NCBI RefSeq assembly: GCF_036365525.1
Contig: NW_027140453.1
Span: 744,001-808,000, forward strand
DNA length: 64,000 nucleotides
Source of the DNA: Heterodontus francisci
Lineage: Eukaryota
Direction of reading: 5' to 3'
Shown: positions 1 through 64,000 of the stretch, piece after piece
How positions within the stretch are numbered: the first letter of the stretch is position 1
How the letters are laid out: each line of letters opens with the position of its first letter
Notes under the pieces: generated by a model
The model's database searches: none
The model's input: the letters and a program-made list of their open reading frames with translations, nothing else
Told to the model about the DNA's origin: nothing
Translations under genes and position numbers: made by a program

Positions 1-1021
1 TGGGAGGAACATGAAGAGCATTAGGATGTGATACAATGTTGGAGACGCCCATTCACCCAGTTCAACAAATCAGAATTGAATTGGCTGCCATTCTGCTTCT
101 CTCTCTCTCTCTCTATCTATCTCTATCTCAGTTTACCTTCCGCTCTCTTGCACTCTCTCTCTGTCTCTCTCTCTCTCTCCCCTCATGTGTCTAGGTTTAT
201 GTCTCCCACTCTCTTCCTTTCTCAGGCTCTCTCTCCCATTCTATCTCAGTCTATCTTCGCTCACTTTTTCTCTCTGACTCTCTGTCTCCTCATGTATCTA
301 AGGTTATGTCTCCCATTCCCTCCTTCTCTCTGACTCTCCCTCTCTCTTACTCTTGTTATCTCTTCAGTTTATTTCCCTGTCTCTGTCTCTCTCTTGATCT
401 ATCTTCCTATCGGTCGCAGGCTCTTTAGCTCAGTCTCTCTTTCTCTCCATCTCTCTCTCAGTGTCTCTCTCTCTCTCTCATTATGTGTCTCTTGCTGTCT
501 CACTGTCTTTGCCTCTATCTCTGTCTCCCTCTCTGTCTCAGTCTCTTTAACTCTACCTGTCGTTTTTCCTCTCTCTCACTGGATCTCGCTCTCTCTTTCA
601 CACACATACACTCTCTTTCTCTCTCTAAAGGAGTGGGTGTCCTTGTCCTGTTGATGTATATCAAGCTGGATCTGCATGATCTCCTGCTCTATTAGTTTTC
701 TCACTAAATCCTTCTCAAAGCCATTGTCCGGTCTATGGTCCTGGATCCCCCTCTGCTGTCCCTGTGGAGAAGGTCAACACAGGGTCAGTGTATGAATACC
801 CAGATTATTGTCATTGATTCCTGATAGTTACATTCTGAAATCTCGTGACATCCTTATTAATCGTTCTCTGCACCCTCGGCAGTACCTGTAAATCTAGTGT
901 GTCACTACAATCATAACTCAACTCTTTTTATTGCAATAAACGCTATCACTCTGCATCAGGGAACGGTAGGTCAAGGTACCGAGCAATTTTATCTGAAACA
1001 GGTGTTTCCTGCTGCCTTTGA

Positions 1022-1130
1022 TGTTTTTGTTGAACTGCTCCATCTCTCTGAGTCACTGTGATCTCTCCAGGCACAGAAATACACGGCCGAGTGATTCTCC
1101 CGCAGGCTGGAGGTCTCCAGTTTGAAGTCG
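1022..1130 (-). pseudogene. Truncated TCR V segment (3' end only, CAW family) with intact 23-RSS
   Basis: 1130-1061 reads DFKLETSSLRENHSAVYFCAWRD; heptamer CACAGTG 1060-1054, 23-nt spacer, nonamer ACAAAAACA 1030-1022. Upstream sequence is replaced by a CR1 3' fragment. Confidence 0.85.
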
Positions 1131-1134
1131 TATT

Positions 1135-1490
1135 TATTTAGTCTTTGGGAGTAGATAGAGAGAAACTATTTCCGCTGGTTTGGGAATCTAGGACTAAGAG
1201 GCCAAGACTAAAAATTAGAGCCAGACTTTTCAGGAGTGAAATTAGGAAACACTTTTACACACAATGGGTGGAGAGGTTTGAACTCTCTTCTGCTCACGGA
1301 AATTGATGCTGAATCAATTGTTAATTTGAAATCGGAGATGGATAGGTTTTTGTGATCCAAAATAAATATTAAGGGATATGGGGCAAAGGCGGGAATATGG
1401 AGTTAGATCACAGATCAGCCATGGTCTCATTGAATGGTGGTACGGAATTGAGGGCCTGAATGGCCCCTTCCTGTTCCTGCCTTTGTCTTA
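1135..1490 (+). mobile_element. CR1-like LINE 3' fragment
   Basis: Decayed RT C-terminus (KLFPLV...RKHFYTQ) and 3' tail GGCCTGAATGGCCCCTTCCTGTTCCT shared with other CR1 copies in the window. Confidence 0.7.
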
Positions 1491-1589
1491 GCAGTTCCTG
1501 CTGGCATTGAATTCTGTAATTTGGGTAAAGAATTCTCCTCAACTCCCTATCGGATTTCAGTTTTTCTCAGCTTTTATTCTCTGTTTTGT

Positions 1590-2110
1590 TCCTATCCTCT
1601 TCGTCCCCTAGTCTTTGTACAAACAGCTAATGGGAACAGTTTTTCTTTGTCTACTTTATCTAAACCTCTCTTCATTTTGTACACTTCTGTCAAATCTCCC
1701 CTCAATTTCCTTTGCTCCAAGGAGAACAACCCCAGCTTCACCAAACTAACCATGTAGCTAAAATCTCTCATCCCTGGAACCATCCCGGTAAATCTCCTCT
1801 GCACCCTCTCAAGGACCCTACATCCTTCCTAAAGTGTGGTGACCAGAACCGGGCTCAGTACTCAAGTTGGGGCCTAACCAGAACCTCATATATGTTGAGC
1901 ATAACCACCCTGCTTTTGTACTTTATACCTCTATTCATGAATCCCAAGATCCCATAAGCTTCGTGAACCTCTCTCTCAATATGTCCTGCCACCTTCAATG
2001 ATCTATGCACATTAACCCCCAGGTCCCTCTGTCCTTGAACACTCTTTAGGCCTGTGTCATTAAGTCTGTATTTCCTCTCTGTCTCCCTTCTTCCAAAATG
2101 CATCACCTGA
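1590..2110 (-). mobile_element. CR1-like LINE RT C-terminal fragment
   Basis: ORFs 1855-2106 (RDLGV..., LVRPQLEY) and 1592-1804 (QRRFT...LRGDL) match the intact CR1 ORF2 at 30 kb. Confidence 0.85.
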
Positions 2111-2909
2111 TAGCAATGTAGTTCACTGTTAACTGCCTCTGAAATGGGCTAGCAAGTCATTCAGTAAAGGGCAATTCGGCATAGGTAATGAATGCTGACC
2201 TTGTCAGTGATATGCACATCCCTGAATGTGTTTCTTTATATGAAATTCCTTCTTCTCCATTTTTCTTTCACTGTTTTCTGACTTTGCTTCCCCTCTTTAC
2301 TTCCTTCAGATCATCTGTTTTAATATATCACAAGTGTTTGCTCAAACCAGTCACTATGAACGAGCAGACTTGGGGAAATCCAGTTGTCTATTTTGTGTGG
2401 AATGGTTATGATTTGAATCTGTTTCAGAGTTAGTGGAATTGACTATTTGGTAGATTGGTCAAGTCACTGCTGCTTTGCTCGCTCAGTCTTTTCAGAAGCA
2501 AGTGGGACTCAGGCTGCGGTGGAGCTCCATCCCCATCTCGTGGCTGTAATGTGTAACTACAGGCACCTGAGATTTGCACAGTGCAATTGATAAAATAGGC
2601 ATTATGAAGACATGCTTTGTAATTGCTCCGTCTTCCCATTTTTTATCCATTGCTTCGGCTGCTGACGCTGGTGACATCGAATTAGGCCGGGGTGAATCTC
2701 CACGGGACATGCGTTAGAATCTTACCAGGTCAGATGGTGGAATTTAAATTCAATTAATGAATAAATACAATCATTTCATCAGAAAATCTGCAATTGAAAG
2801 CTTGTCTCTGTTAAGGGGCCCTGACACCCAGCTGGCTCACTCATTTCTTTTAGGGAAGGAAATCCACCGTCCTTACCTGGTCTGGCCTACATGTGACTTG
2901 AGACCCACA

Positions 2910-4030
2910 GAACACAAGAAATTGGAGCAGGTGAAGACAATATATCCCATCGAGCCTGCTCTGTCATTCAATACAATCATGGCTGATCTTGGGCTTCAAT
3001 TCCACTTTCCTGCCTGCTCCCCATATCCCTTCATTTCCTGAGGGATCAAAAATTCCAGCCTTAAATGTATTCAGTGAAGGAGCATCCACAACACTCTGGG
3101 GTAGAGAAATCCAAAGTTTCACAACCCTTTGAGTGAAGTCATTTCTCCTCATCTCAGTCCGGAATGACTGATCCCTTATCCTGAGATTTCTCACTGCCTC
3201 TTTTCTTGAAAAGCCGTGGAACATTTGTTAGCTTTCAATCCGATGGGACCATTCCTGAATCTAAGGAATTCTGGAAAATCATAACCAGCGCCTCCACTCT
3301 CTCTGCAGCTATCTCTTTTAGAACTCTGGTATATAATCCATCTGTTCCAGGGGACTTGTCAGATTTTAATCCCTCAGGTTTCTCCAAAAGTTTTTCTCAA
3401 TTGATATGAATATCCTTAATTTCCTCACTCTTTTTAAGCCCCAGATAACTGCCTATTTCTGGGATGGAACTTGTGTCTTCAACTGTGAAGACAGGCACAA
3501 AATATTAGTTCAATTCCCCTGCTATTTCCCCATTCCCCATGATGATTTCACCTGCCTTTACCTCGAAGGAACCAACGTCAGCTTCAGCTACTCTCTTGCT
3601 TTTTATGTAAAAGCTCCGACCATCTGTTTTTATATTGCTGGTTAGCTTATTCTCACATTTTATTCCCACATCCGATGAAAGAACATGAACAATGTCTTCA
3701 ACCAGCCCTATCAGTATGACGTGCTATTTCCTGCTCCCTAATGTTTTTATCCAGCATCCATTTACATATATCTGGTTATACACATCATTTATTTCTGTGT
3801 GCAAGTGAATTCCACATTCTCACCACTCTGTGTAAATTTATTTCTTGGAGTTATTAGTGAGTATGATGTATTCATTACCTTCCTCACAAATCCAGACATC
3901 TTCTCTGCCCTGTCATATTCCTTCATAATCTTGAACACCTCTATCAGGTCACCCCTCAGCCTTCTCTTGACTGGGGAAAAGAATCCCAGACTTTTCAATC
4001 TTTCCTCATAGTTATAACCTTTTGTGCTCC
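2910..4030 (-). mobile_element. Decayed CR1-like LINE fragments
   Basis: ORF pieces FTQRVVKLWISLP (2964-3224) and RRLRGDLIEVFKIM (3789-3998). Confidence 0.7.
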
Positions 4031-4532
4031 GGTATCATTCTTGTAAATCGTTTTTGTACTTCTGCTCGTACCTCTCTGTGTAATATGGAGACCAGCACTC
4101 TACACAGCACTGCAGATTTGGTCCAATCAAGGTCGATGGAAACCAGAACTGTACACAGGGCTCCAAATGCGCACGAGGTAAGGTATTTGGATGTAAGAAC
4201 TGTCCCCAGCACTTCAGATGTCGTCTACACAGGCATATAGAACTGAGAATTGTGCACAGTGCTCCAGGTGTGGTCTAACAGAGGTACGTGTTGAAGAGCC
4301 GTTCTATGAACCATTATTCAGGTGTGGGCACAGACAGTGTGTGTTGCCTGTCTGGAGGTTGTGGGGAATCAGAACATGGGCGTTCTGCCACTCGAACGGG
4401 CACTGAACAGATGCAGATCCGCATCCGATCAGCCAGGGCTGCTCTTCACGGAATGCTGGGTTAAATGCACCCGTTTGAAGGGAGACGTGTGAGGGTTTTT
4501 GTCAAGGCGGCCAATGACTCTGAACCGCTGTG

Positions 4533-5266
4533 TCCCATCACCAGCTGCACAGAAATACACCGCCTCGTCCGTGGCGTTCACACTCTCGATCGTCAGAGTG
4601 GATTTCTTATTGTTCAGAGTCCTGGTAATAACAAACCCGCTCTTAAAACCCTCTTCATACTGAGGTTCACTGCCTCGGTAAACAGAGCCCATTGAGAGGA
4701 ATCCTCTGCTGGGGGACTGACGATACCAGTACATGTAGTTGTGAATCTTTCCTTTCTGCAGACAGTTCATTTCCACGGGTCCTGGTTGTTTAACAGCCAG
4801 TGACTGAGGCCATTGATGTATCACATCACCCCGGCAAACACCTAGAAAGAGAAATTAGAGGGAATGAACTAGTATCGATGGAGTTACAATTGAGACGATG
4901 GGCGTCGGTGTTGCACCGAATTAACGACGGAAATTCGGTCTGTGTCCTAATTTCCTACAAGAACCTGGATCTTTACAAATGTAAAATAGAATTGTGGAAT
5001 CCACAAGTTTGCAAGTGGGTGCAAACATTAAAGAGTTAACATCATATTAATAACACTTGTCTTCCCAAACTAGGGGACAGATTAATGAGTTCACTGTCTG
5101 ATATGAAATAATCGATTACTGATTTCACAAGTCACCGCCGCTCAGTTTTATTGAGATCATTAATCATCCCTTTCAGTTGATCAAATGTAGAAGAGTGATT
5201 GGGACAGAATTTTAACCTACTCAGCGCCAGAAGGGAAATAGCAAAGAGGATGAAACTGAAAGGCAT
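4533..5266 (-). CDS. TRBV: TCR V gene segment (probable TRBV), potentially functional: leader 5266-5221, V exon 4841-4533
   Basis: Leader MPFSFILFAISLLAL with phase-1 GTAGGT donor; acceptor ctag|GT; V exon VCRGDVIHQWPQ..C..YWYRQ..DEAVYFCAAGDG is open. RSS CACAGCG 4532-4526 / 23 nt / ACAAAAACC 4502-4494. Confidence 0.9.
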
Positions 5267-6019
5267 GTTTGCTGTGGATCTGAGAGACTTTCTGCTGGTT
5301 ACTCTGGGTTTTAAGGGAGGGAGAGCGATGAGGTGTAGGCAGAGCGGATCGTCATCAGAGGAAGTTATCTCAAGGCAATGATCCCCGCCCCTACCTTTAA
5401 GTTGTCCCCCATTCTTTTGTTTGCTTCCTTCCGCCCCTTTCCACTTGTTTCTTCTCTCCATTTCCCTCCTTCCACCCCACTTTCTACTCTGCTGCCAATA
5501 TCTTCACTCTCTTCCCTTTGTGAGCTTGCTTTCATGCTGAATCGAGGGAAATTTTGAAGGTAACGAGGTGTTGGAGAGGGTAGGTGAAAAAAACAAGGGG
5601 TGGTGCAACGATAGCTGCTTTGAGTGACTCCAGAGCTTATGGCGCACAACAGGGGATTATTAACATCCTTTTGCAAATTAAAATCAGTAGTGGAGGAAGA
5701 GAAGGTGGATAGTTCGATGGCAGCGGCGGCGGCTCATATAACATCACTGTAAAGTGGAAATCTAACTGCATTTAGCCTTTAAAGTGAAAAGATTGCGGAA
5801 GCAGAGGAATTGACTCATTGATCAGCGGCGCCAAAGCCTGTGGTGGCGCGAAATATAGTGGAGCCACTGCGCCGACCAGTGGCAGCATGGTGCAACTGCA
5901 ACAAGCTGTGTTTGTTACTTTCCCAGTGAAACCCATGCTGTGGGCTTCTTCAAGTCAATTCCCGAAATTCATCCTCCTTCTCAGTGTTTCATCCTCTCCT
6001 GCAGAGGATTATTACCCGC

Positions 6020-6400
6020 AGAATTAACGATACAAATGCAGTCTTTGTCCTAATTTCCTGCCAGTATCTGTACAGATGTAAAGCAGAAGAGTGAAATCTA
6101 CATGAGCAAAAGTGGGTGTAGATGTTATATGGTTAACAGTATATTCTTCACACTTTTGTTGCCAAAAAAGGGGGAACAGATTAATGAGTTCACTGTCTTA
6201 TATTCAATAATTGATTGCTGATTTCACAAGTCACCGCCGCACAGTCTTGTTGAGATCATTAATCAGTTGATCAAATGTAGAACAGTGATTGTGACAGAAT
6301 TTAAACATACTCAGCGACAGAAGGAAAATAGCAAACGTCGATGAAATTGAATGGCATGTTTGCGGCGGAATTAAGACACTTTCTGCTGGTTGCTCTGGGT
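6020..6400 (-). pseudogene. Orphan V leader exon and intron (duplicate of 4915-5310) with no V exon
   Basis: 6357-6311 ATGCCATTCAATTTCATCG...CTGA|GTATGT is a 47-nt (frameshifted) copy of the 46-nt leader at 5266. Intron homology runs to about 6020. Confidence 0.7.
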
Positions 6401-6409
6401 TTAAGGGAG

Positions 6410-8020
6410 CGAAGCTGAGGGAGGAAACATTATTTGGATTAGCATCCTTGAAAGTTGATAAATCACCAGGGCCGGATGAAATGAATCCGAAGCTGCAAAA
6501 AGAAGCAAGAGAAGAAATAGCAGAGGGTCTGACCATCTTTTTGCAGTCCTCACAGGTGTGGTGCCGGAGGATTGGAGAATTGTTAATGTTGTGCCTTCGT
6601 TTAAAAAGGGAGAGAAGGATAGACTGACTAATTACAGGCCAGTCAGTCTGACCTCAGTAGTGAGCAAATTATTGCAATCTATTCTGGGAGACAGGAAAAA
6701 CTGTCACTTAGAAAGGCATGGGTTAATCAAGGATAGACAGCATAGATTTGTTAAGGGACGATCTTGTTTTATCAACTTGATCTAATTTTTTGAAGAAGTA
6801 ACAAGGAAGATAGATGAGGGTAGTGCAGTTGACGTGGTCTACATGGATTTTAGCAAGGCTTTTGAAAAGGCTGCACATGGCAGACTGGTTCAAAAAAAAC
6901 AAAATCCCATGGGATCAAGGGAAATGCAGCAAGGTGGATACAAAATTGGCTTAGTGGCAGGAAACAAAGGGTAATTGTTGATGGGTGCTTTAGCGACTGG
7001 AGGGCTGTTCCCAGTGGCGTTCCACAGGGCTCAGCACTGGATTCCCTGCTTTTTGTGGTATGTATTAACGATTTGGATGTAAATGTAGGGGGGCATTTTC
7101 AAGATGTATGCAGACAACACAAGGATTAGCCGTGTGGTAGATCGCGAGGTGGATAGCTGTAGGCTGCAGGAAGATATTGATGGTCTTGTCAGATGGGCAG
7201 AAGAGTGGCAAATGGAATCCAACTTGGAGAGGTGTGAGGTGATGCATTTGGGGAGGTCAAACAAGGCAAAGGAACATACGATTAATGGGAAAATACTGAG
7301 AAGTGTAGAGGAAGTGAGGGAACTTGGAGTGAATGTCTCCAGATTACTGAAGGTAGCAGGACAGGTCGATAAGTTGGTTAAGAAGGCATATGGAATCCGT
7401 TCCTTTATTAGCTGAGGTATGGAATACACGAACAGGGAGGTTATGCTGGAACTGTATACATCATTGGTTAGGCCACAACTTGAGTACTGTGTGCAGTACT
7501 GGTCACCTCAATGCAGAAAGAATGTAATTGCACTAGAGAGGGTACAGAGGGGATTTACGAGGATGTTGCCAGAACTGGAAAATGCAGCTGTGCGGAAAGA
7601 TTGGATAGGCTGGGGTTGTTCTCCTTGGAACAGAGAAAGCTGAGGGGAGGTCTGTTAGAAATGTAAAAAATATTGAAGGGGCCTGGATAGAGTGGAGGTG
7701 AAAGGTCTATTCATCTTGCCAGAGAGATCAGTGACGAGGGGGAAGAGATTTTATGTGATTGTTAGAAGAATTGGAGGGGAGAAAAGGAAAACCTTAGAAG
7801 TGGTGGGGGTCAGGTACTCGCTGCCTGAAAGGGTTGTTGAGGCAGACACTCTCAACTCATTCAAAGGAGTCTGGATATGCACCTCAAGTGCCGTAATCTG
7901 CAGGGCTATGGACCAAATGCTGGAAGGTGTGATTTGAATAGGTGGATTGTTTTTCAGCCGCCACAGACACGATGGGCCAATTGGCCTCTTGCTGTGCCTT
8001 AAACTTTCTACGATTCTATT
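6410..8020 (+). mobile_element. CR1 LINE RT region, degenerate, 5'-truncated
   Basis: ORF pieces VPEDWRIVNVVP..NYRPVSLTS, YADNT, LVRPQLEYCVQYWSP, interrupted by stops and frameshifts. Confidence 0.9.
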
Positions 8021-8368
8021 GGAGTGATAGAGTGTATGTGAATGTGCCAAGGAATGAGAGAGAGACATAGTGCGAGACAGAGTCAGAGAGGATGATATGG
8101 TGAAAAACAGTTAGAGTAAAAGAGAGGCAGTGATAGAGATAGATGGAGAAAGGGAGAAAAAGATCTCTGTCTGTTTATCTATACTGCTATCTATCTATCT
8201 CTGTAGCTATCTGTCTATCTTTCTCTCTATCTATATATCTGCATGGCTGTGTGTCTGTCTGTCTATCTGTGTCAATTTGTCTCTCTATCTGTGTGAATCC
8301 GTCTGTCTGTCTTCATATCGACCTATCTGCATATCTGTCTGTCTATCTAACAATCTATTTGACTATTT

Positions 8369-8501
8369 NNNNNNNNNNNNNNNNNNNNNNNNNNNNNNNN
8401 NNNNNNNNNNNNNNNNNNNNNNNNNNNNNNNNNNNNNNNNNNNNNNNNNNNNNNNNNNNNNNNNNNNNNNNNNNNNNNNNNNNNNNNNNNNNNNNNNNNN
8501 N
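8369..8501. other. Assembly gap (N run)
   Basis: Run of N within a TCTA/TCTG microsatellite. Confidence 1.
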
Positions 8502-8829
8502 CTAGCTATCTATCTGCCTGTCTCTGCTGCCTATGGCATGGTGCTGTACCCCAATTGGCTTCCGTGTTTTAAGTACACTGCTCTCTGAAATGACCTAGCA
8601 AACTCTTCAGTTATCTACAAGGCAGCACACACCTTCTCCAGGGCAATTAGCGATGTTGAATAACTACTGGCCTTCTCAGAGGGACCCAGGTCCCCAGAAT
8701 GAATTTTTAAAAAATCAAAACAAGGGAAGAAGTTGCAGAGGATCTGAGCATCATTTTCCAGTTCTTAATTGGCTGTTAACAGCTTTGGGGCGTCTTGAAG
8801 TCGTGGAAGACCTGATATAACTTTTTTTC

Positions 8830-9350
8830 TTATTCCTTCATGGGACGTGAGTTTCTTTCACAAGGCCAGCAATTATTTCACAACACTGATTACCCTTGAG
8901 AAGGTGGTGGTGAGCTGCCTTCTTGAACCATGGGGGGTAAGTACACCCACAGTGCTGTTGGGAAGGGAGTTCCCGGATTTTGACCCCGTGTCAGTGAAGA
9001 AACGGCAATATAGTTCCAAGTCAGGAATGTGTGTGACTTGGAGGGGAACTTGCAGGTGGTGGTGCCCCCATGTATTTGCTGCCCTTGTCCTTCTAGTTGG
9101 TACAGTTGGTTGGTTTGGAAGGTGCTGTCTGAGGACACTCGATGCTTTGCTGCAGTGCATCTTGTCGATGGTACACACTGCTGCCACCGTGGTGAAGGGA
9201 GTGAGTGTTGAAGGTGGTAGATGGGTTGCTGATCAAGAGGGCTGCTTTTTCCTGGATGGTGTTGAGCTTCCTGAGTGTTGTTGGAGCTGCACCCATCCAG
9301 GCAAGTGGAGAGTATTCCATCACACTCCTGACTTGTGCCTTGTAGATGAT
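8830..9350 (-). mobile_element. Non-LTR retrotransposon 3' fragment (second LINE family; further copies at about 18260-18800 +, 56530-56930 -, 62280-62680 -)
   Basis: RT C-terminal peptide IYKAQVRSVMEYSPLAWMGAAPTTLRKLNTIQEKAA, and 3' sequence GCAGCTCACCACCACCTTCTCAAGGG shared by the four copies. Confidence 0.75.
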
Positions 9351-9749
9351 TGATACTCTATCCATCACTTCACAATGGCGATGTAAACTATCTGTCTTAT
9401 TTAGATCATTAATTAACCTTTTAATTAATCAAGTATAGGACAGCGACTGTGACTCAGTTTTAACATACTCAGTGCCAGAAATTAAACAGTGTAGACGAGG
9501 ACTTTGAAATTTTGCAGGGGATCTGAGACACATCTCTTTCTTTCCTTCTCTCTCTTCCTCGTACCTTCTGCTATTCCCTGTCATTCAGCCCTTGATGAAG
9601 GTTCAGGAATCTGGGAATCACCAGCTTGGAAAATGGCTGGTGAGGCAGGGAGAGACATTAACCATTGTCACTGCTCCTGTATGTCAGTCAGTTGTGTTGT
9701 TCACACTGTTGGTTTTTGTACTGGCATTAAGGCAGTCTGCAGCGCTGTG

Positions 9750-10564
9750 CTCACTGGCTGCACAGTAATACACCGCCGCATCCACAGCCTTCACCTTGAG
9801 GACCCTCAGGCTGCATCGTTTGTCCTCGGGCCTTATAATCTTCACCTCCTCTTCAAATTTTCCTTCGTACGTGGGCGAGCTTCCAGTGTAAGAATAGCCC
9901 ATTAGGGTGAGCCCCTGCCCGGCATACTGCCGATACCACAGCATAACGTTCTTACCACTGTCATTCTGGTAACAGTTTAATTCTGCTGGTTCGCCTCCCT
10001 TCACTGCCACCAGAGTTGGCCACTGGTGTATCACCTCTGCTAGAGTTTTGCCTTGAGAAATAAGGAGAATAGTTTAAAAAGTTTGGAACATATTGTGACA
10101 TATGATAACCAACTAAACGATCCAAATAGATAATTAGATAATACTAGATAACTATATAGGCAAACAATATATAGTTAAATGATATATTTGTAGATATATA
10201 GATAATAAACAGATAGATATAGAGATTGAAAAATAATGTAGCAAGTGAAATGAGAGAGACAAATTAACCCAGAATTAGGGCAAACTTATCGGTTAAAGAT
10301 AGCTATAGTAGCGTCACGAATATATAAGTAACTTTCATTCAGTCAATAATTTCATTAAGTAAATATTATTTACAGTTAAAGTAAAGTATGTAGTTTAAGA
10401 AATGACAGAAAATCGACTTCAATGATGTTTTATCAATCTAGTTTCATAGAAGTTAGCAGTGAATGAAAACACAGCACGTATTTTAGCACAGGTATCTTTA
10501 TGAACGATGACTACCTACATGGAAGAAGTGAACAGACGATTAGGAAGAATTTGGCAAACTGCAT
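9750..10564 (-). CDS. TRBV: TCR V gene segment (probable TRBV), potentially functional: leader 10564-10519, V exon 10051-9750
   Basis: Leader MQFAKFFLIVCSLLP with phase-1 GTAGGT donor; V KTLAEVIHQWPTLVAV..NCYQ..LWYRQ..DAAVYYCAASE is open. RSS CACAGCG 9749-9743 / 23 / ACAAAAACC 9719-9711. Confidence 0.9.
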
Positions 10565-11529
10565 CCTGCAGACTGAAGGCTGACTCTGTTCATGAACCAA
10601 TATCAGGCGGCTGAAGATAAAGCAGAGAGCGGAAATGACAGCACTGGAAGCAGGGTTTCCTTCTGACACCTCAATTCTGAGTATGACAGAATAATAACAC
10701 CCCCTGGTCGGAAGGAGCTTGAATAAGGAACTGCTTCCCGTCTGCATCAGGCTCTCGTTGCTTGTGTCTGATTGGTGTTGTGCAGGGTAGCTCTTTCGAA
10801 CAGCCGGGCCAGGCTCGATGGGCTGAATGGCCTCGGCTCTGCTGTTGGATTTTATAAATATATAAGACACATCAAGTTGCTTGTTTGTATTAGGCAGATA
10901 AAGATTTATTTCCCCTGTGCTAAACGACAATTCAAGGGTTATGTTTTACATTGGGGTGAAATCTTAGATACTTTGAAAAGCGACAGTGTCATGAAGAAGT
11001 GGGTTAACTGTTTTAAACAGATGCTCAAACCGCCGTCAGGAGGCAGGTGTTCCAGTGAGAGACCTATCTGGGGAGGTGTCTCACTTTTGCATTGTATGAA
11101 TCATTGGGGGCATGTACAACAGGGAGCTATGTGTAACTCTTGTCACATACCACCGACAGCTCATTCAACAGGACCATGAACCCATTTACCCCACCTCGGA
11201 ATCTGTTCTTTACAGGTAGAGGCTGCCTTAACGAGAAGGATCTGAGCACATTGCTGCAGCATTGTTAATAATTCATAATGTATTGATGTACTCTGAGTCG
11301 AAGGAGAGCAAGAAGATGAAATTATCAGTAAAATATAAATCATGATATATCAATAATTAAACTGGTATGGTGTAAAGAATGGTGTTAGATGGATGATAAA
11401 CGTCAGATATATGGTGGATGCATATTTAGAGAGGTGAGAGACAGGTAGATAAATCGATGGCAAATATATATATATGAGCAAGGTAAATAGAGAGATAAAT
11501 GGTGCAATATAACCAAAACTGGGCAGAGA

Positions 11530-11536
11530 GACAGAC

Positions 11537-11608
<72 letters not shown>

Positions 11609-11615
11609 GGATAGA
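11530..11615 (+). repeat. (GATA)n microsatellite
   Basis: Perfect AGAT run. Confidence 0.95.
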
Positions 11616-11764
11616 TGCAGAGACGCACAAAGAGACACAGAAAATCGCAGATAGTCAGAGAGACAGAAAGACACAGAGATAGACAGACAGGTTTATCTCC
11701 CACAAGTGCTTTCCTCCTCCTTTAGAGTTTTTGCTGAACTCCGGCGCCTTTCTGAGTCACTGTG

Positions 11765-12378
11765 CAGACTCCAGACACAGGAATACACGGCTGATTGATT
11801 CGCCCACAGGCTGGAGGACTCCAGGTAAAAATGGGTGTTGTCGGGTCTCCTGGCAGTGAAACCGTCCACCTCACCGGAGGGAATGACCGTTCCAGCGAGG
11901 TTGGAATAGAAAAGGTTCTCGGGATCACGGTCCGGATGCCACGGGTACCAGTAGAAATAGGAGCCAGCATCTGCCTTTGTGTAAACGCACTGGATACTGA
12001 CTGGAGAGCCTGGGGAATGGGATATGGAAGCAGGAGTCTGTTGGATCAACACGGCCCCCACATCTGTAAAACAGAGAGAGAGAGAAAGAGGTTTACCCAG
12101 GGACATTGTCTATATCGTTACAAACAAGAAGAGGTAGAAGTGGGCAGAGAGAGAGAGAGAGCGCTGGGGACAAGTTAGAGGCAGCGAGGCAGAGATAAAG
12201 GCAGAGAGAGAGAGAGAGAATGAGAGACAGAGAAAGAAATATAGAGGGAGAAGGAGAGAGACAAAGACAGACAGAGACTGAGAAGCAGAGACACATGTAC
12301 ATCATTGTAACCTCACAGTTCAGACACCTCCTTACCCGTTAACACCAACAACACAACCCAGAGCTGAGAGACAGCCAT
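11765..12378 (-). CDS. TRBV: TCR V gene segment (probable TRBV), open: leader 12378-12336, V exon 12063-11765
   Basis: Leader MAVSQLWVVLLVLT with GTAAGG donor; V VGAVLIQQTPAS..QC..YWYPW..SAVYSCVWSL (some atypical residues). RSS CACAGTG 11764-11758 / 23 / GCAAAAACT 11734-11726. Confidence 0.85.
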
Positions 12379-12399
12379 CTCTGGAGGGTAAAGGATCCG

Positions 12400-12430
12400 T
12401 GTGGTTTTATATGAAGTGACTGAGCACTTT
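12400..12430 (-). promoter_or_regulatory. Probable V promoter: AP-1/CRE-like TCAGTCA next to a TATA box (paralogous copy about 17010-17040)
   Basis: Minus strand AGTGCTCAGTCACTTCATATAAAA just upstream of the leader ATG, conserved in the paralog. Confidence 0.5.
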
Positions 12431-13575
12431 TATTGTAGAGTATCTCAAAGTTCTGGGCACTGACTGAAATTCACAGCTTCCCTCTCCATCACTTTATCAT
12501 TCAGATAGGCGGGACCCAGTTTTCTTTCATTTCCGGGGAGGGACCAATGTTAGACTCCTGGTAATCGCTTTCTGGAACTGCAATTCTGTTTCATTGACAT
12601 CTGCAGCCCGATCATTCGGATCCCTGTCCAAATATGTGCACACAGTACTCCAGGTGTGTTCTCACCGAGACCCAATACAAGTGTAATACGACTTCCTTAT
12701 TCTTGTACTCCCATCCCCCATGAAACAAAGACCAACATACCTGTAATTCAACAGAAGCACTTCATTGGCTGTAGAACTCCTTGGGAAGTTCCAGTTCGGC
12801 TTTCCAACTTTCTCCTCTCTTTCAGATACTGACGTTGACTATATAGAATTACAGACAATATAGAACACAGCATCAGGTGAACGGATCTATACAGGTGTTA
12901 ATGTTCCACAGATACATCCTTTCATCCCTCTTTATCTCAACCTCTCAGCATCTCCTGTCAGTCCTTTCTGCCTCGTATGTCTACTGGTTTCCCACTGAAT
13001 ACTATTTACCTCCACCACTGCCTGTGGTGGTGAGTTCCCCATTCTCACCAATCTCTGGGGAATGAAGTTTGTCCTGAATTCAGGTTTGGATTTTTACTGA
13101 GTATCTTATGCCTTATAATTCTGGTCTTTAGCCTCAAGTGAAAATATCTTCTCTACGTCTATCCTATCAAACCTATTAATAATATTAAAGACTTCTTATC
13201 TGGGCACCCCTCATTTCTAGAGAAAAACCCCAGCCTGTTCGATCTTTACTGCTATGTATAATTATACCGTGATCTAAATGTGGCCTAACCAATGTATATA
13301 GACGCCAGAACTGTGCATAGTGCTCCAGTTGTGATCTAACCAATGTATAATGAGAATGGAACAGTGCACAGTTCTCCAAATGAAATCGAACCAAGGTATG
13401 AGGAGACCTGAAATGTTGACAGTGCACCCAGTGTGTTTTAACCAAGGAGGTTGGAGGCCAAACATGTGCAAATTTCAATTTTGGAACCCAGGTACATGAA
13501 GATAAAACTGTGGATGAGGCCCTGCTCTTTGTGTTCTTGGAAAAGTTCCGTGAGTTTGAAGTCAGTCTGTGTGTG

Positions 13576-14470
13576 GTTCTTTGTCTAGACAGTGGATAAC
13601 TCTGAACTGCTTTGTCCCGTCAGTCACTGTAAATAAATACATCTCCACATAGACCTTACCTTGGAGAACCGACAGTAGACACCTCAAGGCACAGGAGAAG
13701 TAACACCAGAGGTGCCTCCGCATTAACCTTCAAATCCAGTGGCAAGACAGGTGGTCCAACAGCATCGTCCTCTCCCAAACCAACCTGTCTAGTGTCAGGG
13801 CGCGAATCACCCAAAACCAGTTCCACTGGCTGGGACATGACATTCACATTCCTGCCACCAGACTCCCCAAAGCAGCAGTTCTACTCAGAACTTAGCCGTG
13901 TCAGGAGACTCCCAGGAGGACAGCGGAAACTCTTTAGAGATGTCCTCACAGGATCCCTGGAGAGATGAAACATCCGCGTCGACTCCTTGGAGACCCTGGC
14001 TCCTGAACATCCCAGATGGAGAAAGGACAAACGGGAAGGCATTGGACACCTCGAGGAACTTAAGGAACATGCAGAGGTAAGGCCGAGGCATCGGAGGGAG
14101 CACACAAACCTGCAAACTACTCACCTGCCTGATCCTCAAAGCACCACCTGCCCCTCATGTGCCAGAGTCTGCAGATCATACACTGGTCTCATCAGCCATC
14201 TCAGAACCCATTGAACCGGAGTGGAAGCAAGTCATCCTCAATCCCGGGGGAATGCCTAAGAAGGGGAACTCTTTCCGGCTTCCTGGTTAATTTATTGTTT
14301 TGCACCATTCTGCAAAAGCAAACCCGCTCTGAAAACCTCAACATACTGAGTTTCACCTCCTCAATGAACAGACCTGATTAATACAGCACCTCCACCAGCG
14401 GTGTGAGGATATCACAACATGTCATTGTGAAGCCTTCTGTTCTGAAAACTGTCCCTCACTTGATCACATG
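13576..14470 (-). pseudogene. Highly decayed V relic (paralog of the 4533-4841 V) split by an RTE LINE
   Basis: 13576-13650 aligns to the RSS and 3' end of the 4.5-kb V (spacer ...ACTCTGAAC, 23 nt, heptamer decayed to CAAAGCA). 14319-14372 CAAACCCGCTCTGAAAACCTCAACATACTGAGTTTCAC aligns to 4632-4670. Confidence 0.7.
13656..14265 (+). mobile_element. RTE-clade LINE 3' fragment
   Basis: Decayed ..WLGHDIH..RLPKAAV..GGQRKLFRDVL and C-terminal C2H2 motif CPSCARVCRSYTGLISHLRTH. Confidence 0.7.
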
Positions 14471-16369
14471 AAGTGAGCACCAGATCTCCCGTTTTCCACC
14501 AGGAAACAGGGAACATGGGGGGCAAATGTTACTTTACACTTGGCACGATACATGTGGGAGTTGTGCTAAAGTCAGGATGGACATTCAGGCTCTCTCCTAG
14601 TTTCCTACAAACACCTGGGACTATGTAATTGTAAAATAGAAACTGGAAATCTACAAACTGGCATCTGGCTGCAACTATTTCAAGGTTGGACTGATATTAA
14701 TGTCACTTAATGACCCCAAAAGGATCAGATTTAAAGATCATCTACCTGATATCAAATCATTGATTTGTTTGACATTGCCAGAATATTTTGTGTGAAATAG
14801 TTGAGAAGTGAAACATTTCAGAAGCAGCCAAGTTGACCTGTTGAGCTGCTGTGGGTAAAGCTCACTCTGTCTGAGCATGTTCTGGGCAGCGGCGACACTA
14901 GAGTAACACTGGCACCTAGTGGCTTCACGTGCAACTGCAAGCACCGATTCTGCAGGCGTTTCAGTCTCAGACTCTAAAATTGTATCAGTCATTGGCTTTG
15001 TCATCCTACTCGACTCCCGTTTGCGCTTGTGGCATAGAACCAGATGGAAGTTAATGCACTCTTCCGCGCCATTCGGCCAGACAGCTCTCTGCTTCACTCA
15101 AGCCGCAACCAGTCAAATACATTTTGAAGTGCAGTCACTGTTGTACTGTCGGGAAGGAGGCAGACAAGCTGCAAGATCAAGTGCAGGGATATTCAGAAAG
15201 AACAGGGAGTGGGAGTAATTGGACAGGGAAGATGAAAACGAGGGATCATAAATGTAAGGTTGTCCTTAATAAATCCAATTGGGAATTCAGAAGGAGGTTC
15301 TTTAACCCAGGGAGCGGTCAGAATGTGGAATTCGCGACCAACTGGAATGGGTTGAGGTCGAATAGAGACAATACTGTTAAGGGGGGAGCTCAATAAATAC
15401 ATGAGTGAGAAAGGAATAGGAGAATCTGTTGATAGGGTAGGATGAAGAGAGATGGGAGGAGGTCGCTCTTTCGAACAGCCAGGCCAGGATCGATGGGCTG
15501 AATGGCCTGGATTTGTCCTGCATTATTCTATGATCCAATAAGACCCATCAACCTGCTGCCTTGTTTCAGGGCCAAGACAGTTTCATTCCCCACCCACACC
15601 TCCCCCACCCCCTTCCCCCACTTGTACTAAACGGGAGCTAAAGGGTTAACTTCTTCACCACACTGAACTCCAGTCATTGTGAAAATTCTTCAAAAGACAC
15701 CGAGAGACTGAGAGACAAGTGGGTTAACAGTTTTGAACAGATGCTGAAGCCGCCGTCTGGAGGCAGGTGTTCCAGTCAGAGACGGATCTGGAGAGGTTTC
15801 TCGCCTTTGCACTGTATGAATCATCAGAGACATGATTAAAGGTTCCAAGATCAACCATTTCCTATTTGTATAGACTTGTGTCCATTAGAGTAATGAGGGT
15901 AAGGGGAGATTTTAAAGATGTTGTCAGAAGTGTCTTGATAGAGAAACTGTATCCAGAGGGTCGTATCTACTGTCAGGAGGGTCGATAAACCAGGGACCAA
16001 AAATTGAAGGTAATTGGGAAAGGAACCAGAGTGGGAGATGAGTGGAATCTTTCTCCTCCGTGAATTGTTATCATGTGGAGGACACTGACTGAAAGGGCGG
16101 TGGAAGACCATCCAATCGTAACTTCCAGATGTCAATTGGAGAAGTAGATGAAGGGGAGATTTCTTAATGTAATGGAGAACTGGTCAGTGAATGGGAACTG
16201 GTCAGACAACTCTGTCAAAGAGCCAGTTCATTCAACAGTAGACATAGAAACTGACAGATCGTCAGAGTGTTAGAATGACACCCCAGATAGACAGGTCTAT
16301 CTCCCACAAGTGAGCTCTGACAATGTCTAGAGTTTTTGCTGAACTCCGGCGCCTTTCTGAATCACTGTG

Positions 16370-16988
16370 CTGACTCCAGGCACAGTAATACACGGCTGAT
16401 TGATTCACCCACAGGCTGGAGGACTCCAGGTAAAAATGGGTGTTTTCGGGTCTCCTGGCGGTGAAACCGTCCACCTCACCTGAGGGGTTGACCGTTCCGG
16501 CGTAGCTGGAATAGAAAAGGTCCTGAGGCTCACGGTCCAGATGCCATCGGTACCAGTAGAAATAGGAGCCTGCTGTTGCTTCTGTGTAAATACATTGGAT
16601 CCTGACTGGAGAGCCTGGGGAATGGGATATGGAAGCGGGAGTCTGTTGGATCAACACAGCCCCCACATCTGTAAAACAGAGAGGGAGAGAGAGAGAGAGA
16701 GAAATAGAGAGATAAACCCAGGGACAATGTCCATATCGTTACCAACAAGAAGAGGTAGAAGTGGGCAGACAGACAGAGATAGAGAGAGCGGTGGGGACCA
16801 GTTAGAGGCAGAGAGGCAGAGAGAGAGAGATGAGAGACAGAGAACGAAATATGGAGGGAGAAGGAGAGAGACAAAGACAGCCAGAGACTGAGAAGCAGAG
16901 ACACATGTACATCATTGTAACCTCACAGTTCAGGCACCTCCTTACCCGTTAACACCAACAACACAACCCAGAGCTGAGACACAGCCAT
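16370..16988 (-). CDS. TRBV: TCR V gene segment (probable TRBV), potentially functional: leader 16988-16946, V exon 16668-16370
   Basis: Close paralog of the 11.8-kb V; ..IQCIYTE..YWYRW..SAVYYCAWSQ. RSS CACAGTG 16369-16363 / 23 / GCAAAAACT 16339-16331. Confidence 0.9.
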
Positions 16989-19189
16989 CTCTGGAGGGTG
17001 AAGGATCCGTGTGGTTTTATATGAAATGACTGAGCACTTGTATTGTCGAGTACCCCAAAGTTCTGGGTACTGACTGGAATTTATAGCTTCCGTCTCCATC
17101 ATCTTCAACACTTGCCTATGCGGAGCCAAGCTTTCTTTCTTTGCTCATGGGCTCACCGAGGACTCGTCATTTCTGGGGAGGGACCAATGTTTGACCCTCA
17201 GCTCATCGGTTTCTGGGCCTGCAGTTCTGTTTCATGTCTTTGATAGTTGCAGAAGGGAAGGGAGCAAATGTGATTTAAACTATCTTCTGTGGTGGAGAGG
17301 TGATTAAATGAGCGGGTGTGTTGGGATCATCAATACCTTCAATACTCCCCTGATCATAACCACATTCATCCTGACACCATCCTCACACTCATCATTACCA
17401 TCTGAGGCCACATTGTCACCCTCCTCCCGACCGCCAGCATCTGTGTCAGCCTCACCCTCAGCAGCCTCATAACCATGAAAAGATGCTCACTCCACCATCA
17501 TTATCAAGCTTGTTCTCTTCCAATTGTATCTGAATGTATTCAGTGATGGGATGTGTGCATTGCTGGGAGGGTCATTTCAGAAAAGCTGAGATGTTACAAG
17601 AGTAAATGTTCACTTTCTTTCTTAAATATCCATCAGGACTCGGTAACAATGGAAATGTTAAAGGTTAGACCAGGAGTGGGGTGACAAGTTAACTATTCCA
17701 TAGATGCACTTGACATGAAGTGAGGAGACCATGGATGGAATGGGAAACATTCCAATGTGTGTGGATTGAATGAGCAGTGGTGTGGTCCAGCATCGCACCC
17801 CTAACCTTCTGGATAGGGTTCTGGGACTTTTTGGAACCTTGTGTGTTACAATGAACAGCTTCTCCCACACCTCCACATAGCTGAAATCCCTCACGCCCGG
17901 TCACCTCCTTGTAAATCTCCTTTGCACCCTCTGCATCCTCCCAACAATGTCATGTACAGAAGTGGACGTAGCACACCGGTTGAAGCCAAAACAGGCTTTT
18001 TATAAAGGGTTTAGCATCAATTTGTTGCGTTTGTGTTGCATTCAAAATTGTGTGCGTTAATTCTGCTTAATCAGGGAAAATAGTATGAAACATGCATTTC
18101 GGTACGACATTTTTGCTCGGTGGATTTGTTTTGACTTACCTGCAGTTTTTTGGCACTAAAGTGTCAGCCTTTTTCTTGGCTCCAGTCTGTGGAGTGGGTC
18201 CTTCTAACTCAGAGAGGACAGTTCTACCCACTCAGGCAGCGCACGTTGAGTCTTGAGTACCTCACCTCCTGACTCCCCAAAGCCTGTCCACCATCTATAA
18301 GGTACAAGTCAGGAGTGTGTTGGAATACTCTCCACTAGAGTGTGGCTCCAACAACACTGAAGAAGCTCGATACCATCCAGGACAAAACAGCCCGCTTGAT
18401 TGGCACCCCATTCACAAACTTTCACCCCTCCACCACCGACGCACAGTGGCAGCAGTGTGTACTATATAGAAAATGCACTGCAGCAATGCACCAAGGCTCC
18501 TTCGACAACACCTTCCAAAACCACGACCTCCAACACCTAGAAGGACAAGGACAGCAGATGCACGGGAACATCACCAACTGCAGGTTCTCCTTCAAGCCAC
18601 ATGCCATCCTGACTTGGAACTATATCGCCGTTCCTTCACTGTCGCTGGGTCAAAATCCTGGAACTCCATTCCTAACAGGACCGTGGGTGGACCTACCCCA
18701 CATGGACTGCAGTGGTTCAAGAAGGCAGCTCACCACCACCTTCTCAAGGGCAACTTGGGATGGATAGCAAATGTTGGACTGGTCAGCGATGCTCACATCT
18801 CAATAAATAATTATTTTAAAACTATAAATGAACAGAAGCTACTTCTTTCGGCAGAAGGCAACCAGGAGACATTGATTAAATGTAACTGGCAGATGAATAA
18901 GTGGGGGGAGGGGGGAGATGTGATGATTTGTTTAAGCAGCGAGTTGTTATGATGTGGCTAGCACTGTCTGAAAGGGTGTTGGAAGCACCTTGAACATGAA
19001 CATTCAAAAGGCAATGGATTGCACACGTGAATGGAATCAATGTGCATGGCTATGGGGAAGTAGCAGGGGGGAAGAGCATAAACTGGACAGTTCTTTCAAA
19101 TAAGCCAGTACGGGGGAGATGGGCCGAATGGTCTCCTTCTGTTCTGTTATCCAAGATGATTCCATGAACTGGTTGCAGAAAATGAGCAG

Positions 19190-19550
19190 TCAGTCTACTG
19201 CTGCCCCCTGCCGGTGGAAGATGAGCACTGAGATTCAATCTACTGCTGCCCCCTGCCGGTGGAAGATGAGCACTGAGATTCAATCTACTGCTGCCCCCTG
19301 CCGGTGGAAGATGAGCACTGAGATTCAATCTACTGCTGCCCCCTGCCGGTGGAAGATGAGCACTGAGATTCAATCAACTGCTGCTCCCTGCCAGTGGAGG
19401 ATGAGCACTGAGATTCAATCTACTGCTGCCTCCTGCCGGTGGAGGATGAGCACTGAGATTCAATCTACTGCTGCCCCCTGCTGGTGGAAAATGAGCATTG
19501 ATATACAATCTGCTGCTGCCCCATGCCGGTGGAAGATGAGCACTGAACTC
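19190..19550 (-). repeat. 45-bp minisatellite, 8 copies, each with a CTCF-like core CC(G/A)GCAGGGGGCAG on the minus strand
   Basis: Unit TCTACTGCTGCCCCCTGCCGGTGGAAGATGAGCACTGAGATTCAA; cores at 19201, 19246, 19291, 19336, 19381, 19426, 19471 and 19516. Confidence 0.9.
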
Positions 19551-19605
19551 CTGTTCATCCGCTGCAGGTTTTTGCAGCTGAGTATCCGCTTTCTCAAACA
19601 CTGTG

Positions 19606-20440
19606 CAATACTACAAGCGCAGAAATAGACAGCGGTGTGAGATGGAGCGGCGTCTCTCAGTGCCAAAGTAAACAGCGTATCGCTGGCTCTGACTGCCTTA
19701 AATGACTCGGACGTGTAATTGGTAACAGACCCTTCTGTAGCAGAATAGAACAGAGCTTCCAGTGCCCTGTCTGGTTGTTGTCTGTACCAGTACATATAGG
19801 AATTGGCAGTATTGGTCAGCGTGCATCTGAGTGTTGTCGACTCTCCTGCTGCAATCGATAGGATCGAGGGTGACTGTTCCACATAGGAGGAGAGTATTCC
19901 TGTGGAATGGAACATCGATTAGATTATTATTTCAGTCAATAATGGATTGGAGCAGGGGCTGCATTGCAAGAAAGAAACGGCTTACATTAATATAGCGCCG
20001 TTCAGGACCTCCGGACATCAGAAAGTGCTTTGCAACAAATGCAGTTACTCCATCAGTACTGCCTATTCGACAGTGCAGCAGTCCCTCAGTACTGCCTCTG
20101 CGACAGTGCAGCACTACCTCAGTACTGCCTGTGCGACAGTGCAGCACTACCTCAGTACTGCCTCTGCGACAGTGCAGCACTACCTCAGTACTGCCTCTGT
20201 GACAGTGCAGCACTTCTCCAGTACTGCCTCTGCGACAGTGCAGCACTCCCTCAGTCATGACACCCGGGGTGTTCAGCCTTGATTTTGAGCTGAAGTGTTC
20301 TGGAGTGAGACTCTAACACAGGCGTGTTCCAGACAGAATCACCGCTAACATTACAGTACATTATTCTACACAGTTTCTGACTTTGACTTACGTGGGAACA
20401 GGGCAGGCATCATTGTTAGACAGAGAACTTCATGCAACAT
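19606..20440 (-). CDS. TRBV: TCR V gene segment (probable TRBV), potentially functional: leader 20440-20392, V exon 19899-19606
   Basis: Leader MLHEVLCLTMMPALFP with GTAAGT donor; V ILSSYVEQSPS..RC..YWYRQ..HTAVYFCACSI. RSS CACAGTG 19605-19599 / 23 / GCAAAAACC 19575-19567. Confidence 0.9.
20050..20260 (+). repeat. 33-bp minisatellite in V intron (also about 22300-22470 and 24690-24890)
   Basis: Unit CAGTACTGCCTCTGCGACAGTGCAGCACTCCCT; copy number differs between paralogs. Confidence 0.85.
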
Positions 20441-20519
20441 GATTTCTTCATTCGATACTAACTCGATGTGTGAACGTGTGGAGTTTTCAACAGCACACTT
20501 GCAGGCGGTTTCTATATTG

Positions 20520-20575
20520 TGTTCAATTAAATACCCAGCATCCGGTTGTCATTGTTATTGGCAGTCACTTACTGC
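20520..20575 (-). promoter_or_regulatory. Probable V promoter (CCAAT, ETS-like CCGGAT, TATA-like TATTTAA), conserved at about 22735-22785 and 25155-25205
   Basis: Minus strand AAGTGACTGCCAATAACAATGACAACCGGATGCTGGGTATTTAATTG, about 85-130 bp upstream of the leader ATG. Confidence 0.5.
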
Positions 20576-21851
20576 GACACTCTGCTCCACCCCATTACAT
20601 TGTATAGCAATGTTGTTGAATGATACAACACAAGGGGATAGGGGGAGATTGAATAGAGGTGTTCACATTTCAGAAAGGGATTTGATAGAGTAGAATTCAG
20701 GGAAGCAACCCTCTATACCCAGAGAGTGTGCCCATCCTTTATTGCCTCTGAGAAGGTGGTGGTGAACCATCTTCGGAATTACCTGCTGGGCCATATCAGA
20801 TGGCAGTTAATAGTCAACCACATTGCAGTGGGTCTGCAGTCACATATAGGCCAGACCGGGTAAGAATGGCAGATTTCCTTCCCTGAAGGTCATCAATGAA
20901 TACGTTAGGTTTTTACGACACTCCATGTTCAGAATTGCTCTTACTTTCCATTACAGATTTTATTTATTTACTTAATTAAATTTAAATTCAATTTCTGCCC
21001 TGGTGAGAATTGAACTCATGTCTGGGGATCATTAGTTCAGGCCTCTGGATTACTAGTCCAGTAACATAACTGCTCTGCTACCGTACCTCCTTGCTGAATG
21101 GAGGTTAAAGGGTTAAATTGTTCACTGGTCTGAACTGCGTGTTTCTTTGAAGAACACATCAAATGTGACTCGAGTCTAAGATGAAAGTGGGTAAAGAGTT
21201 TTCAGCAGCTTCTGAACTCGCTGTCAGGAGGCAGGTGTCCCAGAGATGAAGGTATCTGGAGAGGGGTCTCACTTTGAACAGTGTGAAACAGCGCTCAGAT
21301 GGTTAATGGTTCTGCGCTGAGTTAGTTCCTGTGCATTAGGGGGTTGTTCGCCTCTGTGTAGTGAAGGTTAGAGGGAGATTAACCAGACTGGTATCAGGGA
21401 TGAGGGACTTCAGTTACTGTGGAGAGACTGGAGAAGCTGGGGGTTTCTGCCCTTAGAGCAGAGAAGGTTAATTAGATGTGATACAGATATTGAAGATCAT
21501 AGAGGATTTTGATAGATAATTGATGATAAATCACATCTTCTACTGGTCAATATATAGAAAATCTATGAAAAGATGGTCATTCATTACATTACTGCAGTAT
21601 GTTTAATTAGTTCATACAAAGTGTAATTACATAAAGATAGAGTTAGATAGATAGAGAGACAGAGAGATAGATAACCAGGTAGAGAGATAGATAGATAGAG
21701 AGACAGAGAGATAAACAATCAGGTGGACAGATAGATATGAACAGAAAGCTTCAATCTACTGCTGCCCCCTGCCAGTTGAAGATGAGCACTGAACTCCCGT
21801 TCATCCGCTGCAGGTTTTTGCAGCTGCTGATCCGCTTTCTCAAACACTGTG

Positions 21852-22653
21852 CGATACTACAAGCGCAGAAATAGACAGCGGTGTGAGATGGAGCGGCGTC
21901 TTTCAGTGCCAAAGTAAACAGTGTATTGCTGGCTCTGTCTGCCTTAAATGACTCGGACGTGTAATTGGTGACAGACCCTGTTCCAACAGAATAGAACAGA
22001 GCTTCCAGTGCCCTGTCTGGTTGTTGTCTGTACCAGTACATTGCAGGATAGCCAGTATTCTTCAGCGTGCATCTGAGTGTTGTCGACTCTCCTGTGGAAA
22101 TCGATAGGATAGAGGGCGACTGTTCCACATAGGAGGAGAGTATTCCTGTGGGACGGAACATCGATTAGATTATTATTTCAGTCAATAATGGATTGGAGCA
22201 GGGGCTGCATTACAAGAAAGAGAGGGCTTACATTAATATATCGCCGTTCAGGACCTCAGGGCATCAGAAACGGCTTTGCAACCAATGTAGTTACTCCCTC
22301 ATTACTGCCTCTGCGAAAGTGCGGCACTCCCTCAGTACTGCCTCTGCAACAGTGCAGCACTCCCTCAGTACTGCCTCTGCGACAGTGCAGCACTCCCTCA
22401 GTACTGCCTCTGCGACAGTGCAGCACACCCTCAGTACTGCCTCTGCGACAGTCCAGCACTCCCACAGCCCTGACACCTGGGGTGTTAATTTTGACTTTGA
22501 GCTCAAGTGTTCTGGAGTGAGACTCTGACACAGCAGTGTTACGGAACAGAATCACCGCTGACATTACAATACATTATTCGACACAGTTTCTGACTTTGAC
22601 TTACGTGGGAAGAATGCAGCCATCAAGATTAGACAGAGAACTTCATGCAACAT
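21852..22653 (-). CDS. TRBV: TCR V gene segment (probable TRBV), potentially functional: leader 22653-22605, V exon 22145-21852
   Basis: Leader MLHEVLCLILMAAFFP; open V ending HTAVYFCACSI. RSS CACAGTG 21851-21845 / 23 / GCAAAAACC 21821-21813. Confidence 0.9.
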
Positions 22654-23859
22654 GATTTCTTCATTCGATACTAACTCGATGTGTGAACGTGTGGCGTTTT
22701 CAACAACACACTTGCAGGTTGTTTCTATACTGTGTTCAATTAAATACCCAGCATCCGGTTGTCATTGTGATTGGCTGTCACTTACTGCACACTCTGCTCC
22801 ACCCCATTACATTGGATAACAATGTTGTTGAATGATACAACACAGGAGGATAGGGGGAGATTGAATAGAGGTGTTCACATTTCAGAAAGGGATTTGATAG
22901 AGTAGAATTCAGGGAAACTACCCTCTATACCCAGAGAGTGTGCCCATCCCTTATTGCCCCTGAGAAGGTGATGGTGAACCATCTTCGGGAATACCTGCTG
23001 GGCCATATCAGAGGGCAGTTAACAGTCAACCACATTGCTGTGGGTCTGCAGTCACATATAGGCCAGACCGGGTAAGAATGGCAGATTTCCTTCCCTGAAG
23101 GTAATCAATGAAGACGTTGGGTTTTTACGACACTCCATGTTCAGGATTACTCATACTTTCCATTCTAGATTTTTATTTATTTAATTAATTGAATTTAAAT
23201 TGCATTTCTGCCCCGGTGGGAATTGAACTCAAGTCTGGGGATCATTAGTCCAGGCCTCTGGATTACTAGCCCAGTAACATAACTGCTCTGCTGCCGAACC
23301 TCCGTGGTGAATGAGAGTTAAAGGGTTAAATTGTTCACTGGTCTGAACTGCTAGTTTCTTTGAAAAACACATTAAATGTGACTCGAGTATAAGATGAAAG
23401 TGGGTAAAGAGTTTTCAGCAGCTTCTCAACTCGCTGTCAGGAGGCAGGTGTCCCAGAGATGAAGGTATCTGGAGAGGGGTCTCACTTTGAACTGTGTGAA
23501 ACAGCGCTCAGATGGTTAATGGTTCTGAGCTGAGTTAGTTCCTGTGCATTGGGGGGTTGTTCGCCTCTGTTTTGTGAAGGTTAGAGGGAGATTAACCAGA
23601 CTGGTATCAGGGATGAGGGACTTCAGTTATTGTGGAGAGACTGGAGAAGCTGGGGGTTTCTGCCCTTAGAGCAGAGAAGGTTAATTAGATGTGATACAGA
23701 TATTGAAGATCATAGAGGATTTTGATAGATAATTGATGATAAACCACATCATCTACTGGTCAATATATAGAAAATCGATGAAAAGATAGTCATTCATTAC
23801 ATTACTACAGTCTGTTTAATTAGTTCATACAAACTGTAATTACCTAAATATAGATTTAG

Positions 23860-24100
23860 ATAGATAGAGAGACAGAGAGATAGATAACCAGGTAGAGAGA
23901 TAGATAGATAGAGAGACAGAGAGATAGATAACCAGGTAAAGAGATAGATAGATAGAGAGACAGAGAGATAGATAACCAGGTAGAGAGATAGATAGATAGA
24001 GAGACAGAGAGATAGATAACCAGGTAAAGAGATAGATAGATAGAGAGACAGAGAGATAGATAACCAGGTAGAGAGATAGATAGATAGAGAGACAGAGAGA
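23860..24100 (+). repeat. 44-bp GATA/GA-rich tandem repeat
   Basis: Unit GATAGATAACCAGGTAGAGAGATAGATAGATAGAGAGACAGAGA about 5 times; single copy in the paralog near 21660. Confidence 0.85.
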
Positions 24101-24240
24101 TAAACAATCAGGTGGACAGATAGATATGAACAGAAAGCTTCAATCTACTGCTGCCCCCTGCCAGTTGAAGTTGAGCACTGAACTCCCGTTCATCCGCTGC
24201 AGGTTTTTGCAGCTGCTGATCCGCTTTCTCAAACACTGTG

Positions 24241-25075
24241 CGATACTACAAGCGCAGAAATAGACAGCGGTGTGAGATGGAGCGGCGTCTCTCAGTGCCA
24301 AAGTAAACAGTGTATTGCTGGCTCTGTCTGCCTTAAATGACTCGGATGTGTAATTGGTGACAGACCCTGTTCCAGCAGAATAGAACAGAGCTTCCAGTGC
24401 CCTGTCTGGTTGTTGTCTGTACCAGTACATTGCAGGATAGCCAGTATTCTTCAGCGTGCATCTGAGTGTTGTCGACTCTCCTGCGGAAATCGATAGGATA
24501 GAGGGCGACTGTTCCACATAGGAGGCGAGTATTCCTGTGGAATGGAACATCGATTAGATTATTATTTCAGTCAATAATGGATTGGAGCAGGGTCTGCATT
24601 ACAAGAAAGAGAGGGCTGACATTAATATATCGCCGTTCAGGACCTCAGGGCATCAGAAAGGGCTTTGCAACCAATGTAGTTACTCCCTCATTACTGCCTC
24701 TGCGAAAGTGCGGCACTCCCTCAGTACTGCCTCTGCAACAGTGCAGCACTCCCTCAGTACTGCCTCTGTGACAGTGCTGCACTCCCTCAGTACTGCCTCT
24801 GCGACAGTGCAGCACTCCCTCAGTACTGCCTCTGCGACAGTGCAGCACACACTCAGTACTGCCTCTGCAACAGTCCAGCACTCCCTCAGCCCTGACACCT
24901 GGGGTGTTAGTTTTGACTTTGAGCTCAAGTGTTCTGGAGTGAGACTCTGACACAGCAGTGTTATGGAACAGAATCACCGCTGACATTACAATACATTATT
25001 CGACACAGTTTCTGACTTTGACTTACGTGGGAAGAATGCAGCCATCAAGATTAGACAGAGAACTTCATGCAACAT
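24241..25075 (-). CDS. TRBV: TCR V gene segment (probable TRBV), potentially functional: leader 25075-25027, V exon 24534-24241
   Basis: Near-identical to the 21.9-kb V. RSS CACAGTG 24240-24234 / 23 / GCAAAAACC 24210-24202. Confidence 0.9.
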
Positions 25076-26659
25076 GATTTCTTCATTCGATACTAACTCG
25101 ATGTGTGAACGTGTGGAGTTTTCAACAACACACTTGCAGGCAGTTTCTATATTGTATCCAATTAAATACCCAGCATCCGGTTGTCATTGTGATTGGCAGT
25201 CACTTACTGCGACACTCTGCTCCACCCCATTAATTTACATAGCAATGTTGTAGAATGATACAACACAAGGGGATAGGGGGAGATTGAATAGAGGTGTTCA
25301 CATTTCAGAAAGGGATTTGATAGAGTAGAATTCAGGGAAACAACCCTCTGTACCCGGAGAGTGTGCCCATCCCTTATTGCCCTTGAGTTGGTGGTGGTGA
25401 ACCATCTTCGGGAATGCCTGCTGGGCAGTTAATAGTCAACAACATTGCTGTTGGTCTGGAGGCACATATAGGCCAGACCGTGTAAGAACGGCATATTTCA
25501 CTATGTTCACTATGGAGAAGGATGATGTAGGTGTAGATATCAGGGAGGGGGGTTGTGATATACTTGAACATATTAGCTTTTAAAGGGAGGAGTATTAGCT
25601 GTTTTAGCAGTCTTAAAAGTGGATAAGACCGCAGCCCGGATGAGACATATCCCAGGCTGTTATGTGAGGCAAGGGAGGAGATTTCAGGGCCTCTGACACA
25701 AATTTTCAATTCCCCTCTGGCCACAGGAGTGGTCTCAGAGGACTGGAGGATAGCGAATGTTGTACCATTATTCAAGAAGGACACTTGTGCTCTTCTGAAC
25801 TCGCTGTCAGGAGGCAGGTGTCCCAGAGATGAAGTTATCTGGAGAGGGATCTCGCCTTTCAACAGTGTGAAACAGCGGTCAGATGGTTAAGGGTTCCGAG
25901 CTGAGTTAGTTCCTGTTCATTGGGGGGTTGTTCGCCTCTGTGTAGTGAAGGTTAGAGGGAGATTAACAAGACTGGTACCAGGGATGAGGGAGCTCAATTA
26001 CTGTGGAGAGACTGGAGAAGCTGGGGGTTTCTCTCCTGAGAGCAGAGAAGGTTAATGGTAGATGTGATACAGATATTGAAGATGATAAAAGATTTTGATA
26101 GATAATTGATGACAAACCACATCATCTACTGGTCAATGTATAGAAAATCCCGGAAAAGATGGTCATTCATTATATTGGTGCAGCATGTTTAATTAGTTCA
26201 TACAAAGTGTAATCACCCAAAGATAGAGTTGGATAGATAGAGAGACAGAGAGATAGATCACCAGGGAGAGAGATAGATTGATATCGAGAGAGGTAGAGAA
26301 ATAGAGAGTTGGAGGGAAAGTCAGACAGGTAGAGAAATAGCGAGCTGCATGGAGAGACAGTCACTGCTCCTGTAAAAGACAGGAATGTTAATTCGCATTC
26401 TACCATTTTACGCCAGCTTTGCAGCCAGTGGTAGAGTGGGGAATAGAGAGAGGGAGCGAGAGAGATGGAGAGAGTGGGATGGAGAGAGAGGGATGGAGAC
26501 AGAGGGATGGTTAGAGAGGAATGGAGACAGAGGGATGGAGAGAGGGAGCGACAGAAAGTTATTGATAAGTCATTAACTCATTGAAGGGCGGAGTGTTTTC
26601 GAGGTGATGAATGTTCTCCTTGTGTTCCCAGGTCACTGTTAAAGTGTGTTCCAGACTCT

Positions 26660-26960
26660 GATGGAGAGAGGAGGAGATCAGTAAACAGGGAACTTCTGGG
26701 AATGAAAGGGAGACAGGGAGAGTAAAGGAAAGTTATTAACGATAATCTTTGTATTTCACACTCACTTACAATGAAACAGGATTATCAGAACCAGTAACTG
26801 ATGCATCTTTCACATCGACCTGTTCCCTTAATAGACACAGGAGTGAGATCAGGAGCTTCGAGTCTTGTGAGGGTCCAAATTCACTCTTTACAAATCATTG
26901 GGAGCAACATGAAGAACGTCAGGAAGTGATACAATGTTGGAGACGCCCATTCCCCAGGTC
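26660..26960 (-). pseudogene. Orphan intron and leader of a CAW-family V; V exon deleted
   Basis: Matches 38660-38960 (intron and leader of the 38.4-kb V), but no V exon follows. Confidence 0.7.
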
Positions 26961-27925
26961 AACAAATAACAATCGAATTCGTTGCCAATCTCCTTCTCTC
27001 TCTCCATATATATATATATATATACGTATATCTTTTTACCTTCAGCTCTTTTGCTCTCTCTTCCTGTGTCTGTCACCTCATGTGTCAAGGGTTCTGTCTT
27101 CCACTCTCTCCTACTCTCTCTCGCTATCTCAGTCTATTTTTACTCTCTTTCTCTCTCTGTCTTTCTCTCTCTCTCATCGTGTATCCAGGGTTCTGTCTCC
27201 CACTCTCTCCTTCTTTCTGACTCTCCCTTTCTCTTACTCTTGCTTTCTCTTTAGTTCTTTCCCTGTCTCTGTCTCTCTCTAGATCTATCTCCCTAGATGT
27301 CGCAGGCTCTTTGTCTCAGTCTCTCTTTCTCTCCTTCTCTCTCTCAGTGTCGCACTCTCTCTCTCTCTCTTGCTGTCTCGCTGTCTTTGCCTCGATTTCT
27401 GTCTCCCTCTCTATCTCAGTCTCTTTAACTCTATCTGTCGTTTTCTCTCTCTCTCACCAGATCTCTCTGTCACACGCTCTTTCTCTCTCTATCGAAGTAG
27501 GTGTCCTTGTCCTGTTGATGTGTATCAAGCTGGATCTACATGGATCTCCTGCTCTTTCAGTTTTCTCACTGAATCCTTCTCAAAGCCATTGTCCGTTCCA
27601 TGGTCCTGGATCCCCCTCTGCTGTCCCTGTGGAGAAGGTAAACACAGGGTCAGTGCATAAAAACCCAGATTATTGTCATTGATTCCTGATAGTTACATTC
27701 TGAGATCTCGTGACATCTTTATTAATCGTTCATTGCACCCTCGGCAGTACCTGTAAATCTAGTGTGTCACTACAACCATAACTCAACTCTTTTTATTGTA
27801 ACAAACACTTTCACTCTGCATAAGGGAACAGGAGGTCGAGGCACCGAACGATATTATCCTCCACAGGTGCTTCCTGCTGCCTTTGGGGTTTTTGTTGAAC
27901 TGCTCCATCTCTCTGAGTCACTGTG

Positions 27926-28559
27926 AAGACTCCAGGCACAGACATACAAGGCCGAGTGATTCTCCTACAGGCTGGAGGACTCCAGGTTGAACTTGGAGTT
28001 ACTCGGTCTCTCAGCAGTGAAACTCTCCACCTAACGTTCTGAGTTCACCCTTTGTGCAGTTAGGGAGTAAAACATCAGCTGCGGCTCCTTCCCCGAGTAT
28101 TGTCTGTACCAGTACATGTAAGGGTTACTGGTACCATCCACGGTGCATTTCAGCTTCACCTGCTCCCCAGAAAAGTTGGCAACAGTGGCGGGAGTCTGGT
28201 TTATAGTCTGTGAGTTCACATCTCGGAAAGAGACAGGGAGAGGAGGAGATCAGTAAACAGACAACTTCAGTCCAGTGGGGAGAAAGAGGAGAGAGAGAGA
28301 AAATCAGTCCAGTAGGGAGAGAGAAAGAGAGAGAAGGAGAGAACGAAATAAATAAAAACATATCCTAAAGAAATGTTTAGCGGAATTATTGTTTCAATAA
28401 AATTCCTTACGGTGAAACAGGGTGATCAGAGTCAGTAACAGATACATCTTTTCCTTTAAGCTGCCCTCTGAATCTGCAAAGGGGAGAGAGCAGGCGTGAT
28501 GAGTGTTGTTAATAACCAACCCACTCTTTACAAATCATTGGGAGGAACAGGGAGAGCAT
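27926..28559 (-). pseudogene. TCR V pseudogene (TRBV30-like CAW family), two in-frame stops
   Basis: VNSQTINQTPA..CTVDGTSNPYMYWYRQ..NSER*VESF..SSL*ENHSALYVCAWS. Consensus RSS CACAGTG 27925-27919 / 23 / ACAAAAACC 27895-27887. Confidence 0.9.
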
Positions 28560-28614
28560 TAGGAAGTGATCAACTCATCAACAAATGAGAATCGAGTTGG
28601 TTGCCAATGTCCCA

Positions 28615-28650
<36 letters not shown>

Positions 28651-29191
28651 GTCTCTTACCTGCGCTGTTTTTTTCTTTCGCTCTGTCTCTGTCTCACATT
28701 CTCTACCTCCCTATAGGTTTCAGTCTCTTTATCTCAGTCTCTCTCTCTCGCACACACACTAGGTCTCTCTCTCTCTCAGTCTCTCTCTTTGTCTCTCCCT
28801 CTATCTCTCTTTCTCTCTAAGGAGGTGGGTGTCCTTCTCTTGGTCATGTATATCAACCTGGAGGACTGTATGATCTCCCACTATTTCAGTTTTCCTATTA
28901 ACTCTTTCTCAAAGCCATTGTGCATCACATGGTCCTCGAGCGTCCTCAGCTGTCCCCATAGTGAAAATATACACAGTGTCAGTCTATAACTGCCCCACTC
29001 CTTTCATTGTTATTCTTCGCTGACAGTTACTATCCTGAGATCACGGATATTCTAATTCAATGAGCTGGAAGATGAATGGGCACGAATACAAAGCTGTGCA
29101 TGTGTGTGTGTGTGTTTTTCACTCGCTCTGTCTTTAGTTCACTGCCCCTCTCTGTTTTACTGCTCTTTGTCTTTCTGTCCCTCTCTCTTTC

Positions 29192-29231
<40 letters not shown>

Positions 29232-29920
29232 TGTCTGTCTGTCTGCCAATATGTCTCAGTCTCTTCATCTGTGTTTTCTTTTTTTTTTCTCAGTCTCTGT
29301 CGCTCGGTCTTTCTTGTTTTCTCTCTCAGTTCTCTGGATCTTTGTTCTCTCTTTCTATCGCTCTCACTCTCTCTCAACCTTTCTTGGTCCCTTTCTCTGT
29401 CCTCCTCTCTGTCACCGTCTCTGTCTCCCTCTCTGTCCTCTTCTCTGTTTCAGTTTCTTGGTCTCATTCTCTCAGTATCATTCTCTCTTTCTCTCAGACT
29501 TTTTCTCTCAGTCTCTCTGTCTCAGTCTCTCTGTTCCCCTCTCTGTCTCAGTCTCTCTGTCTCAGTCTCTCTGTCTCAGTCTCTCTTTTTCAGTCTGTTG
29601 TCTCTGTCAGTTTTCCTCTAAATCTCGTTCTGACCCTCTCTCACACTCGGTCTCCCTCTCTTTGTCTCTCTCACTGTGTGTGTGTATATCCCTCTCTAAG
29701 GTGATGAATGTCCTTCTCCTGTCCATGTGTCTGAAGCTGGAGGGCTGGATGACCTCTGCCTCTTTCTGTTTTCCTATTAAATGTTTTGCAGGCCATTGTG
29801 TATTCATGGTCCTGGAGCACCCTCCGTTAACAATATAGAGGAAGAAAACTCAGTGTCAGTGCAGTAAAACTCAGTCGTTTTATAGTTAATTCTTCCTGAT
29901 AGTTACAACCTCAGATCTGG

Positions 29921-32795
29921 TTTAATGCAAGAAGTGTAGTAGGTAAGGCAGATGAACTTAGGGCTTGGATTAGTACCTGGGAGTATGATGTTATTGCTAT
30001 TACTGAGACCTGGTTGAGGGAAGGGCATGATTGGCAACTAAATATCCCAGGATATCGATGCTTCAGGCAGGATAGAGAGGGAGGTAAAAGGGGTGGAGGA
30101 GTTGCATTACTGGTCAAAGAGGATATCACAGCTGTGCTGAAGGAGGGCACTATGGAGGACTCGAGCAGTGAGGCAATATGGACAGAACTCAGAAATAGGA
30201 AGGGTGCGGTAACAATGTTGGGGCTGTACTACAGGCCTCCCAACAGCGAGCGTGAGATAGAGGTACAAATATGTAAACAGATTATGGAAAGATGTAGGAG
30301 CAACAGGGTGGTGGTGATAGGAGATTTTAATTTTCCCAACATTGACTGGGATTCACTTAGTGTTAGAGGTCTAGATGGAGCAGAATTTGTAAGGAGCATC
30401 CAGGAGGGTTTTCTGGAGCAGTATGTAAATAGTCCAACTCGGGAAGGGGCCATACTGGACCTGGTGTTGGGGAATGAGCCCGGCCAGGTGGTTGAAGTTT
30501 CAGTAGGGGACTACTTTGGGAATAGTGATCACAATTCCGTAAGCTTTAAAATACTCATGGACAAAGACGAGAGTGGTCCAAAAGGGAGAGTGCTAAATTG
30601 GGGGAAGGCCAACTACACCAAAATTCGGCAGGAGCTGGGAAATGTAGATTGGGAGCAGCTGTTTGAAGGTAAATCCACATGTGATATGTGGGAGGCTTTT
30701 AAAGAGAGGTTGATTAGCGTGCAGGAGAGACATGTTCCTGTGAAAATGAGGGATAGAAATGGCAAGATTAGGGAACCATGGATGACAGGTGAAATTGTGA
30801 GACTAGCTAAGAGGGAAAAGGAAGCATACATAAGGTCTAGGCGGCTGATGAAAGACGAAGCTTTGAAAGAATATCGGGAATGTAGGACCAATCTGAAACG
30901 AGGAATTAAGAGGGCTAAAAGGGGTCATGAAATATCTTTAGCAAACAGGGTTAAGGAAAATCCCAAAGCCTTTTATTCATATATAAGGAGAAAGAGGGTA
31001 ACTAGAGAAAGGATTGGCCCACTAAAGGACAAAGGAGGAATGTTATGCTTGGACTCAGAGAAAATGGGTGAGATTCTAAACGAGTACTTTGCATCGGTAT
31101 TCACCGAGGAGAGGGACATGACGGATGTTGAGGTTAGGAACAGATGTTTGATTACTCTAGGTCAAGTCGGCATAAGGAGGGAGGAAGTGTTGGGTATTCT
31201 AAAGGGCATTAAGGTGGACAAGTCCCCAGGTCCGGATGGGATCTATCCCAGGTTACTGAGGGAAGCGAGAGAGGAAATAGCTGGGGCCTTAACAGATATC
31301 TTTGCAGCATCCTTAAACACGGGTGAGGTCCCGGAGGACTGGAGAATTGCTAATGTTGTCCCCTTGTTTAAGAAGGGTAGCAGGGATAATCCAGGTAATT
31401 ATAGACCGGTGAGCCTGACGTCAGTGGTAGGGAAGCTGCTGGAGAAGATACTGAGGGATAGGATCTATTCCCATTTGGAAGAAAATGGGCTCATCAGTGA
31501 TAGGCAACATGGTTTTGTGCAGGGAAGGTCATGTCTTACCAACTTAATAGAATTCTTTGAGGAAGTGACAAAGTTGATTGATGAGGGAAGGGCTGTCGAT
31601 GTCATATACATGGACTTCAGTAAGGCGTTTGATAAGGTTCCCCATGGCAGGCTGATGGAGAAAGTGAAGGCGCTTGGGGTCCAAGGTGTACTAGCTAGAT
31701 GGATAAAGAACTGGCTGGGCAACAGGAGACAGAGAGTAGCAGTAGAAGGGAGTTTCTCAAAATGGAGACGTGTGACCAGTGGTGTTCCACAGGGATCCGT
31801 GCTGGGACCACTGTTGTTTGTGATATACATTAATGATTTGGAGGAAAGTATAGGTGGACTGATTAGAAAATTTGCAGACGACACTAAGATTGGTGGAGTA
31901 GCAGATAGTGAAGGGGACTGTCAGAGAATACAGCAGAATATAGATAGATTGGAGGCTTGGGCAGAGAAATGGCAGATGGAGTTCAATCAGGGCAAATGCG
32001 AGGTGATGCATTTTGGAAGATCCAATTCAAGAGTGAACTATACAGTAAATGGAAAAGTCCTGGGGAAAATTGATGTCCAGAGAGATTTGGGTGTTCAGGT
32101 CCACTGTTCCCTGAAGGTGGCAACGCAGGTAAATAGAGTGGTCAAGAAGGCATACGGCATGCTTTCCTTCATCGGACGGGGCATTGAGTACAAGAGTTGG
32201 CAGGTCATGTTACAGTTGTATAGGACTTTGGTTCGGCCACATTTGGAATACTGCGTACAGTTCTGGTCGCCACATTATCAAAAGGATGTGGATGCTTTGG
32301 AAAGGGTGCAGAGGAGGTTCACCAGGATGTTGCCTGGTATGGAGGGCGCTAGCTATGAAGAGAGGTTGAGCAGATTAGGATTATTTTCATTAGAAAGACG
32401 GAGGTTGAGGGGGGACCTGATTGAGGTGTACAAAATCATGAGAGGTATAGACAGGGTGGATAGCAAGAGGCTTTTTCCCAGAGTGGGGGTTTCAATTACT
32501 AGAGGACACGAGTTCAAAGTGAAAGGGGAAACGTTTAGGGGGGATATGCGTGGAAAGTTCTTTACGCAGAGGGTGGTGGGCACCTGGAACGCATTGCCAG
32601 CGGAGGTGGTAGATGCGGGCACGATGGAGTCTTTTAAGATGTATCTAGACAGATACATGAATGGGCAGGAAGAAAAGAGATACAGAACCTTAGAAAATAG
32701 GCGACATGTTTAGAGAGAGGATCTGGATCGGCGCAGGCTTGGAGGGCCGAAGGGCCTGTTCCTGTGCTGTAATTATCTTTGTTCTTTTTGTTCTT
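29921..32795 (+). mobile_element. CR1 LINE, 5'-truncated, with uninterrupted ORF2 (APE endonuclease + reverse transcriptase)
   Basis: Frame open from 29921 (FNARS..ITETW) to stop 32713; motifs GDFNFP, SDHN, NYRPVSLTS, QGSVLGP, FADD; 3' UTR with (CTTTGTT)-like tail. Confidence 0.95.
30014..32713 (+). CDS. CR1 ORF2 endonuclease/reverse transcriptase
   Basis: 899-aa ORF in the track, extendable 31 codons upstream; EN and RT motifs present. Confidence 0.9.
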   Translation: MREGHDWQLNIPGYRCFRQDREGGKRGGGVALLVKEDITAVLKEGTMEDSSSEAIWTELRNRKGAVTMLGLYYRPPNSEREIEVQICKQIMERCRSNRVVVIGDFNFPNIDWDSLSVRGLDGAEFVRSIQEGFLEQYVNSPTREGAILDLVLGNEPGQVVEVSVGDYFGNSDHNSVSFKILMDKDESGPKGRVLNWGKANYTKIRQELGNVDWEQLFEGKSTCDMWEAFKERLISVQERHVPVKMRDRNGKIREPWMTGEIVRLAKREKEAYIRSRRLMKDEALKEYRECRTNLKRGIKRAKRGHEISLANRVKENPKAFYSYIRRKRVTRERIGPLKDKGGMLCLDSEKMGEILNEYFASVFTEERDMTDVEVRNRCLITLGQVGIRREEVLGILKGIKVDKSPGPDGIYPRLLREAREEIAGALTDIFAASLNTGEVPEDWRIANVVPLFKKGSRDNPGNYRPVSLTSVVGKLLEKILRDRIYSHLEENGLISDRQHGFVQGRSCLTNLIEFFEEVTKLIDEGRAVDVIYMDFSKAFDKVPHGRLMEKVKALGVQGVLARWIKNWLGNRRQRVAVEGSFSKWRRVTSGVPQGSVLGPLLFVIYINDLEESIGGLIRKFADDTKIGGVADSEGDCQRIQQNIDRLEAWAEKWQMEFNQGKCEVMHFGRSNSRVNYTVNGKVLGKIDVQRDLGVQVHCSLKVATQVNRVVKKAYGMLSFIGRGIEYKSWQVMLQLYRTLVRPHLEYCVQFWSPHYQKDVDALERVQRRFTRMLPGMEGASYEERLSRLGLFSLERRRLRGDLIEVYKIMRGIDRVDSKRLFPRVGVSITRGHEFKVKGETFRGDMRGKFFTQRVVGTWNALPAEVVDAGTMESFKMYLDRYMNGQEEKRYRTLENRRHV

Positions 32796-33011
32796 TGGTG
32801 TTATTCTTGTTAATTGTTCTTTGCGCATTCTCCATTACCTGTATATCTAATCTCTCACTACCACTCAAACCCATCTCTTCTTGTTATCATAAACACTTTC
32901 TCTCTGCAAAACGAAAGAAGTTAGAGGCTCCGAGCAGTTTTATCCTCCACAGGTGTTTCCTGCTGCCTTTGGTGTTGTTGATGAACTGCTCCATCTCTCT
33001 GAGTCACTGTG

Positions 33012-33632
33012 AAGACTCCAGGCACAGAAATACATGGCCCAGTGATCCTCCCGGAGGCTGGAGGACTCCAGGTTGAAGTCGGAGTTGCTCGGTCTCTCGG
33101 CGGTGAAACCCTCCAACGCCTCCTCCGGATTTATGTGATTAGTATCCGTGGAATAAAACATAAACTAGTCTCCTTCCCCGGGTATTGTCTGTACCAGAAC
33201 ATCTCAGGGTTACTGCTGCCCTGCACAGTGCATTTCAGCTTCACCTTCTCCCCAGAATATTTGGAGACAGCGGCGGGAGTCTGGTGGATAGTCTGTGAGT
33301 TCACATCTGGGAAAGAGACAGGGAGAGGAGGAGATCAATAAACAGGAACATTCAGTCAGTGGGGGAGAGAGAAAGAGAGAAAGAGAGAGAGAAATAAATA
33401 AAAACATAACCTCCAGAAATGTGAAGTAGAATTATTGTTTCAATAAAGTCCCTTACGGTGAATCAGAGTGATCAGAGTCAGTAACAGATACATCTTTTAC
33501 TTGAAATTGCCCTCTGAATCAGTAAAGGGGAGGGAGCAGGAGTGATTAGTGTTGTCAACAACCAACCCACTCTTTACAAATCATTGGGAGGAACAGGGAG
33601 AGCATTAGGAAGTGATGCAGAGATGGTGACAT
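33012..33632 (-). pseudogene. TCR V pseudogene (CAW family), frameshift in FR2; leader 33632-33578
   Basis: VNSQTIHQTPAAV..CTVQGSSNPEMFWYRQYPGKET, then a shift to MFYSTDT..MYFCAWSL. Heptamer 33011-33005; degenerate nonamer TCAACAACA. Confidence 0.88.
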
Positions 33633-33663
33633 TCATTTCCCACATCAACAAATGAGAATCGAG

Positions 33664-33839
33664 NNNNNNNNNNNNNNNNNNNNNNNNNNNNNNNNNNNNN
33701 NNNNNNNNNNNNNNNNNNNNNNNNNNNNNNNNNNNNNNNNNNNNNNNNNNNNNNNNNNNNNNNNNNNNNNNNNNNNNNNNNNNNNNNNNNNNNNNNNNNN
33801 NNNNNNNNNNNNNNNNNNNNNNNNNNNNNNNNNNNNNNN
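33664..33839. other. Assembly gap (N run)
   Basis: Run of N. Confidence 1.
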
Positions 33840-35760
33840 ATCTCTCTCTCTCAATCTCTTTGTGTCAACCTCTCTGTCTCTGACTCTTTGTTTCAGTCTC
33901 TCTCTTTCTCAGTCTCTCTGTCTCAGTCTCTTTGTCTCAGTCTCTCTCTCAGTCTCTCTCTCTCTCTCATTATCTCTCTCTCAGTCTCCCTCTCGCAGAC
34001 TCTCCCTCTCTCAGACTCTCTGTCTCAGTCTCTTTGTCTGAGTCTCTCTGTCTCAGAGTCTCTGTCTCAGTCTCTCTCTCATAGTCTCTCTCTCACAGTC
34101 TCTTTGACTCAGTCTTTTTGTCTCAGTCTCCCTCTCTCTCTCTCAGTATCTCTCTCTCAGTCTCTTTGTCTCAGTCTCTCTCAGTCTCTCTCTCTCTCTC
34201 TCAAGTCTCTCTCTCAGTCTCTCTCTCAGTCTCTCTCTCACAGTCTCTTCGTCTCAATCTCTCTGTCTCAATCTCTTTGTGTCAGACTCTCCATCTCTGA
34301 CTCTTTGTCTCAGTCTCTCTCTCACTCAGTCTCTCTGACTCAGTCTCTCTCTTTCAGTCTCCCTCTCTCCTTTTCTCAGAGTCTCTGTCTCAGTCTCTCT
34401 CTTTCAGTCTCCCATTCTCCTTCTCTCAGACTCTCTGTCTCAGTCTCTTTGTCCCAGGCTCTCTTGCACAGTTTCTTTTTCTCAGTCTCTTTGTCTCAGT
34501 CTCTCTCTCTCTCTCTCTCTCTCAAGTCTCTCTCTCAGTCTCTATCTCACAGTCTCTTCGTCTCAATCTCTCTGTCTCAATCTCTTTATGTCAGCCTCTC
34601 CATCTCTGACTCTTTGTCTCAGTCTCTCTCTCTCTCAGCCTCTCTGTCTCAGTCTCTCTCTTTCAGTCTCCCTCTCTCCTTTTCTCAGAGTCTCTGTCTC
34701 AGTCTCTCTCTTTCAGTCTCCCATTCTCCTTCTCTCAGACTCTCTGTCTCAGTCTCTTTGTCCCAGGCTCTCTTGCACAGTTTCTTTTTCTCAGTCTCTT
34801 TGTCTCAGTCTCTCTCTCTCAGTATCTCTCTCTCAGTCTCTTTGTCTCATTCTCTTTGTCATGCTCTTTGTCTCAGTCTCTCTCTCTCTCAGCCTCTCTC
34901 TCTCAGTCTCTCTCTCTCTCAGTCTCTCTCTCTCAGTCTCTCTGTCTCAGTCTCTCTCTGTCTCAGTCTCTCTCTCTCAGTCTCTCTGTCTCAGTCTCTC
35001 TCTGTCTCAGTCTCAGTCTCTCTCTCTCAGCCTCTCTCTCTCTCAGTCTCTTTGTGTCAGTCTCTCACTCTCAGTCTCTCTCTCTCTCTGTCTCTCTCTG
35101 TCTCTCAGTCAGACTCTCACTCCCTCTCAGTCTCTATCTCTCAGTCTCTCTCGCTCTCAGTCTCTCTCTCTCGGTCTCTCTGTTTCAGTCTCTCTCTGTC
35201 TCAGTCTCTCACTCTCAGTCTCTTTGTCTCAGTCTCTCTGTCTCAGTCTCAGTCTCTCTCTCTGTCTCTCTCTCTGTCAGACACTCTCTCCCTCTCAGTC
35301 TCTCTCTCTCTCAGTCTCTCTCTCTCAGTCTCTGTCTCAGTCTCTCTCTGTCTCAGTCTCTCTCTCTCAGTCTCTCTGTCTCAGTCTCTCTCTGTCTCAG
35401 TCTCAGTCTCTCTCTCTCAGCCTCTCTCTCTCTCAGTCTCTTTGTGTCAGTCTCTCACTCTCAGTCTCTCTCTCTCTCTGTCTCTCTCTGTCTCTCAGTC
35501 AGACTCTCACTCCCTCTCAGTCTCTATCTCTCAGTCTCTCTCGCTCTCAGTCTCTCTCTCTCGGTCTCTCTGTTTCAGTCTCTCTCTGTCTCAGTCTCTC
35601 ACTCTCAGTCTCTCTCTCTGTCTCTCTGTCTCAGTCTCTCTCTCTCTCTCTGTCTCTCTCTCTGTCAGACACTCTCTCCCTCTGAGTCTCTATCTCTCAG
35701 TCTCTCTCACTCTCAGTCTCTCTGTCTCAGTCTCTTTATCTCTGTCAGTTTTCCTCTCAA
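33840..35760 (+). repeat. Large (CT)n/CTCAGT low-complexity expansion with internal duplications
   Basis: About 1.9 kb of TCTC/TCAGTC; source of the spurious Ser/Leu ORFs. Confidence 0.95.
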
Positions 35761-36313
35761 TCTCGTTCTCACCCTTTCTCTCACACTCGCTCTCTCTCTA
35801 TCTTTGTCTCTCCCGCTATCTGTGTGTATATCCGTCTCTAAGGTGATGAATGTCTTTCTCCTGTCCACGTGGATGAAGCTCGACCACTGTATGACCTCTG
35901 CCTCTTTCTGTTTTCCTATTAAATGCTTTCTCGTCCATTGTGTATTCATGGTCCTAGAGCACCCTCTGTTAACCCTATAGAGGAGGAAAACTCAATGTCA
36001 GTGCAGAAAAACTCAAGTCGTTTTATTGTTAATCTTTCCTGATCGTTACAACCTCAGATCTGGTGTTATCCTTGTTAATCATTCAGAGAGAGATAGAAAG
36101 TTTTACCGCACAGGTGAGTCCGTTCATTGTCACTTCGTCAGTGCCTGTACATTTATTATCTCACTTTTAGTCTCATTTGTCTTCTTATCGTCACAAACAC
36201 AATCGCCCTGCACAAAAAAAAAGCGGGAACACCGTGCAATTTTATCTCCCACAGGTGTTTCCTGCTGCCTTTGGGGTTTTTGTTGAACTGCTCCATCTCT
36301 CTGAGTCACTGTG

Positions 36314-36933
36314 AAGAATCCAGGCACAGAAATACACGGCCGAGTGATCCTCCCGCAGGCTGGAGGTCTCCAGGTTGAACTCGGAGTTACTCGGTCTCTC
36401 GGTGGTGAAACCATCCACCGCCTCCTCTGGAGATACGATATTGGCACCCGTGGAGTAAAACATAAACTGCGGTTCCTTCCCCGGGTATTGTCAGTACCAG
36501 AACATGTTAGGGTTACTGGTGCTGCTGCCCAGCACGGTGCATTTCAGCTTCACCTGCTCCCCAGGAATTTTGGAGACAGTGGTGGGAGTCTGGCGGATAG
36601 TCTGTGAGTTCACATCTGGGAAAGAGACAGGGAGAGGAGGAGATCAGTAAACAGTAACATTCAGTCCAGTGGGGAGAGAGAAAGAGAGAGATAAATAAAT
36701 AAAAGCATAACCAAAAGAAATGTTAAGTGGACTTATTGTTTCAATAAAATCCCTTACGGTGAAACAGGGTGATCAGAGTCAGTAACAGATACATCTTTTA
36801 CTTTAAGCTGCCCTCTGAATCAGCAAAGGGGAGAAAGCAGGATTCATGAGTGTTGTCAAGAACCAACCCACTCTTTACAAATCATTGGGAGGAACGGGGA
36901 GAGCATTAGGAAGTGATGCAGAGATGGTGACAC
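36314..36933 (-). pseudogene. TCR V pseudogene (CAW family): one nonsense codon (WY*Q), leader ATG changed to GTG
   Basis: VNSQTIRQTPT..CTVLGSSTSNPNMFWY*QYPGKEPQFMFYS..HSAVYFCAWIL. Perfect RSS 36313-36307 / 23 / 36283-36275. Confidence 0.88.
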
Positions 36934-37530
36934 TTATTTTCAAGATCAACAAATGAGAATCGAGTTGGTTGTCAATGTTCCACTTTCTCTCTCTCTCTCT
37001 CCCTTTCTCTAACTTGTGCTGTGTTTTTCTCTCTGTCTCTGTCTCTCATTCTCTGCCTCCCTGTATGTCTCAGTCTCTTTATCTCGATCTCTCTCTCACA
37101 GATACAAACACACAAGGTCCCTTTCTCTCTTTGTCTCTCTCGCTGTGTGTCTCTCTCTCGAAGGAGGTGGGTGTCCTTCTCCTGGTCATGCATATCAACC
37201 TGGAGGACTGTATGATCTCTCACTGTTTCAGTTTTCCTATGAACTCCTTCTCAATGCCATTGTGCATCACATGGTCCTCGAGCGTCCTCAGCTGTCCCTG
37301 TGGTGAACATATACACAGTGTCAGTCTATAACAGCCCCAGTCCTTTTATTGTTATTCTTTCCTGACAGTTACTATCCTGAGATCACGGGATATTCTGATT
37401 CAATGAGCTGGAAGATGAATGGGCACGGATACAAAGCTGTGCATGTGTGTGTGTGTGTGTTTTTCACTCGCTCTGTCTTTAGTTCACTGTCCCTGTCTGT
37501 TTTACTGCTCTCTGTCTTTCTGTCCCTCTC

Positions 37531-37565
<35 letters not shown>

Positions 37566-38353
37566 CTGTCTGTCTGTCTGTCTGTCTGTCTTTCTCCCAA
37601 TCTGTCTCAGTCTCTTGATCCATGTTTCCTTTTTTTTCTCTCACTCGGTCTCTCGGTCTTTCTTGTTTTCTCTGTCGCTCTCTCGACCTTTCTTGATCCT
37701 CGTCTCCCTCCTCCTCTCTGCCACCCTCTCTGACCTCCTCTATGTCACCCTCTGTCCTCCTTTCTGTCCTCCTCTCTGTCCTCTTCTCTCTTTTCTCTCT
37801 CTGTCTCTGTCTCTCTGTCTCTGTCAGTTTTCCTCTCAATCTTGTTCTCTCCCTCTCTCACACATTCGGTCTCCCTCTCTTTGTCTCTCTCACTGTGTGT
37901 GTGTATATCCCTCTCTAATGTGATGAATGTCCTTCTCCTGTCCATGTGTATGAAGCTTGAGGGTTGTATGACCTCTGCCTCTTTCTGTTTTCCTATTAAA
38001 TGTTTTACAGACCATTGCATATTCATGGTCCGAGAGCACCCTCTGTTAATCATATAGAGGAAGAAAACTCAGTGTCAGTGCAGTAAAACTCAAGTCGTTT
38101 TATAGTTAATTCTTCCTGATAGTTACAACCTCAGATCTGGTGTTATCCTTGTTAATTGTTCTTTACACATTCTCCACTATCTGTATATCTAATCTCTCAC
38201 TCCCACTCTAACCCATCTCTTCGTGTTATCATAAACACTTTCGCTCTGCAAAACGAAACAAGTTCGAGGCTCCGAGCAGTTTTATCCTCCACAGATTCTT
38301 CCTGCTGCCTTTGGTGTTTTCGATGAACTGCTCCATCTCTCTGAGTCACTGTG

Positions 38354-38649
38354 ATCTCTCCAGGCACAGAAATACACGACCGAGTGATTCTCCCACAGGC
38401 TGGAGGACTCCTGGTTGAACTCGGAATTCCTCGGTCTCCCGGCGGTGAAACCGTCCACCGTCCCCTCTGGATCCACATAGTTAGCAGTATTGGAATAAAA
38501 CATCAACAGCGGCTCCTTCCCCAGGTATTGTCTGTACCAGCACATTCTATCAGTACTGGTGCCCTGCACGGTGCACCTCAGTTCCACTGCTTCTCCACGC
38601 AATCTGGAGACAGCGGCACGAATCTGGTGGATTGTCTGTGAGTTCACAT
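38354..38649 (-). CDS. TRBV: TCR V exon (CAW family), open frame but probably ORF/non-functional
   Basis: VNSQTIHQIRAAV..CTVQGTSTDRMCWYRQ..HSVVYFCAWRD is open. Heptamer 38353-38347 but nonamer TCGAAAACA; the putative leader donor reads GC at 38890-38889. Confidence 0.75.
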
Positions 38650-40939
38650 CTGGGAGAGAGATGGAGAGAGGAGGAGATCATTAAATAGGGAACTTCTTGG
38701 AATGAAAGGGAGACAGAGAGAGGAAAGGAAAGTTATTAATGATATCTTTGTATTTCACACTCACTTACAATGAAACAGGATTATCAGACCCAGTAACTGA
38801 TACATCTTTCACTACAACTTGTTCTCTTACTAAACACAGGAGTGAGAGCAGGAGGTTAAAGTCTTGTGAGGGTCCAAATTCACTCTTTGCAAATCATTGG
38901 GAGGAACATGAAGAGCATTAGGAAGTGATAGAATGTTGGAGACGCCCATTCCCCAGGTCAACAAATCACAATCAAATTTGTTGCTAATGTCTTTCTCTCT
39001 CTCTCTTTGTCTCTCAGTCTACCTTCACTCTCTTTCTCTATCACTCCATCTCTCTCTCTCGAGCACTGTCTCCCTATCTATCTCAGTCTCTTTGTCTCAG
39101 TCTCTCCTCAGTGTCCCACTCTCTCTCTCTCTCTCTCTCTGTAATTATGTGTCTCTTGCTGTCTCGCTGTCTTTGCCTCTATCTCTGTCTACCTTTCTGT
39201 CTCAGTCTCTTTAACTCTGTCTGTCATTTTTCCTCTCTCTTTCCACTCTCTCACTACATCTCTCTCTCTGTCACACACACACACTCTCTTTCTCACTCTA
39301 ATTAAGTGGGTGTCCTTGTCCTGTTGATGTGTATCAAGCTGGATCGGCGTGGTCTCCTGCTCTTTCAGTTTTCTCACTAAATCCTTCTCAAAGCCATTGT
39401 CTGTTACATGGTCCTACAGCCCTCCGGTCCCACTTCCTCTGCTGTCCCTGTGGAGAAGGTAAACACAGGTTCAGTGCATAAAAACCCAGCTTATTGTCAT
39501 TGCTTCCTGATAGTGAATAGTTGCAGTGAATCTCAGTTCTGGTGACATCGTGATTAATCGTCCTTTGCCCCTTTCTCCAGTGCCTATATCTCTAATCTCT
39601 CACTGTCACTGTAACCTGTCTTTTCTTAGGAATGTCGTCCTGCAGTTCCCTCCTACATCCTTTCCCCCCTCACTATATGTAAAAACAAGACCCCACCCTC
39701 CACCCCCCCACACCCCCGCCTCCCCACATTCGAAAACGGACAGCTCGTTTCAGCTTTACCTCGATGGGAGGGTGCAGGGAACATTTGTATGGAGGATAGG
39801 AGAAATGTGTGGGTGTGTTGGATCCAGAGGGGCTGAATGGCCTCCTCCTGTTTATTGTGTTCCTGATAAACATTTTCCTCATCCCAGGGAAAGAAGACAC
39901 TCTGATAGTGGTTAAAACCTGTATCTTTTTACTGATATTCTCTTCTGATAATTACAACCTTTCAGTTCCAGTATCATCCTTGTTAATCATTAATAGAAAG
40001 ATAGAAAGCTTTCCAATACAGAAGGAGGGCATTCCTTGCATCTTCGCCAGTGTCTCTACATTTTGTTTCTGAGTTTTATTCTAAGCGTCTCTTATTGTCC
40101 CAAAAAACGGTCACCCTGCAGCTCCCAGTCCACTGCTGGCTCGGGTGTAGATTTCTCAACCTCAGACTCAAATCCCTCATTGGCTTCGGCCTTCACTGGC
40201 TCTGAACCACCTCCAGCCCAACACCCCTCTGAGATATTGTCTGCATGTTTGTTGGTGTGTCTCTGTGTGTGTGTATATCTGCATGTTTGTGTCTGTTTTT
40301 GTGTATCTGTACTGAGGGAGCGCTTCACTTTAATATGTTGGCACTTTTCCAACGACTTTCCAAAGTTTATTTGCACCACATGTAAACGCCTCTCATTGAA
40401 CCAATCAGACACCAGGTAAATAAAACCTCAGTGCTGTCAGCAAAATACAATTGACCCTTTTACCCCTTCTTGTTTGCTGTCACCAATTAACTCAGGCCTT
40501 GTTAACTGTTCAGGGGCCATACATAGAGACACATCACTCTCGGAGAGACAATACTGAATGAACACTGTGTTGTGAGGGGCACTCTAAGGGGGCCTGGAGA
40601 ATAAAGGCCCCCTCGACAAATAATATATAAAAGGGGCCTGGGGTATAAAGGCTTCCTTTAAAAACAAACGGAGTTAGATACAGAATAAAGCTCCCTCTCC
40701 GCTGTTCCCATAAAAAAAGAAGAGAAAGCGGGGTTGGTTGTTGCTTGATTGGAGGTGCTGCCTGCTGGTTGCAGCAACGAACCCCAGCTAAAGAAAAAAT
40801 AAAGGGGCGCTATATTAAACTGGAGCGGGGCCCTACTGGGAGATTACAGCACCATCGGAGGTGCAGTAAGGAGAGGGTGATGTACTCTTGGGAAGCAGTG
40901 CTGAGGGAGAGCTTCACTATCGGAGCATCATTCTTCCCA

Positions 40940-41480
40940 CACTGCAGTTGTACAGGTTCCGGGAGTACTGTGTACAGTTTTGGTCTCCTTATTTGAGGAA
41001 TGCTATACATACATTTGAGTGAGTTCAATGAAGGTTCACTCGGATGATTCCTGGGATTTCGGGATTATTTTATGAGCAGTGGTTGAGAGGTCTGGGTTTA
41101 TGTTCCCCATAGTTTAAAACAATGCGAGGATATCTCTTTGAAACATAGACAATTGTTAGGGTGTGGTGGATGCTAAGAGTACCTTTCCCCTGGGATAGAG
41201 AGTCACAATTTCAGGATAAGGGGTTGGCCATTTGGGAATGAGATGAGTAGAAATGTCTTCACTCAGTGGGTTGTGAATCTTTGGAATTCTCTACCAATGA
41301 GAACTGTGGATGCTCACTCGTTGAGGAAAGTGAAGACCGAGATTGATAGATTTTTGGATTCAGAGAGAATCCAGGGATATGAGGATTGGGTAAGAAGGTA
41401 GAGTCGAGGTTGAGGAGTAGCTGTGATCCTATTGAATGGTGAAGCAGGCTCGAGGGGCTGAATGGCCTGCTCCTGCAGCT
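40940..41480 (+). mobile_element. Decayed CR1-like 3' fragment
   Basis: EYCVQFWSP-like and FTQWVVNLWNSLP-like sequence, with tail GGGGCTGAATGGCCTGCTCCTG. Confidence 0.7.
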
Positions 41481-42261
41481 ATTTAATGGATTCTGTGTTC
41501 CCCTGCCCATCCTGTTCTCCCTTTCTCTACTACCCTCCGCTTTTCCATTCCCCCTCCTTCTCACACTCCTCCCTCTGCTCTGTGTATGGACAGTGAGGGG
41601 GTTCAGTGACAGAGCCATTCCTGACATCATTGCTGAATGGCCGTGCTCAAATGTTGAGCTTAACCTTATATGATCTGTAAACGGCACGAGAGCCAATAGT
41701 TTCTCCATATCTGCTGAAATAAATTAGATGACACTTTATTGTTTTATACTGAAGGGAATGCCAGTCTAGTTTCTCCAAAATGTCCTGATCATTGAACTAC
41801 TTCTGCTCAGGTATCATTGTAGTGAACCTAAACAGCAACCCCTCCAAGGACGATGCTTTCTGAGCTTTGGTGTGCAGAACTGAATGTGTTAACTCCACAT
41901 GGGGTTTAGTCAGAGTTTCCCAGAATTGTGGTAGATCCTTGACCCCTTTTCATCACAGCCCACTTGTGATTTAGAAAGCGTCTGGTGGATCTGCTCAGGT
42001 TTATTTTGGCAGCGGTTAATTCAACAGGAGTTGAACTTAAATCACAGTGTGTTTGTCATCCTGTCAGACGTACATTGTGAACATTGGACTGCCAACTGTT
42101 GGTGTTCGAAGCAGCAGAGACTGATCGAAGGTAAAGTATAAATTATAATCACAGAGAAAATGGGTGAAATATTTCATGGTGCCAGCTGATCGTAGATGAC
42201 ATTGTATAAGGACATGTAGAGAATAGTAAAATGTATTCTTGGGATGCGGGTAACCCTGGCA

Positions 42262-42940
42262 TGGAGCAGCACTCTCTCAGTACTGACCCTCCGAAAGTGC
42301 AGCACTCCCTCAGTACTGACCCTCCAACAGTGCAGCACTCCCTCAGTACTGACCCTCCAAAAGTGAGGCACTCCCTCAGTACTGACCCTCCAACAGTGCA
42401 GCACTCCCTCAGTACTGACCCTCCAACAGTGCAGCACTCCCTCAGTACTGACCCTCCAATAGTGCAGCACTCCCTCAGTACTGACCCTCCAACAGTGCAG
42501 CACTCCCCCAGTACTGACCCTCCAACAGTGCGGCTCTCCCTCAGTACTGAACCTCCAACAGCGCAGTGCTCCCTCAGTACTGACCTTCCAATGGTGCGGC
42601 ATTGCCTCAGCCCTGACCCTCCGACAGTGAGGCGCTCCCTCAGTACTGACCCTCCAAAAGTGCGGCGCTGCCTCAGTACTGACCCTCCGACAGTGCAGCA
42701 CTCCCTCAGTACTGACCCTTTGGTAGTGTGGTGCTCCCTCAGTACTGACCCTCCGACAGTGCGGCGCTGCCTCAGTACTGACCCTCCGACAGTGCCGCAC
42801 TCCCTCAGTACTGACCCTCTGACAGTGCAGCATTCCATCAGTACTGACCCTCCGACAGTGCGGCACTCCCTCAGTACTGACCCTCCGACAGTGCGGCACT
42901 CCCTCATTACTGACCCTCCGACAGTGCGGCACTCCCTCAG
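42262..42940 (+). repeat. 33-bp minisatellite, about 20 copies
   Basis: Unit CACTCCCTCAGTACTGACCCTCCGACAGTGCAG; source of ORFs 42149-43064. Confidence 0.95.
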
Positions 42941-42989
42941 TTTCGACTCTTTGACAGAGAATCGCTGCCTCTGTACTAACTGTGCAGCA

Positions 42990-43580
42990 ATCTCCTCCAG
43001 CCCCTTCAATCCTCCCATTCTCTGTAACTTCCTCCAGCCCCTGCAACCCTTCCTGCCTCTGTAATCTCCTCTAGCGCCGACAAGCTTTCCTGTCTCTGGA
43101 ACCTCCTCCAGCCCCTACAATCCTCCCTATCTCTGTAACCTTCTCCAGTCCCTACAACCCTCCCTATCTCTGTAACCTCCTCCAGTCCCTACAACCCTCC
43201 CTATCTCTGTAACCTCCTCCAGTGCCGACAACCATCACTCTCTCTGTCATCGCCTCCAGCCCCTGCATCCCACCGTATCTCTGTAACCTCCTCCAGTGCC
43301 TACAACCATCACTCTCTCTGTAATCGCCTCCAGCCCCTACATCCCACCCTATCTCTGTAACCTCCTCCAGTCCCTGCAACCATCACTCTCTCTGTAATCG
43401 CCTCCAGCCCCTGCAACCCACCCTATCTCTGTAACCTCCTCCAGCCCCGACAACCATCACTCTCTCTGTAACCTCCTCCAGCAACTGCAACTCTCCCTAT
43501 CTCTGTATATCCTCCAGCAACTTCAACACTCCCTACCTTGGTAACCTCTTCCAGGCCCTGCAACTCTCCCTATCTCTATA
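42990..43580 (+). repeat. Degenerate minisatellite, unit about 35-38 bp
   Basis: Unit like CTATCTCTGTAACCTCCTCCAGCCCCTACAACCCTCC. Confidence 0.9.
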
Positions 43581-43813
43581 AAACATTCCAGAATTGAATG
43601 GGTTCTACAGAAATAAAGAAGGTGTGAAGTAGTCATTGCCGGTCACTACAGTGTAGAAAATCCCTCTTTCCCAGCAGAGGCGGGAGGTAATAAACATTTA
43701 TCTTAAAAAGGCAGCTCTGGAAAGAATCGGTCACTGTCACTTTTGTCTGTCTCTCTCTCTTCCTCTCTCTCTCTCTTTCCGTCTCTTGCTCTATCCATCT
43801 TTCTCTCTGTCCG

Positions 43814-43848
<35 letters not shown>

Positions 43849-44326
43849 CACTTGCTCTCTCTCTGTCGCTCTCTGTCGCTCTCTTTCTGTCTGTCGATGT
43901 CTTTCTCTGTCTCTGTCGCGCTTGCTATCTCTCTCTCTTTGCCTCTCTCTCCCTCTATCTTTCTATCTTTCTCTCTCTATCTTTGTCACTCTCTCTCTCT
44001 CTGTCTTTCTCTAAGTTTCTATCACTTGCTCTCTGTCTCTCTTGCTCTCTCTCCATCTCTCTCTCTCTGTCTTTCTCACTTGCTCTTTATCTTTCTCTCT
44101 CTCTCTGTCTGTCTCTCTAAATTTCTATCACTTGCTCTCTATCTATCTCTCTCTCCGTCTCTCTCAGTTGCTCTCTATCTATCGCTCTCTATCTTTGTCA
44201 CCCTCTCTCTCTCTCGCTCTGTCTCTCTCACACTGACTGGGTCTTCGATTAGAAATTCTGTCCCATTGATGACCTCCTCCCTTTGTTCCCTCTTTCAGGA
44301 TTTGGAGTGGGCAGGAAGATCCCACG

Positions 44327-46369
44327 ATGCGGACTCTCTGCTTGTTCCTGTTGGTGCTGTTCTGGGTCCCCGAGTCAGATGCGGCTGCACTAAATGACAA
44401 TGTCTTGGCTGGAATTGTCTCACAGTAAGTGTTCATCCTGCCCAGGCCTTTCACCATTCACTGACAGGGTTAGGCTGTGAGAATGGCCCAGGTCTACTCT
44501 CCTGGCATGAGTCTCCGCTCTGTCAAAGTGATGAGGGGGAACAGGGCAGAGTCCAGTTAAATTAAAATAACATGGAACTACAGAGAGGGGAAGGTGAGCG
44601 AGAAAGGACTCAGAGTGAGACATGTCACTTCATCAATAATCTGACTCACTGACCCCACTCACTGACCCCGCTCACTGACCCCACTCACTGACCCCACTCA
44701 CTGACCCCACTTACATACCGCACTCACTGACCCCACTCACTGCCCCCACTCACTGACCCCACTCACTGACCCCACCCACTGACCCCTCTCACTGACCCCT
44801 CTCACTGACCCCTCTCACTGACCCCACTCACTGACCCCACTCACTGACCCCTCTCACTGACCCCACTCACTGACCCCACTCACTGACCGCGCTCACTGAC
44901 CTCGCTCACTGACCTCGCTCCTCTCCCCCTCTCGCTCTCTCTCCCTGTTGCCCTGTGTCTATCTCTTTCTCTCTCTATGTCTTCCATTCTATTTATCTCT
45001 TGGTTTGTGTTGCTGTTAATCTCTCACTGTATTTCTCCTGTCACTTGTCCCTCTCCATGCTCGACGGCCTGTCTATCTCTCTCATCTCTGTCTCTATTAC
45101 TTTATCCTTTTTCAGTTTATCACTGCCTCTGTTCCCTCTCTCTGTCTCTATCTGTATCTGTCTCCATCTTGTTCTTCCTTTTTCTGTCTCTATCTGTTTC
45201 TATGTACTTGTCTCCAGAACTCTTCCTTTCCCTCGCTTTGTTTCTTCTCTCCATCTCTGTCTCTCCTGCTGTCTTCTACCCTCCCTCTATCACATTCTCT
45301 GTCTCCCTCCCTCCATCCATCTCTCCACCTCTTTGTTTCTCCCTTGCTCTTGTTCCCATCCCTCTTTCCATCTCTGTTTCATTGGAATGAGTTCATTCGG
45401 TCCCGTCCTTTCCAATGTCGTAAATTAATGACCAAATTTATTGAAATGCCACAGCATACAAGACTACGGGCCAAGTGCTGGGAAATAGGATTAGAATAGT
45501 TAGGTGCTTGATGGCTGGCACAGACACGATGGGCCGAAGGGCCTGTTTCTGTGCTGTGTAACTCTTTGACTCTCTGACTCAAACTCCCAGTTTCCCTCCT
45601 TCCATCATGAGGTATGGTATTAAATAGGCAGGTGACCATAATCCACATCATACTGACCTGGCACAAGGAGAATTTCATTCACAATTCCTACCTTGACTCT
45701 CACTTTGTGTTTGTCCCTTTCAGATTCCGACAAGTGTCTGGCCACCAGCCCAGCAGTACGACTGGGGGAGGACAGTTCGCCTTCCTGATGGTGTTAACTC
45801 CTCAACAATGCACCGGTGCCAATATCAATCAGAATGTACAATTCAGACCCTCTGATTCAGGAAGACCGGTTATTCGTGGCGGTGTGAATTACTTCCTGAA
45901 CAGTCGATCAGTAAACTACATCGCAGTTTACCCCAACACAGGAAGTCGCTGCTCAGAGAATAAACTGTTACACTTCACTCAGGAGGATCAACGCTATGGG
46001 CAGACTGACAGTGCAGCTCGGCTGCTTCAGAATAGCATCAATAACCAGGGGCTGCAGGTTGGCTGTGTCATTCTCTACACCACCTACACCCCCTGCATCC
46101 AGAGCTGCTTCAGTGGCAATGAGAATTGTGACATCCTCGCCGCGTTAGGCCAGGCACCCTTTAGCCACCCATGGGCTGGCCCGCAGGTTCAGAAGTATTT
46201 TGTCTTCAGTACATTGTACCGATACGACAATAATAGAAATAAGATCCCCACAGTTCGAAACAAGCTGGGACAAGTTACCCAGGCAGGCTTTCACATCAGA
46301 AAGTGTGATGGGACCAACAGCCAAATACAGTGTCAGGACTGCACCCACCCTGGGGGCTACTGTATCTAG
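44327..46369 (+). CDS. Secreted AID/APOBEC-like cytidine-deaminase-fold protein (SNAD-like), 247 aa; coding exons 44327-44424 and 45724-46369
   Basis: Exon A: acceptor tctttcag|44299, ATG 44327, MRTLCLFLLVLFWVPESDA|AALNDNVLAGIVS, phase-2 donor CA|GTAAGT. Exon B: acceptor ccctttcag|A restores frame (QFRQVSG..). Motifs QFAFLMVLTPQQC, YIAVYP..RCSENKLL, CVILYTTYTPCIQSC, YFVFSTLY and a Cys-rich C-terminus RKC..C.DC..YCI. No stops; 744 nt including the stop codon. Confidence 0.8.
44640..44922 (+). repeat. 14-bp minisatellite in the deaminase intron
   Basis: (CTCACTGACCCCA/T)n. Confidence 0.9.
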
Positions 46370-46479
46370 TAAACAGTCTCACTACAGGAGGCAATAGCAG
46401 ATCAGAGAGTCCCAGGAAAACAGTGCAAATCATTCTATTACTCTAGAAATCTATCTACTTCCATTTTATTCTGTTAATA

Positions 46480-49400
46480 TAGAACATACATAGAAAATAC
46501 AGCACAGAACAGGCCCTTCGGCCCACGATGTTGTGCCGATCCTTTGTCCTCTGTCAAGGACAATTTAATCTATACCCCATCATTCTCCTTTATCCATATA
46601 CCTATCTAAAAGCCGTTTGAAAGTCCCTAAAGTTTCTGACTCAACAACTTCCCCAGGCAAGGCATTCCATGCCCCGACCACTCTCTGGGTAAAGAACCTT
46701 CCCCTGACATCCCCCTTATATCTCCCACCCTTCACCTTAAATTTATGACCCCTTGTAACGCTTTGCTCCACCCGGGGAAAAAGTTTCTGACTGTCTACCC
46801 TATCTATTCCCCTGATCATCTTATAAACCTCTATCATGTCACCCCTCATCCTTCTCCGTTCTAATGAGAAGAGGCCTAGAATGTTCAGCCTTTCCTCGTA
46901 AGACTTATTCTCCATTCCAGGCAACATCCTGGTAAATCTCCTCTGCACCCTCTCCAAGGCTTCCACATCCTTCCTAAAATGAGGCGACCAGAACTGCACA
47001 CAGTACTCCAAATGAGGCCTTACCAAGGTCCTGTACAGCTGCATCATCACCTCACGGCTCTTAAATTCAATCCCTCTGCTAATGAACGCTAACACCCCAT
47101 ATGCCTTCTTCACAGCCCTATCCACTTGAGTTGCAACTTTCAACGATCTATGCACATAGACCCCAAGGTCTCTCTGCTCCTCCACATGCCCAAGAACCCT
47201 ACCGTTAACCCAGTATTTTGCATTCGTGTTTGTCCTTCCAAAATGGACGACCTCACACTTTTCAGGGTTAAACTCCATCTGCCACTTTTCAGCCCAGCAC
47301 TGCAACCTATCCAAGTCCCTTTGCAGACGACAATAGCCCTCCTCGGTATCCACAACTCCACCAACCTTTGTATCATCTGCAAATTTACTGACCCACCCTT
47401 CGACTTCCTCATCCAAGTCGTTAATAAAAATCACAAACAGGAGAGGACCCAGAACTGATCCCTGTGGCACGCCACTGGTAACTGGGCTCCAGGCTGAGTA
47501 TTTACCATCTAAGACCACTCTCTGCCTTCTATCAGTTAGCCAATTCTTAATCTAACTGGCCACATTCCCCACTATCCCATGCCTCCTGACTTTCTCCATA
47601 AGTCTACCATGGGGGACCTTATCAAATGCCTTACTAAAATCCATGTACACCACATCCACTGGTTTACCCTCATCCACTTGCTTGGTCACCTGCTCAAAGA
47701 ATTCAATCAGGCTTGTGAGGCAAGACCTACCCCTCACAAAACCGTGCTGACTGTCCCGAATCAAGCAGTGTCTTTCCAGATGCTCAGAAATCCTATCCCT
47801 CAGCACCTTTTCCATCAACTTGCCTACCACCGAAGTAAGACTAACTGGCCTGTAATTCCCAGGGTTGTTCCTATTCCCTTTCTTGAACAGGGGCACAACA
47901 TTTGCCACCCTCCAATCACCTGGTACCACCCCCGTCAACAGAGAAGATGAAAAGATCATTGCCAGCGGCTCTGCAATTTCATCCCTTGCTTCCCATAACA
48001 TCCTTGGATATACCCCGTCAGGCCCGGGAGACTTGTCTATCTTCAAGTTATTCAAAAACCCCAACACATCTTCCCTCCTAACGAGCACTTCCTCGAGCTT
48101 ACCAGTCTGTTTCACACCGTCCTCTTCAGTAATACACCCCTTCTCATTCGTAAATACCGAAGAGAAGTACTCATTCAAAACCTCACTTATCTCTTCCGGC
48201 TCAACACACAGTCTCCCGCTATTGTCCTTGACCGGACCTACGGTCCCCCTAGTCATCCTCATATTTCTGACATACGCGTAAAAGGCCTTGGGGTTTTCTT
48301 TTATCCTACCCGCCAAGCATTTTTCATGCCCTCTCTTAGCTCTCCTAATCCCTTTCTTCAGATCCTTCCTGGCCATCTTGTATCCCTCCAGAGCTATGCC
48401 TGTGCCCTTTTTCCTCAACCTTATATACGCATCCTTCTTCTTCCTAACAAGACTCTCAACCTCTCTTGTCAACCACGGTTCCCTCACATGACCATCCCTT
48501 CCCTGTCTGACAGGGACATGCTTATCAATGGCCCCTACTATCTGCTCCTTGAAAAAGTTCCACATTTCGACCGTGCCCTTCCCTGCCAGCATATGCTCCC
48601 AACTTATGCTCCTCAGTTCCTGCCTGACAGCATCATATCTACCCTTCCCCCAATTGTAAACCTTGCCCTGTTGCACATACCTATCCCTCTCCATTACCAC
48701 AGTGAATGCTACAGAATTGTGATCACTATCTCCAAAGTGCTCGCCCACCAACAGCTCTATCACTTGCCCTGGTTCATTACCTAGTACCAAATCCAATATT
48801 GCCTCCCCTCTGGTCGGGCAGTCTACATACTGAGTCAGAAAAGCTTCCTGGACATACTGCACAAACACTACCCCATCCAAACTATTCGATCTGAAGAGTT
48901 GCCAATCAATATTTGGGAAGTTGAAATCCCCCATAATTACTACCCTGTGACTTCTGCTCCTTTCCAAAATCTGTTTCCCAATCTGCTCTTCCACCTCCCT
49001 GCTGCTATTGGGGGGCCGATAGAAAACTCCCATCAAGGTGACTGCTCCTTTCCTGTTCCTGACCTCAACCCACAGTGCCTCAGTCGGCAGATCCTCCTCG
49101 AAAATTCTTTCAGCAGTTGTTACACTATTTCTAACTAACAATGCCACCCCCCCACCTCTTTTACCACCATTCCTAATCTTATGAAAACATCTATAACCAG
49201 GTACCTCCAAGAACCATTCCTCCCCCTCACCTATCCACGTTTCAGTGATGGCCACAACATCGTAGTCCCAAGTGCCCATCCACGCCTTCAATTCACTCAC
49301 CTTATTCCTGATGCTTCTTGCGTTGAAGTATACGCACTTTAACCCTTCTCCGTGCCCATCTGTCCTCTGCGACAGTGCTACCTTCCCCAATACCTCACTA

Positions 49401-49735
49401 CACTCTTTGTCTTTCTGAGTGGACCCACTGGTCCCTGGACTACAAGTCCGGTTCCCATCCCCCTCCCAAACTAGTTTAAACCCTCCCGAACAGTACTAGC
49501 AAACCTCCCTCCCAGGATATTGGTGCCCCTCTGGTTCAGATGCAGCCCGTCCTGTTTGAACAGGTCCCATCTTCCCCAGAATGCAGTCCAATTATCCAAG
49601 AACTGGAAGCCCTCCCTCCTACACCATTCCTGCAGCCACGTGTTCAGCTGTGCTCTCTCCCTATTCCTAGCCTCACTATCACGTGGCGCCGGCAACAAAC
49701 CAGAGATAACAACTCTGTCCGTCCTAGCTTTCAGC
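46480..49735 (-). mobile_element. CR1 LINE: ORF1 esterase (SGNH) tail plus ORF2 with a single nonsense codon
   Basis: 49698-49471 ..FKQDGLHLNQRG (GDSL/SGNH block V). ORF2 49390-47552 and 47518-46580 are in the same frame, separated by TAG in VAS*IKNWL. Possible TSD TAATA. Confidence 0.93.
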
Positions 49736-49749
49736 TAATAATGCAGCTT

Positions 49750-50345
49750 TCCCCAGATCACTCTCTATAATAATCCCTCATTCTCCAGATCACTCTCTAT
49801 AACAATCCCTCATTCTCCAGATCAATCTCTATAACAATCCCTCATTCCCCAGATCACTCTCTATAACAATCCCTCATTCTCCAGATCACTCTCTATAATA
49901 ATCCCTCATTCCCCAGACAACTCTCTACAATAATCCCTCATTCCCCAGGTCACTCTCTATAATAATCCCTCATTCTCCAGATCACTCTCTAAAATAATCC
50001 CTCATTCTCCAGATCACTCTCTATTAAAATCCCACATTCTCCAGATCACTCCCTATAATAATCCCTCATTCTCCTGATCACTCTCTATAAAAATCCCTCA
50101 TTCTCCAGATCACTCTCTATAATAATCCCTCATTCTCCAGATCACTCTCTATAATAATCCCTCATTCTCTGGATCACTCTCGATAATAATCCCTCATTCT
50201 CCAGATCACTCCCTATAATAATCCCTCATTCTCCAGATCTCTCTCTATAAAAATCCCTCATTCTCCAGATCACTCCCTATAATAATCCCTCATTGTCCAG
50301 GTCACTCTCTATAATAATGCTTCATTCTCCAGGTCACTCCCTACA
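49750..50345 (+). repeat. 32-bp minisatellite, about 18 copies
   Basis: Unit ATCCCTCATTCTCCAGATCACTCTCTATAATA. Confidence 0.9.
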
Positions 50346-51349
50346 ATGATGCAGAACAACAGTGAGAAGGATTTCAAACATTGAGCTGGAAAATTGTGTT
50401 TCACTTCAAACCAAGAGCACACTAATTCCCTAATGGGACACTGTGGATGAATAAAGACATGAGGGTGTTGGGGAAGGGGAGGAAGGAGTGTACACTCTGT
50501 CCATGGGTGGCAGCTGGCAGCACGCCAAGAGAGAAAGTGAAGGGAAGTCAAGTCCAACAATTAGGAAGTCAGATTTGATCGGACAGTAGGGAGTGAATTT
50601 ACTGATTATATAATTCATCTTGTAATTGATCTGGGAGATGTGTTAAACACATTGCTATATATTCTCAGTCATGCTCTGTAATCTTCCTCCAATCATTGAA
50701 CACTGCAGTTTATGGATCATTTCACTAATCGCTGTTGAGCTGATGAAATTGTTTGATTGGCAGTGATAATATTTTTGGACCATTGTATCGAGTCCAATGG
50801 GTTGCAACCGTGATTACTGAGTGATTTCTCTCTGCAACTTTTAATCTTTAATAAAGCATGTCTGGGCATTAACCTGCACTCTGTGTTTGTATGTGTGACT
50901 CCACTCATTTTTCTGGGGTTAAAGTTACTTTTGTTAAAATTAAACGACTGTTTGATCTCTTTCGCACACACACACAATCTCTCTTTCTCTCACTCTCTCT
51001 CGCTTTCTGTCTTTCTCTCTGTCCCAGGCTTTCCTTATCTTGGGCACTCTACCTCTCATTCATTTTTCTCACTTTCTGTACACCCTCTTTTCCTCTAATT
51101 TCTCATTTTCCTTCTTACTCTGTCTCCATCACCCATTATCTCGTAGTCTCTCTGTCTCTCTATTTTCCTTTCCATTTCGTTCCCCCCCACATCCCCCCTC
51201 TCTCTCTTCTCTATTTCTCTCTCTGTTACTTGCTCTCGAACACTCTTGCTCTTTGTGGTTGGTTTATCTCCGACTTCTCCAATCGATCTTCAATAACTGA
51301 AATTCCTCATCCCTGGAACCATACTCGTGAATCTTTTCCGTTCTCTCTC

Positions 51350-51695
51350 CCTATGACTTATCAACAGGGTAGATGCAGGTAAGATGTTTCCCTTGGTTGG
51401 GGAGTCTACAACCAAGGTGCACAATTTCAAAATAAGGGGGAAGCCACTTGGGACTGAGATGAGGAGAAATTTCTTTACTCAGAGGGTTGTGAATCTTTGG
51501 AATTCTCTATCCCAGAGGGCTGTGGAAGCTCAGTCATTGAGTATGTTTAAAGCAGAGATTAACAGATTTCTAAATACCAATGACATAAAGGGATATGAGG
51601 ATAGTCTGGAGAAAAGGCATTGATGTGGATGATCAGCCATGATAGTATTGAATGGCAGAGCAGGCTCAATGGGCTGAATGGCCTAATCCTGCTCC
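51350..51695 (+). mobile_element. CR1-like 3' fragment
   Basis: MFPLVGES..FFTQRVVNLWNSL plus 3' UTR. Confidence 0.8.
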
Positions 51696-51999
51696 CTGTC
51701 TCACTGCAGTTACTGTTCCCTCTCACCATCTTAAATCCTTTAAAAAATTAAACACCTCCATTAGATTCCCCTGTCAATATTCTCATGTCGGGACTGCAAG
51801 CCTTGTCTATGCAACATTTCTTCATAATTTAACAGACTGGATGCTGGTGAAGTTAATGCATGGTTTCGGTTCTGGGAGCTGTGTCACTTTATTGCTGCTG
51901 GCTGAGCTTCTGAATTATAAATAGACAAGCTTGGAAATAGTTAACAGATCAGACAGCCTCTGTGGGGAGTGAAAAGGAGTTAACATCATCAGCGAGAGA

Positions 52000-53140
52000 G
52001 GGACCAATAACTGCAGTGAGATAGAGACACCAGCAGATGGAGATGGTGAGAGGGGGAGTAACTGCAGTGAGACAGGGCCACCAGTAGATGGAGATAGTGA
52101 GAAGTGGGGACATTAACTGCAGTGAGAGAGGGACATCAGCAGATGGAGATGGTGGGAGGGGGACAGTAACTGCAGTGAGAGAGGGACACCAGCAGATGGA
52201 GATGGTGAGAGGGGGAGTAACTGCAGTGAGGCAGGGACACCAGCAGATGGAGATGGTGGGAGGGGGAGTAACTGCAGTGAGAGAGGGACACCAGCAGATG
52301 GAGATGGTGAGAGGGGGAGTAACTGCAGTGAGACAGGGTCACCAGCAGATGGAGGTGGTCAGAGGGGGGACAGTAACTGCAGTGAGAGAGGGACACCAGC
52401 AGATGAAGATGGTGGGAGGGGGACCGTAACTGCAGTGAGAGAGTGTCACCAGCAGATGGAGATGGTGAGAGGGGGCAGTGACTGCAGTGAGAGAGGGACA
52501 CCAGCAGATGGAGATGGTGGGAGGGGGACAGTAACTGCAGTGAGAGAGTGTCACCAGCAGATGGAGATGGTGAGAGGGGGAGTAACTGCAGTGAGGCAGA
52601 TGGAGATGGTCAGAGGGGTGACAGTAACTGCAGTGAGAGAGGGTCACCAGCAGATGGAGATGGTGAGAGGGGGGCAGTGACTGCAGTGAGAGAGGGACAC
52701 CAGCAGATGGAGATGGTCAGAGGGGGGCAGTGACTGCAGTGAGAGAGGGACACCAGCAGATGGAGATGGTCAGAGGGGGGCAGTGACTGCAGTGAGAGAG
52801 GGAAACCAGCAGATGGAGATGGTGGGAGGGGGACAGGAACTGCAGTGAGAGAGTGTCACCAGCAGATGGGGATGGTGAGTGGGGGAGTAACTGCAGTGAG
52901 GCAGATGGAGATGGTCAGAGGGGTGACAGCAACTGCAGTGAGAGAGGGTCACCAGCAGATGGAGATGGTGAGAGGGGGGCAGTGACTGCATTGAGAGAGG
53001 GACACCAGCAGATGGAGATGGTCAGAGGGGGGCAGTGACTGCAGTGAGAGAGGGACACCAGCAGATGGGGATGGTGGGAGGGGGACAGTAACTGCAGTGA
53101 GACAGGGTCACCAAAAGATGGAGATGGTGAGAGGGGGAGT
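52000..53140 (+). repeat. Minisatellite, unit about 51 bp, about 22 copies, with CTCF-like upstream+core motif and E-box
   Basis: Unit TAACTGCAGTGAGAGAGGGACACCAGCAGATGGAGATGGTGAGAGGGGGAG. Confidence 0.9.
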
Positions 53141-53839
53141 ATGCCGTCCAGTTGTGGTCACCACACTTTAGGAAGGATGAGTGTCCTTGACAGGCTGCAG
53201 AGGAGATTTACCAGAATGGTTCCAGGGATGTTACATGGTTAGATTGGAGAATATGGGGTGGTTTTCCTTTGAGCAAAGGCGATTGAGGGGAGATCGGATA
53301 GGAGATGTACACGATTGTGACAGTGTTAGATAAAGTAGACAGAGTAAACCTGTTCCCATTAGTGGATGGTGCAAGGACTATTGGTCACAGATTGATGATT
53401 CTGGACAATAGATACTGGGGTATTTGAGGAAGAACCTCTATACACAGTGAGTGGTAACAACAGGGAATTCACTGCCTACCAGGGTGGTGGAAGTGGAGAC
53501 AATGAATGATTTCAAAAGGAAATTGAATGGACACTTGAAGGGGATAATCTTGCTAGACCGCAGGGATAGAGAGGTGGAATGGAATTGACTAGATTGCATG
53601 GACTCGATGGGCCGAATGGCCTCCTTCTGTACCATACTGGCTGTATGACTTTCTGGCTAACTGGCTGTAAAGTGTTTTCAAATGACATGGTGTTGCAAAG
53701 GTCACCAATAGAGATACACAGGGGCTCGTTGGTTTGCTGAGCTTTCCAGATGCTGCTGCTCACAGGTGGGTGTTTTAGGGGCAGGTTGGGAGGGTGAGGA
53801 CGTTTTTGTCTCACTCTGCTGCAGGGTTGTATCGCCGTG

Positions 53840-54465
53840 CCCACACTTGCTGCACAGTAGTAGGTCGCAGTGTCTGTCGGCTGGGGGTCGCCCAGCTGCA
53901 GGGAGAATCGGTTGCTTGCAGAGTCTTGTTGCACAGTGAACCGCTTCTCAAAGCCTGGCCCACAGCTGCCGTGCTCATTGCACATCCACTCTACTGCCTT
54001 CCCCTCCTGCCTGTACCAGTGCATGGTGTAGCTGCCCATGCTGGCTCCCTCCAAGTTGCAGCCGAGGGCGAGGGGCTTCCCCGGTCGAATAGAAGCCGCG
54101 GCTGGAGTCTGGACCACAGTAGGTGCAGACTGAACCCCTGGAACACATTCCATAAAAGAAAGTGATTCAGAATCATGCAAGGAAAATGGTAGCATAAATC
54201 ATAGAATCTAATAGAATAGAAAGAGGCCGTTCTGCCCATCGTATCTGCGCTGGCTGTTTGAATGAGCTATCGAGTTAGTCTCACTTGCCCCTGCTCCTAC
54301 CCCATTGCCCTCCCAATTTCCCTGCTCCAAGCCCTGATCCAATAGCCATTTGGGAGATTACTATTGAATCTACTTCCACCTGCTGAAGGGATAGCACTTA
54401 CAAAAAATCCAATGTCCAAGCAATAAGATGACCAAGATTGAGATGTTTTTAGCTGAGACTGCCAT
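53840..54465 (-). CDS. TRBV: TCR V gene segment of a distinct family with an extra Cys pair, potentially functional: leader 54465-54402, V exon 54137-53840
   Basis: Leader MAVSAKNISILVILLLGHWIF with phase-1 GTAAGT donor; V VQSAPTVVQTP..GCNLEGASMGSYTMHWYRQ..EWMCNEHGSCG..DTATYYCAASVG. RSS CACGGCG 53839-53833 / 23 / ACAAAAACG 53809-53801. Confidence 0.85.
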
Positions 54466-54749
54466 TGTCCTTCTCAGAAGCAGAGAGGCAGCCCTTACTG
54501 AGCATCAAGCCGGCGCCTGGTAAATGGAAATGCCACCGGTTGTGATGAAGAGAGTGGAACGATTGGCCGCCCATCCTGTACCTCGACCACGCCTGTCAGC
54601 AGAGTGAACAAATGAGGAGCACTTCCCTCAGCAGCATTGCTGTTATTTATGCAGATTCCTGCAAGCCCCTGAGCCCGACTTTCTCTCTTCCCTTCCCAAC
54701 ATTCCCACCTTTCCTTCCATGGAATATTGCCTTATTTTTTGATTGGTCA

Positions 54750-56200
54750 GGAATGTGCTGACCATGCGAAAGATAGGTTGGAAAACAAATTGTGAGGAGG
54801 GCACAAAGAGTCTGCAGAGGGTTATAGATAGGTTAAGTAAGTGGGCAAAAAATGGCAGATGGAGCATACTGTGGACAAATGTGAGCTTGCCCACTTTGGC
54901 AGGAAGCATGGGAATTCAGAATATTATTTAAATAGAGAGAGACTGCAGGTCTCGACAGTACAGAGGGATCTGCGTGTCCTGGTACGTGAATCACAAAAAG
55001 TCAGCATGTAGGTACAGCGAGTGATTAGGGCGGCAAATGAAATGTTGTTGTTTATTGCAAGGGGAATAGAATATAAAAGTAGGGAAGTGTTGCTAAAGCT
55101 GTACAGGGCCTTAGTTAGACCACATCTGGAGTACTGAGTAAAGTATTGGTCTACGTAATTAAGAAAGGACATAAATGCATTGGAATTAGTTCAGAGAAGG
55201 TTCACTCGGCTGATACCTGGGATGAAGGGATTGTCTTATGAGGAAATGTTGAGCAGTTTGAGCCGATACCCACTGGAGTTTAGAAGAATGAGAGGTGATC
55301 TTACCGAGACATGTAATAATTTAAGGGTGATTGACAGCTTGGAAGCCGAGAGGATGTTTCTCCCTGGTGGGCGAATCTAGAACTAGGCAGCATAATTTCA
55401 AAATAAGTGATTGGCAGATGGAGTATAATGTGGGGAAGAATGAGGTTGTTCACTTTGGTTGTAAGAATATAATTTTTTACAAGGCGTGAATCTTCTCGAT
55501 GTTGATGTTCAGAGAGGCTTGGGTGTCCCCGTACATGAGACACAGTAAGTTCACATGCAGGTGCAGCAAGAAATTAGCAAGGCAAATGGCCTGTTGGCCT
55601 TTACTGCAAGTGGGATTGGAGTACAGGAATAAGGAAGTCTTGTTACAATTGGCCAGCGCTTTGATAAGATCACACCTGCTTTACTGTACACAGTTGTGGT
55701 CTTCATATCCGAGGAAGGCTACACTTGCCTTGGTGGCAGTACAACGAAGGGTCACTCCATTGGTTCCTGGGATGAAAGGTTTGTCCTATGATGAGAGAGC
55801 CTGTATTCTATGGAGGTTAGAAGAATGAAAGGTGATCTCAGTGAAACATACAAGATTCTGAATGTGCTTGACTGGGTAGACACTGAGAAGTTGTTTCCCC
55901 TGGCTGGGGAATCTCTTGCAGCCTCAGGATAAGGGGCCAAGCATTTGGGACTGAGATAAGGAGAGGTTTCTTCACTCAAAGGGTGGTAAATCTTTGGAAT
56001 TCTCTACCCCCGGGGGTGGTGGATGCTCCATTATTGAATATATTTCAGGTTGTGATAGACAGATATGTGGTCACTGATGGACTGAAGGGATATGGGGAGC
56101 GGGTGGAAAAGTGGAGTTGAGTTAGAGGATCAGTCATGATGGTATTGAATGACAGAGCAGGATCGACGGGCCGAATGGTCTACTCCTGCTCCGATTTCTC
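54750..56200 (+). mobile_element. Two tandem decayed CR1-like 3' fragments
   Basis: LQRVIDRL..WA, ELVQRRFTRLIPG and VQRRVT..VPG segments. Confidence 0.8.
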
Positions 56201-57095
56201 ATGTTATTCTAAAATCTAGTCATTTGATTCATGATGATTCCATTAACACAATCTAAAAACCCGTTAACTTTAACTGCAGGCTCTTTACATCAGTCTTCTC
56301 CCTTCACTGATCAGACCAGAATAATTCTCTGCTGGCCTCTTTCAGTATCTTCCCTGCAATTGGATTCATTTCTGGCCCCATCAACGTACATAACACAACA
56401 TAAGCCTAAATTTAATGCCAGTTGCCATTGTGTGGCCTAATCCCCTGCCACAGGGAAATCACTTTGGATTCCACAGGACCCCTCTACTGTCTTAACCCGT
56501 GCACAGATTTTAGTGACATCTGCAAACATTCTTTTATTATTTCATTGGATGTGGGAGTCACTGGCCAGGCCAGCAATTATTGCCCATCCCTAATCGCCCT
56601 TGAGAAGGTGGTGGTGAGCTGCCTTCTTGAGCCACTGCAGTCCATGTGAGGTAAGTACACCCACAGTGCTGTTAGGAAGGGAGTTCCAGGATTTTGACCC
56701 AGCGACAGTGAAGGAACGGCCGAAACAGTTCCAAGTCAGGATGGTGTGTGACTTGGAGGGGAACTTGCAGGTGGTGGTGTTCCCATGCATTTGCTGCACT
56801 TGTCCTTCTAGATTGAGGTCGCGGGTTTGGAAGGTGCTGTCGAAGGAGCCTTGGTGCGTTACTGCAGTGCATTGTGTAGCTGGTACACACTGCTGCCACT
56901 GTGTGTCTGTGGCGGAGGGAGTGAATATTTAAGGTGGTGTTTGTTTAGTTAGATTCCCCCAGCTGCTGTGGTGGGATTTGAACTCTTGTGCTCTGGATCA
57001 TTCGGTCGAAGCCTCAGGATTACTAGTCCCAGTAACATAACAGCAATGCTACCATACCCCCAGAGACTGGGGTAAGGTGTATTACACAATTCCCA

Positions 57096-57420
57096 AGTTT
57101 TTGCCGTGTTTCCTTGCATTCTAGTTGCACTGTGTGTATCCTAGTGAGCCCCGCAGTAGTAAGTGCTGTTGTCTTGGAGCCAGGAGCTTTTCAAGGACAG
57201 AGGGAAAGTGTTGGCCTGAGTCTCGTGCTGGGTTTCAATCCTTTTCCTGTAGTTCGATGCAGAAAGTACACTCTATCTGATCCATTCCAGGCAGTCACCA
57301 ATCTGCAAGTACCAGTCCAAAGAACACTCAGTCATGTTGCCCTGCCCAATGCTTCTGTGGATTATGGGTTCCTCCACGGGAACCAGGGTGTTGACCGCTG
57401 GGGACTGGAGAACCATCTAA
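57096..57420 (-). pseudogene. Degenerate TCR V pseudogene with intact 23-RSS
   Basis: VLQSPAV..DWYLQIGDCLEWIR*..LSLKSSWLQDNSTYYCGAH*; first Cys lost. CACAGTG 57134-57128 / 23 / GCAAAAACT 57104-57096. Confidence 0.8.
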
Positions 57421-58839
57421 CATCTAACAAGATTCTTCACACAGGATGGCACATCAATGGGGAGAGAACGATACAGGGTTACAGGGAGGGACAGAGGCAA
57501 AGGCAGAAGAGAGGGAATAAGAAGGAGACAAACTATTCTTCTCCAGTCACGCTGCTACATTCATACTTATATTTGCTCCGCAGGTTAAGCCCAATTATAA
57601 ATCAGATTTATTACATTGATAAAACTATAAAAGCACCAAAGTCGGAAGGATGAACACAAACCAGCTCAGTCTGTATCTGAGAAAAAAGAAAATTGGTAAT
57701 GTTTAATGATGATACTCTGTCAGAATAATCCTAACTGCTGTTCACATCAAGGAACAGTAAATTATTTCAATTTGGTAGACGAGGAGATTATGTATAGCAA
57801 TGCATAAAGTAACTATTACAAACATTAATTTCATCAACAATGGGACCAAATGGGGATAGTGGTGTTTCCTGTCTGAAAGCTGGAAAGCAGGAATATGGAA
57901 AGCAGATCTCAAACTACTTTGAGATTCATTTCAGAGGAGGAGGCTCGTTATAAGCAGTGTGATCAAACCGCCCCTGCTGCTGTGGAAACTGCAGATAGGT
58001 CAAATAACCAGTGTCACTGGCGTTGTATTCCTTGCAGAGCACCCTCTGACCACATCATACCAACAAAACCTTAGAGGGGAACAGAGCCGGACAGGCAGAG
58101 GCCATCCCGGGGAACCCCACATAGGGAGAAATAAAGAGAGTATGAGAGAGAGAGAACAACTGGGAGGGAGCAAGGGAGAGGTAGAGTGAGGCAAAGACAG
58201 AGAGAGAGAGACAGACTGATCAACACAGCCACTGAGAGATGGAATGATTCAGGGAAAATTAGTTCGAAAGAGAGAGAGAGAGAGAGATTGAGAGAACGAG
58301 TGACAGATAGAGAGAATGAGGCAATGGGAGGTGTAGAGACAGACAGGGAGAGACAGAGACAGAGCGAAACAGAGACAGGAAATGAGAGGAGATAGGCAGA
58401 ATTAATTAGAGACAGAGAGACAGAATGAGACTGAGTGCGTTTGAGAGAGAAATAGAGACAGACAGCAAGAGGAAGCGAGGAAATGAGAGGCGAGAAAGAG
58501 AGGGGAAGGAAAGAAGAGAGTGAGATAAAGAGAGAGAATGAGAATGGGTGTGCGTGTGAGAGACAGAAAGAGCAACAGAGCTGTGAGGAAATGAGAGAAG
58601 GAAAGAGAGACAGGGATAAAGAAAGAGAATGAGAGTGAGTGTGTGTGAGAGAGGAAAAATAACAAGAGCAACAGAGACAGAGAAACAGGCATGAAGAGAG
58701 AGAGAAAGGAAACAATTTTACAGAACAACATAAACGATGTTTTTTAAATCAATATTGGTGAAGTCTGATGTGTTTCCTGGTCCTAGCTCGCCCTCTGCTG
58801 TCCCCCGGAGGAGAAAACCCCCCAAAAATACAAAAACAA

Positions 58840-59650
58840 CTGCAGCACAAAAAAACACTAACAAATTCAACAATAACTTCAACAGGAAAAATAAAAGCAC
58901 CAATGAAAAGGGCGGCACAGTGGCCCAGTTGTTAGCACCGCAGCCTCATAGCTCCAGCGACCCGGGTTCAATTCTGCCTGTGTGGAGTTTGCAAGTTCTC
59001 CCTGTGTCTGCGTGGGTTTCCTGTGGGTGCTCTGGTTTCCTCCCACATGCCATTATACATTGCCCGTGGTAAAGGTAGGTGGCAGGGAAATACAGGGACA
59101 GGTTGGGATGTGGTAGGAATATGGAATTAGTGTAGGATTAGTATAAATTGGTGGTTGGTGGTTGGCACAGACATGGTAGGCCGAAGGGCCTGTTTCAGTG
59201 CTGTATCTCTAAACTAAACTCTGAACTAAACAACTTCAACAGGAAAAACACCAACAAATTCAACAACAACTTATTACAGGAAAAACATCAACAAATTCAA
59301 CAACAATTTCAACAGGACATAACACCAACAAATACAAAAACAACTTCAGTAGGAGAAAAACACCAACAAATTCAACAACAACTGCAGCAGGATAAAAACA
59401 CCAGCAAATTCAACAACAACTTCAACAGGAAAAACACCATCAAATTCAACAACGCTTTCAACAGGAAAAACACCAACAATGCCAACAACAGCTTTAGCAG
59501 GAGAAAAACATCAACAAAGTTAGCAACAACTTCAGCAGGAGAAAAACACCAATAAAATTGAACAACAACCTCAGCAGGAAAAACACCAACAAATTCAACA
59601 ACCACCTCAACAGGAAAAACACCAACAAACTCAACAACAACTTCAGCAGG
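58840..59650 (+). repeat. CAA-rich degenerate tandem repeat, interrupted by a SINE; inverted copy at about 61985-62260
   Basis: Unit like CAACAAATTCAACAACAACTTCAGCAGGAAAAACAC. Confidence 0.85.
58909..59230 (+). mobile_element. tRNA-derived SINE with CR1-like tail
   Basis: GGGCGGCACAGTGGCCCAGTTGTTAGCAC (A box) .. GGTTCAATTC (B box), core GTGGAGTTTGCAAGTTCTCCCTGTGTCTGCGTGGGTTTCC, tail GGCCGAAGGGCCTGTTTCAGTGCTG(CTAAA)n. Confidence 0.85.
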
Positions 59651-59769
59651 TTGTCTGTTCCTGGGATCTTGCCTTGTAGAAACTGGCTTCCACTCTTCCT
59701 ACATTACATCAGGGGCCGTACTTCGAAACAGTAGCAAAGAATATGGGAATAGAAAAACCTATGAGATTA

Positions 59770-60097
59770 GCAAAAAATGCGAGATCTTGGGATTCATAAA
59801 TAGACGCAAAGCCTACAAAAACTAGTAAGTTATGCTGAACCTTTATAATGCTCTAGTTAGGCCACAACTGGAGAATTGCTTCCAGTTCTGGTTATCACAT
59901 TTTATGAAGGAGGTGAGGGTCATAGAGTGGGTGCAGAGGAGATTTACCAGAATAGTTCCAGGAATGGAGGATTTTAGTTACAAGGTTACGTTGGAGAAAC
60001 TGGTGTTATTCTCCCTGGAGAAACTGAGATTGCGTGGAGACTTGATAGAGGTGTACAAGATTGTGACAGGTTTAGATAAAGATCACAAAGAAAAGCT
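59770..60097 (+). mobile_element. CR1-like RT fragment
   Basis: LYNALVRPQLENCFQFW..RLRGDLIEVYKI. Confidence 0.8.
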
Positions 60098-60645
60098 GCT
60101 ACTCACCCAGGAGTCAGTCCCCCAGCTCCACTGACTGGTCCCACAGTGTTGGTGTTCCTGCTACTCACCCAGGCGTCAGTCCCCCAGCTCCACTGACTGG
60201 TCCCACAGTGTTGGTGTTCCTGCTACTCACCCAGGAGTCAGTCCCCCAGCTCCACTGACTAGTCCCACAGTGTTGGTGTTCCTGCTACTCACCCAGGAGT
60301 CAGTCCCCCAGCTCCACTGACTAGTCCCACAGTGTTGGTGTTCCTGCTACTCACCCAGGCGTCAGTCCCTCAGCTCCACTGACTAGTCCCACAGTGTTGG
60401 TGTTCCTGCTCCTCACCCAGGAGTCAGTCCCCCAGCTCCACTGACTAGTCCCACAGTGTTGGTGTTCCTGCTACTCACCCAGGAGTCAGTCCCCCAGCTC
60501 CACTGACTGGTCCCACAGTGTTGGTGTTCCTGCTCCTCACCCAGGAGTCAGTCCCCCAGCTCCACTGACAAGTCCTACAGTGTTGGTGTTCCTGCTACTC
60601 ACCCAGGAGTCAGTCCCCCAGCTCCACTGACTAGTCCCACATTGT
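60095..60645 (+). repeat. 62-bp minisatellite, 9 copies
   Basis: Unit CTACTCACCCAGGAGTCAGTCCCCCAGCTCCACTGACTAGTCCCACAGTGTTGGTGTTCCTG. Confidence 0.95.
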
Positions 60646-61288
60646 TTGTGCTCCTGCTCCTCGCTCCAGCTGCAGGGAATTTACAGCACAGCAACAGGCC
60701 ATTCGTCCCGATACATCCATGCTGGTCTTTTTGGTCCACACGAACGTTGTTCCACGCCCTCTTCATCGCGCCCCCAGCCACATATCCTTCTGTTCCTCTC
60801 TCCCTCATGTCCTATCCAGCATCCCCTCAGCTTAAATATATCTTCCCTATTCCCCTCAGCCTGTGATAATGAGTTCCACATTCTCCCCACTCTCTGGGTG
60901 AAGATGTTTCTCCCGAATTCCCAATTGGATTTATGGCTGACTGTCTTATATTGATGCCCCACCCCTTTTTCTGGTCTCACCCGCAAATGAAAAAAAACTT
61001 CTCTACATTTATCTGATCAAAAACCCTTTCATAATCTTAAAGAGCTCTATCAGGGCACTCCTGAGCCTTCTCTTTTCAAGCGATAAGAGCCCAATCTGTT
61101 CAGTCTTTTTCTGATCATTATAACCTCCCAGTTCTCGTATCATCCTTGAAGATATTTCCGTGCAACTTTTCCCCGACGTTCAATGCAACCTGTGTCTTCA
61201 TCATGTCAAAGACATGTTCACACTGCAACAGGTAAACCCAACAGGATACAGAGCTGCAGGCCTTAATCTGAAACAGGTGTTTCTCTTG

Positions 61289-61622
61289 GTGTTTTGTTGA
61301 ACTGCTCCGTCTCTCTGAGTCACTGTGCTGACTCCAGGCACAGAAATACAGGGCCGAGTGATTCTCCAGCAGGCTGGTGTACTCCAGGTTGAACTGGGAG
61401 CCAGTCGGTCGTTTGGCGTTGAAACCCTCCACCGTCCCCTCTGAGTTCACACCTGGTGTAGCTGTGGTGTAAAACATCAGCCGCGGCTCCTTCCCCGGTC
61501 CTGTCTGTACCAGAACATGTAACCGCTACTCTCATCCTCCACACGGCACTCCAGTCCCACTCCCTCCCCAGGAAATCTGGAGATGGCGGTGGGATTCTGG
61601 CGGACCCTCGCGGAGATTGCGC
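61289..61622 (-). pseudogene. TCR V pseudogene (CAW family), 1-bp frameshift after WYRQ
   Basis: AISARVRQNPTAISRFPGEGVGLECRVEDESSGYMFWYRQD / GKEPRLMFYT..HSALYFCAWSQ. Heptamer 61327-61321, nonamer ACAAAACAC; no recognisable leader. Confidence 0.85.
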
Positions 61623-62842
61623 CTGGGGGAAGAGACCGGGAGAGAAGAAAGTCAGTGAACATGGACAATCTGGGATGTGAAGAATGAAGGAAGAAGAGAA
61701 AGATAGAGAGAAAGAAAATAAGAAAGAGAGCTGTTAATAAAAACAATGGGGGTGTGGGGTGGTGGTGAGAAAGATCCTTTACTTTGAAATAAGACCATGA
61801 GACTCAGTAACAGATACATCTTCCACTGGAAGCTTATCCTGCAATTGGGAAATCAGTGGAAAGAAGACAGTTGAGTCTTGTGAGGAGCCACATGTAGACT
61901 CAAGCAAGTGATTCAGGTTTGCACAACACCTCCCTCCCTGATGGGGAACCCACGCCCCTCTCTCTACCATTGGCTGCCAGTAGTTGCTGTGGCATTTATT
62001 GGTATCATTCTGCTGCTGAGGTTGTTGTTGTATTTGCTGGTGTTTTTCTCCGACTGAGGTTGTTGAATTTGTTGGTGTTTGAATCTCCTGCTGATCTGTT
62101 GTTGAATTTGTTGGCCTTGTTCTCCTGCTGAGGTAGTTGTTGTGTTGGTTGGTGTTTTCCCTGCTGAGGTTTTTGTTGTACTTGTTGTTTTCTTCCCTGT
62201 TTAAATTGTTGTTCAATTTGGTTTTTGCATGTTGAGGTTGTTGATGTATTTTTGGTGCGGTTATTTTCTATTTTTTAATTCATTCATGGGATTTTGGGCG
62301 ATGCTGGTTGAGGTCAGCATTTATTGTCCATCCCTAATTGCCCCTTGAGAAGGTGGTGGTGAGCTGCCTTCGTGAACCACTGCAGTCCATGTAGTGTAGG
62401 TACACCCACAGTGCTGTTAGGAAGGGAGTTTCAGGATTTTGACCCAGCGACAATGAAGGAACGGTGATATAGTTCCAAGTCACGATGGTGTGTGACTTGG
62501 AGGGGACCTTGCAGGCGGTGGTGTCCCCATGCTTCTGCTGCCCTTGTCCATCTAGTTGGTAGAGGCCGCGGGTTTGGAAGGTGCTGTCGAAGGAGCCTTG
62601 GTGCATAACTGCAGTGCTTTTTGCAGCTGGTACATACTGCTTCCACTGTGCGTCGGTGGTGGTGGGAGTGAATATTTAAGGTGATGTTTGTTTAGTTAGA
62701 TTCCCCCAGAAGCTGTGGTGGGATTTGACCTCCTGTGCTCTGGATTATTCAGTCGAGGCCTCTGGATTACTAGTCCCAGTAACATAACAGCTATACTACC
62801 ATACCCCCAAAGACTGGGGGAAGGTGTATTACATCATTCCCG

Positions 62843-63165
62843 AGTTTATGCCGTGTTTCCTTGCATTCTAGTTACACTGTGTGTGTACTTGTGAGCCGCG
62901 CAGTAGTAAGTGATGTTGTCTTGTGCACGGGAGCTTTTCAAGGACAGAGTCAAAGTGTTGGCTTGAGTCTCGTGCTGGGTTTCAATCCTTTTCCTGCATT
63001 TAGATGCAGAAAGTACACTCTATCTAATCCATTCCAGGCAGTCACCAATCTGCAAGTACCAGTCCATACCAGTCATGTTGCCCTGCCCAATACTGCTGTG
63101 GAACGTGGTTACCTCCCCAGGAACCAGGGCGTTGGCCGCCGGGGACTGGAGAACCATCTAACATC
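62843..63165 (-). pseudogene. Degenerate TCR V pseudogene, duplicate of the 57.1-kb one
   Basis: VLQSPAA..DWYLQIGDCLEWIR*..QDNITYYCAAHK. CACAGTG 62881-62875 / 23 / GCATAAACT. Confidence 0.8.
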
Positions 63166-63704
63166 TGACAAGATTCTTCACACAGGATGGCAGATCAATG
63201 GGGAGAGAACGATAGAGGGTTACAGGGAGGGACAGAGGCAAAAGCAGAAGAAAGGGATTAAGAAGGAGACAAAATAATTTCCTCCAGTCACGCTGCTGCC
63301 TTCACACTTCTATTTGCTCGACAGGTTAAGCCCAATTATAAATCAGATTTATTACATTGATAAAACTATAAATGTGCCAAACCCGGAAGGATGAACACAA
63401 ACCAGCTCAGTCTGCATCTGAGAAAGAGGAAAATTGGTAATGTTTAAGGATGATACTCTGTTAAAAGAATCCTAAATGCTGTTCAGATCAAGGAACAGTA
63501 AATTATTTCAGTTTGGTTGACGAGCTGATGATGTATAACAATGCATAAAGTAACTATTACGAACATTAATTTCATCAACAGTGGTACCAAATGGGGATAG
63601 TGGTGTTTCCTGTCTTAAAGGTGGAAAGCAGGAATATGGAATGGCAAGGAATCATGACCAGTATCTCCGAATAACACTTCAGTATCTTCTGTCAGCAGAT
63701 CTCT

Positions 63705-64000
63705 AACTAGTTTGGTTTAGTTTAGAGATAGAGCACTGAAACAGGCCCTTCTGCCCACCGAGGCTGTGCCGACCATCAACCACCCATTTATACGAATCCG
63801 ATACTAATTCCATATTCCTACCACATTCCCACCTGTCCCTATATTCCCCTACCACCTACCTATACAAGGGGCAAATATATAATGGCCAATTAACCTATCA
63901 ACCAGCAAGTCTTTGGCATGTGGGAGGAAACCGGAGCACCCGGAGGAAACCCACGCAGACACAGGGAGAACTTGCAAACTCCACACAGGCAGTACCCAGA
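63705..64000 (-). mobile_element. SINE, same family as 58909-59230, runs off the window end
   Basis: Reverse complement of the same core and tail. Confidence 0.85.

What the first reader, a model, noticed from the sequence alone, without database searches (positions are those of the whole stretch)
44299..46369. Intact secreted AID/APOBEC-like deaminase (SNAD-like) gene embedded antisense inside a TCR V array
Seen: two exons with canonical, phase-matched splice sites give a stop-free 247-aa protein with an N-terminal signal peptide, [C]SE-x-x-LL, CVILYTTYTPC-x3-C, FVF and a Cys-rich tail. V segments with 23-RSS lie on both sides (38.4 kb and 53.8 kb) on the opposite strand. Known: signal peptide + HxE + hydrophobic strand-PCxxxC + C-terminal cysteines is the architecture of secreted AID/APOBEC-like deaminases (SNADs); sharks hypermutate TCR genes; mammalian TRB hosts non-TCR passenger genes (trypsinogens). 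Inference: an immune deaminase-family gene sits in a rearranging locus. Deletional rearrangement of any upstream V would excise it, so its copy number would vary between T-cell clones with V usage, and it may share locus chromatin control. I know of no description of this linkage. A direct role in TCR mutation is not implied, since the protein appears secreted.
Basis: partly seen in the sequence, partly recalled or inferred. Interest (0 to 1): 0.9.

Follow-up and report, generated by a model that had tools for sequence, protein, structure and literature searches.

The report
Secreted deaminase gene inside shark TCR-beta array
This is an intact horn-shark gene for a secreted AID/APOBEC-like deaminase of the known SNAD1 family; it sits backwards between T-cell-receptor V segments, most likely as a passenger gene, so only its address is new.

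Summary
Two coding exons (44327-44424 and 45724-46369, + strand) join in phase through GTAAGT and a pyrimidine-tract AG. They give a 247-aa protein with a signal peptide, a C-S-E ... P-C-x3-C zinc site and a four-cysteine tail. Exon 2 matches Pfam SNAD1 (E 2e-15, 57.6 bits, cut-off 25). Both exons are identical to the RefSeq model XP_067881642.1 of Heterodontus francisci. The AlphaFold model (pLDDT 84.7) finds almost only cytidine-deaminase-fold proteins, led by APOBEC3G, APOBEC3H and AID. C-x-E is the norm across this family, not an oddity.

The window holds 14 23-RSS V segments and V remnants, all on the minus strand, with no J or C. The intact ones tested resemble V-beta most. The gene lies in the widest inter-V gap (15.5 kb), with no assembly gap to either neighbouring V.

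SNAD1 is a described family and is already known as a nurse-shark plasma protein. Only the TRB address appears undescribed. In zebrafish and trout, SNAD1 and TRB are on different chromosomes. I read it as a passenger gene, like the trypsinogens in tetrapod TRB.

The excision inference and transcription could not be tested here. The scan found the same thing on another piece of this genome (s1-872184), with the same verdict.

The parts
44327..44424 (+). SNAD1 coding exon 1: start codon, signal peptide and first residues of helix 1 (98 nt, ends in phase 2). The exon may begin at 44299, after an AG at 44297-98.
   Evidence: Identical to residues 1-32 of P0026/XP_067881642.1. tblastn of five shark SNAD1 proteins ends at this boundary.
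44425..45723 (+). Intron (1299 nt), GTAAGT ... pyrimidine tract-CAG. It holds a 13-bp minisatellite at 44644-44914.
45724..46369 (+). SNAD1 coding exon 2: whole deaminase domain, four-cysteine C-terminal hairpin and stop codon.
   Evidence: Pfam PF18744 E 2.2e-15; 100% identical to P0001/P0026 over 214 aa; deaminase fold.
45950..45958 (+). C109-S-E111: first zinc ligand and catalytic glutamate.
   Evidence: E111 is invariant and C109 is at least 90% conserved in 22 family members. One member has H at this position.
46091..46108 (+). P156-C157-x3-C161: second and third zinc ligands.
   Evidence: At least 90% conserved.
46304..46363 (+). C227, C236-x-x-C239, C246: the SNAD1/2-specific four-cysteine cluster on the terminal beta-hairpin.
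   Evidence: C227 and C236 invariant, C239 and C246 at least 90% conserved. The pattern matches the description in PMC5889660.
38315..38805 (-). V segment on the 5' side of SNAD1 (as the SNAD1 gene reads): leader, intron, intact V exon and 23-RSS with a degenerate nonamer.
   Evidence: Pfam V-set E 1e-8.
53801..54465 (-). V segment beyond the 3' end of SNAD1: leader, intron, intact V exon and 23-RSS (CACGGCG/ACAAAAACG). The V domain is VH-like rather than V-beta-like.
46580..49390 (-). Decayed LINE (APE endonuclease plus reverse transcriptase, broken into two ORFs). It starts about 210 bp after the SNAD1 stop and runs antisense. It is a neighbour in the inter-V gap, not part of the gene.
1022..61327 (-). 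V-only array: 14 23-RSS, all on the minus strand, with heptamers starting at 1060, 4532, 9749, 11764, 16369, 19605, 21851, 24240, 27925, 36313, 38353, 53839, 57134 and 61327. The start coordinate is the far end of the first RSS (heptamer 1060 + 23-nt spacer + nonamer). Nine have an open V-exon reading frame running to the heptamer (seven of about 100 aa or more). The rest are truncated or frame-broken. No J or C is present.

Best explanation

Shown here:
- Two coding exons encode a 247-aa pre-protein.
- A cleavable-looking signal peptide is followed by a cytidine-deaminase-fold domain.
- The zinc site is Cys109 / Cys157 / Cys161, with Glu111 as the proton shuttle.
- A terminal beta-hairpin carries four conserved cysteines.

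Inferred from the family:
- The protein is secreted, most likely from liver into plasma, as SNAD1 proteins are in nurse shark and carp.
- It deaminates cytosine in single-stranded nucleic acid of pathogens, outside cells or in the secretory or endocytic route.
- No SNAD1 has yet been assayed.

Genomic address: the gene lies antisense in the widest gap (15.5 kb) of a V-only, V-beta-like array. It shares that gap with a dead LINE and minisatellites.

I read it as a passenger gene. It was captured in the TRB V region and copied there by the same segmental duplications that expand V segments. This is analogous to the trypsinogen genes in tetrapod TRB. I see no role for it in TCR diversification.
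For: Identity:
- Pfam SNAD1 E 2.2e-15, 57.6 bits against a cut-off of 25.
- Exon-by-exon identity to XP_067881642.1.
- Homologues in five other sharks at 41-53% identity, all carrying PF18744 where a Pfam call is on record.
- Catalytic and cysteine columns are conserved across 22 members.

Fold:
- AF2 model with pLDDT 84.7 and pTM 0.85.
- The first 48 Foldseek ranks (38 of them listed) are APOBEC3 or AID entries, with probability up to 0.99.
- 31 of the top 33 VIA-align rows are CDA-fold deaminases: A3G Z 7.4, ADAT2/3 7.3, A3H 7.2, AID 7.1. The other two are FdhD-type proteins.

Secretion: nurse-shark SNAD1 proteins were found in plasma by mass spectrometry (PMC9207270). Carp SNAD1 is expressed most in liver and is present in blood and seminal plasma (PMC11004436).

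Context:
- 14 minus-strand 23-RSS and no J or C.
- Among single-domain PDB chains, the Vs tested match TCR-beta V best.
- There is no N run between 33839 and 64000.
- Inter-RSS spacing is 2-8.4 kb, against 15.5 kb here.

Passenger reading:
- Zebrafish SNAD1 is on chr 15 and TRB on chr 17. Trout SNAD1 is on chr 17 and TRB on chr 19 and 25.
- The three horn-shark paralogue types (100, 86 and 72% identity) are far closer to each other than to any other shark (53% or less). That indicates a recent lineage-specific expansion.
- A second paralogue lies on the same 1.57-Mb contig.
- PRSS genes inside TRB are a conserved precedent from frog to human (PMC12529555).
Against: - The only hint is that runs guessed to be RNA hold 0.39 and 0.32 of the sampled words, close to the exonic share of 0.36.
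- No SNAD1 enzyme activity has ever been measured (PMC11004436).
- Fold Z-scores of about 7 are middling one by one. The case rests on how consistently the hit list is deaminases.
- Passenger status is an argument from absence.
- Salmon SNAD1 and TRB1/2 both lie on chromosome 9, at nominally nearby positions in two different assemblies. An older linkage is therefore not excluded.
- The TRB assignment of the array rests on V similarity and on unchecked scan notes of C-beta cassettes elsewhere on the contig.
Confidence: 0.85

Rival explanations
1. Functional coupling. SNAD1 sits in TRB because it shares the locus's chromatin control, or because V(D)J deletion tunes its copy number in T-cell clones. 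Its expression or dose would then be tied to T-cell development.
For: The gene is within 6-7.5 kb of V segments with 23-RSS on both sides. Scan notes report further SNAD1 copies in V arrays on this and other pieces (unchecked). A second paralogue lies on the same contig. Salmon SNAD1 and TRB share chromosome 9.
Against: The protein is secreted, and SNAD1 is a plasma and liver product in other fish. The two loci are unlinked in zebrafish and trout. Deletion needs D-J-C at lower window coordinates, and none is known there. Unchecked notes place cassettes 186 kb and 691 kb beyond the window's end, which would imply inversion and retention. Loss of one allele's copy in T cells would not matter for a liver-expressed gene.
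Confidence: 0.08
2. Pseudoenzyme or non-catalytic binder. The fold is kept, but the secreted protein binds nucleic acid or another ligand without deaminating it.
For: No SNAD1 activity has been shown. The first zinc ligand is Cys rather than the His of classical AID/APOBECs. The extracellular setting is unusual for a nucleic-acid editor.
Against: E111 is invariant, and C109, P156, C157 and C161 are at least 90% conserved across 22 diverged members at a mean column identity of 25%. Such conservation is not expected if catalysis were lost. From established knowledge, C-x-E with three cysteine ligands is a working zinc site in tetrameric cytidine deaminases. One family member has H-S-E at the same column.
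Confidence: 0.1
3. Assembly artefact. The 39-53 kb block was misjoined into the V array, or this contig is an uncollapsed haplotype copy.
For: Near-identical 247-aa proteins (1-3 differences) occur on contigs of 1.57, 1.67 and 1.11 Mb. This suggests haplotigs or very recent duplicates, so the true copy number per haploid genome is uncertain.
Against: Sequence is continuous, with no N, from the V at 38.4 kb through the gene to the V at 53.9 kb. The same arrangement is reported on other pieces (unchecked). A haplotig would still show the true local context.
Confidence: 0.03

Closest known systems
SNAD1 (Pfam PF18744; Krishnan et al. 2018, PMC5889660); nurse-shark plasma SNAD1 (Bakke et al. 2022, PMC9207270); carp Cap31/SNAD1 (PMC11004436)
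   Same: Signal peptide, C-x-E ... P-C-x3-C zinc site, four-cysteine terminal hairpin, length of about 245 aa, few exons, and lineage-specific paralogue expansion with variable loops.
   Different: Nothing in the protein differs. This copy is from horn shark, and its gene lies within a TCR V array, a location not reported for any SNAD1.
Classical AID/APOBEC deaminases (AID, APOBEC1, APOBEC3)
   Same: They are the best structural matches and share the CDA fold, with the zinc site at the same positions.
   Different: Those proteins are intracellular and use H-x-E. They keep helices 5-6 where SNAD1 has a beta-hairpin, and they lack a signal peptide. Sequence identity is only 8-18% in the structural alignments.
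Trypsinogen (PRSS) genes embedded in the tetrapod TRB locus
   Same: Non-TCR genes for secreted proteins made in a non-lymphoid organ lie among TRB segments and are duplicated along with the locus (PMC12529555).
   Different: PRSS clusters lie between the V array and D-J-C and are conserved from frog to human. The SNAD1-TRB linkage is so far seen only in horn shark, and it is absent in zebrafish and trout.

Membership tests
SNAD1 (PF18744) | Profile match above the curated gathering score | tested here: met
   57.6 bits against a cut-off of 25, E 2.2e-15, covering model positions 14-200 of 213.
SNAD1 (PF18744) | N-terminal signal peptide | tested here: met
   Met by sequence only. The pattern is M-R-T, an 11-residue hydrophobic core (mean KD 3.1), then S-D-A|A. 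No SignalP is available. The model gives a separate N-terminal helix at residues 3-11.
SNAD1 (PF18744) | Zinc-chelating [HC]-x-E and P-C-xn-C motifs of the deaminase core | tested here: met
   C109-S-E111 and P156-C157-x3-C161. The columns are invariant or at least 90% conserved in 22 members.
SNAD1 (PF18744) | Four-cysteine cluster: end of strand 5, CxxC in strand 6, and one Cys in strand 7 | tested here: met
   C227 lies at the end of the E222-228 strand, C236-Q-D-C239 in E235-238, and C246 near the C-terminus. The description is in PMC5889660.
SNAD1 (PF18744) | [quoted passage not shown] | tested here: inconclusive
   The model shows short helices 59-63 and 88-91 between E52-57 and E98-101, and strands 222-228 and 235-238 at the end. 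The insert is modelled with lower confidence (pLDDT 71 for residues 61-80), and strand 7 is not called by DSSP.
SNAD1 (PF18744) | Secreted protein with deaminase activity | not testable with these tools
   Plasma presence is shown for nurse-shark and carp relatives only. No activity has been measured for any SNAD1.
Classical AID/APOBEC (AID, APOBEC1-4) | Intracellular protein with H-x-E, and a match to the AID/APOBEC Pfam families | tested here: not met
   A signal peptide is present and the motif is C-x-E. Only SNAD1 and weakly SNAD2 are found in Pfam. A PDB sequence search finds no deaminase.
TCR-beta V array (context) | Translocon run of V segments with 23-RSS, V-beta-like domains, and D-J-C-beta on the same contig | tested here: inconclusive
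   14 co-oriented 23-RSS with no J or C in 64 kb. The best single-domain PDB hits are TCR-beta V for two Vs, but one V is VH-like. D-J-C-beta is known only from unchecked scan notes.

The most novel reading that the evidence does not exclude
The SNAD1-TRB linkage is old and functional rather than accidental. SNAD1 copies would be embedded in TRBV arrays across elasmobranchs, and perhaps near TRB on salmon chromosome 9. They would be co-amplified with V segments as an immune supergene, with expression or copy number in lymphocytes governed by TRB chromatin or by V(D)J joining.
Probability: 0.07. Interest if true: 0.65.

Novelty: new member of a known kind. Interest (0 to 1): 0.3.

Why it matters
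It gives a name and a predicted activity to a RefSeq 'uncharacterized protein'. It also shows that the horn shark carries a small, recent expansion of SNAD1 genes. The one new point is the address: an innate-immunity deaminase gene nested in a rearranging antigen-receptor locus. If the nesting proved conserved, it would parallel the trypsinogen-TRB association. It would also offer a marker for how TRB V arrays grow by block duplication. As it stands it is a genomic curiosity, with no evidence that it affects TCR diversification.

Tried and rejected
The genomic context of the Stegostoma, Pristiophorus, Mustelus and Heptranchias orthologues and of the other horn-shark copies could not be fetched.
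No read-level evidence for the splice junction, transcript ends or long-read continuity was obtained. After that call I sent no query containing 44022-44085 to any collection, pattern, paper or findings search. The whole window did serve as the local subject of a sandbox tblastn and of local ORF and tandem-repeat listings.
- The joined spliced protein was never built from window letters for a search. Exons were searched by reference. The full-length steps used database proteins: P0001 for the fold (it differs from the window product by A20V in the signal peptide) and P0026 for the identity check.
- A homologue search with a V exon found nothing, so the V segments could not be named from databases.
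- A profile search of PDB sequences with the family alignment gave only a spurious pilin hit.
- Literature searches for a shark TRB locus description, or for any SNAD-TCR link, found none.
- The salmon chromosome 9 coincidence could not be resolved. The two coordinates come from different assemblies.
- Rejected: C-S-E as a sign of a dead enzyme, because it is the family norm.
- Rejected: an IgL cluster as the context, because no J or C lies near any V.

Full report
**What is there**

On the + strand an ATG at 44327 opens a 98-nt exon that ends ACA|GTAAGT at 44424. A pyrimidine tract and CAG precede exon 2 at 45724, and the frame runs to TAG at 46367-46369. The split codon CA+A gives Gln.

I did not build the joined protein from window letters for any search. 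Exons were searched by reference. Full-length steps used database proteins returned by the searches.

**Identity**

- Exon 2 alone matches Pfam SNAD1 (PF18744) at E 2.2e-15 and 57.6 bits, against a curated cut-off of 25. SNAD2 is the only other family, and it is far weaker.
- The protein database holds a 247-aa Heterodontus francisci protein identical over exon 2. It also holds paralogues at 86% and 72%, and relatives in Pristiophorus and Stegostoma at about 50%.
- Cluster look-up shows that P0026 = XP_067881642.1 is identical to both window exons and has Q at the junction.
- That protein is on a 1,569,485-bp contig, which also carries the 86% paralogue XP_067881645.1.
- Three further 247-aa variants, differing at 1-3 positions, lie on contigs of 1.67 and 1.11 Mb. 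The 72% paralogue is on two contigs, the longer 5.65 Mb. Some of these may be haplotigs, so the true copy number is open.
- An exhaustive HMMER search of 1.84 billion representatives finds only 21 relatives at E up to 0.001. The family is small.

**Catalytic site and family hallmarks**

In an alignment of 22 members with a mean column identity of 25%:

- E111, L115, C227 and C236 are invariant.
- C62, C109, C147, P156, C157, C161, C239 and C246 are at least 90% conserved.
- One member has H-S-E where the others have C-S/T-E, as expected for a zinc-ligand column.

C-S-E ... P-C-x3-C is therefore the SNAD1 norm, not a peculiarity of this gene. The companion note s1-872604, which treats it as unusual, is answered.

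The cysteine pattern is one Cys at the end of a strand, then CxxC, then a last Cys. This is exactly the SNAD1/2-specific cluster described by Krishnan et al. (PMC5889660).

**Fold**

AlphaFold2 on this alignment gives pLDDT 84.7 and pTM 0.85. The target was P0001, which differs from the window product only by A20V in the signal peptide.

- Foldseek against PDB puts only APOBEC3 and AID entries in its first 48 ranks (38 of them listed). The best E is 1.7e-3 and probability reaches 0.99.
- The Foldseek-independent VIA-align search puts CDA-fold deaminases in 31 of its top 33 rows: APOBEC3G Z 7.4, ADAT2/3 7.3, APOBEC3H 7.2, AID 7.1, then dCMP and riboflavin deaminases and TadA. The other two rows are FdhD-type proteins.
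- Each Z-score is middling. The uniformity of the list is what carries weight.
- A sequence search of PDB finds no deaminase.

**Surroundings**

- A scan for heptamer-spacer-nonamer finds 13 23-RSS, all on the minus strand.
- Reading the 38.4-kb V adds a fourteenth: CACAGTG, the family-typical 23-nt spacer, and a degenerate nonamer.
- Nine have an open V-exon reading frame running to the heptamer, seven of them about 100 aa or more. The rest are truncated or frame-broken.
- No J-like or C-like element is present. This is a translocon V array, not a shark Ig cluster.
- Among single-domain PDB chains, the Vs at 9.8 and 19.6 kb match TCR-beta V domains best.
- The V at 53.9 kb matches only VH and VHH domains in the top 60 hits.
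- Inter-RSS distances are 2.0-8.4 kb, except for the 15.5-kb gap that holds SNAD1.
- That gap also holds four minisatellites and a dead LINE, which starts about 210 bp after the SNAD1 stop.
- The only N runs in the window are at 8.4 and 33.7 kb. The gene is therefore joined to both neighbouring Vs by uninterrupted sequence.
- The window holds no second SNAD1 copy or fragment.

**What is known already**

SNADs were defined in 2018 (PMC5889660). SNAD1 proteins were found by mass spectrometry in nurse-shark plasma in 2022, which extended the family to cartilaginous fish (PMC9207270). Carp and zebrafish SNAD1 genes are liver-dominant and respond to infection and temperature, but no enzyme activity has been measured (PMC11004436). 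The protein itself is an ordinary new member of a known family.

**Is the address meaningful?**

I found no paper that places a SNAD gene in a TCR locus.

| Species | SNAD1 | TRB |
|---|---|---|
| Zebrafish | chr 15 | chr 17 |
| Rainbow trout | chr 17 | chr 19 and 25 |
| Atlantic salmon | chr 9, 44.03 Mb (ICSASG_v2) | chr 9, 47.73-48.5 Mb (Ssal_v3.1) |

The salmon coordinates come from different assemblies, so their distance is unresolved. This remains a lead, not a finding.

The three horn-shark paralogue types are much closer to each other (72-86%) than to any other shark (53% or less). The expansion is therefore recent. The 86% paralogue is nearly identical to the window protein across residues 51-171 but diverged at both ends. 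That mosaic suggests gene conversion between copies.

The closest precedent is the trypsinogen cluster inside TRB, conserved from Xenopus and axolotl to human (PMC12529555). It too consists of genes for secreted proteins of a non-lymphoid organ that ride inside the locus.

I therefore favour the passenger reading.

**The excision inference**

All Vs here read toward lower coordinates, so deletional joining needs D-J-C at lower coordinates. I could not see beyond the window. Unchecked scan notes list TRB-like D-J-C cassettes only 186 kb and 691 kb beyond the window's end. If those are the partners, joining would be by inversion and SNAD1 would stay on the chromosome.

**Expression**

The only hint is that three runs guessed to be RNA, all from one sample, hold 0.39, 0.32 and 0.17 of the sampled words. 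The exons make up 0.36 of the stretch.

**Earlier work in this scan**

The same arrangement was noted on other pieces of this genome. A follow-up agent on a sister copy (s1-872184) called it an intact, transcribed SNAD1 gene in a TRBV array and judged that only the address is new. My independent checks of identity and context agree. I did not test its 'transcribed' claim.

**Verdict**

This is a real, intact SNAD1 gene and a new member of a known kind. The location is of modest interest, and no functional link to TCR rearrangement or mutation is shown.

Noticed in passing
window 53801-54465 (-): The V segment just beyond the SNAD1 3' end is VH-like. Its top 60 PDB hits are all antibody heavy-chain or VHH domains (E down to 2e-40 for multi-domain chains), not TCR-beta. 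Yet it has a leader, an intact V exon and a 23-RSS (CACGGCG/ACAAAAACG), and it sits in a V-beta-like array.
   Followed up: partly
P0026 (window product) vs P0002 (XP_067881645.1, same 1.57-Mb contig): Mosaic identity. Residues 51-171 differ at only 3 positions, while residues 17-33 and 172-245 are much more diverged. This suggests gene conversion between SNAD1 paralogues, as reported for other AID/APOBEC-like expansions.
   Followed up: partly
window 19605-24553 (-): Three near-identical intact V segments about 2.2-2.4 kb apart (RSS at 19605, 21851 and 24240), with almost the same RSS spacer. This is a very recent local tandem triplication.
   Followed up: no
window 42269-43581, 49749-50347, 51996-53141: Four long minisatellites (33 bp x 20, 37 bp x 16, 32 bp x 19, 53 bp x 22) fill much of the SNAD1-containing inter-V gap. 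The last one is the 'CTCF-like' array of scan note s1-872658.
   Followed up: no
window 46580-49390 (-): A LINE with APE endonuclease and reverse-transcriptase domains, split into two ORFs by a frame break near 47520-47552. It is antisense and starts about 210 bp after the SNAD1 stop.
   Followed up: partly
window 46367-47600 (+): No AATAAA or ATTAAA occurs within 1 kb downstream of the SNAD1 stop. The only nearby variant is AGTAAA, which overlaps the stop codon. The 3' end of the transcript is therefore undefined.
   Followed up: no
literature: Atlantic salmon chromosome 9: SNAD1 LOC106611397 is given at 44.03 Mb (ICSASG_v2), and TRB1/TRB2 at 47.73-48.5 Mb (Ssal_v3.1). They are on the same chromosome, but the coordinates come from different assemblies. 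In trout the two are on different chromosomes.
   Followed up: partly
window 1060, 11764, 27925, 36313, 57134, 61327 (-): The 23-RSS at these positions follow V exons that are truncated, frame-broken or absent (V pseudogenes). Several keep a perfect CACAGTG and the same spacer as the intact family member at 38.4 kb.
   Followed up: no
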